This document shows, in pieces, positions 1 to 64,000 of a stretch of 64,000 nucleotides of DNA. Source of the DNA: Candidatus Saccharimonadales bacterium (GTDB taxonomy: Bacteria > Patescibacteriota > Saccharimonadia > Saccharimonadales > DASZAF01); contig DASZAF010000028.1 in assembly GCA_035945435.1 (NCBI GenBank), positions 692 through 64,691 of the forward strand, given 5' to 3'. The translations under genes and the position numbers were made by a program. Position 1 is the stretch's first letter; every line of letters starts with the position of its first letter. The notes under the pieces are model-generated. The model worked only from the letters and a program-made list of their open reading frames with translations, was not told where the DNA came from and ran no database searches.

Positions 1-774
1 TAGCGATTGAGGATCTCACCATCCGGCATTCTGACTACCCGGCGGTAGGCGACCTGTCGGTCTTTGAGCTTATCGACCCCGTTCATCCAGAAGTGGTACT
101 CGCGGCGCATATACGGCAGATAGCGGGCCAGACTACGTTTTTTGCCCTTATGGGTGCCGACCAGGTCGACCATGAAGGCAAAATATGGCGGCTCAGAGCG
201 ACTGGCCTGATAGGTGGTGCTGGCGTTCGGGATATAGCCGAATTTCCGGATAAGGTAGACGAAATCCTTCATGATCCCCTCGATAAGATCCCACTTGCCA
301 GCAGTTGCCAGGCCGAGCATAGCAAAGTAGGTGTCCCAGTAATAGAGGGCCCTGAAGCGACCTCCGGGTACGATAAACGGATAAGGTACGGGGATAAGGG
401 CGCTTTTACTGTCGAGCGTTTCGCGGGTCAGAATATCCCACAGCTCGTTGATATGCTCTTCGATCGTATGGTTCGGATCTGTATGGTAGGCAGGCCCCTG
501 GACCAGATACTTATGGAAGTGTTTGTCGACAAAAGCATGTAAGTTAAAACCAGGTGTTTGACGCTGCAGCTCATAGAGGTCGAGAATCTTCTTTAGTCTG
601 ACAGCTGGCACTAGGTCGACAAAGGTGATGCCGTCACGATAGACACGCTGTGTCTGGACGTCTTGAAAGAGTTCACCGAGGAGTTCATCTGGCGACTTGG
701 TTGATGGTTGTATAGGGGTCGCGCTATCGATTCGGTGGAGAATATGTCTGAGGGCGTGCAGGGGCTTTGGCAAG
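1..774 (-). CDS. Trehalase (glycoside hydrolase family 37), N-terminal ~258 codons; the C-terminus lies beyond the window edge
   Basis: Absent from the ORF track because it runs off the window. My minus-strand translation from TTG (774-772) reads ...PDELLGELFQDVQTQRVYRDGITFVDLVP...YPFIVPGGRFRALYYWDTYFAMLGL...YQASRSEPPYFAFMV... This matches conserved GH37 trehalase blocks (LF..VQ, PGGRF.E.YYWD.YF, RS.PP). The start codon is uncertain. Confidence 0.85.
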
Positions 775-833
775 TGGCTCTAATCCGTTTAGTGAACTAC
801 ATAATCAACTATATCACCCCGTTGCCTATGGGG

Positions 834-1340
834 TTAAGTAGAGATGGCGGCAACAATATCGTCAACAACTGTGTCCAGCGGTCTGTTGGCGTCGATAGTA
901 ACTGCCGTGGGGATCCTCAACAGTTTCTTCTGCAGGTGGACATGGTAGGCAAGAATACCCTTCAACTCGTCGGGATGTTTACCAAAGTCGTTATTCGTCC
1001 GGTTCAGGAGGCGGCGGCGCACTGTAGCCGGGGTGGCTGTCAACACGAATATCTTATCGAAAAGATCGTAAAACTGGGCCTGGTTGGAGACTATCGCACC
1101 GACAAAGACAGTCTCGTCGCTAGCAAGCAGCTTCTTGAGCTCCTCCCCTTGCCAGTTCCATGCATATTTCGACCAGTCGATCGGTTTAGGCGGCCAATCG
1201 ACTGCTCGGCCCGACATATCTTCGAGGCGTGTCGCCGGTAGATCATCGGTATTATATGCAGTATAGCCTCTACGGCGTAGTGCTTCGATGACGCTCGACT
1301 TACCAGAGCCGGAGTTACCAGTTATCAGATAGGATGGCAT
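834..1340 (-). CDS. P-loop NTPase, small kinase-like AAA protein (substrate unknown)
   Basis: Track ORF 834..1364. Walker A motif ITGNSGSGKSSV. I prefer the second Met (MPSYLITG, 1340), which puts the P-loop near the N-terminus. Size of about 170 aa fits small nucleotide-kinase-like proteins. Confidence 0.7.
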   Translation of the reverse strand: MPSYLITGNSGSGKSSVIEALRRRGYTAYNTDDLPATRLEDMSGRAVDWPPKPIDWSKYAWNWQGEELKKLLASDETVFVGAIVSNQAQFYDLFDKIFVLTATPATVRRRLLNRTNNDFGKHPDELKGILAYHVHLQKKLLRIPTAVTIDANRPLDTVVDDIVAAIST

Positions 1341-1424
1341 TACATAAAGATAGCACAGATGCACGCCACCAGCAGCAGCTGTTTATAAGAGAGTTTGCAA
1401 ACATAAGCGTAATGTGTTAATATA

Positions 1425-1721
1425 GTGAATATGAATCAAGGGCCTCAACAAGAACCTCACTACCCTGACGACGGGGGTCTCTTTGACGACAGACCCTTTG
1501 CCGCTGCCGGTAGTGGGCGTGAAACCTCTGGTGATCGTGATAGGCGCCGGCTTCTGGCCGAGGCTGGCCGTCTAGCGGCTGAGGGTAGAGCGACCCGTAG
1601 AAGGCAGTGGGTTAGACGCGGACGACCAACACACACTCCCCCACCCTGGTCGGAAGTGCAAGCGCGCATGGCCGCCTTACATGACGACGAAACAGGTGGC
1701 GAACGTGAGGAAGAGGACTAG
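1425..1721 (+). CDS. Hypothetical small Arg/Asp/Gly-rich protein
   Basis: 98-aa ORF in an otherwise empty gap. Locally GC-rich (about 57-67% in the 60-nt blocks I counted). An antisense ORF of similar length exists, so coding status is unsure. No recognisable motif. Confidence 0.35.
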   Translation: MNMNQGPQQEPHYPDDGGLFDDRPFAAAGSGRETSGDRDRRRLLAEAGRLAAEGRATRRRQWVRRGRPTHTPPPWSEVQARMAALHDDETGGEREEED

Positions 1722-1725
1722 TCGC

Positions 1726-2823
1726 TTACTCCCAGCGGAAGACGTAGAACGCGACGATATAGATGACCACACCCCAGGCCGCAATCAGACCGATCTGCGG
1801 TAAGACCTGCGGCAAGGTCTTACCCTCAGCTACGATATAGCGCATTCCGTCAACGACAGGAGACAGCGGTAAGTACCCGGAGATATGCTGGAGCCATTCA
1901 GGCATCAGATAGCGGGGGAAAAAGCTTCCACTTAGAAACATCATCGGTATACCAACCAGGTTAGCCAGAGGCGCAGCCTGTTTTTCGTCTTTAGCCCAGC
2001 CGGCGATAGTTAGGCCGAATCCGAAAATCATGACGATCGAGAGAATAGCGAAGACAATCAAGGAGAGGTAGCTCCCGTGCATATGGAAATTGAAAATCCT
2101 GACAGCCAAAAAGTACATCAAGGCCAACGAGAGAAGACCGACCACCACATACTGGGCCGCTGTAGCCATAACCAACTGGGAGGCTCTGATCGGTGAGACC
2201 CGCAGCCTCCTCAGAGCTCCGTTGGCCTTGTCGGTAGCAAAACCGTTTGCCATCCCGAAGATGCCAAGAGAGAGGATCGAGAAACCGAGCAGCCCCGAGA
2301 AGGTATAGTCGAACTCAGTCAGATTCGTTGTCTGAGCCGGTTCGGAAGCGACCTTAAGTGGCTTCTGCTGATGGTAGAAGTGGTTGTTGGTTGTATCAAG
2401 AATACTCTGGAGGACAGTCGAAAGTTGCTGCCCGCTTTGCGGGTTGGCTTGCTCATAATAACTGACAGCCGTGCCGGCTGGCACCCCTTGACTGTCCGGC
2501 TCTCCAAAGCCCGGCGGCAAGACGACAATACTGTCTAGCTGGCCTTCGCCAAGCTCTGTTTTTGCCGTGCTCATGGAGTCGACGTTGGCGACGTTAAAAC
2601 CTTTTGTCTTTTCAATCTCTTTGACAAGACCGTTTGCATACGGCGTCTTAGCATCATTGAAGACGGCCACATGGAAGTGAAAAGCGCTCGTCTTAAAGAG
2701 CGAGCCAAAGATGAGCAGGAAGATGACTGGGAAGAGGAAAGTAAAGAAGAGGGCGACACGATTACGGAAGAATCGCCTCAGCTGCATCCTAACAAGGCTG
2801 CGGACGGCCATAAAGTACTGCAT
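1726..2823 (-). CDS. ABC-2 type transporter permease
   Basis: 365 aa. N-terminal TM helix, a long extracytoplasmic loop, then about 5 C-terminal TM helices. Its ATG shares 1 nt with the TGA of the upstream ATPase (TGATG at 2821-2825), the typical ABC-2 exporter pair layout. Confidence 0.85.
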   Translation of the reverse strand: MQYFMAVRSLVRMQLRRFFRNRVALFFTFLFPVIFLLIFGSLFKTSAFHFHVAVFNDAKTPYANGLVKEIEKTKGFNVANVDSMSTAKTELGEGQLDSIVVLPPGFGEPDSQGVPAGTAVSYYEQANPQSGQQLSTVLQSILDTTNNHFYHQQKPLKVASEPAQTTNLTEFDYTFSGLLGFSILSLGIFGMANGFATDKANGALRRLRVSPIRASQLVMATAAQYVVVGLLSLALMYFLAVRIFNFHMHGSYLSLIVFAILSIVMIFGFGLTIAGWAKDEKQAAPLANLVGIPMMFLSGSFFPRYLMPEWLQHISGYLPLSPVVDGMRYIVAEGKTLPQVLPQIGLIAAWGVVIYIVAFYVFRWE

Positions 2824-3578
2824 CAGTCTCTCAACTCCTTCCCGGTCAGATCAATAAAGACATCTTCGAGTGTCGCCTGCTGGACCTCAATATGCTTCTT
2901 AAAGCCCTTGGCGAGCAGTTTCTTGATCAGATCTTTGGGAGTATCCAGGGTGATAATCTTGCCGCCGTCCATGATAGCTACCCGATGACAGAGAAGCTGA
3001 GCCTCTTCCATATAGTGGGTAGTCAGTATGACCGTGATCCCCTTCTTCTTGATCTGCTGTATGAGTTCCCATAAGTTACGGCGTGCCTGAGGGTCAAGAC
3101 CAGTCGTCGGCTCATCGAGAAAGAGGATTCGCGGTTCGTTGACAAGGGCCGAAGCGATACTGAAGCGCTGCTTCTGCCCGCCAGAGAGTTCTTTGATGGT
3201 ACTCTTGGCCTTTTCGCTCAGTTTGACTTCCTCAAGCAGGGCCATCGCATCGACACGCTGCCCGTAGAGGCTGGCGAACATGTCCAGAAGCTCGGTCAAC
3301 GTCAGTTTGTCGAAGAAGGAACTACTCTGTAACTGCACTCCTATGATCTGTTTGACCTTTTGGGGTTCTTTGGCAACGTCGAGACCGTCAAGAATAACCT
3401 CGCCACTATCGATCGTTCTGAGCGCTTCGATCATCTCTAATGTAGTTGTCTTGCCCGCTCCGTTGGGACCGATAATACCGAAGACCTCGTCTTCCTTGAC
3501 TGTAAATGAGACATCGTTGACGACCTTCTTGCCGCCATAGGACTTGGTTAGATGGGATACTTTCAAAATATCTGGCAT
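2823..3578 (-). CDS. ABC transporter ATP-binding protein (ABC-2/DrrA-like)
   Basis: Walker A GPNGAGKTT, signature LSGGQKQR, Walker B ILFLDEPTTGLD. Shine-Dalgarno GAGGAAAG just upstream of the ATG. Confidence 0.95.
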   Translation of the reverse strand: MPDILKVSHLTKSYGGKKVVNDVSFTVKEDEVFGIIGPNGAGKTTTLEMIEALRTIDSGEVILDGLDVAKEPQKVKQIIGVQLQSSSFFDKLTLTELLDMFASLYGQRVDAMALLEEVKLSEKAKSTIKELSGGQKQRFSIASALVNEPRILFLDEPTTGLDPQARRNLWELIQQIKKKGITVILTTHYMEEAQLLCHRVAIMDGGKIITLDTPKDLIKKLLAKGFKKHIEVQQATLEDVFIDLTGKELRD

Positions 3579-3633
3579 GCTTTCCTCAATATATCACGAA
3601 ACCGGAGGAGCCATTAGGCCCCCCCGGCATATT

Positions 3634-3658
3634 AAAAAATCGTCTGACTAAGGACGAT
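3634..3658 (-). terminator. Rho-independent terminator candidate after the 66-aa gene
   Basis: Minus strand reads ATCGTC-cttagtca-GACGAT followed by TTTTT, starting directly after the stop codon at 3659-3661. Confidence 0.55.
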
Positions 3659-3859
3659 CTACTTCTTCTTAAGGGTCAAGAAACCGTTTCGTGGGTTCTC
3701 GTTCACAACTCGGTCAGATGGGAGCTCGTCAACAGCTTCGGCGTCTCGTACGTCCTTGGCGAAGTAATAAATGCGCTGCTGCTTGCCACCACGCAGAGTG
3801 ACTACTTTAGAATGCAGGTAGTAAGTTACCCCCTTCGAGTTGGTATAAGAGTAAGCCAT
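3659..3859 (-). CDS. Small conserved hypothetical protein (66 aa)
   Basis: Strong SD AAGGAGGA 5 nt upstream of the ATG and its own terminator hairpin. Basic protein with a Lys-rich tail (MAYSYTNSKGVTYYLHSK...RIYYFAKD...NPRNGFLTLKKK). Function unknown. Confidence 0.7.
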   Translation of the reverse strand: MAYSYTNSKGVTYYLHSKVVTLRGGKQQRIYYFAKDVRDAEAVDELPSDRVVNENPRNGFLTLKKK

Positions 3860-3977
3860 GGTCTTCCTCCTTATTAGTTGCCTACGTAATCATACCTTAC
3901 GCTGTCGGTAAACTGTTTGTCAATGATATTTCAAGAGAAAGACAGTGATTTTACTTCTTTCAGCCTGTTGTAAGGTG

Positions 3978-4592
3978 TTAGACGTGGCGTCGTAAAAACC
4001 ACCTCCCAAGCTGTTCCCCGAAGGCCCGAACAACTATCAGCAGGGCTAGCAAGAACGTCACTAGAACAGAGAAGCCAGCCAGGTCGGGGCTCCAAGTGGG
4101 CGAGTAGAATTGGTACGAGAAAAGAGCAACTGGTGGATAGTGAACGAACAGGTTGGGGTTGGTCCCGCTGGCAGCAGCCCTCGTCTTGTCGATAACGCAC
4201 TGAGCGTAGACGATATAGTCACTGTTAACACAAGCTGCCTGGGCCTGTTGGTAGACCCCGGGGTCTGCTACGGTGTTACTCGAGGCAGCCTGCTCGGTCA
4301 GCTTTTCGACGACACGCTGGTAACTATATTGCAACTCAAGTGGCTGGCTCATACGGGTGTTCATATGATCCATCATGTACGCACGCAGATTACTCAAAGC
4401 CCCAGCGACGTTCCCGTTTTCCTGGTCGGCCCTAACGACGGCTGTGCGCCTTGTAATCATGCCGAGGTTATTCTGTCGGAGCAGATATATACTCAGTAGT
4501 CCGAAGACGATGGTCGCCAGTATCAACTGCCAGATCCTGATCTTCAAAAACTGCTTTAGATAATGATTGATCTTACCCTTGTCGAGCGTCAT
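3978..4592 (-). CDS. Hypothetical membrane protein (N- and C-terminal TM helices)
   Basis: 204-aa ORF. TM helices IWQLILATIVFGLLSIYLL and FSVLVTFLLALLIVV flank a soluble domain of about 130 aa. The overlapping track ORFs are antisense or alternate-frame shadows. Confidence 0.6.
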   Translation of the reverse strand: MTLDKGKINHYLKQFLKIRIWQLILATIVFGLLSIYLLRQNNLGMITRRTAVVRADQENGNVAGALSNLRAYMMDHMNTRMSQPLELQYSYQRVVEKLTEQAASSNTVADPGVYQQAQAACVNSDYIVYAQCVIDKTRAAASGTNPNLFVHYPPVALFSYQFYSPTWSPDLAGFSVLVTFLLALLIVVRAFGEQLGRWFLRRHV

Positions 4593-4650
4593 CTTACGCT
4601 CATTATACCGTCCATTTGCCGCTTACGGTGGCCTAGAGTAAGGTTATAGT

Positions 4651-5937
4651 ATGCATGTATATTTCTCTGGCCTCGGGGGAGTCGCCATCGGCCCGCTCGC
4701 CCTTATCGCCCAAGATCTTGGCTATGAAGTCTCTGGTTCAGATATCCAGCGGTCCCGTTTAACGGATATCGTTAAGGAGCGGGGTGTAGACGTCAAGATC
4801 GGCCAGGATGGTAGCCAGATCGCTGCAGCCCACACTCAGTCGCCAATAGACTGGATAGTTGTTACGTCGTCACTGCCTGAAAGCCACCCAGAGTTGGCCT
4901 TTGCCAAGAAACACAATATCAAGCTGACCAAGCGCGATGAGCTCATCAACCATATCTTAAAAGAGCAAGATCTTAAGTTAGTAGCCATCAGCGGCACTCA
5001 CGGCAAGACCACGACTACAGCCATGATCACCTGGCTCTTCAAACAGCTCAACGAGCCTGTCAGTTACTCGATCGGTACCGTTGTTCCGTTTGGCCCCTAC
5101 GGTCAGTTCCAGAAAGGTAGCCATTACTTCATCTACGAATGCGACGAATACGACCACAACTTCCTCGCCTTTCACCCTCATCTTGGGGTCATCACGACCA
5201 TTGACTACGACCATCCCGACACTTACCCGACTAAAGAGAGCTACCAGGCTGCCTTCGGCCAATTCGCCTCCCAGTGCGGGCAGTTGGTTGTCTGGGAAGA
5301 CGACCTGAGCAAGCTGGATAACCATCATCTGAAGCCAGTCGTTCTCACCTATGCTGACGTACCTGACAGAAAGCAGTTACCACTCGTTGGTGAACACGTC
5401 AGACAGAACGCCTACCAAGCAATGAGAGCCTACCAGATGCTCGCAGGTGCTAAGAAAGCCGATGAGTCGGAGCTCCTAGCCATCCTTGGCAAGTACCCGG
5501 GTACCGACAGACGCCTGGAAGTACTGGCACGTTCCCCGGCCGGTGGCGCAATCTATACGACATACGCTCATCACCCGAAAGAGATCAAGGTCGATCTCCA
5601 AGCAGTCCGAGAGGTAGCCGACGAGGTCATCGTCGTCTACCAGCCCCATCAGAACACCCGCCAACACGCCATTGCGAAAGAGTATCGAGATGCCTTCGAT
5701 CAGGCCGCCCATGTCTACTGGTTGCCGACCTATATCACCCGAGAGCAGGAAGACCTACCCATCCTCTCACCCGCCGAGCTTATCAAAAACCTGGCCGATT
5801 CCAACAAAGCTGAGCCGGCCGAGATGAACGACGCACTGATCCAGAAAATCAAGGAAGACCTCAACAGAGGTGCCCATGTCATCTTTATGGGTGCGGGCCC
5901 GATCGACGACTGGGCTCGCCAGAATTTCAAGATCTAA
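4651..5937 (+). CDS. murC: Mur ligase family protein, UDP-N-acetylmuramate--L-alanine ligase-like (MurC/Mpl type)
   Basis: N-terminal Rossmann motif FSGLGGVAIGPLALIAQDLGYEVSGSD. ATP-binding P-loop ISGTHGKTTTTAMITW. C-terminal Mur ligase domain. At 428 aa it is shorter than E. coli MurC, so MurC versus Mpl cannot be settled by eye. Confidence 0.8.
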   Translation: MHVYFSGLGGVAIGPLALIAQDLGYEVSGSDIQRSRLTDIVKERGVDVKIGQDGSQIAAAHTQSPIDWIVVTSSLPESHPELAFAKKHNIKLTKRDELINHILKEQDLKLVAISGTHGKTTTTAMITWLFKQLNEPVSYSIGTVVPFGPYGQFQKGSHYFIYECDEYDHNFLAFHPHLGVITTIDYDHPDTYPTKESYQAAFGQFASQCGQLVVWEDDLSKLDNHHLKPVVLTYADVPDRKQLPLVGEHVRQNAYQAMRAYQMLAGAKKADESELLAILGKYPGTDRRLEVLARSPAGGAIYTTYAHHPKEIKVDLQAVREVADEVIVVYQPHQNTRQHAIAKEYRDAFDQAAHVYWLPTYITREQEDLPILSPAELIKNLADSNKAEPAEMNDALIQKIKEDLNRGAHVIFMGAGPIDDWARQNFKI

Positions 5938-6380
5938 TAGTTGGCGGCGCAGATTGCTGTCTGCTGAGAGGTCTTGTTGGCGGCCCCGCAGTCAGTTAAG
6001 ACACGGGTGGTCAGGTTATTCAACTGCTGGTTACTAAAACCGTTGTAGCTTTGGATGCTATTAAGCTGCGACTGAATACTACTCTTCTCATTATTGATAA
6101 CCTCGGAGGTCACCGGGCCGGTCGTATTGTAGTTTTGATTGTCGTTAACCTGGATCAGCTGCTGGTTAGGGATACCGTTTAGGCCCGGCCGAGTGATGTC
6201 TAGGGCGTAGTCGGGATTGTTGACGTAGAGAAAAGCACTGATCAGAACTAGAACGAGAGACATAATGATGGAGACGGTCAGAAAACCGAAGAGGCTGAAC
6301 TGGTGAGAACGCTCTCCCCATGTCTGCTGCAACAGGTTGGCGGCCAGTGCATCAAAGCGTGTCTTGATTCGCTCAATCAC
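5934..6380 (-). CDS. Hypothetical N-terminally anchored Asn/Gln-rich protein
   Basis: 148 aa with one TM helix (FSLFGFLTVSIIMSLVLVLISAFLY). Overlaps the upstream gene by 4 nt (ATGA), so it is probably co-translated in the operon with 6377..7719. Confidence 0.6.
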   Translation of the reverse strand: MIERIKTRFDALAANLLQQTWGERSHQFSLFGFLTVSIIMSLVLVLISAFLYVNNPDYALDITRPGLNGIPNQQLIQVNDNQNYNTTGPVTSEVINNEKSSIQSQLNSIQSYNGFSNQQLNNLTTRVLTDCGAANKTSQQTAICAANY

Positions 6381-6913
6381 TGGGTTGCTCCTTGTTGGCC
6401 AGAGGTTGGCGGTTTCAGTGCGGATATCTCTTGGATGTACTGACCAAGCTGTTGGTTGAGACTTTGGACGTCACGATTGGTGTCGGCCCGTGCTTCCTGG
6501 GTTTCAGTCAGGATGTTGTAGAACTGCTGTGGATTACTGGCACAGTTAAGAGATAGGCCGTTCTCGAGCAGAATAGCATAATTATTGAAATCGTTCTGGA
6601 ACTGATTCTCCGAGGAGTTGAGCAACTGGGTCGTACTAGTGATGGCTTTGCTTTTGACGTTATCGTTGCCGAGTCGGGTAGTGAAGGCTGAAGCCTGAGC
6701 CACGACAGCTCCGTAAAGGTTGCCCAAGTTTATCCGCAGAACCACATCGTCCCGTCTCAGATGCTGCATACCGACCTGGCCTACGTAGCAGTTATTAGCC
6801 ACCACACCCAGCTGCTGTTGGCTGAGACTAACTGCAGAAGCCGGCGAGACAACCAGTGAGGTTGCGGCCAGCAAAACCCCTGTTAGAGCTACTGATAGGT
6901 GTCGTAGTTTCAT
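6377..6913 (-). CDS. Hypothetical secreted protein
   Basis: 178 aa. Signal-peptide-like N-terminus MKLRHLSVALTGVLLAATSLVVSPASA. 4-nt overlaps with both neighbours. Confidence 0.6.
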   Translation of the reverse strand: MKLRHLSVALTGVLLAATSLVVSPASAVSLSQQQLGVVANNCYVGQVGMQHLRRDDVVLRINLGNLYGAVVAQASAFTTRLGNDNVKSKAITSTTQLLNSSENQFQNDFNNYAILLENGLSLNCASNPQQFYNILTETQEARADTNRDVQSLNQQLGQYIQEISALKPPTSGQQGATQ

Positions 6914-7719
6914 CTTCCCTTCAATTGTACACGACTGCCAACCTCTTCAACGAGCCCGTCTTTAACCAGTCGATCGATAACCGACTGGAGACGCTCGTCA
7001 CCAATCACCTCAGCCAGTTCGTGTCTATTTAATGGCCTTTCAGCGAGCAGTTTGACAACCGTGCCCCGCAGCTGTCTCGATGAACCTGCAAAAGTCGACT
7101 GGCGGGTGTAGTGACGGCTCCGATGGTTCTGGTTGCCAATAGTCTTCTTGAGAGACGTGCCATAGTCCATCAGCGCCCAATACCACTCCCGAGGTTGAGT
7201 AACGTCAAGCGTCCGTTCGACAATGGGTACGATCTCTTTGTCATCAACACCTGATCGGTCGGCGAAGAAGTGATGAAGATAGACTGTCCGAATATTGGTC
7301 TCGATAAAGACTGCCGGCAGATTATAGGCGTAGGCGAGGATGGCTCCAGCAGTTTGGGGCCCTACTCCAGGTAATGCTTCGAGATCATCGACAGTTTTGG
7401 GGAGCAGACCGTGATAACTACCAACCACTCGCTTCGACAGTTGGTGCAAGTAGTTGGCCCGGCGGTTATAGCCAAGACCCACCCACTGGATGAGAACTTC
7501 GTCGAGAGGAGCACCCGCTAAAGCTGCGAACGTCGGAAAACGTTTGGTGAAGGACTCAAATTTGGGAATAACCCGTTCGACCTGTGTCTGCTGGAGCATG
7601 ATTTCTGAGACAACGACGTTATAGGGAGTCGGCTGCGCTCGCCACGGCATCGTCCGCCCATGCAGTTTGTAATGAGCCCATACGAGACGCCTAAACTGGC
7701 TATCAAGGATGGTCTGCAT
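6910..7719 (-). CDS. HhH-GPD base-excision glycosylase, MutY-like, without Fe-S cluster ligands
   Basis: PWR..PTPYNVVVSEIMLQQTQVERVIPKFESF...GLGYNRRANYL...LPGVGPQTAGAILAYAY...ALMDYG matches the MutY catalytic core. The 269-aa protein contains no cysteine. Its C-terminus looks like a small winged-helix-type domain rather than the MutT-like domain. Confidence 0.8.
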   Translation of the reverse strand: MQTILDSQFRRLVWAHYKLHGRTMPWRAQPTPYNVVVSEIMLQQTQVERVIPKFESFTKRFPTFAALAGAPLDEVLIQWVGLGYNRRANYLHQLSKRVVGSYHGLLPKTVDDLEALPGVGPQTAGAILAYAYNLPAVFIETNIRTVYLHHFFADRSGVDDKEIVPIVERTLDVTQPREWYWALMDYGTSLKKTIGNQNHRSRHYTRQSTFAGSSRQLRGTVVKLLAERPLNRHELAEVIGDERLQSVIDRLVKDGLVEEVGSRVQLKGR

Positions 7720-7726
7720 AACTCTG

Positions 7727-8275
7727 TCAGACAGCTTCCTCAGGACCTGGGTTCCTTAAATAGTGAACATTATCCGGCGTATATGCGTCGAGTGCCGTGT
7801 GAACCCGTCGAGCTTTACGCCAGTTGGCCATAGCTTCTACGCCCCAAAAGACTGTTGGTAGTGTAGTCGCGAAGGGAGAGACAAAGCTAGCTGGTCCGGA
7901 CAATCCTAGAAAAAGAGGACCAAGTGTCGAGCCACCTTGCCTAAGTCGATCTGCACGAGGCGATGAACGATCTGGGGCATCTACCGGAATAATATCTCCG
8001 ATTCTGTCAGCATATTCTACGGCCTTACGACGATAACGGTCCCCGGCTGCGTTCACGACCATCATTGCCGCAGCTGCACCAAGACGGACAAGACCCGCGA
8101 GCGTACCTTTGCTAAGCATAAACTCGGGAAGATGCCTGCGGAGGGCTATCGACAGCGCAAGAGCCGCCCCAGCCAGGACAATCTGGGCACCTCGTTCCTC
8201 GTAGACTCGACGCGGCAGCCGACGTTCAGCACTCTCCCATGCTGTAAGTGCTTCCGGTGAATCTGGTTCAGACAT
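7727..8275 (-). CDS. Hypothetical membrane protein, Arg/Ala-rich
   Basis: The track ORF extends to 8401 but overlaps aspS. I trimmed it to the Met at 8275 (MSEPDSPEAL...), 1 nt downstream of the aspS stop codon (8277-8279). About 3 hydrophobic segments. No family recognised. Confidence 0.5.
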   Translation of the reverse strand: MSEPDSPEALTAWESAERRLPRRVYEERGAQIVLAGAALALSIALRRHLPEFMLSKGTLAGLVRLGAAAAMMVVNAAGDRYRRKAVEYADRIGDIIPVDAPDRSSPRADRLRQGGSTLGPLFLGLSGPASFVSPFATTLPTVFWGVEAMANWRKARRVHTALDAYTPDNVHYLRNPGPEEAV

Positions 8276-8276
8276 A

Positions 8277-9590
8277 TCAGGGCATGAGACGGTGGATGTC
8301 TCGCGGGAAGAGGGTAGCCTCTTTGACGTTATGTAATCCGAGTAGTCGCTGAGTGACGCGCTCGAGCCCCATTCCAAAACCGCCGTGTGGTGGCATACCA
8401 TATTTCATGGCGCTTAGGAGCGGGGCAAAGCCGGGATCATCCGGGTCTCCCCCGGCCAATTTTTCGAGCTGTTCGATGACCACTTCGTATCGGTTCTCAC
8501 GCATACTGCCAGTCGTGATCTCGACTCCCCGGAAGAGAAGGTCGACACGGTCGGCGATTGCTGGGTTCTTTTCGTTGGCTTTATGGTAGAACTTCATCTC
8601 GCTAGCCGGCCACTCACTGACAAAGACCGCTTCACTATGTAGTTCCTTGGCTGCATATTCGCAGACCCAACGTTCCTCATCGGGACGAAGATCTTTCTCA
8701 CCGATCGTCTTCTGGCCAGTCGCTTTCGTATAAGCCTCATGGATCTCAGCCATCGTCATGACTGGTATCTCTTTTGGTAGAACTGGTTTAGTCGCCTGCC
8801 AGCTCTTCAAGTCGGCTTCGTGAGCCCGCCAGACAGCGTCAACAACATGACCAAGGAGGTCGCTCAAGAGGTTTCGGAGATCATCGAGAGTTATAAAACC
8901 CATCTCGGCGTCGATCGAAGTATATTCGGTCATATGCCGGGTGGTAGCGCTCGGTTCTGCCCTGTAGACTGGGCCGATCTCATAGACTCGCTCAAAGACC
9001 CCTACCATCATCTGCTTATAAAACTGAGGGCTTTGGGCTAAGGTAGCGGTCTTACCAAAGTAATCCAGTGAGAAGACTTCGGCGCCACCTTCGGTCGGCT
9101 CGGCTAGCAACTTCGGCGTATGCATCTCTGTAAAGCCTCGTTCGTCAAAGAATGCTCGTAGTGCTTTACAGAGGGTGGCTTGGATTTCAAAGATGGCACG
9201 TTCCTGGATGTTGCGCAATCCGATCACTCGGTTATCAAAGAGGGTATCCAGATTTTCCGGGCGATGACTGAGCGGCTTATCAATCTCGATGGGTGGCTCG
9301 TCGGTTACAGCAGCAAGAATAGTCAGCGTGGCGTCGTGCACTTCAGCCCCACCAGGCGCCCGTTCATCTTTAACGACTGTCCCCTCGATTACGAGAACGG
9401 TGCCGATCTGATGTTCACGAAGTTTCTCCACCTCTTCTTTGCTGGTGAGCAGCACCTGGGCAAGACCACTACGATCGCGGACAACTATAAATGTCATCCC
9501 GCCGAGCAGTCGCTTCTTATGCAACCAGCCTTTGAGAATGACTTTTTGGCCGACGTGATCAGCAATATCTCGGGTAAGAACTCGTTCCAT
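8277..9590 (-). CDS. aspS: Aspartate--tRNA ligase, archaeal/type-2 (possibly non-discriminating Asp/Asn)
   Basis: 437 aa class IIb aaRS. N-terminal OB fold (VILKGWLHKKRLLGGMTFIVVRDRSG), motif 2 GPVYRAEPSATTRHMTEYTSIDAEM, motif 3 GMPPHGGFGMGLERV. Confidence 0.85.
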   Translation of the reverse strand: MERVLTRDIADHVGQKVILKGWLHKKRLLGGMTFIVVRDRSGLAQVLLTSKEEVEKLREHQIGTVLVIEGTVVKDERAPGGAEVHDATLTILAAVTDEPPIEIDKPLSHRPENLDTLFDNRVIGLRNIQERAIFEIQATLCKALRAFFDERGFTEMHTPKLLAEPTEGGAEVFSLDYFGKTATLAQSPQFYKQMMVGVFERVYEIGPVYRAEPSATTRHMTEYTSIDAEMGFITLDDLRNLLSDLLGHVVDAVWRAHEADLKSWQATKPVLPKEIPVMTMAEIHEAYTKATGQKTIGEKDLRPDEERWVCEYAAKELHSEAVFVSEWPASEMKFYHKANEKNPAIADRVDLLFRGVEITTGSMRENRYEVVIEQLEKLAGGDPDDPGFAPLLSAMKYGMPPHGGFGMGLERVTQRLLGLHNVKEATLFPRDIHRLMP

Positions 9591-9643
9591 AGTTGAGCCT
9601 ACTATAACAGATGAGAGACAGGTTGCAAGAAGGGTACCGTTAC

Positions 9644-10657
9644 CTATTCGCCGAAGAGCTTACCGAGAATATCTCGGAGATAGATGACACCAATCGGCTT
9701 ACTACTCTCATCAACGATAGCCGCTAGCGTCGTGTTCGTTTCCATAAAGGTGCCGAGCGCCTCTTTGAAGCTTGTATCCGGAGCGAGATAGAGGATATGC
9801 TCATCCATAAGCGATGAGACCTTAACGTTTCGCGAGGCGTGGCTAAGAGCTACGCCCTGCTCGAGGATTCCGACTAGGTGGGCACGTTTTTCCTCATAGA
9901 CGCCGAAGACACTGTACTTGCTATCGTGTAGCTCTTTGAGCACAATTGGCCCGATTGTCTCATCACCTTTGATCAACAGGGCATCTTTTAAGCCAACCAT
10001 CAATTGGCCGATCTTTCGTTCATCAACCTTCATTAAAGAGACGAGCTGCTTCTCGGAGTCGCTCTCGGTATGTTTGTAGCGACGATGATGGAATTCGACA
10101 AAGGCCGCCATCTCTTTCTCGTCGTACCAATACGGATAGTCAGGATAGAACAACTTACCGAGTGAGGTGCAGAAGCGGAGGAACGAGACCAAAAAACCAA
10201 GTTTAGTGCCATGCGCTCCCTGAACCGACAGAGTCAGCCTCAGGAGAAGCAGTTGGAGTGCTTCGACATATGAAAGGCTCATCACGACGGCAGCCACGAC
10301 GATAGATAGAATAATGCCAACTAACAGCCCTTCGTCCTTGCTTACAAAGTAACCCATCAGGCTGATGGTGACGACCGTAAAGAACCAGTTGAGCAGTTGA
10401 AAACCGGTCTTGAGGTGTTCAAGCCGGACAAGAAGCCGCTGATAACGCTGCCACGGTGGCTGGAGTGTCCGCCACGGACGCACCCTGTTCAACAAGCTGG
10501 TCCAAGTGGCCATCTTTAACCACGCGGCAACCAAAAGAATCCAGAGTATTAGCCAGCCCATAACGCTTATAGTGTACGTGATTTCGACCCATGCCGCTAG
10601 CCATCTCTCGTAGCACGATGACTCTCTACTATGATCATCAATCCGAAACGTTGTCAA
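9644..10657 (-). CDS. Membrane protein with C-terminal CBS domain pair (CNNM/DUF21-like)
   Basis: 3-4 N-terminal TM helices, then two CBS-like units (...KYSVFGVYEEKRAHLVGILE... and ...TLAAIVDESSKPIGVIYLRDILGKLF). The true start may be the internal Met at 10561. Confidence 0.65.
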   Translation of the reverse strand: MTTFRIDDHSRESSCYERWLAAWVEITYTISVMGWLILWILLVAAWLKMATWTSLLNRVRPWRTLQPPWQRYQRLLVRLEHLKTGFQLLNWFFTVVTISLMGYFVSKDEGLLVGIILSIVVAAVVMSLSYVEALQLLLLRLTLSVQGAHGTKLGFLVSFLRFCTSLGKLFYPDYPYWYDEKEMAAFVEFHHRRYKHTESDSEKQLVSLMKVDERKIGQLMVGLKDALLIKGDETIGPIVLKELHDSKYSVFGVYEEKRAHLVGILEQGVALSHASRNVKVSSLMDEHILYLAPDTSFKEALGTFMETNTTLAAIVDESSKPIGVIYLRDILGKLFGE

Positions 10658-10920
10658 AAGTAGGGGAGTGGTCTCGAGACGATCTGTACAAATATAGAAC
10701 TGCAGCAGATCATATATCCTGTTCTATGCCAGAACAACAAAACATTCAGTACAAAAATAGAACTAAAGTAGAAATAGGGGAGTGCGTGAGAAAAGTATGA
10801 ACATTACTACAAGTCGCGCTAATCTTCTCTCTGTTAGAGTTACGAATCCGCTAGTCAAACTGGGCCTGAGTTTGCTATGATGGCAGCTGTACGTCCCCAA
10901 CTCCCAGATCGAAAATCAAG

Positions 10921-12531
10921 ATGCTACAGAATATCCCTACCAGACAGAAAATAGTTATTATGCTCGCCGTTATGTCGGGCTTTTTCTTGGCCGCGCTTGA
11001 TCAGACGATCGTCAGTACTGCCTTGCCAACCATCATCCGCCAGCTCAATGGTCTTTCGGAGCTGAGCTGGGTCATCACCGCCTACCTTCTGACTTCGACA
11101 GTCGTCCTCCCTATCAGCGGCAAACTCTCAGACATGTTCGGCCGCAAGAAGTTTCTTCTACTCGGAATCGCTGTATTTCTGATCGGGTCAGCGCTTTCGG
11201 GGACATCAAACAGCATGCATCAGCTCATAGCCTTCAGGGCTGTCCAAGGTATCGGCGCAGGTCTATTAATGTCTAACGCTTTTGCCGTTATCGGCGACCT
11301 CTTCACCCCCATTGAACGAGGTAAGTGGCAGGGCGCTATCGCCTCTATGTTTGGCCTAGCATCCGTGGCCGGCCCATTGCTTGGAGGATATCTGACAGAC
11401 ACCCATCACTTGTTCGGACTGACAACTGACTGGCGATGGATCTTCTACGTCAACGTGCCTATCGGCATTCTAGCCCTCTTCCTTATCAGTACCTTCATGC
11501 CTCATGTCACCCAAAAGCGAGAGAAGATCGATTACCTTGGAGCTACCTTCATCACGGGTGGTCTGGTCTCTCTCATCTTGGCGCTATCGTGGGGTGGTAA
11601 CCAGTACGCATGGCGTTCGTGGCAGATTTTGAGCATGTTTGCTCTTGCTTTGGTCTTCTTTATCACCTTTGTCTTCGTCGAGCGAAAAGCCGAAGCTCCC
11701 CTACTTCCCCTGAGCTTCTTCAAGAATCCAGTCTTTCGTGTGGCAGCTCCGATCGTCTTTCTCTTTGGTGGTGCCTTCTTCGGTGGCATTATCTATATCC
11801 CCCTCTTTAAACAAGAGGTCCAAGGGGCAACAGCGACTGGAGCCGGATTGGCACTGACTCCAATGGTCCTGTCCATCGTGGTCGTTAGTATCGCCGCTGG
11901 ACAGTTCATCTCACGTACCGGCCGATATAAGATCCTGGCGTCTGTAGGGTTAGCAGTCACGACTGTCGGCCTGATCATGCTCAGCCACCTTGGCGTCCAT
12001 ACGACAGCGGGGCATATGGCTCTTGGCATGATCATCACGGGCGCCGGGCTTGGTGTCGGCCTGCCGGTCTTTAACCTCGTTGTACAGAACGCTTTCCCGC
12101 AGTCGCAGTTGGGTGTATCGTCATCTTCGACTCAGCTTGCCAGGGGCCTTGGTGGAACAGTCGGCGTCGCAGCCCTCGGTAGTGTCCTCAACAACTTCCT
12201 CGTCCATCGCCTCAGCAATCTCCATAACAACGCGTTTGTCCAGATCGCCCAGAAGACGGGCCATGGCAGCCAGGTGGCCCACCTTAATGAGAACAGTGTC
12301 CAAGGTATCCTCTCGCCGCAGGGACAGCAGGCTATTACTTCACAGCTTAGTCACCTGCCCTCTCAGCTTCACCCCGCTGCTATGTCAGCCTATGCAGAGT
12401 TCATAGATAAATTAAAAGTAGCTTTCGTCTACTCCATCGATAAAGTACTTGTCGTCAGTGCGGCGCTCGTAGCCGTCTCGTTCGTCATCAGCCTCTTCTT
12501 GCGAGAGATCCCGCTCAGACATCACGAGTAA
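10921..12531 (+). CDS. MFS transporter, DHA2 (EmrB/QacA-like, 14-TMS) family
   Basis: 536 aa with about 14 hydrophobic helices. MFS motif A GKLSDMFGRKK. N-terminal LDQTIVSTALPTI is typical of DHA2 drug:H+ antiporters. Confidence 0.9.
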   Translation: MLQNIPTRQKIVIMLAVMSGFFLAALDQTIVSTALPTIIRQLNGLSELSWVITAYLLTSTVVLPISGKLSDMFGRKKFLLLGIAVFLIGSALSGTSNSMHQLIAFRAVQGIGAGLLMSNAFAVIGDLFTPIERGKWQGAIASMFGLASVAGPLLGGYLTDTHHLFGLTTDWRWIFYVNVPIGILALFLISTFMPHVTQKREKIDYLGATFITGGLVSLILALSWGGNQYAWRSWQILSMFALALVFFITFVFVERKAEAPLLPLSFFKNPVFRVAAPIVFLFGGAFFGGIIYIPLFKQEVQGATATGAGLALTPMVLSIVVVSIAAGQFISRTGRYKILASVGLAVTTVGLIMLSHLGVHTTAGHMALGMIITGAGLGVGLPVFNLVVQNAFPQSQLGVSSSSTQLARGLGGTVGVAALGSVLNNFLVHRLSNLHNNAFVQIAQKTGHGSQVAHLNENSVQGILSPQGQQAITSQLSHLPSQLHPAAMSAYAEFIDKLKVAFVYSIDKVLVVSAALVAVSFVISLFLREIPLRHHE

Positions 12532-12537
12532 GAATCT

Positions 12538-13698
12538 TCATAGGCCGAAGACCGAAAAAAAGGCGCCCGGGTTGCTTGCAGGCATCACTTCAAGATCAAT
12601 CCACCAGTTTGCACCATTGCTGTTTGTGTTCGGATAACCCCATGCCCCCGTGAAATAGGCACACTGACCGACGAGCGAAGCGACGGATGATGGTGCGCTG
12701 ATCGGCCCGTTCCCTGCACCACTATTACCTGAGACAAAAGGACTGGAGCTGTTCCAGTAGTTCGAGGTGTAGGTAAACCAGTTGGAGCCACTGCTGGCGT
12801 ATACGGCCACCTGGTAGCCACCCGGCTGGAGTTGCAAGCCAGACGAACTGTAATCAACGTAGACCCAGCCACTCCCTGCCGCCGCCGCTCCGCCGCCTGG
12901 CAGTTTCCACGACGGTGAACTATTATCTGAACCCGCGACCTCTGTCTGCGAGGTTGTACTAAAGAGACCACATCTCGAAGGTAGAACGGCCATTCCGGCT
13001 CCCGAATAGTACCAAAGCTTCTCGACGGTTACAGGTTGTGAGATAGCAATCTGAGTTGTGAGTGTAAAGTTACCACTGGAACCCCCGAGCAGCCACGGTG
13101 CAGTGGATGAAGGGAAGAGCCGATAGGTTGCGCCAGCCGGAACTACATCGGTAATCTGGACATCTATCCAGAGATTCGCCGAGGTGTCGCTCTGATTGGG
13201 CATATTGACCGTAGGGTCTGTTCCGCCAATACTGAAAGAGCCCTGGGGTTGATTCGCAACCGGCGACACTGCACTTCCTGTAGAATCTGAGTAGGCCATG
13301 AGCGGGCCATTGGTAATGCCCGCCGAGTATGGATCGCCTGAACCAAACTGATTTTTAGTCTCAGAAAAGTTATTCGAAAAGCCAGTGGCCGCGACGTGTA
13401 CGTAGCGTTCTGATAAGGGAATAGGGGTAGCTAGTGGCACATAGTTCCACTGCCCGGACGTAAGTGTCCCCGAAGTAACCGTTGAGTTGGGGACGACTGC
13501 GTTAAGCCCGTCACCAAGCGACCAGAGACAGAACTTCTGAGCTGAAGTCGACTGTCCACTCGCCACCCACCACCAGTAGCCTGCTAGATATAGCGTCGGC
13601 TGGGTAACAGTGAAACTAATACCACTCACGAATGGACCAGTATAAGTGACCGAAGAAGCCGGTCCGTTAGTAGATGGAAAGAGTCTATACGTCGCCAT
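12538..13698 (-). CDS. Tandem DUF4082-like domain protein, no signal peptide
   Basis: Start chosen at MATYRLFPS (13698), with GGAG 8 nt upstream. Two internal repeats each begin ATYRLFPS(T/S) and end (L/W)WID(V/L)(Q/E), with the beta-rich pattern I associate with DUF4082. The C-terminus is ...NPGAFFSVFGL. Confidence 0.65.
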   Translation of the reverse strand: MATYRLFPSTNGPASSVTYTGPFVSGISFTVTQPTLYLAGYWWWVASGQSTSAQKFCLWSLGDGLNAVVPNSTVTSGTLTSGQWNYVPLATPIPLSERYVHVAATGFSNNFSETKNQFGSGDPYSAGITNGPLMAYSDSTGSAVSPVANQPQGSFSIGGTDPTVNMPNQSDTSANLWIDVQITDVVPAGATYRLFPSSTAPWLLGGSSGNFTLTTQIAISQPVTVEKLWYYSGAGMAVLPSRCGLFSTTSQTEVAGSDNSSPSWKLPGGGAAAAGSGWVYVDYSSSGLQLQPGGYQVAVYASSGSNWFTYTSNYWNSSSPFVSGNSGAGNGPISAPSSVASLVGQCAYFTGAWGYPNTNSNGANWWIDLEVMPASNPGAFFSVFGL

Positions 13699-13857
13699 AG
13701 CAATAACTCCGCAGCATGTCTCTACGTACTTCCAATAATAATACATCTCGAGACTGAACGCTTGTGCTTAGAGTCACTACCCTCTTACTTCTCGAGGTCG
13801 TTCGCAAAACATAAGGGAGTTCTGTACAATAAAAAACTAGCTAAGGAACGAACTTGC

Positions 13858-14583
13858 GTGGCGGGTATAAGTTATAACACGGGAGCAACGGGCGGTGCGG
13901 CTAACGTAACTAGCATCAACTACACCGCGCCAGCTGGAGTCCTCGTCAATGATGTCATGATCCTCGGGATTGTTGTCTTCACTGAGGACTCAACGCAACC
14001 TGCCTTTTCAGTCACATCGACAGGTTCAGAAGTATGGACGATTGTCAGCCCCGTAGAACTGGCAGCAGGAGCCGGTATCTACACCTATGGATTTGTCTAC
14101 TCTGCTGTGGCAACAGCATCGTCGGCTCACGCTACCGTCACAGTCAGCGAAACGGGATCACCAGGAAGTACGACATGGATTGGAGCTGCCATGGCCAGCT
14201 ACACCGGAGCACGTACTACGAGCTCAATCGACGTTATCGGTGGTACCTCAATACCGGGGCAATCGGCATTCACTATCACCTGTCCGACCAAAACCACCAA
14301 TGCCGCTAACGACTGGGGTATCTATATTATGGCCGGCGGCAACAATGGCTCCGGGGTAAGTGTCCCGTCAGGTACCACCCAGCGCCAGCTTGCCAGCACA
14401 GGCGGAGGTATGATCGCGGTTATTGCTGACAGTAACGGCATTGTTGGACCGGCTTCCACTACCATAGGCGGTGGAGTATTTACCAACACTGCTGATGTTG
14501 CTTCCAACTGCTGGCTGACCGCTTTCACGATAGGACTGGCGCCGGCACCTGTTAATCCAGGCGGATTCATGCCACTCTTCTAG
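13858..14583 (+). CDS. Hypothetical beta-rich protein, phage minor-tail-protein-like composition
   Basis: Track ORF starts at TTG 13762. I prefer GTG 13858, preceded by AAGGAA 9 nt upstream. Gly/Thr/Ser/Ala-rich with no TM helix or signal peptide. The C-terminus ...NPGGFMPLF resembles that of the divergent neighbour. Confidence 0.55.
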   Translation: MAGISYNTGATGGAANVTSINYTAPAGVLVNDVMILGIVVFTEDSTQPAFSVTSTGSEVWTIVSPVELAAGAGIYTYGFVYSAVATASSAHATVTVSETGSPGSTTWIGAAMASYTGARTTSSIDVIGGTSIPGQSAFTITCPTKTTNAANDWGIYIMAGGNNGSGVSVPSGTTQRQLASTGGGMIAVIADSNGIVGPASTTIGGGVFTNTADVASNCWLTAFTIGLAPAPVNPGGFMPLF

Positions 14584-14627
14584 GGCCTTCTTTGACACAC
14601 CTGTTTTAACCATGTCAAAATAAGCCC

Positions 14628-14912
14628 ATGAATCCTCGGGGTATTCGCACATCTGACTACATATCGCTTGTGATCATCGCCGTTATTGTGGCGGTTCACT
14701 CCCAAGCGGCGAAGAACTCTCTGGCCCCTGACGCTTTAACGCTCATCTTCTACTTTGTCTTTGGCCTGGCTCTTGCCACCCGTTGGATCGGCTGGTTATC
14801 GGGGGAGTTTGATCCAGACAGCTCACTGGCTGGCGAACTGGCGGCCAAGAGTGGCCCCCTTGTCATGCTCGCCTATATCATCTTCGTTATTTGGGTTGTC
14901 TTTGATTGGTAA
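14628..14912 (+). CDS. Small hypothetical membrane protein (3 TM)
   Basis: 94 aa with three hydrophobic helices (ISLVIIAVIVAV, LTLIFYFVFGLALA, PLVMLAYIIFVIWVVF). Confidence 0.5.
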   Translation: MNPRGIRTSDYISLVIIAVIVAVHSQAAKNSLAPDALTLIFYFVFGLALATRWIGWLSGEFDPDSSLAGELAAKSGPLVMLAYIIFVIWVVFDW

Positions 14913-14914
14913 CG

Positions 14915-15607
14915 CTACTGGCCAACAAGCACAACGATGTTGGCACCAGACGGGACTGATTGTCCTGCCGGCATACTGCCGACTGTCCCACCAAGATAGC
15001 TGGCTATCTGGCTGGCAAGGCTGGCGTCGCTGCTCGTAACAGCTACGACGAGAGTCTTGGACTCTTTAACGGACGCGTTGGCATAAGTTGAACTGATACT
15101 TGCTTGAGAGCCGAACTTACTGTTGATTGATGCACCTGTGGAGGCAGCTTTACCATTCGTACTAGAAGCGTTGAGAACGGCTACGACCGGCTTGCTGGGG
15201 ACTGCTGACGTTCCTGCCGGTGTCGAGCTGGTGCCGGAGCTATTATTGAGCACGACCGGTCCGGCGTTAATTATCATGTCGGTGCTTGGGCGGTAGATGA
15301 TGGCCAGTTGGGCCTTGGTGTAGATAAGAAGCTGGTCGCTATCCTGCGCGTTCCGGAAGAAGGCCTGTCCTTTGAGAGAGTTGACGTTGACGATCTTGGC
15401 CACGGTCGGAGTTTGGCCCTTGGGCAGAACGTAGAGCTTGCCTACTTCCTGGATGACCTTGTTGGCAGTCGCTTGATTGGCTGCGTTCGGGTTCTTCTTC
15501 AAATCCTGGTACTTGGTGTAGTAGTAAGTCGTCCCGATCGCCAGTAAAACAATAATGGCCGAAACGCCGATAAATAGATACCTATTCTGCTGATAGCGTA
15601 CTCTCAC
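14915..15607 (-). CDS. LytR_C (LytR cell-envelope-related C-terminal) domain protein, membrane anchored
   Basis: N-terminal TM helix LFIGVSAIIVLLAIGTTYYY. C-terminal VAVLNASSTNGKAASTGASINSKFG...SQIASYLGG...ANIVVLVG is the typical LytR_C pattern. Confidence 0.7.
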   Translation of the reverse strand: MRVRYQQNRYLFIGVSAIIVLLAIGTTYYYTKYQDLKKNPNAANQATANKVIQEVGKLYVLPKGQTPTVAKIVNVNSLKGQAFFRNAQDSDQLLIYTKAQLAIIYRPSTDMIINAGPVVLNNSSGTSSTPAGTSAVPSKPVVAVLNASSTNGKAASTGASINSKFGSQASISSTYANASVKESKTLVVAVTSSDASLASQIASYLGGTVGSMPAGQSVPSGANIVVLVGQ

Positions 15608-15724
15608 AGTTACAACTTCCCCATCAGTTAAATGCTATGCTCTATCTTAAGCAAAAACAGGTTCAGAGTCAAACGAACACCACACCCTATGTGCAACTAA
15701 AAACCAGGGTATGTAAATCGTGGA

Positions 15725-16261
15725 CTAGACGGGCAGACGAGCGTGCCACTCTGACCAAGCCGCTTTGAGTGTCGGCGCGTAGCGGTCCGGGTGAAGCACC
15801 AAGTCCTTAATCAGTTCGTGGGCACTGGTAGCCCTAGGCGCTCCGACATCTATGGCGCTGAACTTGGCAGGTACGTCCTCTACAACCAAGAAGTAGCTGG
15901 TCGCATAGGTCGTCGAACCATCGGGGAAGGTGCGTATATCCTCACCGATGTACGTCGGAGTAGCATCAATGTAGAGCTCGCGCTTGAGCGCTCGCTTAGC
16001 GGCCTGCAGTGGAGTCTCATCGCTCCTCATAATGGTCGCCACTGGTACCCCGAACTTGCCGGCGTAGAGATTCGGCAGATCCTTACGTGAAGGGATCTTG
16101 CTGATGATTAACTCCCCGAGTGGAGTGATCAGGAAGATAAAAACTCCATGATAGATATCATGGAGTTTGTCGATCTCTGCGCGTTTCTTTGAGCCAATAA
16201 TCTTGCCCGAGCTGTCTAGTATACTCACCAGATAGTTATCGTGACGCTTAGACTCTTCCAT
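15725..16261 (-). CDS. NUDIX-fold hydrolase-like protein (degenerate Nudix box)
   Basis: Trimmed to MEESKRHDN (16261). The segment GKFGVPVATIMRSDETPLQAAKRALKRELYI resembles G-x5-E-x7-REx2EExG, but the EE pair is replaced by EL. Confidence 0.5.
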   Translation of the reverse strand: MEESKRHDNYLVSILDSSGKIIGSKKRAEIDKLHDIYHGVFIFLITPLGELIISKIPSRKDLPNLYAGKFGVPVATIMRSDETPLQAAKRALKRELYIDATPTYIGEDIRTFPDGSTTYATSYFLVVEDVPAKFSAIDVGAPRATSAHELIKDLVLHPDRYAPTLKAAWSEWHARLPV

Positions 16262-16439
16262 ACATCTACTATACACCTCTTTCCCAAAAGTAAAGAAAAA
16301 GTTCTTGACTTTTGTTTTTTCGACCGAAAAGTGGCATATTATCTCGCTTACGTTCCCTCTTGTGCGCCACAGTAGAAGATGTAAAATGAACATAGTGACC
16401 AGCTAGCGGTATTTAAGAGACCGACCACTGGCTTCTGAA

Positions 16440-17831
16440 ATGACAAAAAACCAAAAAATAGGGCTGACTGTATTAGAGAGGACCGTAGAGGCCCCCGCCG
16501 TTGCGCTCGAAAAGAGCGTCGAGGGCATGCAGACGTTTGCCAATACTATCCCTCTTAAGAACCACCATCCGGTTAAGAAAGCCAAGGACTTCTGGTATAC
16601 GCTTGGGCCGGGGCTGACGACAGGGGCTTCAGACGACGACCCGTCAGGTATTGCCACATACTCTCAGACAGGTGCCCAGTATGGTTTTGGGCTGCTCTGG
16701 TTGGCGCCCTTCACTTTCCCCCTGATGGCCGTTGTCCAAGAGATGTGCGCCCGAATCGGGTTGGTGACCGGCCGTGGGCTGGCCGGCAACATCCGCACCC
16801 ACATGGGCAAACGCATCCTCTATATTACGACGCTTCTGCTCTTCGCCGCTAACGCCTTCAACATCGGAGCGGACATAGGTGCTATGGCCAGTGCAGCCCA
16901 ACTACTCCGTCACGGGCTCAGTTTCACACTGCTGGTAATTGTCTTCACCATCTTTATCTTGCTTCTACAGATCTACACCCCGTACGTTAAGTATGCCCGT
17001 TACCTGAAATGGCTGGCTCTAATCTTGCTTGCCTATATCGTTTCAGCTATCCTCGCCCATCCGGACTGGCATACCGCTTTCAGAAACACTGTCGTCCCCC
17101 ATCTTCAGTTTACGAAGACCCAGATCCTCCTTATCTGCGCTATCTTGGGTACGACCATCACGCCATACCTCTTCTTCTGGCAGACCTCCCAGGAGATTGA
17201 GGAAGAGATCGCCGCTGGCGAAACAACGATCGCTTCTAGGGTCGGGTCAACGCCCGAACAGATGAAAGCCATGCGTGTCGACGTCTGGTCGGGTATGTTC
17301 CTGAGCAACGTAGTAATGTTCTTCATTATTGCTGCCTGTGCGAGTGTACTTTTCAAACATGGCATCACAAACATTAATACAGCCGCCCAGGCTGCCCAGG
17401 CACTGAAGCCGTTCGCTGGCAACGCCGCTGAATGGCTCTTCGCCATTGGCATAATAGGTGTAGCCCTGCTAGCTATACCCGTCATGGCCGGATCAAGTGC
17501 CTACGCCATCAGTGAGAGTATGGGTAAGCACCAAGGGCTCAACCACAAGCTCAAGCAGGCCTATGCTTTCTATGGCACAATCATCATCTCGATGCTAGTC
17601 GGCCTCGGCATCAACTTCATCGGTCTCAACCCGATCAAAGCCCTCATCTACTCGGCCGTCCTTAACGGTGTCGTAGCCCCGATCATCATCGTTCAGATTG
17701 TTCTAATCGCCAGCAGTAAGCATCTGATGGGCGAATGGAAGAACGGTAAGGCGAGCACGGTTGTCGGCTGGATCACAGTTTTCTTGATGGCAGCCTCTGG
17801 TATTGCCGCTGTCTACGCGCTCTTCCCGTAG
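16440..17831 (+). CDS. NRAMP-family divalent metal cation transporter
   Basis: 463 aa with about 11 TM helices. N-terminal LGPGLTTGASDDDPSGIATYSQTGAQYGFGLLW is typical of the NRAMP-related branch. Confidence 0.85.
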   Translation: MTKNQKIGLTVLERTVEAPAVALEKSVEGMQTFANTIPLKNHHPVKKAKDFWYTLGPGLTTGASDDDPSGIATYSQTGAQYGFGLLWLAPFTFPLMAVVQEMCARIGLVTGRGLAGNIRTHMGKRILYITTLLLFAANAFNIGADIGAMASAAQLLRHGLSFTLLVIVFTIFILLLQIYTPYVKYARYLKWLALILLAYIVSAILAHPDWHTAFRNTVVPHLQFTKTQILLICAILGTTITPYLFFWQTSQEIEEEIAAGETTIASRVGSTPEQMKAMRVDVWSGMFLSNVVMFFIIAACASVLFKHGITNINTAAQAAQALKPFAGNAAEWLFAIGIIGVALLAIPVMAGSSAYAISESMGKHQGLNHKLKQAYAFYGTIIISMLVGLGINFIGLNPIKALIYSAVLNGVVAPIIIVQIVLIASSKHLMGEWKNGKASTVVGWITVFLMAASGIAAVYALFP

Positions 17832-17887
17832 TCACTTCTTTATCAGCAAATTGTATTTTGTACAATTAAATGATACTGTAAGTAACA

Positions 17888-19066
17888 ATGACTGCTGAGA
17901 TTCTTGGGGAGGCGACTCGCGCTAGTGAAGTTGCTGCCCTTGAGAGAATGTACCGTATGCAACTCGGCCCGGATCATCAGTATTTGAAACGGGTCACCGG
18001 CCTCGTCGTAGATATAAAGCTCACGGCCGCTGATGAGGTTGATGCCGCTATTGTGACTGACGGGGGCGATCTAATCGAGGTTGTCGAAGACGAAGCGTCT
18101 GTCGATGAGACAGACGAAGACCAGCCCGCCCGCGAGCCGGAGGTTGACGTGCGGACTGAGGACTTAGTGCGTATTTACCTGCGCAGTATCGGCAGGGTGC
18201 CTCTTCTAACTAAGGCACAAGAGATCGAACTTGGAAAACGCATCGAAAAGGGGCGAAAAGAGGAAGGAAAGAGCGAACGTGAAAGAGACGAAGCTCTTGT
18301 TGACGACGGCATTACCGCCAAAAAAGAGCTGGCAAACGCGAATCTCCGTCTCGTTGTGTCCATAGCTAAAAAAATGACCGGGCAGGGCGTCTCCTTTCTC
18401 GATCTGATCCAAGAAGGTAATCTCGCACTCTACCGAAAGGCGGTTGAAAAATATAACCATAAGCTAGGGAACAAATTCTCTACGCACGCCACCATTGTCA
18501 TCCGACAGGCCATGCAGAGAGCGATTGAAAACCAGGCCCGAACCATACGCGTACCGGTTCATGAAGTTGAGGTAATTGACAAGATCAAGAGAACCCAACG
18601 AGATAAGTTGCAAGAGCTTGGGCGTGAGCCGACCACAGAAGAGATTGCCGCAGCGCTTGGAATAACTCCTGATGAAGTCGAGGAGTCGCTAAGCTTCGAT
18701 CGTGACCCATTCTCACTTGAATACAAGCTGGAGGATGACGAGGGAGGTGGTACAGAATTTGGAGACCTACTGGCAAGTCAAGAACCCTCCCAAGAAGAGT
18801 ACGCTACCCATGGTGAACGGTATCGGCTATTCGCTGCGCTCTTTGACGCAGCCGAGCTCAATGCCGACCAGCGAACCGTAGTCGCATACCGTCTTGGCCT
18901 GGTTGATGGGAGGCAATGGGAGTTTGAGAAAATTCGAGCTCTGATTAGAGGTGTTTCCAGAAATCGAATCGGCCAGATCTTTGATAGAGCCATAGCGTTG
19001 ATGGAAGAGAAGGCGGCCGATCAACTGCTCAATCTGATCGACTTCGTCGCCGAGAGTAACGCTTAG
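17888..19066 (+). CDS. Sigma-70 family RNA polymerase sigma factor (group 1/2-like architecture, divergent region 2.3)
   Basis: Region 1.2 DLVRIYLRSIGRVPLLT. Region 2 ANLRLVVSIAKKMTGQGVSFLDLIQEGN...KFSTHATIVIRQAMQRAIENQARTIRVPVH. Regions 3 and 4 are recognisable but divergent. Confidence 0.85.
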   Translation: MTAEILGEATRASEVAALERMYRMQLGPDHQYLKRVTGLVVDIKLTAADEVDAAIVTDGGDLIEVVEDEASVDETDEDQPAREPEVDVRTEDLVRIYLRSIGRVPLLTKAQEIELGKRIEKGRKEEGKSERERDEALVDDGITAKKELANANLRLVVSIAKKMTGQGVSFLDLIQEGNLALYRKAVEKYNHKLGNKFSTHATIVIRQAMQRAIENQARTIRVPVHEVEVIDKIKRTQRDKLQELGREPTTEEIAAALGITPDEVEESLSFDRDPFSLEYKLEDDEGGGTEFGDLLASQEPSQEEYATHGERYRLFAALFDAAELNADQRTVVAYRLGLVDGRQWEFEKIRALIRGVSRNRIGQIFDRAIALMEEKAADQLLNLIDFVAESNA

Positions 19067-19179
19067 GCGACTATCCCCTGACAGCAAGCATACAGAGTCT
19101 ACATTACGTCACTGCTGTGATCTAGCCTTTACTGTAGTCGCAACCTATACTTATAACATTAAATAAGAGACGCCCCTTT

Positions 19180-20298
19180 ATGCACACCCCCCGGCTCTGG
19201 TTGAAAACGCCAGATAATAACAGCACATCCAATCAAGCCCTCGTGCGCTTATCTAGATTTGTTATACGTGTCTTTAGGCGCATACGGCAAGGTGAAGTTA
19301 GTAAGTATTGGTATGCCGTCGCATGTCTGTTTATAGTATCCATGGCCATCGTACTAACCATACTCCTGCAAGGATCACCAAGTACAAAAAGCCATAGCGC
19401 TTCGAATATTACTACCCGGGCTAGTGCGAAAAATAAGAGTAGTGCGACATCGTCAAACCCACATCACTCAACGGCCCCAACCACCAGCCAAAACCCACAT
19501 AGCGTTACGTCAACGACTTCGTCATCTGGCAATTCACCTACTCAATCTCTTGGTAGTGGCACGACGACCCAAGACTCGCAATACTGGTTGATAAACAGTT
19601 CTGGCATGAGTGCTTTGCAAGCCAGCGATCCTACCGCTGCGTCATGGTTCTTTAATGGCTCACAGGATTGGGTCATAAGCGGCTATGGCATGAGCATAGG
19701 AGCAGCCAGCCCAGTAGCCGACTATGAATCATACGCACAGTTTGCGAGCGACATAGTAACTGGAAACATAGCGTCTGGTATCAAGTGGGTACTCTATGAC
19801 GACGAGGCATGGTCTGGTACGCCATCTATTGAACAGCAACATCCCGAGACTTACCTTAAAGAGTTCGCTCAGTTGGCTCATCAACATGGCTTTAAGGTCA
19901 TCGAGACACCAGCTCGCGATTTGATGTCCGTGCAGGGAGCTGACTGTGACCAAGCTACGACTGGAGCGAGCAGTGTCGAGGCAGCTTACTTGGCATGCAA
20001 TATCGCTGCCGACACCCAAGATGCTGATGTTATGGACATCCAGTCACAAGGAGACCAGACAGATCTACCGCTCTATACCTCATTCACTAATAGCGCGGCT
20101 CAGCAAGCTCATGCGGTTAACCCAAATATGATTGTTATCGCCGGGCTGACATCTTACCGAGGTTACGATTCATCGAGTATCGTAAGTGCGTGGCAAGCCG
20201 TCCGCGCAACTGTCCAAGGTTTTTGGATGAATATCTCTCCATCGGCGCCCACCCCCGCTCAACAGGCGCTGGATTCAATCATCGCCCTAGAACACTAG
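19180..20298 (+). CDS. Hypothetical membrane-anchored protein with Ser/Thr-rich linker and a ~240-aa C-terminal domain
   Basis: TM helix YAVACLFIVSMAIVLTILL, then an S/T/N-rich spacer. The C-terminal domain (WVLYDDEAWSG...GFKVIETPARD...DIQSQ) could be a TIM-barrel glycosidase-like fold, but this is a weak impression only. Confidence 0.6.
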   Translation: MHTPRLWLKTPDNNSTSNQALVRLSRFVIRVFRRIRQGEVSKYWYAVACLFIVSMAIVLTILLQGSPSTKSHSASNITTRASAKNKSSATSSNPHHSTAPTTSQNPHSVTSTTSSSGNSPTQSLGSGTTTQDSQYWLINSSGMSALQASDPTAASWFFNGSQDWVISGYGMSIGAASPVADYESYAQFASDIVTGNIASGIKWVLYDDEAWSGTPSIEQQHPETYLKEFAQLAHQHGFKVIETPARDLMSVQGADCDQATTGASSVEAAYLACNIAADTQDADVMDIQSQGDQTDLPLYTSFTNSAAQQAHAVNPNMIVIAGLTSYRGYDSSSIVSAWQAVRATVQGFWMNISPSAPTPAQQALDSIIALEH

Positions 20299-20414
20299 CT
20301 AGGAATACTCCTCCAGAGAAGACCCGGTAAAAAGTGTACTAGGTCCGACTCGCCTTAAGTTAACTCACGAAGCTGCATATGTTTATTAAATGCACTCTTG
20401 TTGTGTGCTAAACT

Positions 20415-21218
20415 GTGCACGAATGGTCCAAAGCAAAAATGGATAGTCAAATAGGCTCATCGCCAGGCCTAAAGAGTACTGGGGCTAGTCTACCACCCAA
20501 CCAAACGTCAACCCAGCCGCCTCCGCAGACATCTCCACCTAGCAGCCAGCCGATCGTTGGCTCGGTAGACCCACTACCAACTAATACAGTCGAGCCGCCA
20601 TGGTTACGCCATAGAAGAATAAAGCGCCTAGTAGGCAAGCTGGTACGTTTTGGTTTGTTGGCAGCCCTACTGATAGTTATCGGGATCGGAGGATATCTGA
20701 TGACCTCAAGCTATAATTTGAGAGCCATCATTACTGACTCAAAGTTCCGACAGTATACATTCTCAAATGACAAAGGCGAGAAGTACAGAATAGTGTTTTA
20801 TAAGAACTCGGTCCAAGAAAACTACAATTTTGGAACAGTCACTAGTAGAGTCCTGCTTTCACCTTCTACAGCCACTGGCAGTGTGCCAATCTTGGTAGCC
20901 TTAGATGGTAAGAGAGGAGATACTAATGCTGCCGCCGAAGCTAAACTACAGGAATGCACCACCGAGGGGGCGAGTGTGGCGTTTAGTGTGTATATCAAAT
21001 CTATTGGGGTAAATGCCAACTTCTGTACATACGCACAAGGTGTTGGCTATGAGTCCTTTTTCGGTAACGCAAACTCCGTATACTTTATGCAGATCATTCC
21101 TGCCGGAAATAACTTAGCGCAGACTGATGCAAATGCCCAGAAGATCGTCAATAGTAATCCAAGTATCAGCGACGCAGAAACAATCGCAGAATCTTTTGTA
21201 TATCTAAGGAACAATTGA
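20415..21218 (+). CDS. Hypothetical membrane-anchored protein
   Basis: 267 aa (alternative ATG at 20439). Pro/Ser/Thr/Gln-rich N-terminus, TM helix FGLLAALLIVIGIGGYLM, then an extracytoplasmic domain of about 170 aa with no recognised motif. Confidence 0.6.
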   Translation: MHEWSKAKMDSQIGSSPGLKSTGASLPPNQTSTQPPPQTSPPSSQPIVGSVDPLPTNTVEPPWLRHRRIKRLVGKLVRFGLLAALLIVIGIGGYLMTSSYNLRAIITDSKFRQYTFSNDKGEKYRIVFYKNSVQENYNFGTVTSRVLLSPSTATGSVPILVALDGKRGDTNAAAEAKLQECTTEGASVAFSVYIKSIGVNANFCTYAQGVGYESFFGNANSVYFMQIIPAGNNLAQTDANAQKIVNSNPSISDAETIAESFVYLRNN

Positions 21219-21284
21219 TATCTAGCACAATACGCCTATCAACTCTCTTAGTTGCTGTCATGGAATAATCGCCAACGCTTAAGA

Positions 21285-21312
21285 TTGACATGGGCATAAA
21301 CGGTGTCATAAT
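21285..21312 (+). promoter_or_regulatory. Sigma-70-type promoter candidate, near-leaderless for 21321 ORF
   Basis: TTGACA (21285-21290), 16-nt spacer, CATAAT (21307-21312). The ATG at 21321 lies only 8 nt after the -10 element and no SD is present. Confidence 0.4.
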
Positions 21313-21320
21313 CACGAATC

Positions 21321-21623
21321 ATGACTGAACTTAGAGAAATCACAGAAGACAGACCTAGCGCCGATCGCGAGCCACCAACACTGACCGCCACCGGCAGGGC
21401 TCTCGTAGGACTACTCGTCGGTGCTTCAAAAGCAGGCCTGCTTGTCGGTCGCGCTGCAGGTGTGACACAAGAGAGGGTACGAACCTGGAATAAGGGTCCC
21501 TATCGTGCGGCAGCCGAGATAGTAGCCACGACTATTACTAGAGCAGTTCCCGAGGATGAGCAATCAGGAGACGGCCAAGAAGACAGTCCGGCTCTCCCAG
21601 CCAGCTTAGCGAAGCAATTGTAA
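21321..21623 (+). CDS. Hypothetical small protein (100 aa)
   Basis: ORF immediately downstream of a near-consensus promoter. Ala/Gly/Arg-rich with an acidic tail. No family recognised. Confidence 0.45.
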   Translation: MTELREITEDRPSADREPPTLTATGRALVGLLVGASKAGLLVGRAAGVTQERVRTWNKGPYRAAAEIVATTITRAVPEDEQSGDGQEDSPALPASLAKQL

Positions 21624-21705
21624 CTGCGGCGAAGCCCGTAATCTACAGATCACTCGCAAACTTGGCAGTCGTCAGCCTAGGAGCAGGCCTCGGGCAGATA
21701 GGCAA

Positions 21706-21735
21706 GCGAGGTGAAACCCATGGACATCACCTCGC
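21706..21735. terminator. Hairpin between convergent genes (weak bidirectional terminator candidate)
   Basis: GCGAGGTGA (21706-21714), a 12-nt loop, then TCACCTCGC (21727-21735): a 9-bp perfect stem. There is no clear U-tract on either strand. Confidence 0.25.
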
Positions 21736-21773
21736 ACGTGCGGCAGCTGAAGCGTTGACAGGCAATAGTACTA

Positions 21774-22280
21774 CTAGCTAATCCCTACAATCTGCAGGTT
21801 AATCGGCTTGGCACCAGCCGGACCAAAACTCCACTGAATTACATCACGGATCTTCCTGCCTATCAGATTCTGCCCAAATGGGCTCTCATTGGAGATCTTG
21901 CCCTGAGCAGGATCAGCCTCCAAAGGATCGACGATTGTATAAGCAAGCTCCTTGCCATCACCTTTAAGATGGACGTGCGAACCAAGTTTTACTTTTGTTG
22001 CTTGGCGGATGCGTGGTAGTAGTTTGGCTTTTTTCAAAATATACTCTGTCTCAATAATCTCCTCCTCGATTAGCTGGAGTTGATTGACCTGTTCGGTCAG
22101 CGAGATTCGCTCTTCGTACTTGTTGGCTGAGCGGGCGTCTTTGAGAGCCCTCAGCGTACGCAATGAGTGGGCGTGCTCGTTTCGAAGCGAGCGCAGACGT
22201 TTCTTAAACCGCTTGAAACCTTCTTGGCTCAAGTAGTAGAGATCACGTCGAACTTTGTTCGTCCGTTGGGCAATACGCAT
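21774..22280 (-). CDS. greA: GreA/GreB-family transcription elongation factor
   Basis: 168 aa. N-terminal coiled-coil region, then a C-terminal domain VKLGSHVHLKGDGKELAYTIVDPLEADPAQGKISNESPFGQNLIGRKIRDVI typical of GreA. Strong SD GGGGGGAG upstream. Confidence 0.75.
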   Translation of the reverse strand: MRIAQRTNKVRRDLYYLSQEGFKRFKKRLRSLRNEHAHSLRTLRALKDARSANKYEERISLTEQVNQLQLIEEEIIETEYILKKAKLLPRIRQATKVKLGSHVHLKGDGKELAYTIVDPLEADPAQGKISNESPFGQNLIGRKIRDVIQWSFGPAGAKPINLQIVGIS

Positions 22281-22427
22281 GATTCTCCCCCCTTTTATTT
22301 GATTTACTTTTAACTCCGCTATACGTTCCCCAGACTCGGGCGCTAACGCGGGGCATATTTTAATTCAAGCACCGAAATCTTAAAATTTGCTGATAATACC
22401 GCTCACGCTTGGGTAATGTAGTTATTT

Positions 22428-23027
22428 TTACGTAGATGACCCATTCGACTGGGTGTTCGCCCCATTACCACTTGTTCCTCCGCCAAACGGCGAAAAGGTC
22501 GTTGTCGGGTTGATAGTGACTGAGGTTGCGTTAAAGGTACCTGAACTGGCCTTGCTGCCCCTAGCGATAACCGTGTCACCAACGCTTACTGACGATCCGC
22601 CTGTATATGTGGTCGCGCTACTCGTCTGGACCGTTGTTGAGTTTCCAAGTGGGTTCTGAACCGTGAACGAACTGCCGTTCACGGTTGTCACCTGGCCGAA
22701 GACACCACGCCGCATGAATCCACCACCCCTAAAACCGCCGCCGAATGGTGAGTTGCTGTTGTTGCTACTAAAGGTCGTCCCCGAAGGAGAGTTGGATGCG
22801 CTGGCGGTAGTATGTATATGCTCGCCGTAGTAAGTACCGAGAAAGAAAGCCAAGCCTATGGCAAAGAGCCCTGTGATCACAGTTGTTGCAGTCTTGGGTA
22901 CCTGAAAGGTAGCACGTGGTTTCGATGTTGAGGAGACTGAATGAGCGTGCTTTACGGGCTTTTCGTGTTCGTTAGGAGCCGGTAGTGAGATGTCAGCGGG
23001 GTTATGCTTTCTGCCTGGCATCCTCAA
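22428..23027 (-). CDS. Hypothetical membrane-anchored beta-rich protein, downstream partner of the MacB-type ABC system
   Basis: 199 aa. TM helix VITGLFAIGLAFFLGTYY, Gly-rich FGGGFRGGGFMRRG, then short beta-strand repeats (SSFTVQNPLGNSTTVQTSSATTY...). Overlaps the ATPase gene by 26 nt. Confidence 0.6.
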   Translation of the reverse strand: MRMPGRKHNPADISLPAPNEHEKPVKHAHSVSSTSKPRATFQVPKTATTVITGLFAIGLAFFLGTYYGEHIHTTASASNSPSGTTFSSNNSNSPFGGGFRGGGFMRRGVFGQVTTVNGSSFTVQNPLGNSTTVQTSSATTYTGGSSVSVGDTVIARGSKASSGTFNATSVTINPTTTFSPFGGGTSGNGANTQSNGSST

Positions 23028-23685
23028 GCCTTCCGTCTTTTAATTTAAATGTCATATCCGTCCTGCCGGCGATCGACAGGTCATGCGTAACAACAAGAAT
23101 AGTGGCGTTCTCGGACTTAGCCAGTTTGTGAAGCAAATCGAAGATCATCTTACCGGTCTCTGTGTCTAGGTTACCGGTCGGCTCGTCAGCCAGAATTACT
23201 TTAGGGTGGTTGGCTAGTGACCTGGCTATGGCGACCCTTTGCTGTTCGCCGCCGCTGAGCTTACCAGGTTTACGCTTCTGCTTGTCACCAGTCAGCCCAA
23301 CACTATTAAGAAGTTCTTCTGCCTTCTGGCGACGCTCTTTAGCGGGTATGTGCGCAAAAGCCAGGGGCAGCATTACATTCTCAAGAGCCGTTAAGTTTGG
23401 GATCAAGTTGTAGTTCTGGAAGACGAAGCCGATTCGTTTGAGTCGGTAGTTCGTCAGTCGACCCCCATGCAGTGAGGTGATGTCCGTACCATCGACCTTG
23501 ATAGATCCTTCGGTCGGTCGGTCGAGCGCGCCTAGCATGGAGAGAAGGGTGCTCTTGCCACTTCCACTCTTGCCGATGATCGAAGCAAAGCAGCCCTCGG
23601 GCACTTTGAAACTGACGTCATCGACTGCGGAGACAATAGCGTCTCCTGATTTGAATCGTTTAGTAAGGTGTGTAACTTGTAGCAT
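23002..23685 (-). CDS. ABC transporter ATP-binding protein (MacB/LolD/FtsE-like)
   Basis: Walker A GKSGSGKST, signature LSGGEQQRVAIARSL, Walker B VILADEPTGNLD. 1-nt overlap with the permease gene. Confidence 0.95.
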   Translation of the reverse strand: MLQVTHLTKRFKSGDAIVSAVDDVSFKVPEGCFASIIGKSGSGKSTLLSMLGALDRPTEGSIKVDGTDITSLHGGRLTNYRLKRIGFVFQNYNLIPNLTALENVMLPLAFAHIPAKERRQKAEELLNSVGLTGDKQKRKPGKLSGGEQQRVAIARSLANHPKVILADEPTGNLDTETGKMIFDLLHKLAKSENATILVVTHDLSIAGRTDMTFKLKDGRLEDARQKA

Positions 23686-25124
23686 TATTCAGTCCTCATT
23701 ACTTCCGACGGTCTAATCTTCGTAATCATCCACGAGGCTACGACGCTGCCAATTATGGCAATCAGAATGGCCGCTCCTAAACCATAGATGATGATGCTCC
23801 AGCCAACTGCCGCATGTATCGATGAGAGATTATGCCTGAAGAGCTGACCACCACCTCCAATCCTCCTGAAGAAACCACCTCCCGGGCCTGGGCCTGCAGC
23901 TACAGCCCCGCCAGGACCGGTCACGGCCACGTTGTTTGCGGCAGAGCTCGTGCTGTTGTTGACGAGGGTCTTGGTGATTGGGTTGCCGGCAATAACACCG
24001 AGCCCCATGCCGATGACTGAAGCGATCAGTGTTAAGGTAACTGCCTCAACGGCAAACTGGCTGATAACTCGACTACTGGAGGCACCGATTGCTTTCAGAA
24101 CACCAATCTCCCTTCGTCGCTCGCGGACGATCATAATCATCGTTAGCAAGATGATGACGGCGCCGGCAATGGTGGCCCCGATGACACTGGAGAGTGAGAC
24201 ACTTTTGACACTGTTAAGCGGAGCGAGCGTGTTGTTGGCCTGCGTCTGTGAGCTGACCACATCTGCAGAGGAGCCAAGCTGTTTTGAGATAGCGCTTGTC
24301 GCCGAGCTAAGATTGCTTAAGGAGTCTACCGTAGCCGTCGCGCTCGTCACGTCGCTACTCTGACCACTGAGTCGCTGTTCAGTCGGAAGTGAAAGAACAA
24401 CAAAGTTATTGCCTGCCTGAGTGCTAGTAGTAAAGATACCGGCAACAGTGAGGGTTGTACTGTAGGCCGTGAAGGTTGAGCCAACTTTCAAGTTGTTCTT
24501 GCTGGCCATGGCTTGAGAGACCATTGCGTCATCGGTATTTGAACTCCCGTTGATGGCTGTACCACTCGTAATAGTGAGGGTCTGACCATTGACGTCTGTT
24601 GTATCGTTTGTGCCGACTACGCTGACCGGTGGCGAGAAGTTAGCGGGTATCCCGCTCTGGCCGAGACCGCCGGCAATGAAGAGTTTGAAGCCGCCGCCTG
24701 ATCCAGTCGTTCCCGAGACGCCGTTGCCGCTGAAGTTAATCTTAATAGGTGACTTCAGGCTTGTCTGATTTGTGCTGTTCGACGAACCGCCAAATGGCGT
24801 GACCGGCTGACTGGACCCGACCGTTGTCAGGTGGTCAGTCAGTGATTCCTGAAGACTCGTTATGTGCGGTAACGTTTTGACCTTGCTCAATTGGCTGGTT
24901 GTCAGGGCATTGTTCACTGAACTAAACCCGCTGAAACCAGCCGGTGAGATAGAGATGGTGTTACCGATTGAACCTTCTATCGTTTTGATCTTGTTTGAGA
25001 CTGCCTGGTGGGCAATCAACATCGTCAGGCTGAGACCGATACTGAGACCCAGAATGAGGACGATCGACGTGCTCCGAATGAGATTACGCGTAGTGTTGCG
25101 AATCCCGAAGGTAATCGTGTTCAT
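23685..25124 (-). CDS. FtsX-like ABC permease (MacB type) with large extracytoplasmic domain
   Basis: 479 aa. TM1, an S/T/G-rich external domain of about 280 aa, then the FtsX motif LKAIGASSSRVISQFAVEAVTLTLIASVIGMGLG. There is a Gly-rich insert (GPGPGGGFFRRIGGGG) before the last TM helix. Confidence 0.9.
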   Translation of the reverse strand: MNTITFGIRNTTRNLIRSTSIVLILGLSIGLSLTMLIAHQAVSNKIKTIEGSIGNTISISPAGFSGFSSVNNALTTSQLSKVKTLPHITSLQESLTDHLTTVGSSQPVTPFGGSSNSTNQTSLKSPIKINFSGNGVSGTTGSGGGFKLFIAGGLGQSGIPANFSPPVSVVGTNDTTDVNGQTLTITSGTAINGSSNTDDAMVSQAMASKNNLKVGSTFTAYSTTLTVAGIFTTSTQAGNNFVVLSLPTEQRLSGQSSDVTSATATVDSLSNLSSATSAISKQLGSSADVVSSQTQANNTLAPLNSVKSVSLSSVIGATIAGAVIILLTMIMIVRERRREIGVLKAIGASSSRVISQFAVEAVTLTLIASVIGMGLGVIAGNPITKTLVNNSTSSAANNVAVTGPGGAVAAGPGPGGGFFRRIGGGGQLFRHNLSSIHAAVGWSIIIYGLGAAILIAIIGSVVASWMITKIRPSEVMRTE

Positions 25125-25131
25125 AAACGAA

Positions 25132-25168
25132 AATTCCCCTTAACATTTATGTGATGTTGAGGGGAATT
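25132..25168 (-). promoter_or_regulatory. Hairpin that contains the permease Shine-Dalgarno; could also terminate the upstream gene
   Basis: AATTCCCCT (25132-25140), a 19-nt loop, then AGGGGAATT (25160-25168). On the minus strand the 3' arm (AAGGGGAATT) is followed by TTCGTTT and the ATG at 25124. Confidence 0.4.
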
Positions 25169-25206
25169 GTAGGCAGGCTTTCTGAAAGAAGACTGATACA
25201 GGAGGT

Positions 25207-25944
25207 TTAGATCGGCAACCTGTCTCGTCGCTCAAGACCGATTCGCTGGACGCCCAGCATGCCTAATACGTGATACGGGTTCCACAAAAGAGCGTTATGC
25301 GTGACTCTGTTCGGGTCGCCCCCAACCGTATCGAGCCGAACGCCTTCCGCTTGAGCATCGAGCGCATCTTGACCAGATGCCTGGAAGCCAAACTCGCTAT
25401 TGTCAAACTTCAGGCAGACAGCTGGTAGATTCTGGCCATCCAGCCGCCTGATCCCATGCGCCATAGTCACGCTCCGTACACTTGAGAGACGGGCAATACG
25501 TGGCATGACACGAGCGTGGAAACTTGGATGTCGGAGGACCTCGCGCTGGGCTGCAGCGGACTGCTCACTCATAGCGGCTCGTACCCCAGACGGGGTAGAG
25601 CGTAACTTCATGATGCGTTTCTCATTGCTTGTGATCCTCATACCGCCGCGCACCAGCCGAGGAACGGACATAGGTTCGGCACCGTCAACCGTCATAAGGC
25701 CTTTCAGCTTGATCGTATGACCCAGCTGGGCTTCGTCGAGAGCCAGCATGGCAGCCGAGTGGCCGATAACGACGGCGCCTTTCGCCACTCTTCGAAGACG
25801 GTCCGGGTCTTGCAGCCCGTTTCTGAAGCTTATCGTCCTGACGTCATCTACTCGATAGAGACCGTCAATGGCCTCTGCAAGAAGCCCCATCGATTGCTCG
25901 GGGACCGAATAGCCACCGATCACTGCTACACATGGTTTGCCCAT
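25207..25944 (-). CDS. Hypothetical protein, possible small alpha/beta-hydrolase-like fold
   Basis: 245 aa, Arg/Ala/Gly-rich and GC-rich. VVIGHSAAMLAL resembles a nucleophile elbow (G-H-S-A-A). SD AAGAGGA and a promoter candidate lie upstream. The family assignment is weak. Confidence 0.55.
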   Translation of the reverse strand: MGKPCVAVIGGYSVPEQSMGLLAEAIDGLYRVDDVRTISFRNGLQDPDRLRRVAKGAVVIGHSAAMLALDEAQLGHTIKLKGLMTVDGAEPMSVPRLVRGGMRITSNEKRIMKLRSTPSGVRAAMSEQSAAAQREVLRHPSFHARVMPRIARLSSVRSVTMAHGIRRLDGQNLPAVCLKFDNSEFGFQASGQDALDAQAEGVRLDTVGGDPNRVTHNALLWNPYHVLGMLGVQRIGLERRDRLPI

Positions 25945-26009
25945 CGCCTGGTTGTCCTCTTAATATTGACCTACTTGACAAGGGCCCACCACTGTTTATT
26001 ACCATAACT

Positions 26010-26039
26010 ATTATACCACTTATAGTACTTATACGTCAA
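26010..26039 (-). promoter_or_regulatory. Sigma-70-type promoter candidate for 25207..25944
   Basis: Minus strand reads TTGACG (26039-26034), an 18-nt spacer, then TATAAT (26015-26010). AAGAGGA and the ATG at 25944 follow. Confidence 0.45.
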
Positions 26040-26053
26040 TCGTATTACAGTGG

Positions 26054-27199
26054 TCAGCGCTCGTATAGACGCAAGGTCATGTCAACCGTTTCCGGCTCAC
26101 AGCCGTCTTTGCAGTTGAAGAGAACATAATCTTCATTCGGAAAAGCCAGATTCTTCACAGCTACCCTGGGATGAACATAGAGTCCGGTCATCTTGTCGAT
26201 ATAGATACCGGTTCGCTCCTGCGCCTTCAAGGCATGGTAGTAGATAGCCGCCTCGTCTGGATCCTCCACAAAGAGAACCTGCGACTGTAAGTGAGCAGCC
26301 TGCTTGGCGGTAGCCAGGTAGCTGTAGATGTAGCTAAGATGATTGAGTTCGCTTAGGGGCAGCGTGTCGTCTTCGCCGATCAGATCGTACCAGAGGCCAT
26401 TGTACTCTCTAGCTCGGATACAGAGACGTCGTGCCAGTTCCTCGGGCTTTGGGCCAAAGACGTCGAACGTATCGAGCCAGTTGAGCGGAGACTTGGCTAC
26501 AATCCGGACGTTTTTCCGACTCATCTTACCAGTGATGAGAGCTTCCACCAGTCTGCCGCGTTGTCGAACGGCCTCCCTATACTGTTCGAAAATCTCCCGG
26601 GTCATTTTGCCAGCGCAGTAGAGACTGAGACCGTAGATTTCATACTCTGGTACGGGGACATGGACGTGGACAGTTATCTCGGCTTTTTCAAGTTGGCTCG
26701 CTAAATCTTCAACAAACATACTCAGGCGAGCAACGGCTTCTGCCTCGTAGACGTGCTGACGTGTGTCAACTGAGATGGTCTCGATAGGCTCCTTAAGATT
26801 ACGTATAGCGTGGGGATCTGTTAGCGAGTAAGTCCGGCTTTCGGCATGGCCGACGATCGCTTCCGACCCGAACAGACAGCTCCCTGTGATGATGTCCGTT
26901 TGGCGACCCGGCTGCAGAGTAGTTCCTTTTGTCTCACCACAACCGACCAGATACACAGTCCGATCGATAATAAGCTCGTTAAAGACAAGGCCGCTCTGAG
27001 AGTGAACGATAGCCTTCTCGCCTAGACGACAGCGTGGTAACTTTTCGAAGATGGTCGTGAGTTTGTGTCTCAATCTGACCACATCGGGGTCTGTGGCTGG
27101 CGCTTCTTTGATAGTCCCACCAGCAAACATTGCCGAACCTTCTCTCAGCGCCTCATCAAGTGATACGATAGGCACTTCCCTCACCCGATTGTCTGTCAT
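26054..27199 (-). CDS. Hypothetical protein (381 aa), no recognisable domain
   Basis: Long clean ORF 20 nt downstream of the serine-hydrolase gene on the same strand. Soluble with mixed composition and no motif I can place. Confidence 0.65.
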   Translation of the reverse strand: MTDNRVREVPIVSLDEALREGSAMFAGGTIKEAPATDPDVVRLRHKLTTIFEKLPRCRLGEKAIVHSQSGLVFNELIIDRTVYLVGCGETKGTTLQPGRQTDIITGSCLFGSEAIVGHAESRTYSLTDPHAIRNLKEPIETISVDTRQHVYEAEAVARLSMFVEDLASQLEKAEITVHVHVPVPEYEIYGLSLYCAGKMTREIFEQYREAVRQRGRLVEALITGKMSRKNVRIVAKSPLNWLDTFDVFGPKPEELARRLCIRAREYNGLWYDLIGEDDTLPLSELNHLSYIYSYLATAKQAAHLQSQVLFVEDPDEAAIYYHALKAQERTGIYIDKMTGLYVHPRVAVKNLAFPNEDYVLFNCKDGCEPETVDMTLRLYER

Positions 27200-27219
27200 G
27201 GACTCTAGTATACCTTTCT

Positions 27220-28278
27220 CTAGGTCCTGAAGACGATGTCAGCCAAGTCACCACGAAACTGGTTGATCGGGCCCCTGTCGTAGAGACCCCGGCGCTTGGG
27301 GTAGAGGTAGCTGGCCATGACAACGATAGCCTGCTTCTTCTCGGGATCCATAACCACGCTACAGCCAGTAAAGCCGCCCTTGCCGAAGAGCCGATCACGG
27401 AATCTACCCATATACGGCCTGCCAATCTCCCAACCGAGACCAGTTGATTCGCCAAGTTCAGCAACCTGATTGGTGCGTAGCTGGCCGATAATATCTGGGC
27501 TGAGATATCTGTGACCCTCATATTCACCGCCGTTAACCATCATTTGAGCAAAAGTCAGTAAGTCGCCAGCCGTAGAGAAAAGACCGGCCACGCCAGTTGG
27601 CTGTCCGTTTTCTAGAAAGACACGGGCGGCCTCGTCGGTAGATTTTCCTTGCACAAAGCCGTCTTCATCCATCTCGCTCGGGACAATCTCACTTAGCTTG
27701 AACTGCTCGGGAGTGAAGGTTGTTCGTGTCATGCCAAGTGGGCCGAAGAACAGTTCCTCGGCAATTTCGTTCAGACGTTTCTGAAATATCTTTTCTGCCA
27801 CCATCCCTAGCAAGATGGCGGGTGCATTGGTGTACCAGTACTCACCTCCAGGACGGGACTTCAAGCCACTATGCAGTAGCGCGCGCCGAAGCTCCTTTAT
27901 GCCTCTCTCGGCGTAGGTGCTCAGACCCGCCTCTTTTAAGTCGAGAATGGCCGTATAGGTCAATAAATGGTAGATCGTTACTTCGTCACTATACTGGCCG
28001 TCGAAATCCGGTAAAAATTCTCTCACTCTGTCGTTGAAACCAAGGCGTTTCTGGTCGATAAGCCAGAGGATTATCGAGCTTGTTGGGATCGATTTGGTGA
28101 TGGAGGCAACGTCATAGAGCAAATCGGCACGGACTTCGGGCGAGCCCACTTCGTAGGTATTCCTTCCAAAAGCCATGACGTGTTGCTGTCCGTCAGGTAG
28201 GGCGTAACCAATAACCGCATTCGGAGTCACGCGCTCGTGGATAGCCTTCTTAACACGCTCTTCTATCTCATGATCCAT
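27220..28278 (-). CDS. Serine hydrolase, beta-lactamase/transpeptidase-like (class C/esterase family)
   Basis: SxxK motif ASITKS, YxN motif YTN (EYWYTNAP), third motif GKGGFTG. 352 aa with no signal peptide. Confidence 0.85.
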   Translation of the reverse strand: MDHEIEERVKKAIHERVTPNAVIGYALPDGQQHVMAFGRNTYEVGSPEVRADLLYDVASITKSIPTSSIILWLIDQKRLGFNDRVREFLPDFDGQYSDEVTIYHLLTYTAILDLKEAGLSTYAERGIKELRRALLHSGLKSRPGGEYWYTNAPAILLGMVAEKIFQKRLNEIAEELFFGPLGMTRTTFTPEQFKLSEIVPSEMDEDGFVQGKSTDEAARVFLENGQPTGVAGLFSTAGDLLTFAQMMVNGGEYEGHRYLSPDIIGQLRTNQVAELGESTGLGWEIGRPYMGRFRDRLFGKGGFTGCSVVMDPEKKQAIVVMASYLYPKRRGLYDRGPINQFRGDLADIVFRT

Positions 28279-28389
28279 GAGGTAATTGTAGCAGAGAGAT
28301 CATCGCCCCTAACACTGTCCCTCCAGACACCCGATGGCTCTTCTTTCACGCTTATGCTATAACAGTAGGTATTAAATGTGGGAATAAAA

Positions 28390-28719
28390 ATGCAAAAACA
28401 AAATAAAGATACCGAAGCCGGCAATCATCTGGAGATACTCCTGGTAGTCATAGCTTTCTTGGCTATCTTTGGTTTTGCAGGTTGGCGGGTTTACACGGCT
28501 CGACATAAAAACACACCGAGTGCTTCTTCGTCATCGTCTGTGGCCACCAAAACGGCAACTTCGACCAACCCTAACGCTGCGCCCCTTTCGAGCGGTAACA
28601 GCTACTCCGACCTCCAAGGTGATATGTCGAACATATCAAACAGCCTCAACCAGGACAGTACTAACATCAACAACAGTACCGGGGCGGTCAATGATCATCA
28701 ACTAAATGTCAGCGACTAG
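28390..28719 (+). CDS. Small hypothetical membrane-anchored Ser/Asn-rich protein
   Basis: Track ORF starts at GTG 28378. An ATG at 28390 gives MQKQNK... TM helix LEILLVVIAFLAIFGFAGW, followed by a low-complexity tail. Confidence 0.5.
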   Translation: MQKQNKDTEAGNHLEILLVVIAFLAIFGFAGWRVYTARHKNTPSASSSSSVATKTATSTNPNAAPLSSGNSYSDLQGDMSNISNSLNQDSTNINNSTGAVNDHQLNVSD

Positions 28720-28728
28720 GGGTTGGCT

Positions 28729-29718
28729 ATGAGATATATGCTTCACGGACTCAAGGAACTCGCCATCGCTGCCGTCGTAGCCTCCAGTCTCTTGGCGATA
28801 GGACTCTACGTCGGTAGACCAATACACGTCGCTCTCGCCGCCGATACGACCAACTCGTCCTCCCACACGGGCAGGACGAATAGTGGAAGCTCAGGTGCCG
28901 CTACTACGTCCGAGAATATCCCGCCGACCAACAGCCAATCAGTCAACGCCGCAAGCGCTAAGGCGACTGCCGAAGCGGCAGCTCAGGCCGCTCAGCAAGC
29001 CAAACAGGCTGAACAACAGGCGGCCCTACAGGCTAAGCAGGCCGCTCAGACTGCCAAAGAGCAGCAACAACTGACGACTCTTCAATCGAAGGCGAACGAT
29101 GAGATACAGAGACGGCTCGGTAACCTCAACACCCTCTATAATGTCATCTCCCTGGACGTTAAGATGACTAGCTCCGATAAGTCCAGCTTGAATAGTGAGG
29201 TCAACGGCACTATCAGCGGGCTGAAGAGCCTACAGACCACTATCGACCAGGCGACCACCCTTCAAGCAGCCTTAACGGCCGCCCAAGGAATTACCACTGA
29301 ATATCGGGTCTATCTTCTGGTCACACCTCAGATATATATCATCCGGGCGGCAGACGACCAGCAGGTAATAGAAAGTAAGCTGACGACTATCGCCCAGAAG
29401 ATCCAATCGCATATTAGCGGACTGAGTAACGCCGCCAGTTTCGCATCAACCCTCAGTAATATGAATAGCGAGATAAGCGCTGCACAGTCAATCTCAGTAG
29501 CGGTAGATAACGCCGTTATCCCGCTGAACGCTCAGAGCTACGATGCCAACAACTCCGTTCTCGGCGGCTACGTCGGGCAACTTGAGACGGCCCGGGCCGA
29601 TCTGCTGAAAGCACAGTCTGATGCTCTTTCGATTATCAACCAGCTTAAACCATCTGGATCCGGCTCAGGCACAAGTCCGTCCCCTACCCCATCAACCCCC
29701 ACGAATTCCTCTTCGTAA
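28729..29718 (+). CDS. Hypothetical anchored/secreted helical protein with Ala/Gln-rich coiled-coil segment
   Basis: ATG at 28729 preceded by GGGG. Hydrophobic N-terminus LAIAAVVASSLLAIGLYV. Repeat AAQAAQQAKQAEQQAALQAKQAAQTAKEQQQ. Pro/Ser/Thr-rich C-terminal tail. Confidence 0.6.
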   Translation: MRYMLHGLKELAIAAVVASSLLAIGLYVGRPIHVALAADTTNSSSHTGRTNSGSSGAATTSENIPPTNSQSVNAASAKATAEAAAQAAQQAKQAEQQAALQAKQAAQTAKEQQQLTTLQSKANDEIQRRLGNLNTLYNVISLDVKMTSSDKSSLNSEVNGTISGLKSLQTTIDQATTLQAALTAAQGITTEYRVYLLVTPQIYIIRAADDQQVIESKLTTIAQKIQSHISGLSNAASFASTLSNMNSEISAAQSISVAVDNAVIPLNAQSYDANNSVLGGYVGQLETARADLLKAQSDALSIINQLKPSGSGSGTSPSPTPSTPTNSSS

Positions 29719-29719
29719 G

Positions 29720-29893
29720 CTAGTAACCGAGAGCCCTGCCGACCTTAACGCCGACCCAAATGCCGGCGATTGTACCGATTGAACCCCAGACTAGCGAAGC
29801 CATCCCGAAAGCGCTAGCGTGAAAGAACAGAACCGGAATGTAACCAGCTAGTAAACCTACGACGGTCGCCGTGATATAGATTGACCATTTCAC
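29720..29893 (-). CDS. Possible small membrane protein (57 aa), below the ORF-track size cut-off
   Basis: My translation from GTG 29893 reads VKWSIYITATVVGLLAGYIPVLFFHASAFGMASLVWGSIGTIAGIWVGVKVGRALGY*. It has two hydrophobic helices and starts 2 nt after the stop of the upstream lipase-like gene. Confidence 0.35.
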   Translation of the reverse strand: MKWSIYITATVVGLLAGYIPVLFFHASAFGMASLVWGSIGTIAGIWVGVKVGRALGY

Positions 29894-29895
29894 GA

Positions 29896-31320
29896 TCAGC
29901 TGCCACCAACGGTGTTACATGAGGGCGCAGTCGAGACGGTGCCATTATCGATCCCGTTCATCCAGCTAATACTGTTGGTAAAGCTGGAATGCATGATGGT
30001 GTAGTGGTTGTTTTGAGGGTAGAGAGTGAGAGTGACCGGGCCCTTGCTGGCGGCACAGATGCCTGGCAGGGCGTCTTTCGCCTGAGATGCTAAGACGACG
30101 TTGTCCGTCTCTCCTTGCTCGATAAGTTTCGGTGTTGCCGTTGGTTCATCGCCGGTGACGTTCTGGGCCATATCGTCTTGGAGTGAACCGTAGCGACTGC
30201 TGGGCAAGGTGCCGCTTCGTAGATCGCTTATGAATTGCGGCGTATAGACTGCCGCGGGGTTAGTCCCCCAGAATGAGATGGCCGTTCCAACGCAATTGCC
30301 AAGAACGTTGGCGTCTAAGTTCGACGACCACTTTGGCAACAGGATATTGCTGATGTTGTAGTTGGTATGGTAGTAGTCGCTGTAGCTGACGAGAACGTAG
30401 GGTCCGAACCAGTCGAGGGTCGAACCACTCAAGATCCCTTGCAGGGTTTGCTCCACATTAAGAACAGGCGCCCAGACAACAAGCCCAGATATCTTGATGC
30501 TCGGCGCGTAACTCGCAGCCAGCGTGTCGGCCCAGAAAGCCGAGTGTCCACCTTGTGAGTAGCCAGCCAGAAAGACCTGACTTGTGTTGAGATGGCCTAC
30601 TGCCTGTGGCAGTTTCTCAAAGGCTTTGATGCTGTCAAGAACAGCACGTCCTTCAAGCACGCCGACCATATAGTGATGGATGCGAGACGGATCGCGCATG
30701 CCCTCATAGTCAGTGATGACCCCGGCAAAACCCTGTGAGGCATAGGCCATCATGACTGATTCATAGTTCCCCCAGTTGCTGATAGCGACATTTTCCAGAC
30801 TGGCGGCACATTCGTCGCCGATACCTGTCGTGCCCGGTGCCATTCCGAGTATCGGGGCGGCTGTTGAGGTCTGGGGTATATAGGCCCTGGCGTAGACTAC
30901 GATCGGCTTGTTCTGAGTATCCTGGCTGTAGTAGGTAAAGAGGACCTGGGTGACATTATGCGTACTAGCCGGAACGGTTTTACCGTAATCTTGAGAAGCA
31001 AGCGTCGTGACTGTTGAGGCCGGGTATGTCTGGGTGGAGATGATCTGATCGATAGTACCCGGCGTTGGCGGGATGATAGGTTTATTTGTCGTTGGAGACG
31101 TCGTCTTGCGTTTCGTCTGAACCGCTACCGTTTTCGCTGCTTTGGATTCGTGACTGATGTGGTAAATGATGATCCCTGCAGCAAAGATCAGCGCCACAAA
31201 ACCAGCGAGAAAGGCAAAGCGGACCCGCTTCTTATGAAGCTCTTTTTTGGCGTGCGCCCTTTCTTTTGCCGTCTTTCGGCCTCGAGGCGTCGCTGGTTTT
31301 TTGCTCTGGGGCATGATCAT
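29896..31320 (-). CDS. Membrane-anchored alpha/beta hydrolase, secretory-lipase-like
   Basis: Basic N-terminus and TM helix FAFLAGFVALIFAAGIIIY. Thr/Pro linker. Nucleophile elbow GYSQGGHS. About 380-aa catalytic domain. Confidence 0.75.
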   Translation of the reverse strand: MIMPQSKKPATPRGRKTAKERAHAKKELHKKRVRFAFLAGFVALIFAAGIIIYHISHESKAAKTVAVQTKRKTTSPTTNKPIIPPTPGTIDQIISTQTYPASTVTTLASQDYGKTVPASTHNVTQVLFTYYSQDTQNKPIVVYARAYIPQTSTAAPILGMAPGTTGIGDECAASLENVAISNWGNYESVMMAYASQGFAGVITDYEGMRDPSRIHHYMVGVLEGRAVLDSIKAFEKLPQAVGHLNTSQVFLAGYSQGGHSAFWADTLAASYAPSIKISGLVVWAPVLNVEQTLQGILSGSTLDWFGPYVLVSYSDYYHTNYNISNILLPKWSSNLDANVLGNCVGTAISFWGTNPAAVYTPQFISDLRSGTLPSSRYGSLQDDMAQNVTGDEPTATPKLIEQGETDNVVLASQAKDALPGICAASKGPVTLTLYPQNNHYTIMHSSFTNSISWMNGIDNGTVSTAPSCNTVGGS

Positions 31321-31816
31321 GATAATTATATGTCATTTCATGTAATGTCACACCATGTATCTCCTGTGTGCCACTGTACTCAAAGCCTAGTTTTTTATAG
31401 TACTTATCGAAGTTGTAGGTCACTAAGTCAATCTCCGTCGCGCCCAGCTTACGGAGCGTTTCTTTGGCCTGCTCAACCAATTTCACGCCGATCTTGTCGC
31501 CGCGAGCCGTCGGGTCGACGTAGAGCCAATAGATGTAGCCACGCCCGTCAGGCAGCATACCGGCAATTACATAGCCGACCAGTTGCTGTGACTGCTTGGC
31601 CAGATAGATAACCCGCTCTTTGCGCAGATAGGCTGTCAGTAAGTGCCGGTGCCGATTCTGTCTGGCTATCAGGTGGCGGTACTCATACGGAAAGTAATGA
31701 AAGTCTGTCTCTAGAGCATGCAGGAAGAGACGCCTCAACGAAGCAACCTCACTCGGCCGTAACGGCGTAATGACGACATTAAGAGCTTTTTTGCGACGAG
31801 AGCGGAACACGTTCAC
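31232..31816 (-). CDS. GNAT family N-acetyltransferase
   Basis: Acetyl-CoA motif A region LYVDPTARGDKIGVKLVEQAKETLRKLGA. The core ends near ...HEMTYN. A 30-aa basic tail is encoded in the 89 nt that overlap the next gene. Confidence 0.8.
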   Translation of the reverse strand: MNVFRSRRKKALNVVITPLRPSEVASLRRLFLHALETDFHYFPYEYRHLIARQNRHRHLLTAYLRKERVIYLAKQSQQLVGYVIAGMLPDGRGYIYWLYVDPTARGDKIGVKLVEQAKETLRKLGATEIDLVTYNFDKYYKKLGFEYSGTQEIHGVTLHEMTYNYHDHAPEQKTSDASRPKDGKRKGARQKRAS

Positions 31817-31857
31817 GATGAATACTATAATGCCTGCTTGGCAATATCACGTCAAAA

Positions 31858-32436
31858 CTAAATGACGTACTGATGCATCAGTAGTAGCAGGTGATGGTAG
31901 TGGCTGACGCAGTACCAACCGTCGAGCAGGAGCAGGGCTGGAAAGATGATGAATAGTTCGACGAAGTGCCCAGTTGTGATACGAAGGGCTTTTTCTGGGG
32001 GAAGACCGAACTTAGTTGTTATCGGTAGTAACCACGGTACTCCTTCTTTAGTAAAGGAGTCCATGATAAGATGCGACACCATGCCGATCATGAATGCCCA
32101 CCAGACAATCATGGTGTCGACGCTGTGCATGATAGGGCTTAAGAATTTGAGTAGCGTGAAGGCCAGAAATCCGAACAGAGCCAAGCCAAGAATCGAGTGG
32201 GTTAGAAACCGGTGACCGCCCATCAGTGCGTCAGTAAACTTCCCGAGTGGGTGCCCAATAGGCAGGTTCTTCCAAAGAGGTGCTGTCGGCTGATCAATAT
32301 CAGGCGTTATCCCGCCAATCTGATTCGCAAAGACAGCCACTAGAACAGTCGAGAGAGTGATCGTATGCGGATGCAGGGCAAAGGCGACTGCACCGAGAGC
32401 AGTAATCGCTGCCAGATCATGCGTCCGACCCGTCAT
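31858..32436 (-). CDS. Membrane-bound metal-dependent hydrolase, YdjM/DUF457 family
   Basis: 192 aa polytopic protein. N-terminal GRTHD and central HRFLTHS histidine motifs are typical of the family. Confidence 0.7.
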   Translation of the reverse strand: MTGRTHDLAAITALGAVAFALHPHTITLSTVLVAVFANQIGGITPDIDQPTAPLWKNLPIGHPLGKFTDALMGGHRFLTHSILGLALFGFLAFTLLKFLSPIMHSVDTMIVWWAFMIGMVSHLIMDSFTKEGVPWLLPITTKFGLPPEKALRITTGHFVELFIIFPALLLLDGWYCVSHYHHLLLLMHQYVI

Positions 32437-32870
32437 TACTGGGTGCCAGGGTGCTGAGCCTGGTAGGTGTCGATAGCTTGGACAACCTTACCAGTGCTCT
32501 TGAGGTTCTCCCAGAACAGGACTTGGTCGCGAGCGATGTACATGGCGTCTTCAGGTGCGTGAAGTTCGTTACCTAGCTTGGTAAGTGAGATCTTAGAATT
32601 GCTGCTGGTACCACCCTGCGGCTGGACGCTCTGCTGGACCTGTAGATAGTAGATGTCGGTCATCTTGACGTAGGTGTTATTAGTGTCAGTCAGCTTGCCA
32701 AAGTAAACCTGACCGTTCGTCAAGAAGATGGCTTGAAACTCTCCAGTGTTGATACCGGATGCCGGGTTAGCATTCTTCCACCACATAAAACCTGCGACCA
32801 GGACGACAACCACGATAACAACAGCAACGACGAGCTGAGTAGTATTCTTTTTAGCAGACGCTCTCTCCAT
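32436..32870 (-). CDS. Hypothetical N-terminally anchored protein
   Basis: 144 aa. TM helix LVVAVVIVVVVLVAGFMWW. 1-nt overlap with the downstream YdjM-like gene. Confidence 0.6.
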   Translation of the reverse strand: MERASAKKNTTQLVVAVVIVVVVLVAGFMWWKNANPASGINTGEFQAIFLTNGQVYFGKLTDTNNTYVKMTDIYYLQVQQSVQPQGGTSSNSKISLTKLGNELHAPEDAMYIARDQVLFWENLKSTGKVVQAIDTYQAQHPGTQ

Positions 32871-33027
32871 ATACCCCGTACCTCTCTGTGAGACTTAACT
32901 TACCAATAAAGTGTAGTAGAAGTGGGTCGATAGCACAAGCACGCAGACTGTGCGGATTGCCACATTTTAACAGTTATAACTACGTTATAATCATAGACAT
33001 TATAAACGGTGGGCCACGAGTAGAGGG

Positions 33028-33882
33028 ATGACGCTGGTATCAGTTAGAGTTCGGCTAAGGACCTGGTGCGCACTGGTCCCTGTTTCTGCGTACCTGCTTA
33101 TGGTTGCCCTTGCTCCGGCCTGCGAGGCGATAGTGTATGCCCAAAATGCCGCTATTTCCCAAGGCTACCAAACTAGTGATACGAATGTAGTTCCCGATGC
33201 ACTTGTCAGCCTGACCAGCCAGGATACAGTTGGTCTGACAACCATCAACAACGTCGAAGAGATGGTCGGGGTGGTTGGCAATAAACCATTAGTAGAGCTC
33301 TCTAACTCGACTTCCTCGTCTCAGGTCCAGGTAGTCACCGACGGAACTGCTCCGACCCTTGTCAGCGATATCAATGGGCCAATCAAGACAGGTGATAAGA
33401 TTACCGCCTCACCCATAGACGGCGTAGGTATGAGGGCTTCGACAGACGGGCAGATCGTCGGTACTGCCCAGGCCAACCTAATGAGTGCCTCTCTCCACAG
33501 CGAAACGGTCAAGGACACTGCCGGTCGTGCTGAGACCGTCCATGTGGGAGTCATACCGGTCCAGATTGCCGTCGCCTACTTCACCGTGCCACAACCACTC
33601 AAAAAGGCCATTCTACCCATAGAGCTCCAGAACCTGGCAGATGGTCTTGTCGGTAAGAGCGTGTCAGCCACCAGAGCCCTACTTGCATTCATCGTTCTCG
33701 GCCTCGGGTTCATCAGCGTCGGCTTGCTGATCTACGCCTCGATACGCTCAAGTATCATTTCGATCGGCCGTAATCCGCTTTCGCATGGTGCTATTAATCA
33801 CAGCCTCGTTGAGATTGGTAGCATCGCGCTCGGTATTTTACTAGTTATGGTTATTACGATATATTTAATCCTGACAACCTAG
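33028..33882 (+). CDS. Hypothetical secreted-domain protein with C-terminal two-helix hairpin; first gene of the ATP synthase operon
   Basis: Signal-like N-terminus, a soluble domain of about 190 aa, then LLAFIVLGLGFISVGLLIYASIRSSIISIGRNPLSHGAINHSLVEIGSIALGILLVMVITIYLIL. Its stop codon directly abuts the atpF GTG. Confidence 0.7.
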   Translation: MTLVSVRVRLRTWCALVPVSAYLLMVALAPACEAIVYAQNAAISQGYQTSDTNVVPDALVSLTSQDTVGLTTINNVEEMVGVVGNKPLVELSNSTSSSQVQVVTDGTAPTLVSDINGPIKTGDKITASPIDGVGMRASTDGQIVGTAQANLMSASLHSETVKDTAGRAETVHVGVIPVQIAVAYFTVPQPLKKAILPIELQNLADGLVGKSVSATRALLAFIVLGLGFISVGLLIYASIRSSIISIGRNPLSHGAINHSLVEIGSIALGILLVMVITIYLILTT

Positions 33883-34515
33883 GTGGGCAGCGTGGACACA
33901 ACACAAATCATACTTATCGCAGGAATTCTGGTCATGGCTGGCACCAATACCGTCAGTCTTATCTGGGGTTTCTACGCCAATGAGAAGGCGCACGGTAAGC
34001 CGACACCGAAGGTATATAACGTTAACGTCGACGGCGCCAAGGTCTTTCCCGAACTGGACATGGCTAAGGTTGAAGAGGCGGCCCGTCAACAGCTGCTGCA
34101 GGTCATCGGCGAATCTTCGTCTTCCCTGCAAAGCTCAGTCAGCAAAACGGTAACCAACCTAAGCAGCCGGATTAACGAAGTTGCCGAAAAGTCACTCGAA
34201 GAAGAGACTCAGAAATATCAAGTCAGCCTTCAAGGGCTGCGTGAGTCAAGCATCGCAGAGTTTAATAAACTACAGGCGGAGATCAACGCCCAGAGAAGCA
34301 AGCTGCTAGAGGAGCTGACTCGCGAAGTCAGTGAAGCCCAAAAGAAGCAGTCGGAGGCCTTCGCCAAAGAACTCGATGCCCGGCTCAACGACGTGGTATC
34401 CAGTTACCTGACTGAGACGCTCGGCAACAACGTCGACCTTGGCGCTCAGACTACGTATATCTTCGACGCTCTCGAAGCTCACAAGGACCAGATCAAACAG
34501 GACCTTCAGTTGTGA
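33883..34515 (+). CDS. atpF: F-type ATP synthase subunit b-like (peripheral stalk)
   Basis: One N-terminal TM helix (IILIAGILVMAGTNTVSLIWGF), then a long charged coiled coil. Its position immediately before the delta subunit supports the call. GTG start. Confidence 0.65.
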   Translation: MGSVDTTQIILIAGILVMAGTNTVSLIWGFYANEKAHGKPTPKVYNVNVDGAKVFPELDMAKVEEAARQQLLQVIGESSSSLQSSVSKTVTNLSSRINEVAEKSLEEETQKYQVSLQGLRESSIAEFNKLQAEINAQRSKLLEELTREVSEAQKKQSEAFAKELDARLNDVVSSYLTETLGNNVDLGAQTTYIFDALEAHKDQIKQDLQL

Positions 34516-35003
34516 ACGTCAGGCTGCCAGTCGAACTCTACTCTCCCGATCAACTCGGGATTATTATGCTTGAGCTGAGAACGACGATCGACACCCAGCG
34601 TGATGCGGCCGTTAAAGCAAAGGTGACCAATCAGGCAGCGACTGGACCGAAGCCGCACCTTTCAGGATTGCTAACCAATACTCTCATCGAGAGCAAGATA
34701 GAAACCACAGACATGGCCTCTTTAGAAGAGATGGCCACACAGCTCCGTACCATTAGGGATAAGGCGCCCGTTGCCCATATCATCCTGACTGCCAGCCCGA
34801 CACCCGCTCTTAAAGCACAGCTCGTCAGATGGTTTAGGACCCAAATAAACCCGTATACCCTTCTGAGTTTTGCGACTCGAGAAGACATCGGTGGTGGTCT
34901 AATTCTACGAGCCGGCTCACATATCTACGATCTCTCATTTCGCACACAGTTAAAGACAAATAAGACCAGAATCGCTGAGATATATCACGGTGTACAACGA
35001 TAA
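34512..35003 (+). CDS. atpH: F-type ATP synthase subunit delta (OSCP)
   Basis: 163 aa. C-terminal ...REDIGGGLILRAGSHIYDLSFRTQLK matches the delta/OSCP signature. 4-nt overlap with atpF. Confidence 0.75.
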   Translation: MNVRLPVELYSPDQLGIIMLELRTTIDTQRDAAVKAKVTNQAATGPKPHLSGLLTNTLIESKIETTDMASLEEMATQLRTIRDKAPVAHIILTASPTPALKAQLVRWFRTQINPYTLLSFATREDIGGGLILRAGSHIYDLSFRTQLKTNKTRIAEIYHGVQR

Positions 35004-36413
35004 CCTGTTCCAGCAACTAGTCACAGCCAACTACCCCACGGGCGAGGTCATCGGGAGTGACCGCTTCCTCGTAACCGTCAAAGGACTCGATGGTGTCGGT
35101 GTCGGGGCGCTCGTCGTCTTCGAATCCGGCCAACGGGGCATGGTTAGAGAGCTTACAGATGAGACCGTTCTTATCCTGAACCTGCAGGGCGAGGAGACCA
35201 AGCTTGGTAGCTTAGTGGTTCTCCAGGACCACAGCATGAAGGCCGATGTTGGGGAAGCACTCATCGGCCGGATCGTTACTCCACTTGGCGAACCTCTCGA
35301 CGGCAAGGGGCCGATTCGGTACGAAGCTCAGTGGCCAGTCTATAACGAAGCACCCGGGCTGATAGAGCGGGAGCTACTCAAAGATCAACTCAGTAGCGGA
35401 GTGACGATCGTCGACTTTCTCTTTCCTATCGTTTTGGGGCAGCGTATCGCCATCCTCGGTGACGCTAAGTCCGGTAAGACGTCATTCCTGCTGCAGCTCG
35501 GCATGAACCAGACCGGCACCGACCGAATCGTCGTCTATGTTTTAATCGGCAAGCGGCGAGTCGAGATCGGCCAGACCATCGCCACTCTTCGAGAAACAGG
35601 GGCAATGGCCAACAGCATCTTAATCATCGCCGACATGTTTGACTCACTGGCCCAGTCGTATCTCGCCCCATACATCGGCTGTGCCATCGCCGAATACTTA
35701 TGGGCCAAGAAAGGTAAGGACGTCGTCGTAATTTACGACGACCTAACTAGTCACGCTAAGGTCTACCGCGAAGTTTCACTACTAACCAACGTCAGTCCGG
35801 GCCGTGACTCATACCCCGGCGACATGTTCTACGCGCACTCATCGTTGCTCGAACGGGCAGGCAAGTTGAAGAGCAACTCGAAAACGTTGACCGCCCTGCC
35901 AGTCGTCATCACACCTGGCGATGACATCACCGCCTTTCTGCCAACCAGTATTATGTCCATGACGGATGGCCAGATCATCTTCGATCTCCAGACATTTCGT
36001 CAAAATATCAGGCCAGCCGTCAATGTTGGTCTCTCGGTCTCACGTGTTGGGGGCCGGGCCCTTAACAACCGTCAAAAACTGCTCTCGGCAACTGTCACCA
36101 AACGACTGGCTGAATATCGACAGGCTCGTGAGTTTGCTCACTTCACTACCGATATCACACCTGAGTCTAAGCACGCCCTACAGCTTGGCATGCTGATCTA
36201 CGAAGTCTTCCGACAAGGCCCGCGCGAACTTCACCTACCGCTTGTGCAGGAGCTCATGCTGGAGACGGTTATCGCTAGCGGTGGAACGTCTGCCCTGAAT
36301 GTCAGTGACCTTAAGAAAAAGGCCAAGGAAGTCGCGCCAAAGATTAAAAATGCTGTCGACATCGACCTGGCTGTCCAGCAGTTACTCCAGACGACCCGTA
36401 TTGGAGGCACCTT

Positions 36414-36417
<4 letters not shown>
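34990..36417 (+). CDS. atpA: F-type ATP synthase subunit alpha
   Basis: P-loop GDAKSGKTSF. ...YLAPYIGCAIAEYLW...VVIYDDLTSHAKVYREVSLL...PGRDSYPGDMFYAHSSLLERAG aligns with the canonical alpha subunit. 475 aa, which is short. Confidence 0.92.
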
Positions 36418-38870
<2,453 letters not shown>

Positions 38871-38998
38871 CACTCAGTCTTTCCACAACTTTTCCACAGT
38901 TTGACCGCCTCTGTGTGACTCGGGGTTTTATTACAGGCATAAGCGTTGTATACTTTTGATGAGGTTTTAGAGAGACTAAAACAAAAATTTTTACAGAG

Positions 38999-41900
38999 GT
39001 GGAAGAGCGATCGCAATCGTCGAGCGCTCCCGCGGGAGCAAGCCCAGGCGTACAACCAGTTAGTACGCTTGATAATCAAGCTGCCCAAAATCCGGCAGTT
39101 GTTACTCAGACTGAACCGCAGCAGACCCCCGGTTTTGCTCCGACACCTGCTCCCGCAATTCAAGAGTCACCATCGCTATCTTTCTCGCAGAAGATGACCA
39201 GCTATTTTGGTGGTTTCCCCTACAAGATGGTCGGTCTTGGCTTGCTGGTCACAGCCATCTTGGTCGGAAGCGCATTGATCGCCGGCCATATCAGTACCGG
39301 ACGCAATACCAATAACCACATCAATAACTCGGTAGGTAGTTCAAACAGCGCAAAGGGCAGCTTCAACGCCATGGAACTCCCCCTCGGCCAACTGGCTAAT
39401 GGCAGTCAGCTTAATATCCAAAGCTCTCACAACTTAGTCATCAACGGTCAGCTTGATGTCAACAACTCCCTGGTTCTTTCCCCGAATGGCCAACCGACTA
39501 ACGCAGTAGCCGGCCAGCTCTACTTTGACCAGAAGACTGACGAGCTCAGCTACTTCAACGGCAGTCAGTTTGTAAACCTGCTTGGCAGTTCTCAATCAAA
39601 CTCAGCCCTCAACGGCTCGAGGGGCATTATCAACCTTGGCAACGGCCTGACTTCTTCGGGCGGCCAAATCTTTAACAGCGGCGTTCTCTCTTTGCAGGGT
39701 CAGGCGGGACAGATAAACCTAGGCAGCGGGTTAGCGATGAACGGCTCCACTTTGAGCGTCACCCAGTCCGGCAACGTATCGACTGGTGGTGCCGGCGGAG
39801 CAGCTGGCAGCCTAGCCGTATTCACGGGCGGTCAGACACTCGGTAACTCACTGATCAGTCAGACCGGTGCGACGGTTACCGTCAACGGCGGCTTGAACGT
39901 CACTGGAAATGTTAATCTGACAAACCCACTAGGTGTTGTACAAGGTGGCACCGGCGTTAGCAGTCTAGCTAGTGACGACCTCGTTGTCGGAGGCGGGACT
40001 GGGGCCCTCTCTACCATAGCCGCCAGCTCAGCGGGCCAATGTCTGCTCTCAACAAACGGAGCCCCACAATGGGTCAACTGTCCGGGTGGTACATTTAGCA
40101 GCCTCGACGGGCTGGCCGGTAACCTGACCCTAGCCGACTCAACCGGCAGCGGCAGCACAGTAACGATCGATACAGCCAGCAACACCCAGGAAGGTATAGC
40201 CTCATTCAACAATACCAACCTTATCGTCACGACCGGCCAAGTCGATACCGTCCAGGACATTAACCCCGGTTCAACCCCCACATTTGCCGGGCTGAATACG
40301 AACCAGATCTCACCCTCTAGCACAACCTTAACCGTCGGCGCAGCTGGCAAGACGACGACATTGCAGGGTGGCTTGACGACTATGTCCCAGACCAACAGCG
40401 GCTTTACGACATCACTTGGTTTCCAGACACCAACGGCAAACGTCACCTATCTACTCCAGACAACTGCCGCTGGGACGTATAACGTTTGTACGACTGCGGG
40501 CAACTGTACTGGTATTGGTGGTGGAGTAACAACTGCGGGCGGAACGATTAATACCATCCCGAAGTTCACGGCTGCTCAAGGTATCGGCAACTCGGAACTA
40601 AGCGACAGCGGTACAGTCGTGACAGATACTGGCGGGCTGACTGTCCAAGGAACCGTAACGCTAACCAACGCCTTGAGTGTCGGCAACGGCGGGACTGGCG
40701 CAAACAGTGCCAATGTCGCTCGTAGTAACTTGGGTGCAGCTGCAAGCGGCTCCAACTCTGACATCACCTCACTTTCTGGACTCACTACCGCACTAAGTGT
40801 CCTCCAGGGTGGAACTGGAACAACCTCATTGACAGCCAATGGAGTGCTCCTGGGTAACGGCACTGGAGCAATATCCTCGCTCGTCGCTGGGTCTAGTAAC
40901 GACTGCCTCGTCTCCACTTCAGGTGCGCCGGTCTGGACAACCTGTCCAGATACCGGCGTCAGTCTCCTCGACGGCTTGGCAGGCTCTCTGACAATCGCCA
41001 ACTCAACTGGCAGCGGCAGCACAGTTACCATTCAGAATGCTTCAACCAGTCAACTTGGTCTGGCTGAGTTCAATTCGACCAACTTTACGGTTAGTTCTGG
41101 CATCGCCAATACTGTTCAAAACATTAACACGGCTGCCACACCGACTTTCGCAACTCTGAACTTAACTTCCAGCCAGGTTTCAAACGCCATGTTGCTGGTT
41201 AACAACACGAATACCGGCACGACTGGAAACCTGCTAGATCTTCAGTTGAATGGAAGTAGCAAACTACATGTCGACGCAAGTGGTAATATCACCCTCAACG
41301 GGACGGTTAACGGTCAGACCATTTCAAGTGCGGCCAGCTTAACAGGAAGCTTGGCGGTGGCTGGTGCAGCAAACCTAAACGGCGGCGCGACGGTGACCGG
41401 CACACTTACGGCCAACACCATCACGCCGACCGCGCCGATGACCATCGGATCAAGTAGCCAAACGCTGACCATCCAAGGCAACGGGTCAACGGAGCTCACG
41501 GCGACAAACGGCAGCTCGACAACCACTCTCGGTTTCCAGACACCAACGGCAAACGTCACCTATCTACTCCAGACAGCGGCTGCAGGTACTTACAATATCT
41601 GTACCACGGTTGGCAACTGTTCAGGTGTTGGCGGCGGGGTGACGACATCGGGCGGAACGACCGGCGATTTAGCCGTCTTCACCGGTTCGCAGGTAATCGG
41701 CAACTCACTCATAAGCGAGTCAGGTGGAACAGTTACTGTTAACGGTAATATCAACCTCACAACTGGCAACCAGTTCCAGATAAATGGCTCACAGATTGCT
41801 AGTTCAAATCTTTCTGACTCGTCAAATCTGGCTAAGCTAAACGCCACTCAGACCTTCACGGGAGGGAGCAATGTCTTCGCGAACAACAGCAACTCCTCGA

Positions 41901-44900
41901 GCGAATTCGTGATTCAGAACGCTTCAAACTTCAACCTGCTAAACGTTAACAGCAGTACGGGAGTTATTACGGTTGGCAACGTCACCGCGACTTCTGGCCA
42001 AGGTGTTGCTGGGGCCATTGCCTTCGCAGACGGCACCAACGATAACTTTGGTCTAACTGTTGAGTCCACCACTTTAACGGCAAATCAAACTATCAGTTTC
42101 CCCAACCTAACTGGAACGGTCTGTTTGGAAAACTCAACAGCTTGTGGCTTTGCAACGAGTAGCGGTTCTGGCAATTATGTCAACAACACGACGAGTACCC
42201 AAGCGGCTAACTTTGACGTCCAGGCGGCACTTAGCGGAACCGTGGCTGGAACCCTCGAGGCTAACGCTTCGGGGACTGGCGATATTCTGGATCTGGAAAA
42301 CGGCAGTGGGGCAAAAGTAGCAACGTTTGGAAGTTCGGGTAGCGCATTCTTCCAAGCATCATCAGACGCCACGAACGCCTTCAATATCGAATATGCTGGC
42401 GGGTCGAGCGACTCCAATAACGTCTTCAACGTCGATACCATTGATAACTACACCAACAGCGCTGGTGCGCTCAACATTGTAGGTGGTGAGACAGTTAACA
42501 GCCTAACCTCCACATATGTCAACGAGCCTATGGTCGTTGCGCCAAAAGGTAAGCTACTTAACCAAGCGACATACAGTAGCGGGGGCCAGTATGTTCAACT
42601 TAACCCAGCCACCAACAATACGTGGGGTGCTTTGCAATACGACTCGACCAATCCAGGTTCTTACTTTACGGCGACTTGGCAGATGTTTACCGGCGGTGGG
42701 ACCGGCGCAGACTCGCAGTACTTCTACTGGGGGGGCACGACGACACCGATCAACGAGACGAGTGCAACCGGCGGCTACATGGTCAGCTGGGATGAACACA
42801 CGAATACGATCAGCCTGCTTTATAATGGCACCTCGCTTGATAGTGCCAGCCAGACGGGTATGAACAACTCAACATGGACGAACGTCCAAGTCACCGAAGC
42901 TGGCGACGTTATTACAGTCTACTGGAACGGCACTCAGGAGTTCTCATACACTGATTCTAATAGAGGGCTTGGTGGCTCGATTATGGGTTGGGGTGCACGA
43001 AGTGGAGCTCTCAACAACAACCACCGCGTTCGTAACCTTCTCGTAACCGATAATATCCCCACACCCTCGATCACCCAGCACGGTGCAACAGGCTCAACTA
43101 CCTATGCGTACGAGATTACCGTTCAAACCAGTATGGGAGGTCAGAGCGCACCCTCAACGGCGACGCAGGTAACCAGCGGCCCAGGCACACTGACAGGCAC
43201 TAACTACAACACCGTCTCCTGGCCGGCAGTACCTGGCGCTACTAGCTACAACGTCTATCGTACGGTCGGCGGGACTACCACTGGCCTCATCGGCAATACG
43301 ACGAGTCTGTCACTTAACGATACTGGTTTAACTGGGACAAATAGCGTTCCAACGACCGATACATCCGGATCACTGACTCTTAATGGCGGGCCTTTGGTAG
43401 TTGAGAACACATCCGGTCTTACCGACCTAGCCGTCAATAACGGTACGGGCGCCCTGTCTCTTGGTAACGTCACCAGCGCCACGGGCGACGGGGTGGCTGG
43501 CAGTGTCATCTTCGCTGACGGCACCGCTGATGGATTTGGAATGACCGTAGATACGGCGACCTTAACGGCCAATCAGACGATTGCGTTCCCGAATGCAAGT
43601 GGCACGGTTTGTTTGGATAACTCAGTTTCGTGTGGATTCGCTGCAAGCAGTGGATCGGGCAGCTATATTCAGAACGGGACAGGTACTCAAAGTGCTAACT
43701 TCAATGTCCAAGCGGCCACAAGTGGCAGTATAGCCGGGGTCCTTGAAGCAAACTCCTCAGGCACCGGCGACATTCTGGATCTTGAGAACGGAAGCGGAGC
43801 AAAAGTGGCAACGTTTGGAAGCAGCGGTGCTACAACGTTTGAGAACAGCACTAACTCTGCCAATGCACTACTAGTTGAGAATGCCTCAGGATATAACCTG
43901 CTGAACGTCAACTCGAGTACTGGTGCCCTGACCCTAGGCAATATCACTTCCACATCCGGGCATGGGGTCCAAGGTGCGGTCGCGTTTGCCGATGGTACCA
44001 ACGATAACTTTGGCATGACGATCGAAAGCCTGACTCTGACTAACAACCAGACCATCTCATTCCCCAACTTAAGCGGCACCGTCTGCCTAGAAGGATCGGC
44101 CGCTTGTGGCTTTGCTACCAGCAGTGGATCGGGCAGCTACGTAAACAACACCACTGCTACGCAAGCCGCCAACTTCAACGTCCAAGCTGCGACGAGCGGT
44201 AGTGTGGCCGGCGTACTTGAAGCCAATAACACTGGGACGGGAGACATCCTCGATTTGGAGAACGGAAGCGGTGCTAAAGTTGGGACAATTGCCTACGCAG
44301 GCGCAACGCTCTTCCAGAACTCTACCAACTCGGCTAATGCATTTGAGATTGAAAACGCAGCCGGATACAACTTGTTGAATATTAATAGCACCACCGGACT
44401 ACTAAGTCTCGGCAACATTACGAGTACCTCGGGCCAAGGTGTTGCGGGTCAAATTTCCCTAGCTGACGGCACCAACGATAACTTTGGTCTAACTGTTGAG
44501 TCCACCACTTTAACGGCAAATCAAACTATCAGTTTCCCCAATCTGACAGGGACTGTCTGTCTGGAGAGTTCGTCGGCCTGCGGATTCGCTCCGTCAACAG
44601 GTTCAGGGAATTATATTCAGAATGGCACATCCACCCAAAGTGCCAACTTCAACGTCCAAGCTGCGACGAGCGGGAGTGTGGCGGGCGTGCTGGAGGCAAA
44701 CAGCTCGGGTACCGGAGATATCTTAGATCTTGAAAACGGCAGTGGGGCGAAGGTGGCAACGTTTGGTTATAACGGGATTGTCACCCTCCAGAACTCGACC
44801 AACTCCACAAACGCTCTGCAGGTTGAGACTTCTGGTGGTTCACCGACGACGGTCTTTAACGTTGATACAACGAATGACAGAGTTGGCATCGGCACAAACT

Positions 44901-47900
44901 CGCCATCAGCGGTAGTAAGTATTAATAATGCAGGCTCTGCTTCGCAAGCAGACCTCAATATTAAAGCCGCTTCTGGACAGACTGGTGATTTGATCGATGT
45001 GCTTGACTCGAACGGCAACGTGCTCGCTCATACCGATAGTAATGGCAACTACACTGGGATAGGTACCATCACGACTCTCGGAGTTCTTCACTGGCCAACA
45101 GGCACCTCGGCAACTGCGACGAGTGGGAGCGGTCTAGCCAGTAGCACCAAATACTACTATGAGATCACTGCCACAAACGTTGACGGAGAAACAGAGGGAT
45201 CTCCATCGTTTAACGCCACGACTGGAGCTGGCGTCAACGACCAGATCACACTGACTTGGAACGCTGACAACGGGGCGACCGGCTATAAGATTTACATGAA
45301 TACGAGCAATAGCTTTACTTCTGGTTCACTGCTGCTGACTACAATTTCAGGAGGCAGCACTACGAGCTATATAGACTCAACGACTACGACAAGCGCCGGG
45401 ACACCTCCGACATCTCCACCTGCAGTCAATGGGCTATGCGTAGAGAACTATTCAGGCAGTTGTTCATTCTACGTCAATCAGTATGGCAACTCAGATTCTG
45501 CTGCGGGCATGACAGTCAGTGGGCAGACCGGAAGTAACAATCAGGCATCGAACCTTCTCGTAGAAGAGAGCGGTAACATTGCCGGAGAAGTTGTTGAGGG
45601 CAGCAGCACCGTTGCTGCTATACAGATACAAGATGCTGGCAACGGAGACACTCTCAGCCAATTTGGTTCTAACGGCGCTTATACGACCTACGGCACCAAC
45701 ACCGGTCTTCTCGCCCTTGCCACACCCGCATTTACTACAGCTCCGACTGGTACCAGCTTTTACTATGTCATCACGGCTACAAACTCAACCGGTGAGACTG
45801 TCCAGAGTGCATCCCTCGGCATGTCTAACAACACAAGCGCCCTCGCGTGGTCAGTTGTCCCAGGGGCTACCGGCTACAAGATCTACCGCAACTCATCAAA
45901 CAACTTTACATCAGGAGCGCGCCTACTAAAGACAATTACCAGCGGTCAAACTACAAGCTATACCGATACCGGATCCGCTACGACTACTGGTCTCCCACCC
46001 ACAGCTCCGAATGGGACAACCCTGACCCTGCAGAGCTGGGGCGGACAGGTAAACCCTCTTCAGACATTTGAAAATAGTGCCGGTACAACAGTCGGTACAA
46101 TTAGCGCAACCGGCACCGCACTCTTCGAAAACTCGACTAACTCAGCTAACGCTTTCGAGATTGAAAATTCATCAGGTTACAACATCCTAAACGTCAACAC
46201 AAGCACCGGGGCTCTGACGGTCGGTAACATCACTTCTGCTTCGGGTCAAGGCGTCCAGGGCAGTATCATCCTCGCTGACGGGACTAACGACAACTTCGGT
46301 TTGACCCTTGATTCCAACACCCTAACTGCCAACCAAACCATTGCCTTCCCCAACTCATCAGGAACCGTCTGTCTAATCGGTGGAACAGCCTGTGGTTTCA
46401 TTCTCAACCAGACGTCTCAGCAAGCCAGCAGTAACTTCAATATATCTGGCACAGGCATCGCAGGGGTTTTGGAAGCCAACACAAATGGTCAATCCCTCTA
46501 CGTCGGAGACACCACTAACACATCGGTTAATATGAGCTTCAACGGTCGGGCTTTCTATGGGTATGACGGCCAACACGCTGTTGTCCAATCAGGTCCAGGA
46601 CACGGTATTAACTTCGATGTAGGTAGCGGCACTTTTGGTAACGGCACAGTGGCCTCCATCAGCTCCACAGGTGCTGCGAACTTTGAGAATAACACCAACT
46701 CAGCAACAGCGTTCGTGGTAGAAAACTCGTCCGGCTATAACAACCTGGCCGTCAATACATCTACTGGAGCCCTAACCCTTGGGAACATTACTAGCACATC
46801 TGGTCAGGGGGTCCAAGGCTCGGCTATCCTCGCAGACGGCACTAACGACAACTTTGGCTTAACCTTACAGTCCACCACTTTAACGACCAACCAAACGATA
46901 ACATTCCCCAACCTGACAGGCACCGTCTGTCTAGACAACTCGACTGCCTGTGGGTTCGCGACCAGCAGCGGATCGGGCAGTTACATCCAAAACGGAACGA
47001 GCACGCAGAGCGCCAACTTCAACGTACAGGCTGCGACAAGCGGTAGCGTGGCTGGCGTTCTTGAGGCAAATTCGGGTGGCACCGGGGATATTTTAGATCT
47101 GGAGAACGGAAGTGGAATCAAAGTGGCAACAGTTGGAAGCAGCGGTGCAACAAACTTCGAGAATAGTACAAACTCGACAAACGCTTTCGCAGTAGAGAAT
47201 GCGTCAGGTGACAGCCTTCTAAACAGCGACACCACAGGCACCGGCAACCTTATCACTAACCCTGGCTTCGAAGGTGGAACGACTGGTTGGTCGGCTAAAG
47301 GAAGCGCCACCATTAGCCAGGTCAATACGCAGGCACTATTTGGGGCAGACTCTTTGAAGATCTCGACTACTGCCGCTGCTAACGATGGGGCCGAATACTC
47401 GGTTAACTTGGCCAGCTCAACGACGTATACCCTCTCCATGTACATCAAATCCGGTTCAGGCAACCCAACCACTCTCGAGCTGGGACGTTCAGAGAACGGC
47501 TCGACCAATACCACTTGTGCGACTAGCCAGGACGCGTTCTCCGGTCAATGGTACCAAGACAACTGTACCTTCACCACCGGAACGACGTCAGGTTCAACCT
47601 ATATCTATATTGATCAGTCAGACGCTACTTCCCGCACCCTTTATATAGATAATGTTGACTTGGTGCAATCGGCGTCAGTCCCCGTATATGAAGAAGGTCA
47701 TACTACCTTCGACAGCAATATCGATGTCAATGGCAGCTACAGCCAAGCCAGTACCACCAATGCCGCAGCGCTTATTACTGCAGAGTCGGGTGGTAACGGC
47801 TTGGTCGTTCTTGGCGCACCCAATGCCAACGTCACCCGTAACGCTTTTGACGTTGAGAATAACACCGATACTACTTCATACTTCCATGTAAGCGATACAT

Positions 47901-50900
47901 TCGGTGATACAGTCGTTAATGGCGGAAGTACGTTCTACGGCACGCCAGCATTCAATGTTAATACTCTCGCCGCTGGTGCGGTCGCCGAGCAAATCAGTGG
48001 CGCATCAGGCCAGACTGGCAACTTGGTTAACTACACTGATAGCCACAATGTCGCTCTCAGTAGCATTACCTCTTCTGGCGGATTTACCAGTTACGGGGCT
48101 AACAACTCCTTACTTGCTCTGACCACACCAGCGCTTAATACTCCCGGTCTGGCTGCAGGTGGTTCACTGACTACCGGCACCACATACTACTATGTTATGA
48201 CGGCCACAAATGCAGCCGGCGAGACAGTCGCCTCTTCCAGCGTCAACGACACGCCGACTACCGGCAACGACACCATCACTCTATCCTGGACTCAGATTCC
48301 TGGGGCAACTGGCTACAAGGTCTACCGAAATACAAGTAATAGCTTTACTTCAGGGTCGCTCCTTCTAACAACCATCACTAACGGAGCCACTGTCAGCTAC
48401 TCTGACACTGGGACAGCTACAACGAGTGGTCTACCGCCAACCACACCAGCTGGTACATCATTGACCCTGCAGAGTTGGGGTGGCCAGACCGCCAATTCGC
48501 TGGCAATTGAGAACTCGAGCGGTTCCACCATCGCGGCCATAACGGCAGGGGGTAATATAGACACCGCTTCTGCCTTCGATATCATGAGCAGCGCGACACT
48601 CAATATCGGAACTGCAAATGCTACCGCAATTAATATAGGCAATAGTTCTGCCAATAACTCGACGACAATCAACGGGATTGGTGTCGTCAAGACAAACGGC
48701 AGTGACTCAACGACCGCCTTCATGGTCGAGAACCACTTAGGTGTTGCCGATCTCTTCGTTGATACCGTCAACGATCGGACGACCGTCGGCTCGGGTAGCT
48801 CATCAGGGTCAACGTTCACTGTTAACGGAACATCTGCACTTGGTGACGGAAGCTCGACTCAAGAGTTCTACGTTGCTAACGCAAGCAGCAACCCAGTTCT
48901 CAATGTTGATACGACCAACGGGATAGTCCAAATCGGCAACGCCAGCGCTACGGCCGGCCAAGACGTAACGGGAATCTTAGAACTCGCCGACGGCACCACA
49001 GATAACTTCGGCCTCAAGGTCGAGACCAACACTCTGACGGGTAACCAGACTGTTAAATTCCCCAATGCTTCAGGTACGGTCTGTCTGAATACTCAGAACT
49101 GTAACTTTACTGGTACAGGCTACATCGTTAACAACACCACAACCCAATCCGGTAACTTTAACGTGCAGGCTGCGACGAGTGGTAGTGTGACTGCTGTTCT
49201 GGAAGCAAACAGCGGTGGGACAGGAGACATCTTAGACCTCAAGAACGGGAGCGGAGTACAGGTAGGTATGTTCGGGAGCAGCGGTCAAGCCGAGTTTGAG
49301 AACAGTACTAACTCTCTGACCGCCTTTGAGGTTGAAAACTCTGGAGGAACTTCAATACTGACCGGGGATACGACAAACAACAGAGTAGCCTTCGGTGCTT
49401 CCGAAACAGCCATGAGTACACCTACTGGTCTGTCCGTCGGGACCGCTACTTCAGGGGGCAGTCTAGCTGCAACGACAACCTACTACTATAAGGTCACTGC
49501 CATAGATAGTGCAGGCGGAGAGACAGCCGCTTCAACCGAAGCCTCAGGTGCAACAACTTCATCTAATCTCACTCTGCCCGTTACCTGGACGGCTGTAACT
49601 GGCGCAAGCGGTTACCGAGTCTACCGAGCTACGACAAGCGGCAGCGAAGTGTACCTGACCACAACACTCACCACTGGCTACACCGACAACGGCAATCTTG
49701 TTGCCGGGACGGCAGTAGCCCCAGCTTCCAACACCGCTTACACCTCAGCCGCCCTCACAAGTAACGACCTCCAGGTGCTTGTAGGCGGGATGGGTACCCC
49801 GACTGGCCAGGAGTATGTCGGCGGCAACCTGCCGACCGGAGCCATCGGCAACTATAGCCTGGGCAGTGGCGCATCACCGGAAGGAATCTTTGTCCAAGGC
49901 AACTATGCATACGTCATCAATAACGGCAGTAGCCTCATGGACGTCATTGATATCTCCAATCCGGCCAGCCCTTCACTTATCAGCCAGCCTTCGATTGGCA
50001 ACAACCCGCGTTACGTGTACGTTAGCGGCCAGTATGCTTATGTCTGCAACTACACCTCCAACACCGTACAGATCTTCGATGTCGCTAATCCATCGAACGT
50101 GTCCTCGGTCAGCACCATCGCGACAGGTACAGGTACCCACCCGGTTGATGTCTACGTCCAAGGTAAATACGCCTACGTCGTTCTCAATACCACAGCCCAA
50201 TTAGAAGTCTATGACGTCTCCAACCCCGCCGCGCCAGTAGCCCTCGGTCAAGTATCTCTCGCAAGCTCGCCACGTTATATCTACGTGAATGGCAACTTTG
50301 CCTATATAGCTGGTAATGGTGGCAACCAGATACAGGTAGTAAACGTTGCAACGCCAACAAGCCCGGTTGTCGTTAACTCGACCTCAACCGGTTCGAATAG
50401 CAACCCGTACCAAGTCACTGTCCAAGGCCGATATCTTTACGTAACGACGACGAATACCAACCATAGCAACTTGATGACCTTCGATATCTCTAATCCGACG
50501 TCGCCAGTCCTCGATAGCACCTTCGCCGTAGGCGCGGGCACTACTCCTCAGGCTGTTCAGGTTCAAGGTCGGTACGCGTACATCATTAACAACGGCACCA
50601 ATACCATGCAGATCGTGGACATCTCTAACCCTGATAACCCCATCAGCGATGGAACCGTCTCTACAGGAAGCGGCTCAGGACCATTCGATATGAAAGTCGT
50701 TGGTCGGTACGCATACGTTACAAACAACTCGACCAACAATCTGCTCGTTTACGACCTCGGCGGTTCATATATCCAGCAGCTACAGGCGGGTGGCGCAGAA
50801 TTCGGCACACTTCAAGTCGATGCCAACGCAACGGTCGCCGGTGACCAGAACGTTCAAGGCGGGCTATCAGTAGGGCAACACCTTGAAGTCAACGGCAACG

Positions 50901-52255
50901 TCGGAATCGCTGGTAGCACTCTCATCCAGGGCGCTCTTAATGTAGCCGGTGGTATCCAAGGCGGGGCAACTATCAACGGTTTGAGTACACCAGGTGCGCC
51001 GACGATTACCCAGCAAGGCACGGGCGCTTCTACAAGCTATAGCTACGCTGTAGCGGCGGTCTCAGCATCTGGCGGTATAACGCCAGCATCGTCCGTTACT
51101 ACGACGAGCGGGGGCGCAGCCACACTCAATGGCACAAACTACAACGTCGTCAGCTGGTCGCCAATCATAGGCGCGGTGAGTTACGACGTCTATCGTACAG
51201 CAAGCTCTGGCAGCCCGAGCACAACAGGCCTGATCGGTAACACTTCCAACACTTATTTGAACGACACAGGGCTGGCCGGTGGCGGGGGCAGTGCTCCAAC
51301 AACCGACAGTTCTGGAGAACTAAACGCCAACGGATTTGCCACGTTTAAGAACACGACGAATTCAACCACCTCGTTCCAGGTACAGAACCAGAGCGGGGTT
51401 AACTTGCTTACGGCAGATACGACCGACTCATATATCACCATCGGCAGCTCGTCCGCAAACACAAACAATATCTTGCTTGTTTTGAACAACAACAGCAACA
51501 CCTCTGATCCGACCGGCACGAACGGTGCTATGTACTACAACTCAGGCCTTGGTCAGTTCAGATGTCAGGAGCAGGGCAAGTGGTACAACTGTGTCGGCGA
51601 GAGTCCTGATCTTCAGCGCCAGATGCCAATTTATTCTTCCGACATGATTGGTCTTAACAGCTCCCAGACGGCGCCGTTCAACCCTTCCGGCCAAGGGAGT
51701 GGATCGGCCGCTATGGATACAGGGGACGAGACTGGTAGTCACATCGGCGTCATAGACTTCCACGGTGGTGGATCGGCTGGCGGTGGTTATAACTTGATGA
51801 CCGACTGGGGCGCCTTTGTGCTGGGCGGTGGCAACGGCTTCGAGACAACGATCATACCTCATAGCTTCTCAGGTGTTGAAGAACGCTTCGGCTACTTCGA
51901 TAACAATGCTAACACCGCCATTAGCAACGGCGCTTGGGTGGACGTCAACTCCAGCGGCGTAGCCACCGGCATGACCAGTAAAGCCGGCACCCAGAGCTCA
52001 ACCGGCACCACATACACTATGAGCACGGGGACATGGTATCGAGTCAAGGTCCAAGTCAATAGCAACGCTACTCAGGTCGATTTCTACATATACAACGACA
52101 GCGGGACCCAGCTCTGGCATGATTCGCTGACGACCAATATCCCAACCGGCACAACAGGCTGTGGTGACGCTGCCGAAACCAGTACAACTTCATCTCTCCA
52201 TATTATGGGAGACGACTACGAAGCCTTCTGGGTAAATGAACCCCTGACGAGATAG
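38999..52255 (+). CDS. Giant (4,418 aa) N-terminally anchored modular surface protein
   Basis: Single uninterrupted frame of 13,257 nt. The track start is GTG 38999, with in-frame ATGs at 39194 and 39227. One TM helix at 39227-39290. The rest is Gly/Thr/Ser/Asn-rich with repeated modules and conserved Cys pairs. See repeats and findings. Confidence 0.85.
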   Translation: MEERSQSSSAPAGASPGVQPVSTLDNQAAQNPAVVTQTEPQQTPGFAPTPAPAIQESPSLSFSQKMTSYFGGFPYKMVGLGLLVTAILVGSALIAGHISTGRNTNNHINNSVGSSNSAKGSFNAMELPLGQLANGSQLNIQSSHNLVINGQLDVNNSLVLSPNGQPTNAVAGQLYFDQKTDELSYFNGSQFVNLLGSSQSNSALNGSRGIINLGNGLTSSGGQIFNSGVLSLQGQAGQINLGSGLAMNGSTLSVTQSGNVSTGGAGGAAGSLAVFTGGQTLGNSLISQTGATVTVNGGLNVTGNVNLTNPLGVVQGGTGVSSLASDDLVVGGGTGALSTIAASSAGQCLLSTNGAPQWVNCPGGTFSSLDGLAGNLTLADSTGSGSTVTIDTASNTQEGIASFNNTNLIVTTGQVDTVQDINPGSTPTFAGLNTNQISPSSTTLTVGAAGKTTTLQGGLTTMSQTNSGFTTSLGFQTPTANVTYLLQTTAAGTYNVCTTAGNCTGIGGGVTTAGGTINTIPKFTAAQGIGNSELSDSGTVVTDTGGLTVQGTVTLTNALSVGNGGTGANSANVARSNLGAAASGSNSDITSLSGLTTALSVLQGGTGTTSLTANGVLLGNGTGAISSLVAGSSNDCLVSTSGAPVWTTCPDTGVSLLDGLAGSLTIANSTGSGSTVTIQNASTSQLGLAEFNSTNFTVSSGIANTVQNINTAATPTFATLNLTSSQVSNAMLLVNNTNTGTTGNLLDLQLNGSSKLHVDASGNITLNGTVNGQTISSAASLTGSLAVAGAANLNGGATVTGTLTANTITPTAPMTIGSSSQTLTIQGNGSTELTATNGSSTTTLGFQTPTANVTYLLQTAAAGTYNICTTVGNCSGVGGGVTTSGGTTGDLAVFTGSQVIGNSLISESGGTVTVNGNINLTTGNQFQINGSQIASSNLSDSSNLAKLNATQTFTGGSNVFANNSNSSSEFVIQNASNFNLLNVNSSTGVITVGNVTATSGQGVAGAIAFADGTNDNFGLTVESTTLTANQTISFPNLTGTVCLENSTACGFATSSGSGNYVNNTTSTQAANFDVQAALSGTVAGTLEANASGTGDILDLENGSGAKVATFGSSGSAFFQASSDATNAFNIEYAGGSSDSNNVFNVDTIDNYTNSAGALNIVGGETVNSLTSTYVNEPMVVAPKGKLLNQATYSSGGQYVQLNPATNNTWGALQYDSTNPGSYFTATWQMFTGGGTGADSQYFYWGGTTTPINETSATGGYMVSWDEHTNTISLLYNGTSLDSASQTGMNNSTWTNVQVTEAGDVITVYWNGTQEFSYTDSNRGLGGSIMGWGARSGALNNNHRVRNLLVTDNIPTPSITQHGATGSTTYAYEITVQTSMGGQSAPSTATQVTSGPGTLTGTNYNTVSWPAVPGATSYNVYRTVGGTTTGLIGNTTSLSLNDTGLTGTNSVPTTDTSGSLTLNGGPLVVENTSGLTDLAVNNGTGALSLGNVTSATGDGVAGSVIFADGTADGFGMTVDTATLTANQTIAFPNASGTVCLDNSVSCGFAASSGSGSYIQNGTGTQSANFNVQAATSGSIAGVLEANSSGTGDILDLENGSGAKVATFGSSGATTFENSTNSANALLVENASGYNLLNVNSSTGALTLGNITSTSGHGVQGAVAFADGTNDNFGMTIESLTLTNNQTISFPNLSGTVCLEGSAACGFATSSGSGSYVNNTTATQAANFNVQAATSGSVAGVLEANNTGTGDILDLENGSGAKVGTIAYAGATLFQNSTNSANAFEIENAAGYNLLNINSTTGLLSLGNITSTSGQGVAGQISLADGTNDNFGLTVESTTLTANQTISFPNLTGTVCLESSSACGFAPSTGSGNYIQNGTSTQSANFNVQAATSGSVAGVLEANSSGTGDILDLENGSGAKVATFGYNGIVTLQNSTNSTNALQVETSGGSPTTVFNVDTTNDRVGIGTNSPSAVVSINNAGSASQADLNIKAASGQTGDLIDVLDSNGNVLAHTDSNGNYTGIGTITTLGVLHWPTGTSATATSGSGLASSTKYYYEITATNVDGETEGSPSFNATTGAGVNDQITLTWNADNGATGYKIYMNTSNSFTSGSLLLTTISGGSTTSYIDSTTTTSAGTPPTSPPAVNGLCVENYSGSCSFYVNQYGNSDSAAGMTVSGQTGSNNQASNLLVEESGNIAGEVVEGSSTVAAIQIQDAGNGDTLSQFGSNGAYTTYGTNTGLLALATPAFTTAPTGTSFYYVITATNSTGETVQSASLGMSNNTSALAWSVVPGATGYKIYRNSSNNFTSGARLLKTITSGQTTSYTDTGSATTTGLPPTAPNGTTLTLQSWGGQVNPLQTFENSAGTTVGTISATGTALFENSTNSANAFEIENSSGYNILNVNTSTGALTVGNITSASGQGVQGSIILADGTNDNFGLTLDSNTLTANQTIAFPNSSGTVCLIGGTACGFILNQTSQQASSNFNISGTGIAGVLEANTNGQSLYVGDTTNTSVNMSFNGRAFYGYDGQHAVVQSGPGHGINFDVGSGTFGNGTVASISSTGAANFENNTNSATAFVVENSSGYNNLAVNTSTGALTLGNITSTSGQGVQGSAILADGTNDNFGLTLQSTTLTTNQTITFPNLTGTVCLDNSTACGFATSSGSGSYIQNGTSTQSANFNVQAATSGSVAGVLEANSGGTGDILDLENGSGIKVATVGSSGATNFENSTNSTNAFAVENASGDSLLNSDTTGTGNLITNPGFEGGTTGWSAKGSATISQVNTQALFGADSLKISTTAAANDGAEYSVNLASSTTYTLSMYIKSGSGNPTTLELGRSENGSTNTTCATSQDAFSGQWYQDNCTFTTGTTSGSTYIYIDQSDATSRTLYIDNVDLVQSASVPVYEEGHTTFDSNIDVNGSYSQASTTNAAALITAESGGNGLVVLGAPNANVTRNAFDVENNTDTTSYFHVSDTFGDTVVNGGSTFYGTPAFNVNTLAAGAVAEQISGASGQTGNLVNYTDSHNVALSSITSSGGFTSYGANNSLLALTTPALNTPGLAAGGSLTTGTTYYYVMTATNAAGETVASSSVNDTPTTGNDTITLSWTQIPGATGYKVYRNTSNSFTSGSLLLTTITNGATVSYSDTGTATTSGLPPTTPAGTSLTLQSWGGQTANSLAIENSSGSTIAAITAGGNIDTASAFDIMSSATLNIGTANATAINIGNSSANNSTTINGIGVVKTNGSDSTTAFMVENHLGVADLFVDTVNDRTTVGSGSSSGSTFTVNGTSALGDGSSTQEFYVANASSNPVLNVDTTNGIVQIGNASATAGQDVTGILELADGTTDNFGLKVETNTLTGNQTVKFPNASGTVCLNTQNCNFTGTGYIVNNTTTQSGNFNVQAATSGSVTAVLEANSGGTGDILDLKNGSGVQVGMFGSSGQAEFENSTNSLTAFEVENSGGTSILTGDTTNNRVAFGASETAMSTPTGLSVGTATSGGSLAATTTYYYKVTAIDSAGGETAASTEASGATTSSNLTLPVTWTAVTGASGYRVYRATTSGSEVYLTTTLTTGYTDNGNLVAGTAVAPASNTAYTSAALTSNDLQVLVGGMGTPTGQEYVGGNLPTGAIGNYSLGSGASPEGIFVQGNYAYVINNGSSLMDVIDISNPASPSLISQPSIGNNPRYVYVSGQYAYVCNYTSNTVQIFDVANPSNVSSVSTIATGTGTHPVDVYVQGKYAYVVLNTTAQLEVYDVSNPAAPVALGQVSLASSPRYIYVNGNFAYIAGNGGNQIQVVNVATPTSPVVVNSTSTGSNSNPYQVTVQGRYLYVTTTNTNHSNLMTFDISNPTSPVLDSTFAVGAGTTPQAVQVQGRYAYIINNGTNTMQIVDISNPDNPISDGTVSTGSGSGPFDMKVVGRYAYVTNNSTNNLLVYDLGGSYIQQLQAGGAEFGTLQVDANATVAGDQNVQGGLSVGQHLEVNGNVGIAGSTLIQGALNVAGGIQGGATINGLSTPGAPTITQQGTGASTSYSYAVAAVSASGGITPASSVTTTSGGAATLNGTNYNVVSWSPIIGAVSYDVYRTASSGSPSTTGLIGNTSNTYLNDTGLAGGGGSAPTTDSSGELNANGFATFKNTTNSTTSFQVQNQSGVNLLTADTTDSYITIGSSSANTNNILLVLNNNSNTSDPTGTNGAMYYNSGLGQFRCQEQGKWYNCVGESPDLQRQMPIYSSDMIGLNSSQTAPFNPSGQGSGSAAMDTGDETGSHIGVIDFHGGGSAGGGYNLMTDWGAFVLGGGNGFETTIIPHSFSGVEERFGYFDNNANTAISNGAWVDVNSSGVATGMTSKAGTQSSTGTTYTMSTGTWYRVKVQVNSNATQVDFYIYNDSGTQLWHDSLTTNIPTGTTGCGDAAETSTTSSLHIMGDDYEAFWVNEPLTR
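40418..40462 (+). repeat. 45-nt exact intragenic repeat, copy 1 (copy 2 at 41531-41575)
   Basis: ggtttccagacaccaacggcaaacgtcacctatctactccagaca occurs identically at both positions, 1,113 nt (371 codons) apart. It encodes GFQTPTANVTYLLQT. Confidence 0.9.
41531..41575 (+). repeat. 45-nt exact intragenic repeat, copy 2
   Basis: Identical to 40418-40462. The flanking protein sequence is also duplicated (..AAGTYN(V/I)CTT(A/V)GNC(T/S)G(I/V)GGGVTT..). Confidence 0.9.
42029..42105 (+). repeat. 77-nt exact intragenic repeat, copy 1 (copy 2 at 44465-44541)
   Basis: gacggcaccaacgataactttggtctaactgttgagtccaccactttaacggcaaatcaaactatcagtttccccaa is identical at both sites. The offset is 2,436 nt = 812 codons, which is in frame. 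Confidence 0.9.
43390..44800 (+). repeat. Tandem array of ~3 copies of a 474-nt (158-aa) coding unit
   Basis: The conserved junction codon TG(T/C) of ..CGFA.. recurs at 43631, 44105 and 44579, exactly 474 nt apart. Unit: ..SGSG.Y(I/V)(Q/N)N.T.TQ(S/A)ANFNVQAATSGS(I/V)AGVLEAN..GTGDILDLENGSGAKV...NSTNSANA...GYNLLN(V/I)NS(S/T)TG.L(T/S)LGNITSTSG.GV.G....ADGTNDNFG(M/L)T(I/V)ES.TLT.NQTISFPNL(S/T)GTVCLE.S.ACGFA. More diverged copies lie at ~41870-42300, 46125-47160 and 48830-49330. Confidence 0.85.
44465..44541 (+). repeat. 77-nt exact intragenic repeat, copy 2
   Basis: Identical to 42029-42105. It encodes DGTNDNFGLTVESTTLTANQTISFPN. Confidence 0.9.
49868..50765 (+). repeat. Seven LVIVD-like repeats (putative beta-propeller) inside the giant ORF
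   Basis: Seven units of about 43 aa match (V/Y)xV(Q/S/N)G(N/Q/K/R)(Y/F)AY(V/I)....(N/T)..(L/M).(V/I).D(I/V)SNP..P. Examples: GNYAYVINNGSSLMDVIDISNPASP, GKYAYVVLNTTAQLEVYDVSNPAAP, GRYAYIINNGTNTMQIVDISNPDNP. Confidence 0.75.
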
Positions 52256-52286
52256 TGAGTACTGCCGCTTCTAATTTGACGCTCGG

Positions 52287-52877
52287 TTAGTTGCGCGTTT
52301 GGCCGCCTAGGATCAGAGTCTCCATCATGGTGGTCATTTGATCCGTAGGGATGGGAGCGTTCGTGTTGGCGAGTACCCATACCTGGCTATTTACATAGTT
52401 AGCTATTTCAGCATCACTCTGCGCATTCCGACCAATGGCGACCGTGCCGCCGTTAACACCGTACTCTTTCAGACCTGTCAGTGAGTTAAAGAAGTCACCG
52501 ATGTTATATTTTCCAGGCTTCGGTTCCTCGCTGAAGTAGATCTTTTGGCTACCCGGCCCATCGAGGTTGAATATGACTACGTCAGCCCTGGGTTTGCTTA
52601 CTGAGGTGGGATCCATCCGGAAACCAGTCGGCAAGTTAGTCGGATAGTATAACGGAAACTGGACCGAGGCTAAGACCTGAGCCGTAAACGGGTTAGCATT
52701 AGCTGAGGTCCGATCGAGAAAAGTAAGCCATAGGCTAACACCAATCACGCCAACGACGAATAGACAGATAAATCCTGTCAGGATACGGAGTGCGAGACTC
52801 CTCGAAAGCTGGACCCTAAAGAGTGACCAGCGACGACTGAGCGATTTCCATATACCTCCCACATCCATGTGTTTCAA
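52287..52877 (-). CDS. Hypothetical N-terminally anchored protein
   Basis: 196 aa. TM helix ILTGFICLFVVGVIGVSLWLTF, then an external domain of about 140 aa. Convergent with the giant gene, with 31 nt between the stop codons. Confidence 0.6.
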   Translation of the reverse strand: MKHMDVGGIWKSLSRRWSLFRVQLSRSLALRILTGFICLFVVGVIGVSLWLTFLDRTSANANPFTAQVLASVQFPLYYPTNLPTGFRMDPTSVSKPRADVVIFNLDGPGSQKIYFSEEPKPGKYNIGDFFNSLTGLKEYGVNGGTVAIGRNAQSDAEIANYVNSQVWVLANTNAPIPTDQMTTMMETLILGGQTRN

Positions 52878-52923
52878 TGTACCCTATTGGGTGTCTAAGC
52901 GGCAAGGGACAGGATATGATGGA

Positions 52924-53490
52924 TTAAACTTTAGAGGCAGGGGCTGCCGGCTTTGGCGCAGAGGCGCTAGCTGAACCTTTCGTCATAAAGTCACTTCGTA
53001 CCTGGAAGATGAAGTACGCAGCCACGACTGAACCTACAACGGCTGCCACTAGATCACCGAACCCACCTCCAACATTTGAGAAGACGCGGATGATGCCATA
53101 TACGACATTCAGCAGCAAGCTGTAGTAAACAAGGTTCCAGCCTGCTTTCTTAAGGGCCTTGAGGGGTGCGACGGCCAGAAGGAGTATGACTCCATCAATG
53201 ACAACGGCCGCCAGAGATATGTAGAAGAAGACGCCTAGTGAAACCGTTGTTGTTGCCCCATACGCATTGGCTAAGTTGTTGACAACCGTGACGACCGTAT
53301 TAACGTCCTGACCTAAGCGCCAGAGAGACCACGCAGCAATGAGCTGGATTAATCCCAGAATCAAGGCGAGCCACCATAGGGCACCGGCGAGTGATTTGCG
53401 CGCATCTTCAGACATTTTATATGGCGCCTTTGTATCAAGCGGCACGGCGAGTTGTTTTTCTAACTTTTGTAGAGGTCCCATCAAGCACAC
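52924..53490 (-). CDS. Hypothetical polytopic membrane protein (4 TM)
   Basis: 188 aa (alternative start MGPLQK at 53481). Four hydrophobic helices and an Ala/Pro/Ser-rich tail. No family name recalled. Confidence 0.6.
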   Translation of the reverse strand: MCLMGPLQKLEKQLAVPLDTKAPYKMSEDARKSLAGALWWLALILGLIQLIAAWSLWRLGQDVNTVVTVVNNLANAYGATTTVSLGVFFYISLAAVVIDGVILLLAVAPLKALKKAGWNLVYYSLLLNVVYGIIRVFSNVGGGFGDLVAAVVGSVVAAYFIFQVRSDFMTKGSASASAPKPAAPASKV

Positions 53491-53554
53491 TCCTTACTTA
53501 TATAGCAAAGCATAAGCTTTACCTGAGCGTTGTGCAAGATGCGACATTGTCGAT

Positions 53555-55174
53555 CTATCTTAAGATAAGACCTTCGTGTGGCTTGAGTGTCAGATGGTCA
53601 TTGACGACTTCGGGTAGCGGACTGTTTATGTCTGTAGATAAGATCGCCCGTTGCCCACTCACCTCACGGCCAATAGTCACCGGCCTGGCACTAAAGTTGA
53701 GCAATATTGTGAGCTTCTCGTTATCCGATCTACGAGTATAGCTAAAGACGTCCGGATGAAGATCAAGGCCATGATATGATCCTGTCAGAAGAGCCGTTGA
53801 GCCTTTCCGAAAACGAATCAATCTTTTGTGGAGATTCAGTATCGACGATGGGTCCTTATCCTGGGCTTCCACGTTATAGGTTTTATAACCTGAGGCAACT
53901 GGCAGCCATGGCTTGCCAGTCGTAAACCCCGCATTCTCACCGTCAGTCCAAGGCATTGGGGTCCGCTCCGGGTCCCGACCCAAACCGATACCCGGCTCAT
54001 TGCGTTCAAACTGGTCTTTGGCCGTTCGTGGTCCTATACGGCCATCGGCTAGACCAAGCTCATCGCCATTGTAAATGACAGCGATCCCTGGCAGCGTCAG
54101 GATCATCATGGCTGCCGTTCGTGCTTGTTCGTGGCCGTAACGAGTGGCTATCCGTTCATGGTCGTGGTTACTAAAACAGTAGACTGGTACGCTTGTCCCG
54201 CGAAGAGAGGATTGAAAGTGACCGACGAAATCACTGAAGTAGGTGGCATCCCACGGCGCGTTAATGGGCCCGAAGTTGAATGGGGCAGCGACTGCATGAT
54301 CGATCTTGTCGTAAAAACCCTTGAAGTACTGATTGATGTCGGGCTTATTGGGGCTGTTTTCGGCAACCGTGAAACGGCCCGAATATTCAGCGACGACTGA
54401 AGTTAAATCGTTGAGCCGCTCGTATACTTTCTCTCCATCTCTGCTGTGGACGTGAGATAAGGTATGATACGGATTTCTATCTTTATGCTTATCCAACCGC
54501 TTGTTTGGTGGATCATCTCGAAGAAGAGGGTCTTTAGCTAGATAGTCAGTAGAGTCGAAACGGAAGCCGTCCACTCCAATGTCGAGCCAGAAACGCAGTG
54601 CCTTCTTCATCTCATTGCGGACTTCTGCGTTCTCCCAGTTGAGATCGGGTTGGCTGGTCAAGAAGCTGTGTAAGTAGTACTGGTTCGTCTTCTTATCCAA
54701 CTGCCAGGCTGATCCGCCAAAAACACTGAGCCAGTTGTTGGGCGGAGAGCCATCAGCTTTCGGATAGCGCCAGACATACCAGTCACGATACCTTGCCGTA
54801 CGCGAGCTGCGAGAGTCCTGAAACCACGGATGCTGATCAGAGGTGTGGTTAGGAATATAGTCGATGAAAATCTTGAGACCACGCTTGCGACACCCAGCCA
54901 CCAATACTTTAATGTCGTCGAGCGTACCACGCGAAGAATCGACAGAATAGTAGTCGGTGATGTCGTAACCGGAGTCGACCATTGGCGATGGGTAGAAAGG
55001 AGTGATCCATATCGCATCAACACCAAGAGAATCCTCACCACCCGCTAGGTAGTCGAGTTTTTCTATGATACCAGGGAGGTCGCCCACGCCATCGCCATTC
55101 GAGTCGTAGAAGCTATTCAGGTAGATCTCATAGAGGACAGCGTGTCTGAACCAAGGCTCTGTAATGCCCACCAT
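53555..55174 (-). CDS. GH13 alpha-amylase-family enzyme, alpha-glucosidase/oligo-1,6-glucosidase/trehalose-6-P-hydrolase-like
   Basis: WFRHAVLYEIYLNSFYDSNGDGVGDLPGI..LDYL..LGVDAIWITPFY. Region I FIDYIPNHTS, region II GVDGFRFDS, region III VAE, region IV FSNHDHER. No signal peptide. Confidence 0.9.
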   Translation of the reverse strand: MVGITEPWFRHAVLYEIYLNSFYDSNGDGVGDLPGIIEKLDYLAGGEDSLGVDAIWITPFYPSPMVDSGYDITDYYSVDSSRGTLDDIKVLVAGCRKRGLKIFIDYIPNHTSDQHPWFQDSRSSRTARYRDWYVWRYPKADGSPPNNWLSVFGGSAWQLDKKTNQYYLHSFLTSQPDLNWENAEVRNEMKKALRFWLDIGVDGFRFDSTDYLAKDPLLRDDPPNKRLDKHKDRNPYHTLSHVHSRDGEKVYERLNDLTSVVAEYSGRFTVAENSPNKPDINQYFKGFYDKIDHAVAAPFNFGPINAPWDATYFSDFVGHFQSSLRGTSVPVYCFSNHDHERIATRYGHEQARTAAMMILTLPGIAVIYNGDELGLADGRIGPRTAKDQFERNEPGIGLGRDPERTPMPWTDGENAGFTTGKPWLPVASGYKTYNVEAQDKDPSSILNLHKRLIRFRKGSTALLTGSYHGLDLHPDVFSYTRRSDNEKLTILLNFSARPVTIGREVSGQRAILSTDINSPLPEVVNDHLTLKPHEGLILR

Positions 55175-55209
55175 ACTCTGCTATTGTAACTTACGTCTAA
55201 GGCCTAGCG

Positions 55210-56391
55210 TCAAGCTGACTGAGCGATGATCTCACGATAAAGACGCGCGTAGTCCTCAGCCATCCTGTCAGCAGAGAAACGTTCCTCGACGGTCTTACGA
55301 CAGGCCGCAGGATCAATCTCGCCGATACGCTGAATGTACTTGCGAAGCTCGCGCGCGTCATCTGCCAAGAACCCGTTGACGCCATGTTCGATAATCTCCG
55401 GCAGAGCGCCGCGTCGATAGGCAATCACTGGTGTCCCACTGGCAAGAGCGTCAATGATCGACATGCCGAACGGCTCTTCCCAGGTATACGGTGCAAGGTA
55501 TGCTTTCGCTTTCGCAAATAGTTTCTGTTTGGCCTCACCAGTGACAATGCCAAGGTATTCTATCTTGTTTTTGGCAGTATGAGGCAGAATCTCCTTGGCA
55601 TAGTAAGCGAGATCTTCGTGCCACAAATCAATGTGCTCGATATCAGCTAGCGCCCTGGCAAGTTTGCGGGCAGTTGTGATAGTTGGCGTAACCGTCCCAG
55701 CCATCTTGAACTTTTCGCCTAGTTCATCACAGACACGTGCCGCCAGACCTTGACCCTTATCCCTGGCGATTCGTCCTACATTAATAAAGTAGTCTTCTTT
55801 CTCGCTGGAGAACGGCAAAAAGTCGAGGTCTACTCCGTTGTGGACGATGCCGTGGATTAAACCTTTGAGCTGTCTCGGAGCGTCATCGAGTTGCTTCTGG
55901 GATATGACATTGAAGTGAAGACGACTACCAGGTTTAAAGTGCTTGAAGAGTAATCGGTTGTCCGGTATACCCCGACCAAGAAGCCGTTCATCTGTGAACG
56001 GCTCGTGGAGTGTATGTAGGGCTGGAGGTAGGTCATCGCCAATTGATGAGAGCATGGCTGGCCCCATAAAACTGTTATGGTCGTGAATAATATCAAAGTC
56101 CCCCGCCCGTCTGATAACTTCAAGGGCATAGAGAATATGCGGAGCAGTTACGCTAGTCGCTTCATACCACGGCCGATGGATATGTTTGTACTGTTCCTCT
56201 TTGTGGTACCAATGCTTCTTGCTGACTCGTGTTGTCGAACCACCAACCGTAAAGAGCTCGACATGATGCCCCGCCTTATATAGCGAGCTAGCCAAGTAAT
56301 GTACCACGTTCTCGATACCGTGGTAGCAGCCTGGATAGAGTCTCAACCAGGGGGGCGCGATTATAGCTACTTTTAGCTTCTTTTCGCGCAT
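55210..56391 (-). CDS. Glycosyltransferase family 4 (GT-B, retaining)
   Basis: The track start is TTG 56409. I prefer ATG 56391 (MREKKLKVAIIAPPW). C-terminal EPFGMSIIDALASGTPVIAYRRGALPEIIEHGVNGFL is the GT4 nucleotide-sugar-binding motif. Confidence 0.85.
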   Translation of the reverse strand: MREKKLKVAIIAPPWLRLYPGCYHGIENVVHYLASSLYKAGHHVELFTVGGSTTRVSKKHWYHKEEQYKHIHRPWYEATSVTAPHILYALEVIRRAGDFDIIHDHNSFMGPAMLSSIGDDLPPALHTLHEPFTDERLLGRGIPDNRLLFKHFKPGSRLHFNVISQKQLDDAPRQLKGLIHGIVHNGVDLDFLPFSSEKEDYFINVGRIARDKGQGLAARVCDELGEKFKMAGTVTPTITTARKLARALADIEHIDLWHEDLAYYAKEILPHTAKNKIEYLGIVTGEAKQKLFAKAKAYLAPYTWEEPFGMSIIDALASGTPVIAYRRGALPEIIEHGVNGFLADDARELRKYIQRIGEIDPAACRKTVEERFSADRMAEDYARLYREIIAQSA

Positions 56392-56480
56392 TTCAAAGAC
56401 TGGGTGCAATCACACACACAATACTGTAATTATAGTCTTAGAATATCCGCTTCACAATGATATTAATCACAACGAGCATT

Positions 56481-57845
56481 CTACTTTAACAGATACGACG
56501 TGGCGTAATAGATGGCTGCGGCTGTCCATGCCTGGTTCTCTGAGCTCTGTTGTGGCAGGGTGGGATGATGCCACGGCTTATAGCCGCGATTAGCAGTCTC
56601 GACGAAAAGCTCGATACAGGTATCGAAGTGCGAGACCCCTCTGAGAAGCGACTCAGCCACTCTTCGTGCCTCCCCACGGTAGCCAAAGTGATCTAGGCCA
56701 CGAACGATCAGAGCCGAGACGAATGGCCAATACGTATACGGGTCTCCATGATAGTGTGTCCCCTGCTTGAACGATGCACCGAGGCTATAATCACGTATGC
56801 CTGCCTGTGGGTTAAGCATATCTGGTCGTACCAGGCGCTCGACAACATCACGAACACACCTATCGTCAACTACCGATTCATGATCATAATAGGCCCAGAG
56901 ACACATGCCAACATCTGCTGCGATGAACGGCAGACGGTGCCCGTTGCCGTCTATTGCCGGGGCGTAGTATACAAGCCCGGTCTCATCAGTAAATTTGAAG
57001 CCAGTCCTATCGTTGTTAAAACGTTCTTTCAGCTTTTCGGCCGCCTGGCGAAGTCGCTTGGCATAATGCGTATCGCGCTCAGCAAAGACATCTGCCCCAT
57101 AGCGAAGCGCCGACCATACTTCTGCATTGATAAGGACATCTTTAATCGGGTGGACGGCCAGTTTACCATCAGCAAACTGGTAGATTTGGAAAGAATCCTT
57201 CCATCCCTCATTATGGATACCGCTATATATACGTCCTGGCTGCAGATCAGCCCCCACAAAACCTGAGAGACCGTCGAACTTCCTGACGTTACTAAGACAC
57301 CAATCAAGGGCTGCCTTTAATTCCTCAATTAGCTTTTCGTTCAGCTGTCTCTTGTTGGCTCGCTGCCCGCGGATGATCGAGATGATCCAAAGAGGAGTAC
57401 TGTCTGAGCTGTCCCAGTTTTTAAGTAGCCCGTCCGCCCGGTCAACATACCAGGCGCTGTCGTTAGTAGTTACGCCATGCTCAATTCGGCTGATGGCCGG
57501 GTTCTCTTCGGCTACACTGCCGACCTCATGGGGTATCTTGCCTTTCACTTCACCAGTCTTTCGATCATCACGAGTACCCTGCCACTGGGCCAGACGCTGG
57601 AGGGCGCTATAGGCTCGACGGCTGAGCGAAGGATCACCGTCCAGTTCGCACGCAGCGTAGACAAGATCGGCGGTAATCGCCGTGTCACGCCCAAACCAAC
57701 TATGGAACTCACCAGACCAACCATGCTTCGTCGAAGCATAGATGCCCTCATCTGTCACAAGCTGGTCTAACACATGTATGGATCGCTTATGGAGTTGTTT
57801 TAGCTGTGAAGCAGATAATGCGTGTGGTTCGTCGGACATAAGCAT
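56481..57845 (-). CDS. Amylo-alpha-1,6-glucosidase family (GDE_C-like, six-hairpin) protein, paralog 1
   Basis: Motifs SWFGRDTAIT, ..GKIPHEV.., ..NQAWTAAA... Start taken at Met 57845 (the track gives 57890). Confidence 0.75.
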   Translation of the reverse strand: MLMSDEPHALSASQLKQLHKRSIHVLDQLVTDEGIYASTKHGWSGEFHSWFGRDTAITADLVYAACELDGDPSLSRRAYSALQRLAQWQGTRDDRKTGEVKGKIPHEVGSVAEENPAISRIEHGVTTNDSAWYVDRADGLLKNWDSSDSTPLWIISIIRGQRANKRQLNEKLIEELKAALDWCLSNVRKFDGLSGFVGADLQPGRIYSGIHNEGWKDSFQIYQFADGKLAVHPIKDVLINAEVWSALRYGADVFAERDTHYAKRLRQAAEKLKERFNNDRTGFKFTDETGLVYYAPAIDGNGHRLPFIAADVGMCLWAYYDHESVVDDRCVRDVVERLVRPDMLNPQAGIRDYSLGASFKQGTHYHGDPYTYWPFVSALIVRGLDHFGYRGEARRVAESLLRGVSHFDTCIELFVETANRGYKPWHHPTLPQQSSENQAWTAAAIYYATSYLLK

Positions 57846-57899
57846 ATTGTAATACCTTATACTCCCAATGCGTATGTTCTTAGATAACATTGTGGTGTA

Positions 57900-59639
57900 T
57901 TGTCACAGTATATGTCACGGGTTGATGTGGGGTTACCCACAGAACCGCTCCTCAACGCTCCGAGGGAGATGGGAGAGCCGTTGCCAGACAAGCGCTGGCG
58001 AGTACGTCGTCTACAACCGTATATTCTATCGTCACCCGCCGAAAAGGTAGTACGGATTGTCTCTGTGCCACGGCCCTCGCAGAACAAGTACCCGTCTGCC
58101 GTCAAAGCCATGCTGTGGTTAACGGGTGCTCAATCTAGGGCCGAGATTGGCAAGCATGGACCGGCAGTCGCTTCACTCCCGTTCCCCGAACACGGGGACG
58201 AACCCAACCTTAATAAGTTCGGGCATGTCTTTGGCCGCGACAGTCTCATCATTGGTCTGGCTGCACAGGAGGTGTACCCCAATTTACTGCCAACCACCCT
58301 TCGCTACGTTGCCACTAAGCAGGGAATCAGGAACGATCCAGTCAGTGGTGAGCAGACCGGTAAGATCTTTCACGATGATAACGACCCCGAAAGTCCACTC
58401 GGTCGTAAGTTTATGGAGCTCTTTGGTTGGAAGTTCCCATTTTATGCCACCGTCGATGCGACACCACTCTTCATTCAAGGCATCCACCGGGTTCTCAATA
58501 GACACGATCCCGACTTTCTCAGTCGCCCCTACGAGGCCAGGGATGGATTCACTAGAACCATGGCTTCGGCATTTTTCCAAAGCGCCATGTGGCTCCTTCG
58601 AGAAACAAACAGTCGATCAGGTAACGAGGAGGGACTCCTTGAATTCGGACCGATCGAAGCAAAGGGTATGGAGAGTAAGTCGTGGAAGGATAGCTACCAT
58701 GCCTACTGCCATGAAGACGAGACAATTGCTAACTACGGACGTGGCATCGCTTCACTTGAGGCGCAGGCTTACGCGTATGATGCTCTGCTTGACGCCGCCG
58801 ACATCTACAGGGGCCTCGGTAACCACGGTATAGCCCGAGCATTTGCTACTCGTGCCGAACAGCTTCGGCAGATCGTTCTTGAGACTTTCTGGGTTGAAGA
58901 CGAACACGGGGGGTACTTTGCTTCTGGGACCGACCGAGATGACTCCGGTCGACTGCGAGTTATGAGAGTACGTACTTCGAGCATGGGCCATCTTCTTAAC
59001 TCTCGGATCCTCGATGGTAACGATCCAGAAGTCGTCCGGAGGCGAGAAGCAGTTATTAGAACCCTCTTCACCAAGGAGATGTTCGCACCGACCGGTATAC
59101 GGACCATGGGTAGTGGAGAGGTGCTCTTTAACCCAACTTCCTATCACAATGGTGGCATTTGGCCATGGGACAATGGCTGGATCGCCCTTGGTCTTGAACG
59201 GCATGGATATAATGGCCTTGCCTGGAAGATATGGGAGACAATGCTCACCGATATCAATGCTACGCGATGCTTCCCAGAAGTCTTACGTGGTGGCGATCGC
59301 CTGAAACCAACGCTCAATAAGAAAGCAGTGTACGTCCATAACAAAGCGCTTGATATGACTTACCTACTTGAACGACCTCCACAGGAGATTCAAGGTTGGA
59401 CGACCATCATGGCCCTACTCGCCAAGCGAAGAAACAACCCCCTCGTTGGTCGCGAGACCTACACGCGGCTGCATCAAGCTACTGACACTGACAAGCGAGC
59501 ACTGGAAGAAGACCTGTTGGCGAATCTATCATACAAGCCTAAAGTTATCGACATAAGCTGGTATATTAGAAACAGAAGATGGAGAGAAAGCAGTCATGAA
59601 AGCAATTTGGAAAGACAGAGTAATCGCCGAGTCGCCTAA
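57900..59639 (+). CDS. Amylo-alpha-1,6-glucosidase family (GDE_C-like) protein, paralog 2
   Basis: Motifs HVFGRDSLIIGL, GKIFHDDN, YHNGGIWPWDNGWIALGLERHG, QGWTTIMAL. TTG 57900 or ATG 57912 may be the start. The last 44 nt overlap the DUF427 gene. Confidence 0.75.
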   Translation: MSQYMSRVDVGLPTEPLLNAPREMGEPLPDKRWRVRRLQPYILSSPAEKVVRIVSVPRPSQNKYPSAVKAMLWLTGAQSRAEIGKHGPAVASLPFPEHGDEPNLNKFGHVFGRDSLIIGLAAQEVYPNLLPTTLRYVATKQGIRNDPVSGEQTGKIFHDDNDPESPLGRKFMELFGWKFPFYATVDATPLFIQGIHRVLNRHDPDFLSRPYEARDGFTRTMASAFFQSAMWLLRETNSRSGNEEGLLEFGPIEAKGMESKSWKDSYHAYCHEDETIANYGRGIASLEAQAYAYDALLDAADIYRGLGNHGIARAFATRAEQLRQIVLETFWVEDEHGGYFASGTDRDDSGRLRVMRVRTSSMGHLLNSRILDGNDPEVVRRREAVIRTLFTKEMFAPTGIRTMGSGEVLFNPTSYHNGGIWPWDNGWIALGLERHGYNGLAWKIWETMLTDINATRCFPEVLRGGDRLKPTLNKKAVYVHNKALDMTYLLERPPQEIQGWTTIMALLAKRRNNPLVGRETYTRLHQATDTDKRALEEDLLANLSYKPKVIDISWYIRNRRWRESSHESNLERQSNRRVA

Positions 59640-59901
59640 AGAAGACCTTATATATATTGAGAGCAACTGGTACTTTCCGCCCTCAAGTGTTAAGAAAGAG
59701 TTCTTAAAAGAAAGCTCCACCCCATACACTTGCCCATGGAAAGGTGAATGCCAGTACTTTGACGTTGGCGATGGCAAGGAGTGGTCCAAGGACAACGCCT
59801 GGACATATCCTGAGCCAAAACCTACCGCTATTGAGATTGTGAAAAAAGACTTCAGCAACTACGTCGCCTTCTGGCGTGATGTAAAAGTTACCGAAGACTA
59901 A
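59596..59901 (+). CDS. DUF427 domain protein
   Basis: 101 aa. WKDRVIAESPKEDLIYIESNWYFPPSSV...TPYTCPWKGECQYFDV...DNAWTYPEP is the characteristic DUF427 pattern. Confidence 0.8.
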   Translation: MKAIWKDRVIAESPKEDLIYIESNWYFPPSSVKKEFLKESSTPYTCPWKGECQYFDVGDGKEWSKDNAWTYPEPKPTAIEIVKKDFSNYVAFWRDVKVTED

Positions 59902-59921
59902 AAGTATTGTACAATGTGCCT

Positions 59922-61025
59922 ATGCATATCGTGCGAAGACTCTTAATCGGACTGTTCGCATCACTACTCTCTATCGCACTCTTTGCACTGGGTGGAGCCT
60001 GGGCTTTCCATCATGTCTTCGGCTCACCCAAACCACTAGAGAGCGCTCTAGCATCCAGCGGGCTATACAGTAATTTAGTGCCGACACTTATCAACGAAGA
60101 GGCTAACGGTAGCAGCACCCAGGGCCAGAACACATATATTAGCCAGCCAGCTGTACAAGCGGCTATCAAACAGTCGTTCCCGCCCTCACTTGTCCAGCAA
60201 GACGCCAACCAAGCTATCAACGCAACCTATACCTGGCTTCAAGGAACAACTAACAATCTCAACTTTAGCGTTGACCTTTCCCAGGCTACCAATAACCTGG
60301 CCAACAATGTCGGTAACTATCTCCAGGCACGCCTGAATGGGCTTCCAACTTGCAACACACTCGCTGAGATTCAAGCGGATCAGGCTAACCCAAACCCCTT
60401 CACTGTCACCTGCCTGCCACCCGGCTTCGATACTGCCACATCTATACAGCAAGTTAAGCAGTCAATCACCAGCAGCAACTCATTCCTCAGTAATCCGAAA
60501 CTGACCTCGGATAATATCAAAGCATCAAACGGTAAATCACTCAGCAACCAGCTGCATGCGGCACCTAAAGCGTACGGCTTGTCAGTTAAAGGCATCTATA
60601 TCGATGCGGCAGCAGTTGTCTTACTTAGCATCGCAATTGTCTTTCTCTATATTGATCGCTTAAAAGGTGTCCGGCGTGTTGGATTCCACTTCATATATGT
60701 TGGCGTGGTAAGCGCCGGCATTGCTTTACTTGTTGGTTTCGCTTTGAAGCAGCTAACTAACAAAATCCACCTGACTATCGTTGGCAAGCAGGTTGTCGAG
60801 AGCAACCTGGTTACTGCCGCCAATACGTTAGTTGATGACTTTAAAAACTTTTGGATATGGTATGGAGTCGGGCTAGTCGTTATCGGTTTTGTGTTAGTCG
60901 TTGGGGAGCATCTCGTAAGAAAGAAACTCAAGATCACACCAGTTACCCCGGATGAAGCAAGTCATTCTCACGGCAGCAAAGCCGCACACGCTACAGGTTC
61001 CAGGGACTTCCTAAAAGAATCTTAA
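59922..61025 (+). CDS. Hypothetical membrane protein (N-terminal TM, ~190-aa external domain, 3 C-terminal TM)
   Basis: The track start is TTG 59907, with the first ATG at 59922. TM helices LLIGLFASLLSIALFALGGAW, AAAVVLLSIAIVFLYI, FIYVGVVSAGIALLVGFAL and IWYGVGLVVIGFVLVVG. Confidence 0.6.
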   Translation: MHIVRRLLIGLFASLLSIALFALGGAWAFHHVFGSPKPLESALASSGLYSNLVPTLINEEANGSSTQGQNTYISQPAVQAAIKQSFPPSLVQQDANQAINATYTWLQGTTNNLNFSVDLSQATNNLANNVGNYLQARLNGLPTCNTLAEIQADQANPNPFTVTCLPPGFDTATSIQQVKQSITSSNSFLSNPKLTSDNIKASNGKSLSNQLHAAPKAYGLSVKGIYIDAAAVVLLSIAIVFLYIDRLKGVRRVGFHFIYVGVVSAGIALLVGFALKQLTNKIHLTIVGKQVVESNLVTAANTLVDDFKNFWIWYGVGLVVIGFVLVVGEHLVRKKLKITPVTPDEASHSHGSKAAHATGSRDFLKES

Positions 61026-63355
61026 TCGTCTTCTGATTCTGCCCAGCTACCGTGCTTGGTCGGCCACCAGTTGAGCTTACCAAGAAGGACAACGGTTGAC
61101 GGGACAAGTAGAGTTCGTACTAGGAAGGTGTCCAGTAGAATACCAAGTGCTAAACCGACACCAATATCTTTAATTTCGTCTGAACTGCTGCCGCCTACGA
61201 TCGCGAATACAGCGAAGGTGCCGGCTAGTACTAAACCAGCCGAGGTGACCGTCGTTCCTGTCGTAGTAAGGGCTTGAGAGACGGCCTTACGAAGCGGCAG
61301 GCCATGAGCTTCTTCACGGATACGAGTCATAACCAGAATATTGTAGTCCTCACCGAGAGCCAGCAAGAAGATGAACATCAAGAATGGCAGGACAAAGCTT
61401 AGACCGCTCTGGTGATCAATAAGCATGAAGGCAATGACCGAAACTCCGAGAGCAGCCAAATACGAAAGAGCAACCGACACGATGAGGTAGAGCGGAGCCA
61501 CAAGACTCCGGAGTAGGACAGCGAGTAATATGCCGATAACAACGATGGCGACCGGGATAGATTTTCGAAGGTCGCTATTCGAGATAGTACTGATATCGTA
61601 GAGTGCTGTCGGTTCGCCAATAACGCCGTTATTGGTCGCGTGAACATTGTCAGCAATCTGCTGGACTCTCGCTCTAACCGACGGCGTGGCGTTTAGGGCT
61701 GCGGTTGAACTTGGATCGCCCGCTGTCAGGTTAACCGCAAACTCTACGGTCTTACCATCCGAGCTAATGAAGTTGGCCAGTACATGGTAGAGCTCATACT
61801 CCTTCATGAGAACCGGCGAGGCCAGTACATCTGCGGGTGGTTTTGAGGAGTTCTGCATGCTCGCAAGCGAGATAGAGCCAAACTGCTTGTGTAGTTTAGT
61901 AATCTCTAGTGGAGTTATCTTTATGCCATTGAGATTAAGTGGACCATTCACGTCGTTAAATTGAGAGGAAGCTTCTAACTCTGACTGTATAGTCGCAAGC
62001 GGGGCGGGGTTTTGCCATGCAGATTGCGGAAGGACAAAAAGGACAGCCGTCGGGTTGGCGCTGCTGCTCGGGTAGTGTTTCGTAAGCAGGGCATTTCCTT
62101 TGGCGGAATCGCTCCCCGACGGAGAGGTTGTCGTCCCACCAAAGCCGCCCGACTGATAGTGTAGGACAAAGAGCGCCAGACAACCAAAGACGGCTACACC
62201 CGCCACAAGCACCGGCACCGGACGCTGTATAACTGAGGCGGCAATCCTGCCCCAGATACCAGATTTCTTATTGGCATTCTTGTAGCGCTTTGACGGCCAG
62301 AAGACGGCACGACCTAAGATAGCGAGGAGGGCAGGCAACAGGGTTAGACCGGCTAGTAACATCAAGCCGATGCCAATGGCTAGCGGAGCGCCAAGCGTTG
62401 AGTAGAGCTGGAAGGTGGCGAGAAGAAGTGAGAGTAAAGCTGCCACAACAGTCGCAGCTGAAAAGGTGATCGACTCCCCGACTCGGCTTAGTGCCTTAAC
62501 GATTGCCTCCTTAGGAGCCAGACCTCCCTGCAGTTCTTCACGAACGCGGAAGATAAGGAAGAGGCCGTAGTCGGTACCGGCACCCAAGACAAGAACGGTC
62601 AGAAGCAGCTGTGCTAAAGATGAAACCTTAAGCCCATGTTGTGCAGCTTCGGCGATGATTGGACCTGAGAGCAAGACGACGAGAAAAGGCGGGATTAAGG
62701 TAACAATCGGAGCAAGTGGTGCCCTAAAGATAAGGAGAAGCAGGACAATAATAAAGGCGACGGCACCGAGTTGGAGCTGCGAGTTGGTTGAGCCTGACTT
62801 CTTACTATTGTCTACTTCGGTAGCCACCTGACCAGTCAGGTGCACTTGAAGATCTTTGGGCATCGGCGTTTTGCTGATTGTGCTGCGAATACTATTTACA
62901 AGCGGAGTCGGATCGGTGTTACTGCTGCTTGCCGCTTCCAGATAGAGCTGTGTAGCCTGCCCGTCCGCAGAGTCGCCTTCATTGCGGACCTCTTTAACAC
63001 CCGAGACGTGGCTCAGGGCCGTACTGAGGTTGCTGATGGCTGCCTGATCACTCTGGCTTAGTTGAGCCCCATTGTTGGTAGCAACGATAACAGGTATCGA
63101 CGCGGCATTAGCCGATTTGCCAAATGCATTGGATAACAAGTTGATAGCCTTTTGGCTCGGGGCACTTGATGGTAGAAAGGAGTTGTTGTTTGACTGAGTA
63201 ACGTCTGAAAGCGATGGAAGATAGTGAATAGAGGAATAGACCCCGACAATCCAAACCAATAAGATCAGCCAACGGAAACGGACCGAGAACCTACCGATTG
63301 CACCAAAGAGTTGAAATCCTTTTTGTTTGACGTTTCCCTGCTTCTGTTCGCTCAT
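61022..63355 (-). CDS. MMPL-family (RND superfamily) membrane transporter
   Basis: 777 aa. Duplicated architecture of TM, external domain, then a 5-TM bundle. Motifs LGAGTDYGLFLIFRVREE and LALGEDYNILVMTRIREE are typical of MMPL/YdfJ proteins. Confidence 0.9.
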   Translation of the reverse strand: MSEQKQGNVKQKGFQLFGAIGRFSVRFRWLILLVWIVGVYSSIHYLPSLSDVTQSNNNSFLPSSAPSQKAINLLSNAFGKSANAASIPVIVATNNGAQLSQSDQAAISNLSTALSHVSGVKEVRNEGDSADGQATQLYLEAASSSNTDPTPLVNSIRSTISKTPMPKDLQVHLTGQVATEVDNSKKSGSTNSQLQLGAVAFIIVLLLLIFRAPLAPIVTLIPPFLVVLLSGPIIAEAAQHGLKVSSLAQLLLTVLVLGAGTDYGLFLIFRVREELQGGLAPKEAIVKALSRVGESITFSAATVVAALLSLLLATFQLYSTLGAPLAIGIGLMLLAGLTLLPALLAILGRAVFWPSKRYKNANKKSGIWGRIAASVIQRPVPVLVAGVAVFGCLALFVLHYQSGGFGGTTTSPSGSDSAKGNALLTKHYPSSSANPTAVLFVLPQSAWQNPAPLATIQSELEASSQFNDVNGPLNLNGIKITPLEITKLHKQFGSISLASMQNSSKPPADVLASPVLMKEYELYHVLANFISSDGKTVEFAVNLTAGDPSSTAALNATPSVRARVQQIADNVHATNNGVIGEPTALYDISTISNSDLRKSIPVAIVVIGILLAVLLRSLVAPLYLIVSVALSYLAALGVSVIAFMLIDHQSGLSFVLPFLMFIFLLALGEDYNILVMTRIREEAHGLPLRKAVSQALTTTGTTVTSAGLVLAGTFAVFAIVGGSSSDEIKDIGVGLALGILLDTFLVRTLLVPSTVVLLGKLNWWPTKHGSWAESEDD

Positions 63356-63359
63356 TCGA

Positions 63360-63632
63360 TTATTCTTTTCCTTTATTTAAGTTCTTGCTATTCTCTTTCA
63401 GCTCTTTGGCCGACTCAATAACCATGCCCAGTTTAGTCTGCATGCCCTCGATCATTTCCTCGAGGGTCTCCGCTTTCATTAGCATCATAACGCAGCCGCG
63501 TGGATTACGTACTACTATCAGTTTATCACCCTCTTTGAGTTTCATTTCGTCACGGGCACTAGCTGGAATAACAATCTGCCCCTTTGTCCCAACTGTCGCT
63601 GAGCCATAGAACTTAAAGCCGTCAAACATCAT
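63360..63632 (-). CDS. AbrB/MazE/SpoVT-family small DNA-binding protein
   Basis: 90 aa. TVGTKGQIVIPASARDEMKLKEGDKLIVV is the swapped-hairpin SpoVT-AbrB motif. It ends 4 nt before the MMPL start codon. Confidence 0.75.
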   Translation of the reverse strand: MMFDGFKFYGSATVGTKGQIVIPASARDEMKLKEGDKLIVVRNPRGCVMMLMKAETLEEMIEGMQTKLGMVIESAKELKENSKNLNKGKE

Positions 63633-63738
63633 GCCGCGTTTCCTCTTTAACTAAGTTAATTTGTATCACTAATCATACTAAGAATACCTTTGTATTATAC
63701 AGGAACTACCACGACCCACATGGTAGTATTGAAACAAT

Positions 63739-64000
63739 ATGCCTCTAAGCACAAAGCGACGCACGACGCCGGCTAAACGCAGTCGGGCCACGGGAATAAT
63801 TAAAAACCCCAAACTGCAGCGCATCTATCTGGCAATCTCACTCACCGCTCTCCTGGCGAGCTGTCTTTACTGGGCCTATCTCGGCGCACGGGTCCAGCAG
63901 ACCAACGCTGATCAATTGGTTAGCTCCTTCTTATTCAAGAATCTGGCCACTTTTCACGGAGCGTATATATCGGGCCAGCATACCTTCCTGCTGAAATGGC
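63739..64000 (+). CDS. Hypothetical membrane protein, N-terminal fragment (continues beyond the window)
   Basis: My translation from ATG 63739 reads MPLSTKRRTTPAKRSRATGIIKNPKLQRIYLAISLTALLASCLYWAYLGARVQQ... It stays open to the window end. Basic N-terminus plus a TM helix. Confidence 0.5.
   Translation, partial: MPLSTKRRTTPAKRSRATGIIKNPKLQRIYLAISLTALLASCLYWAYLGARVQQTNADQLVSSFLFKNLATFHGAYISGQHTFLLKW

Follow-up and report, generated by a model that had tools for sequence, protein, structure and literature searches.

What is one to make of a single open frame of 13,257 nt that begins 128 nt past the end of atpC (position 38870) in a Saccharimonadales genome, does such a gene belong to the cell or to a phage, and what could its product do? 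The frame, which the preliminary description had placed correctly, comprises 4,418 codons and is free of internal stops. Given the base composition of the window (the whole stretch of 64,000 nucleotides analysed here), the probability of an equally long stop-free frame is ~1e-85, and the open frame is not a chance event. The same protein, differing solely by M/V at the GTG start, is deposited at NCBI as HEV2412974.1, a "hypothetical protein" of a Candidatus Saccharimonadales MAG. Upstream lie atpA, atpG, atpD and atpC; downstream, on the opposite strand and convergent with the giant gene, are genes for an alpha-amylase family enzyme, a GT4 and an MGH1-like hydrolase. The closest matches of AtpD are 59-72 % identical, and those that carry a name come from Saccharimonadales, Saccharibacteria or Saccharimonadia MAGs. 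Pfam searches detected no phage genes among the 31 window ORFs that were scanned, be it capsid, tube, tape-measure, terminase or integrase, the module sequences of the giant ORF are absent elsewhere in the window, and the GC and GC3 of the gene fall inside the window range; thus, the giant ORF is a native gene. Neither a Pfam match to reverse transcriptase nor a DGR-type homing target repeat was seen in the ORFs scanned. The synteny comparison that the preliminary description had called for gives a consistent picture: in two relatives, L003 (72 % AtpD identity) and L005 (62 %), a T/G/S/N-rich giant ORF likewise follows directly after atpC, and that of L003 is collinear with the 4,418-aa protein, with 42 % identity over 600 aa. 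The features of the gene are as follows.

38999-52255, (+): whole ORF, GTG start, 4,418 aa, 442 kDa, pI 4.05
38999-39226, (+): P/Q/S/A-rich tail evident in the sequence, aa 1-76, presumably cytoplasmic
39227-39286, (+): single hydrophobic helix MVGLGLLVTAILVGSALIAG, aa 77-96, from a hydropathy scan, putative signal anchor
39287-41710, (+): cell-proximal fibre region, aa 97-904, delineated by self-comparison, homologues in 14-16 family members
41711-42487, (+): stalk block A, aa 905-1163, degenerate Y, X and Y sub-modules, in this order, of the 158-aa unit
42491-43042, (+): orphan domain, aa 1165-1348, no match in any search
43043-43315, (+): FN3-like module 1 (apparently permuted), aa 1349-1439
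43316-44902, (+): stalk block B, aa 1440-1968, three X and three Y sub-modules
45071-45373, (+): FN3-like module 2 (apparently permuted), aa 2025-2125, Pfam fn3 26.2 bits after re-permutation (cut-off 25)
45701-45964, (+): FN3-like module 3 (apparently permuted), aa 2235-2322, match to PDB 3mpc, E 0.006
46010-47242, (+): stalk block C, aa 2338-2748, repeats of the 158-aa unit
47243-47668, (+): CBM_4_9 module, aa 2749-2890, Pfam PF02018, 54.6 bits, E 2e-14
48104-48403, (+): FN3-like module 4 (apparently permuted), aa 3036-3135
48551-49411, (+): stalk block D, aa 3185-3471, repeats of the 158-aa unit
49400-49699, (+): FN3-like module 5 (apparently permuted), aa 3468-3567, partial matches to Ig_Rha78A_N and GH85_C
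49796-50833, (+): LVIVD beta-propeller, aa ~3600-3945, Pfam LVIVD (PF08309), 121.6 bits, E 8e-36
50975-51259, (+): FN3-like module 6 (apparently permuted), aa 3993-4087
51260-51613, (+): last Y half-unit and conserved neck (…LLVLNNNSNTSDPTGTNGAMYYNSGLGQFRCQEQGKWYNC…), aa 4088-4205, from alignment
51614-52252, (+): C-terminal tip, aa 4206-4418, concanavalin-A-like jelly roll, SO2946-like_C

The topology first read from the sequence, namely some 75 Pro/Gln-rich residues, one hydrophobic helix and more than 4,300 Gly/Thr/Ser/Asn-rich residues, stands: the N-terminal part measures ~76 aa, the helix follows at once, and the protein contains 14.7 % T, 13.3 % G, 12.2 % S and 10.0 % N, with 1.5 % K+R. 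The start codon is ambiguous, given that public gene calls differ between GTG 38999 and ATG 39194; alignment of the tail with the orthologue in L003 begins at residue 15 and takes in the part preceding M66, which favours the upstream start. The orthologues from L003 and L005 share the layout of tail plus helix, with K/R preceding the helix, which we infer to be a signal anchor. Alternatively, cleavage might occur at 'LIAG|H'; the helix would then represent the h-region of a long signal peptide, and the protein could be released or otherwise held. The C-terminus (...DYEAFWVNEPLTR) has neither the LPXTG motif of sortase-anchored adhesins, behind which a hydrophobic segment and a basic tail would be expected, nor any hydrophobic end, and Pfam scans detected no SLH or other S-layer domain and no autotransporter or YadA anchor domain, the C-terminus being occupied instead by the ConA-like tip. 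The same scans found no catalytic glycoside hydrolase domain anywhere in the protein, ~15 % of the length of which reaches a Pfam threshold. The 30 cysteines form 14 pairs, with two singles left over; the C-x5-C pairs and the C-x6-C pairs at the repeat junctions are as originally described, whereas the supposed C-x13-C is really C-x12-C, that is, a spacing of 13. The architecture fits an extracytoplasmic fibre with carbohydrate-binding modules, as the preliminary description had proposed, since the N-terminal helix is followed by more than 4,300 acidic, Cys-paired, beta-rich residues.

The cell-proximal region (aa 97-904), which no Pfam model matches, consists of a conserved part (aa 100-330) and duplicated modules of ~290 aa that carry GGTG motifs (aa 316, 332, 564 and 604) together with C-x12-C and C-x5-C pairs. 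These motifs had been taken as tail-fibre-like. They are indeed present, but a tblastn search of the GGTG modules against 50,697 GenBank phage records yielded no match, nor did any other tool link them to phages; the tail-fibre-like impression is right on account of the tip and the neck, not of the GGTG motifs. The stalk proper is built of a 158-aa unit, present in seven full and five half copies (at least seven copies of some 140-160 aa had been counted by eye), which are grouped in four blocks. Each unit combines a sub-module of ~95 aa, denoted Y, with one of ~60 aa, denoted X, joined at the C-x6-C pair, and the two best tandem units (aa 1546-1703 and 1704-1861) lie in block B. None of the Pfam, NCBIfam and PHROG models searched matches the unit, and comparison of its profile with PDB sequences gave no credible match, the best being a 'FliK' chain with an E value of 0.015. 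An AF2 model of two stalk units, computed as a monomer, is of low confidence (mean pLDDT 61), and a Foldseek search with it returned no significant match; the top entries were the beta-helices of Bd1334 (a MAT protein), HylP and the gp34 tail fibre.

Several globular modules are intercalated in the stalk. The six modules that had been recognised by eye as FN3-like can all be placed, and they appear to be circularly permuted in strand order. The criterion for Fibronectin type III (PF00041) was a collinear seven-strand match above 25 bits; the native modules produce half-model Pfam matches only, in swapped order, and upon in-silico re-permutation three of the six give one collinear match (model positions 12-78 of 84), one of them, module 2, above this threshold. 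In module 5, positions 60-98 of the Ig_Rha78A_N model are found N-terminal to positions 14-52 of GH85_C. The seven-blade LVIVD propeller withstands scrutiny: the LVIVD score, gathered over six stretches, is far above the gathering threshold of 20.2 bits, the Lactonase 7-blade model matches too, and seven G-x-Y-A-Y-V repeats follow each other at intervals of 43-47 aa. The case of the three jelly rolls is mixed. The CBM_4_9 match covers aa 2749-2872 and model positions 1-130 of 136 (threshold 25.9 bits), and this module also resembles CBM16 (2zew, E 7e-6) and CBM22 (1dyo) in the PDB; typical ligands of CBM_4_9 members are glucans or xylans, and such a module would suit either a host wall or an environmental polysaccharide. 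The second jelly roll, the SO2946-like_C tip, is also borne out, whereas the third, at aa 1165-1350, has no detectable relative: Pfam returns no hit even at E<=1, PDB sequences offer nothing credible, neither a search of 5.8 billion proteins nor one of the family set yields a homologue, and hhalign against a phage Laminin_G_3 protein returns a probability of 0.2 %, so that a LamG-type jelly roll is unsupported by any of these comparisons.

The neck (aa 4140-4205), which ends 213 aa before the end of the protein, shows the motif GAMYYN-x5-FRC-x3-G-x-W-x2-C and is matched by no Pfam model. Beyond it, the tip aligns with PF22237 at 92.7 bits (aa 4247-4403, model positions 1-160 of 163, cut-off 27). 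Its AF2 model has pLDDT >90, and Foldseek retrieves 2a5z (E 8e-12, TM 0.72), followed by legume lectins, GH16 enzymes and the CBM2 module of the phage J-1 Dit; matches among BFVD models are a Caudovirales SO2946-like protein (E 2.7e-21), Mtd-N-domain proteins and minor tail proteins. GH16-type hydrolase activity was considered for the tip and set aside, the E-x-D-x-x-E motif being absent by eye. Tip homologues are encoded by phages: the C-terminal domain of the phage-encoded proteins P0019 and P0018 is 33-38 % identical to the tip, the genes for P0018, P0019 and P0021 adjoin genes for phage tube, tape-measure, GpJ and lysin or reside in a prophage-like element, and an alignment search of IMG/VR identified two viral contigs that carry the tip. 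The tblastn search of the 50,697 GenBank phage records found no match to the tip, so that it is metagenomic contigs and fold comparison that support the phage link. The tip and the distal domain of phage tail proteins are homologous.

Does this combination of modules fall outside any described family, as initially suspected? It is correct that no Pfam, NCBIfam or PHROG model spans the whole protein, but homologue searches run on pieces of it place the protein in a large unnamed family rather than leaving it an isolated mosaic. We define this family by several 158-aa Y/X units, an N-terminal hydrophobic segment and a neck located ~100-400 aa from the C-terminus, and all of these are found in the 4,418-aa protein. 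The unit profile recovers 733 cluster representatives at E<=1e-3, of which 66 reach E<=1e-30. Many members measure 1,000-5,700 aa, the profile matching as many as 26 stretches in a single protein, and all those with an organism name belong to Saccharibacteria or Saccharimonadales. An N-terminal hydrophobic segment is present in 91 of 146 members. The neck was located in 80 of the proteins retrieved, and it is 100-400 aa from the C-terminus in 76 of the 81 neck-bearing proteins examined. The tips that follow fall into 21 sequence clusters, among them the SO2946-like, phage tail collar and C1q types as well as many without annotation. As judged from these alignments, a conserved neck with exchangeable C-terminal tips is a property of the family. 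Relatives P0042 and P0048 are called "Autotransporter adhesin" in IMG, and NCBI labels one member 'phage tail protein'.

So what might such a protein do? The reading that we favour, and deem reasonably probable, is that of a giant membrane-anchored, tail-fibre-like surface adhesin of Saccharimonadales. Sec insertion would leave the 76-aa P/Q-rich tail in the cytoplasm and, with the helix acting as a signal anchor, the remaining ~4,300 acidic Thr/Gly/Ser/Asn-rich residues would come to lie outside the cell. There, the four blocks of the family-specific, presumably beta-stranded 158-aa repeat would form the stalk, with the binding-type modules (one CBM_4_9, six FN3-like, the propeller and the one orphan domain) displayed between them, and the fibre would end in the neck and the ConA-like tip, the place of which is taken in sister proteins by a phage-tail-collar domain, a C1q domain or another type. 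Surface glycans would be the targets of the tip, the CBM and the propeller, and the fibre would tether the small cell to a bacterial host or a polysaccharide substrate; it would recognise its target in much the way that phage tail fibres and the MAT fibres of Bdellovibrio do, and tip exchange might retune specificity. Cultivated members of the Saccharibacteria group are epibionts, and in one of them epibiotic growth requires surface proteins that carry glycan-binding domains (PMC10633639); an epibiotic lifestyle is assumed for the source organism from these cultivated relatives, and the giant fibre is a good candidate for the structure by which this probable epibiont holds its host or substrate. 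Bdellovibrio, in turn, recognises prey via tail-fibre-like surface fibres with swapped tips (PMC10769870). A more specific scenario, which we put forward tentatively, is that Saccharimonadales cells bear membrane-anchored phage-tail-fibre-like fibres, possibly trimeric, the tips of which are drawn from a domain pool common with co-resident phages, so as to constitute a modular host-recognition system that parallels MAT fibres but is independent of them, with the permuted FN3-like modules, the CBM and the propeller projecting sideways as extra binding sites.

Among the components by which ultrasmall Patescibacteria may recognise a host and stay attached to it, only type IV pili and a few glycan-binding surface proteins have genetic support (PMC10633639, PMC12206443), and a family of 733 cluster representatives may bear on the matter. 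Should the family indeed consist of host-recognition fibres, it would supply concrete, testable candidates for host-range determinants, along with small, confidently folding tip domains that could be expressed and assayed for binding to glycans or the host envelope, and would be a sign of domain traffic linking the cells and the phages of these communities. In any case, the domain map, the repeat profile and the neck motif allow one to annotate hundreds of 'hypothetical' giant proteins.

Other scenarios have to be weighed against the surface adhesin. The fibre might tether the cell not to a host but to an environmental polysaccharide (plant or microbial glucan, xylan or EPS), for nutrient access or biofilm residence, in the manner of a non-catalytic cellulosome-style scaffold. 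CBM_4_9 and a ConA-like/GH16-like tip are classic polysaccharide binders, and an alpha-amylase family enzyme, a GT4 and an MGH1-like hydrolase are encoded downstream; these sugar genes, however, are convergent on the opposite strand, the protein itself contains no detected catalytic glycoside hydrolase domain, the tip lacks the GH16 motif by eye, and this tip is common to phage tail proteins, which target cell surfaces. On balance, we view such a tether as unlikely. A structural coat or S-layer-like component, which would provide protection, spacing or surface masking (for example, against phages with the same tip) and have no specific ligand, would be compatible with the pI of 4.05, the Thr/Ser/Asn-rich composition and the 164 N-x-S/T sequons, all typical of heavily glycosylated envelope proteins, and with the conserved place beside a housekeeping operon. 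Several independent binding-type modules, and a distal tip that varies among paralogues as well as orthologues, are nevertheless unexpected in a lattice protein; the scans revealed neither an SLH nor another S-layer domain, and the coat scenario appears quite improbable to us.

The remaining two scenarios concern the nature of the gene itself. A phage-related identity (prophage, tailocin or phage-derived tail fibre), in place of a cellular surface protein, is suggested by the phage-encoded tip homologues and by the 'phage tail protein' label. A prophage origin is rejected on the strength of genomic context and synteny: the neighbours are the atp operon, the amylase and the GT4, Pfam showed no phage gene among the window ORFs scanned, and the position after atpC is kept at AtpD identities of only 62-72 %. 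Moreover, the N-terminal membrane helix is foreign to tail fibres, and a collar-tipped relative sits among the housekeeping genes infB, def, fmt and priA, so that little credence is left for a phage gene of any kind. An assembly artefact (chimeric or mis-joined repeats) or a pseudogene read through by chance could be invoked on the grounds that contigs from relatives and two independent per-run assemblies end inside the giant gene, and that one 77-nt exact repeat is present. The repeat copies, however, are just 66-78 % identical at the DNA level, far below the level at which assemblies collapse, which makes repeat collapse unlikely; both per-run assemblies reproduce the window at 100 % identity over atpC and into the gene, one for its first 0.7 kb and the other for its first 1.45 kb; the length of the frame defies chance; and all modules except the orphan domain have homologues within the same order-independent family. 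An artefact or pseudogene is accordingly hard to credit.

If the protein is a surface adhesin, then the known system that seems closest in logic is the mosaic adhesive trimer (MAT) fibres of Bdellovibrio (PMC10769870). Compared by architecture, both are fibres borne by cells rather than virions, in a bacterium living on bacteria, with a conserved stalk, exchangeable C-terminal tips that include TNF/C1q-like and lectin folds, and a whole fibre repertoire per lineage. The differences are also substantial: MATs span ~500-1,300 aa against 4,418 aa here; going by their description, they possess an invariant soluble N-terminal domain in place of the tail and hydrophobic helix; many carry an S74 chaperone-protease, to which Pfam scans detected no hit in the giant protein; and the CBM, propeller and FN3-like modules are spliced into the stalk here. 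Trimerisation has been shown for MATs; the giant protein may form a trimer in the way of tail fibres or a monomeric beads-on-a-string fibre. The phage SO2946-like_C proteins (PF22237) share the ConA-like fold and are homologous to the last ~210 aa (33-38 % identity), up to the terminal ...L-T/V-R, but they are 250-570 aa long and encoded in tail modules, whereas the giant protein, at ten times that length, is chromosomally encoded and possesses a membrane helix; the PDB title of SO2946 (2a5z) reads 'protein of unknown function'.

Within the phylum, SEML1_0890, SEML1_0891 and SEML1_0315 of Southlakia epibionticum (PMC10633639) are likewise extracytoplasmic and contain FN3, lectin-like or CBM-type modules, with host-cell glycans as the proposed targets; the domain sets differ, with VCBS and dockerin there as against CBM_4_9, LVIVD and SO2946-like_C here, and a tail-fibre-like neck and tip are not described in that work. 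The giant adhesins of other bacteria (staphylococcal Ebh/Embp, serine-rich repeat proteins, the RTX proteins MpIBP and LapA) similarly employ very long, acidic, repetitive regions, cysteine-poor or with paired cysteines, to present ligand-binding domains far out. The protein described here differs from them in what appears to be N-terminal anchoring and in having no LPXTG, aSec-type signal or serine-rich repeat, and no RTX nonapeptides, T1SS signal, or BIg, FIVAR or GA repeats. Finally, the >10,000-aa proteins of Omnitrophota (bioRxiv 10.1101/2023.11.21.568195) are several times larger and contain numerous transmembrane regions and SecA-DEAD, peptidase and dockerin domains, none of which are found here, but they too are giant and for the most part unannotated, come from ultrasmall bacteria and are predicted to be extracellular, and roles in attachment and carbohydrate processing have been proposed for them.

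The region 3' of the ATP synthase genes is occupied by a single open reading frame of 4,418 codons (38999-52255, + strand) that begins with GTG 128 nt after atpC and closes the atpA-G-D-C cluster. The preliminary description had noted one stop-free frame of 13.3 kb (4,418 aa) at this place, and this holds, with a probability of chance occurrence of ~1e-85 under the base composition of the window. Because the repeat copies within the gene are 66-78 % identical at the DNA level, and because the 5' region is reproduced at 100 % identity by two independent per-run assemblies, an assembly artefact appears unlikely. The product is identical to NCBI HEV2412974.1, from a 65-kb MAG contig, except for the initiator residue. 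As for that residue, public gene calls place the start at either GTG 38999 or ATG 39194, and a clear Shine-Dalgarno sequence precedes neither codon; the tail upstream of the ATG is conserved in the orthologue of a related genome (L003), which aligns from residue 15, and this favours the GTG. The giant protein (442 kDa, pI 4.05) consists to one half of Thr, Gly, Ser and Asn, with just 1.5 % Lys+Arg; of its 30 cysteines, all but two are paired over short distances, which gives 14 pairs. It can be divided as follows.

Module map of the giant protein (aa, residues; nt, window positions)
aa 1-76: N-terminal tail rich in P, Q, S and A
aa 77-96: single hydrophobic helix
aa 97-904: duplicated modules of ~290 aa with GGTG motifs and Cys pairs, from self-comparison
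aa 905-1163: stalk block of the 158-aa unit
aa 1165-1348: orphan domain between stalk blocks
aa 1440-1968: stalk block of the 158-aa unit
aa 2338-2748: stalk block of the 158-aa unit
aa 2749-2872: CBM_4_9 (Pfam, 54.6 bits), within a module of aa 2749-2890
aa 3185-3471: stalk block of the 158-aa unit
aa ~3600-3945: LVIVD propeller of seven repeats, after the stalk blocks (Pfam, 121.6 bits)
before the neck: last Y half-unit
aa 4140-4205: conserved neck
aa 4206-4418: C-terminal tip, SO2946-like_C domain (Pfam, 92.7 bits)
nt 43043-43315: FN3-like module
nt 45071-45373: FN3-like module
nt 45701-45964: FN3-like module
nt 48104-48403: FN3-like module
nt 49400-49699: FN3-like module
nt 50975-51259: FN3-like module

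About 15 % of the length of the protein scores above a Pfam threshold. The region of aa 97-904, which Pfam does not recognize, is common to the fibre family described below, and the segment at aa 1165-1350, previously taken for a jelly roll, has no match in Pfam or among PDB sequences and no homologue at all, which leaves this assignment unsupported. The stalk unit comprises two sub-modules, Y (~95 aa, with the motif ...YIQNGTSTQSANFNVQAATSGSVAGVLEANSSGTGDILDLENGSGAKV...) and X (~60 aa, with ...FADGTNDNFGLTVESTTLTANQTISFPN..GTVCL...S.AC), and is present in seven full copies along with five additional Y halves. The AF2 model of two stalk units reaches a mean pLDDT of 61 and yields non-significant Foldseek matches, headed by Bdellovibrio Bd1334 and trimeric beta-helices of phage tail fibres. 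An exact repeat of 77 nt (42029-42105 and 44465-44541), both copies of which encode DGTNDNFGLTVESTTLTANQTISFPNL, is shared by two X sub-modules with an overall identity of ~70 % outside it; gene conversion between the repeat copies may have left this tract.

The six FN3-like modules had been counted correctly from the start, but they depart from the canonical strand order. In their native sequence, the piece that matches FN3-type Pfam models in their C-terminal half precedes the piece that matches the N-terminal half, and an F-G-type motif, 'YYYxVTA..GET', is followed by a B-C-type motif, 'LxW..V.GA.GY.VYR'. When the first half of each module was placed in silico behind the second, three of the six gave one collinear alignment with Pfam fn3 (model positions 12-78 of 84), and one of them scored 26.2 bits, just above the cut-off of 25. 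Taken together, the swapped order and the restoration of a collinear match suggest that these modules are circularly permuted. The termini of a domain permuted in this manner would share one pole, and the domain would project sideways off the fibre.

The C-terminal tip is the part of the protein for which a structural model, built from the last 359 residues and 27 homologues, is informative: the terminal ~210 residues are modelled by AF2 with confidence (pLDDT above 90). The predicted fold is a concanavalin-A-like jelly roll, with SO2946 (2a5z) as the best Foldseek match in the PDB (E 8e-12, TM 0.72) and further matches to legume lectins, GH16 glucanases, the phage J-1 Dit CBM2 and the receptor-binding domains of botulinum toxin. 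In a comparison with predicted structures of viral proteins, an uncultured Caudovirales "SO2946-like C-terminal domain-containing protein" ranked first (E 2.7e-21, TM 0.79), ahead of Mtd-N-domain proteins and minor tail proteins. Sequence identity to the homologues is 33-38 % and extends to the terminal L-T/V-R. The gene of P0019 is flanked by those for the tube and the tape measure on a phage contig from groundwater (0.1-µm fraction), that of P0018 has a 1,297-aa tail protein upstream and a CHAP lysin downstream, that of P0021 belongs to a prophage-like element and that of P0030 to the chromosome of a CPR-like genome; the tip was also found on two IMG/VR contigs. Two phage contigs from a 0.1-µm fraction of Hainich groundwater (L083 1-21317 and L084 1-16909) encode, in the tail region between the tube and the tape-measure genes, an SO2946-like_C protein, a 529-aa protein and a Laminin_G_3 protein, and possibly represent phages of ultrasmall bacteria that have tip domains in common with cellular fibres.

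An exhaustive search of 1.84 billion cluster representatives with a profile of the stalk unit retrieved 733 proteins at E<=1e-3, of which 66 also pass E<=1e-30; lengths of 1,000-5,700 aa are frequent, with up to 26 matched stretches. All members with an organism name belong to Saccharibacteria or Saccharimonadales, and they are annotated as "hypothetical", "beta strand repeat-containing", "Kelch repeat-containing" or "phage tail protein", and in some cases labelled "fibronectin-binding autotransporter adhesin" in IMG. Modules are shuffled across the family, the propeller being found in nine members and the CBM in 13. At least five LVIVD propellers are present in P0149, which along with P0085 and P0097 (all outside the window) exemplifies the extreme mosaicism of the family; several members carry CBM_4_9 in multiple copies. 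The neck is present in 80 fetched proteins and, with the giant protein counted, is located 100-400 aa before the C-terminus in 76 of 81. The tips that follow it fall into 21 sequence clusters, including a Phage Tail Collar domain and a C1q domain, and 26 of the 75 clustered tips are of one unannotated type (P0004, P0007, P0041). The gene of the collar-tipped member has infB, def, fmt and priA as neighbours, and this member is thus cellular. Many shorter neck proteins in alignment A4 (P0012, P0027, P0030, P0031, P0033, P0034, P0025) combine a signal peptide with a conserved N-terminal domain, 'AAQTVPYK.NFQGRLTD..GN...G.YN..F..Y....GG...W.E', that is absent from the giant protein, a sign that the same neck and tips also serve a second, smaller class of fibres.

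So what could be the function of this protein? The best-supported reading of its sequence is that of a membrane-anchored, tail-fibre-like surface adhesin, which would display several putative glycan-binding modules together with a lectin-like, exchangeable tip, and would fasten the bacterium to either a host cell or polysaccharide. Going by the dimensions of known Ig domains and tail fibres, such a fibre would, as a rough estimate, measure some 150-250 nm. Its working logic can be likened to that of the Bdellovibrio MAT fibres (PMC10769870) and of phage receptor-binding fibres; however, the protein does not qualify for either group, as it has a tail and helix in place of the MAT N-terminal domain and no Pfam match to the S74 chaperone, and no phage module surrounds its gene among the window ORFs scanned. 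LPXTG, RTX and autotransporter adhesins were considered and rejected as well. In Southlakia, epibiotic growth requires glycan-binding surface proteins (PMC10633639); the adhesin reading is consistent with this, although the domain set is different and that paper does not describe the neck-and-tip logic. The giant protein is of interest mainly because its unannotated family is so large and because cells and phages have a tip repertoire in common.

In a search of 185,579 species genomes, the closest AtpD proteins with an organism name come from Saccharimonadales, Saccharibacteria and Saccharimonadia MAGs (59-72 % identity). Two relatives, L003 (AtpD 72 %) and L005 (62 %), encode directly 3' of atpC a giant ORF rich in T, G, S and N that starts with a proline-rich tail followed by a single hydrophobic helix and reaches the contig end; the L003 protein is collinear with the giant protein, with 42 % identity over 600 residues. 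In L004 (70 %), the giant gene is absent from the post-atpC position. The contigs of L003 (4170-8009), L005 (3592-6384) and both per-run assemblies, L001 and L002, end within the giant gene; it is therefore probable that MAGs systematically lack members of this gene family or contain them in truncated form.

No phage genes were detected among the 31 window ORFs scanned with Pfam, and no giant-protein module has a second copy elsewhere in the window. The genes downstream are on the opposite strand.

Downstream neighbours of the giant gene
52287-52877, - strand: ORF of 196 aa, convergent with the giant gene, no Pfam match
52924-53490, - strand: ORF of 188 aa, convergent with the giant gene, no Pfam match
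53555-57890, - strand: sugar-metabolism cluster

The cluster encodes an alpha-amylase family enzyme with DUF3459, a GT4 glycosyltransferase and a weakly matching MGH1-like glycoside hydrolase. Elsewhere in the window (22428-25124, - strand), a MacB-type ABC transporter pair, an FtsX-like permease and an ATPase, adjoins a T/G/S/N-rich DUF5666 protein, and additional ORFs of this composition without a Pfam match, such as 12538-13746 (- strand) and 13762-14583 (+ strand), may encode further surface proteins.
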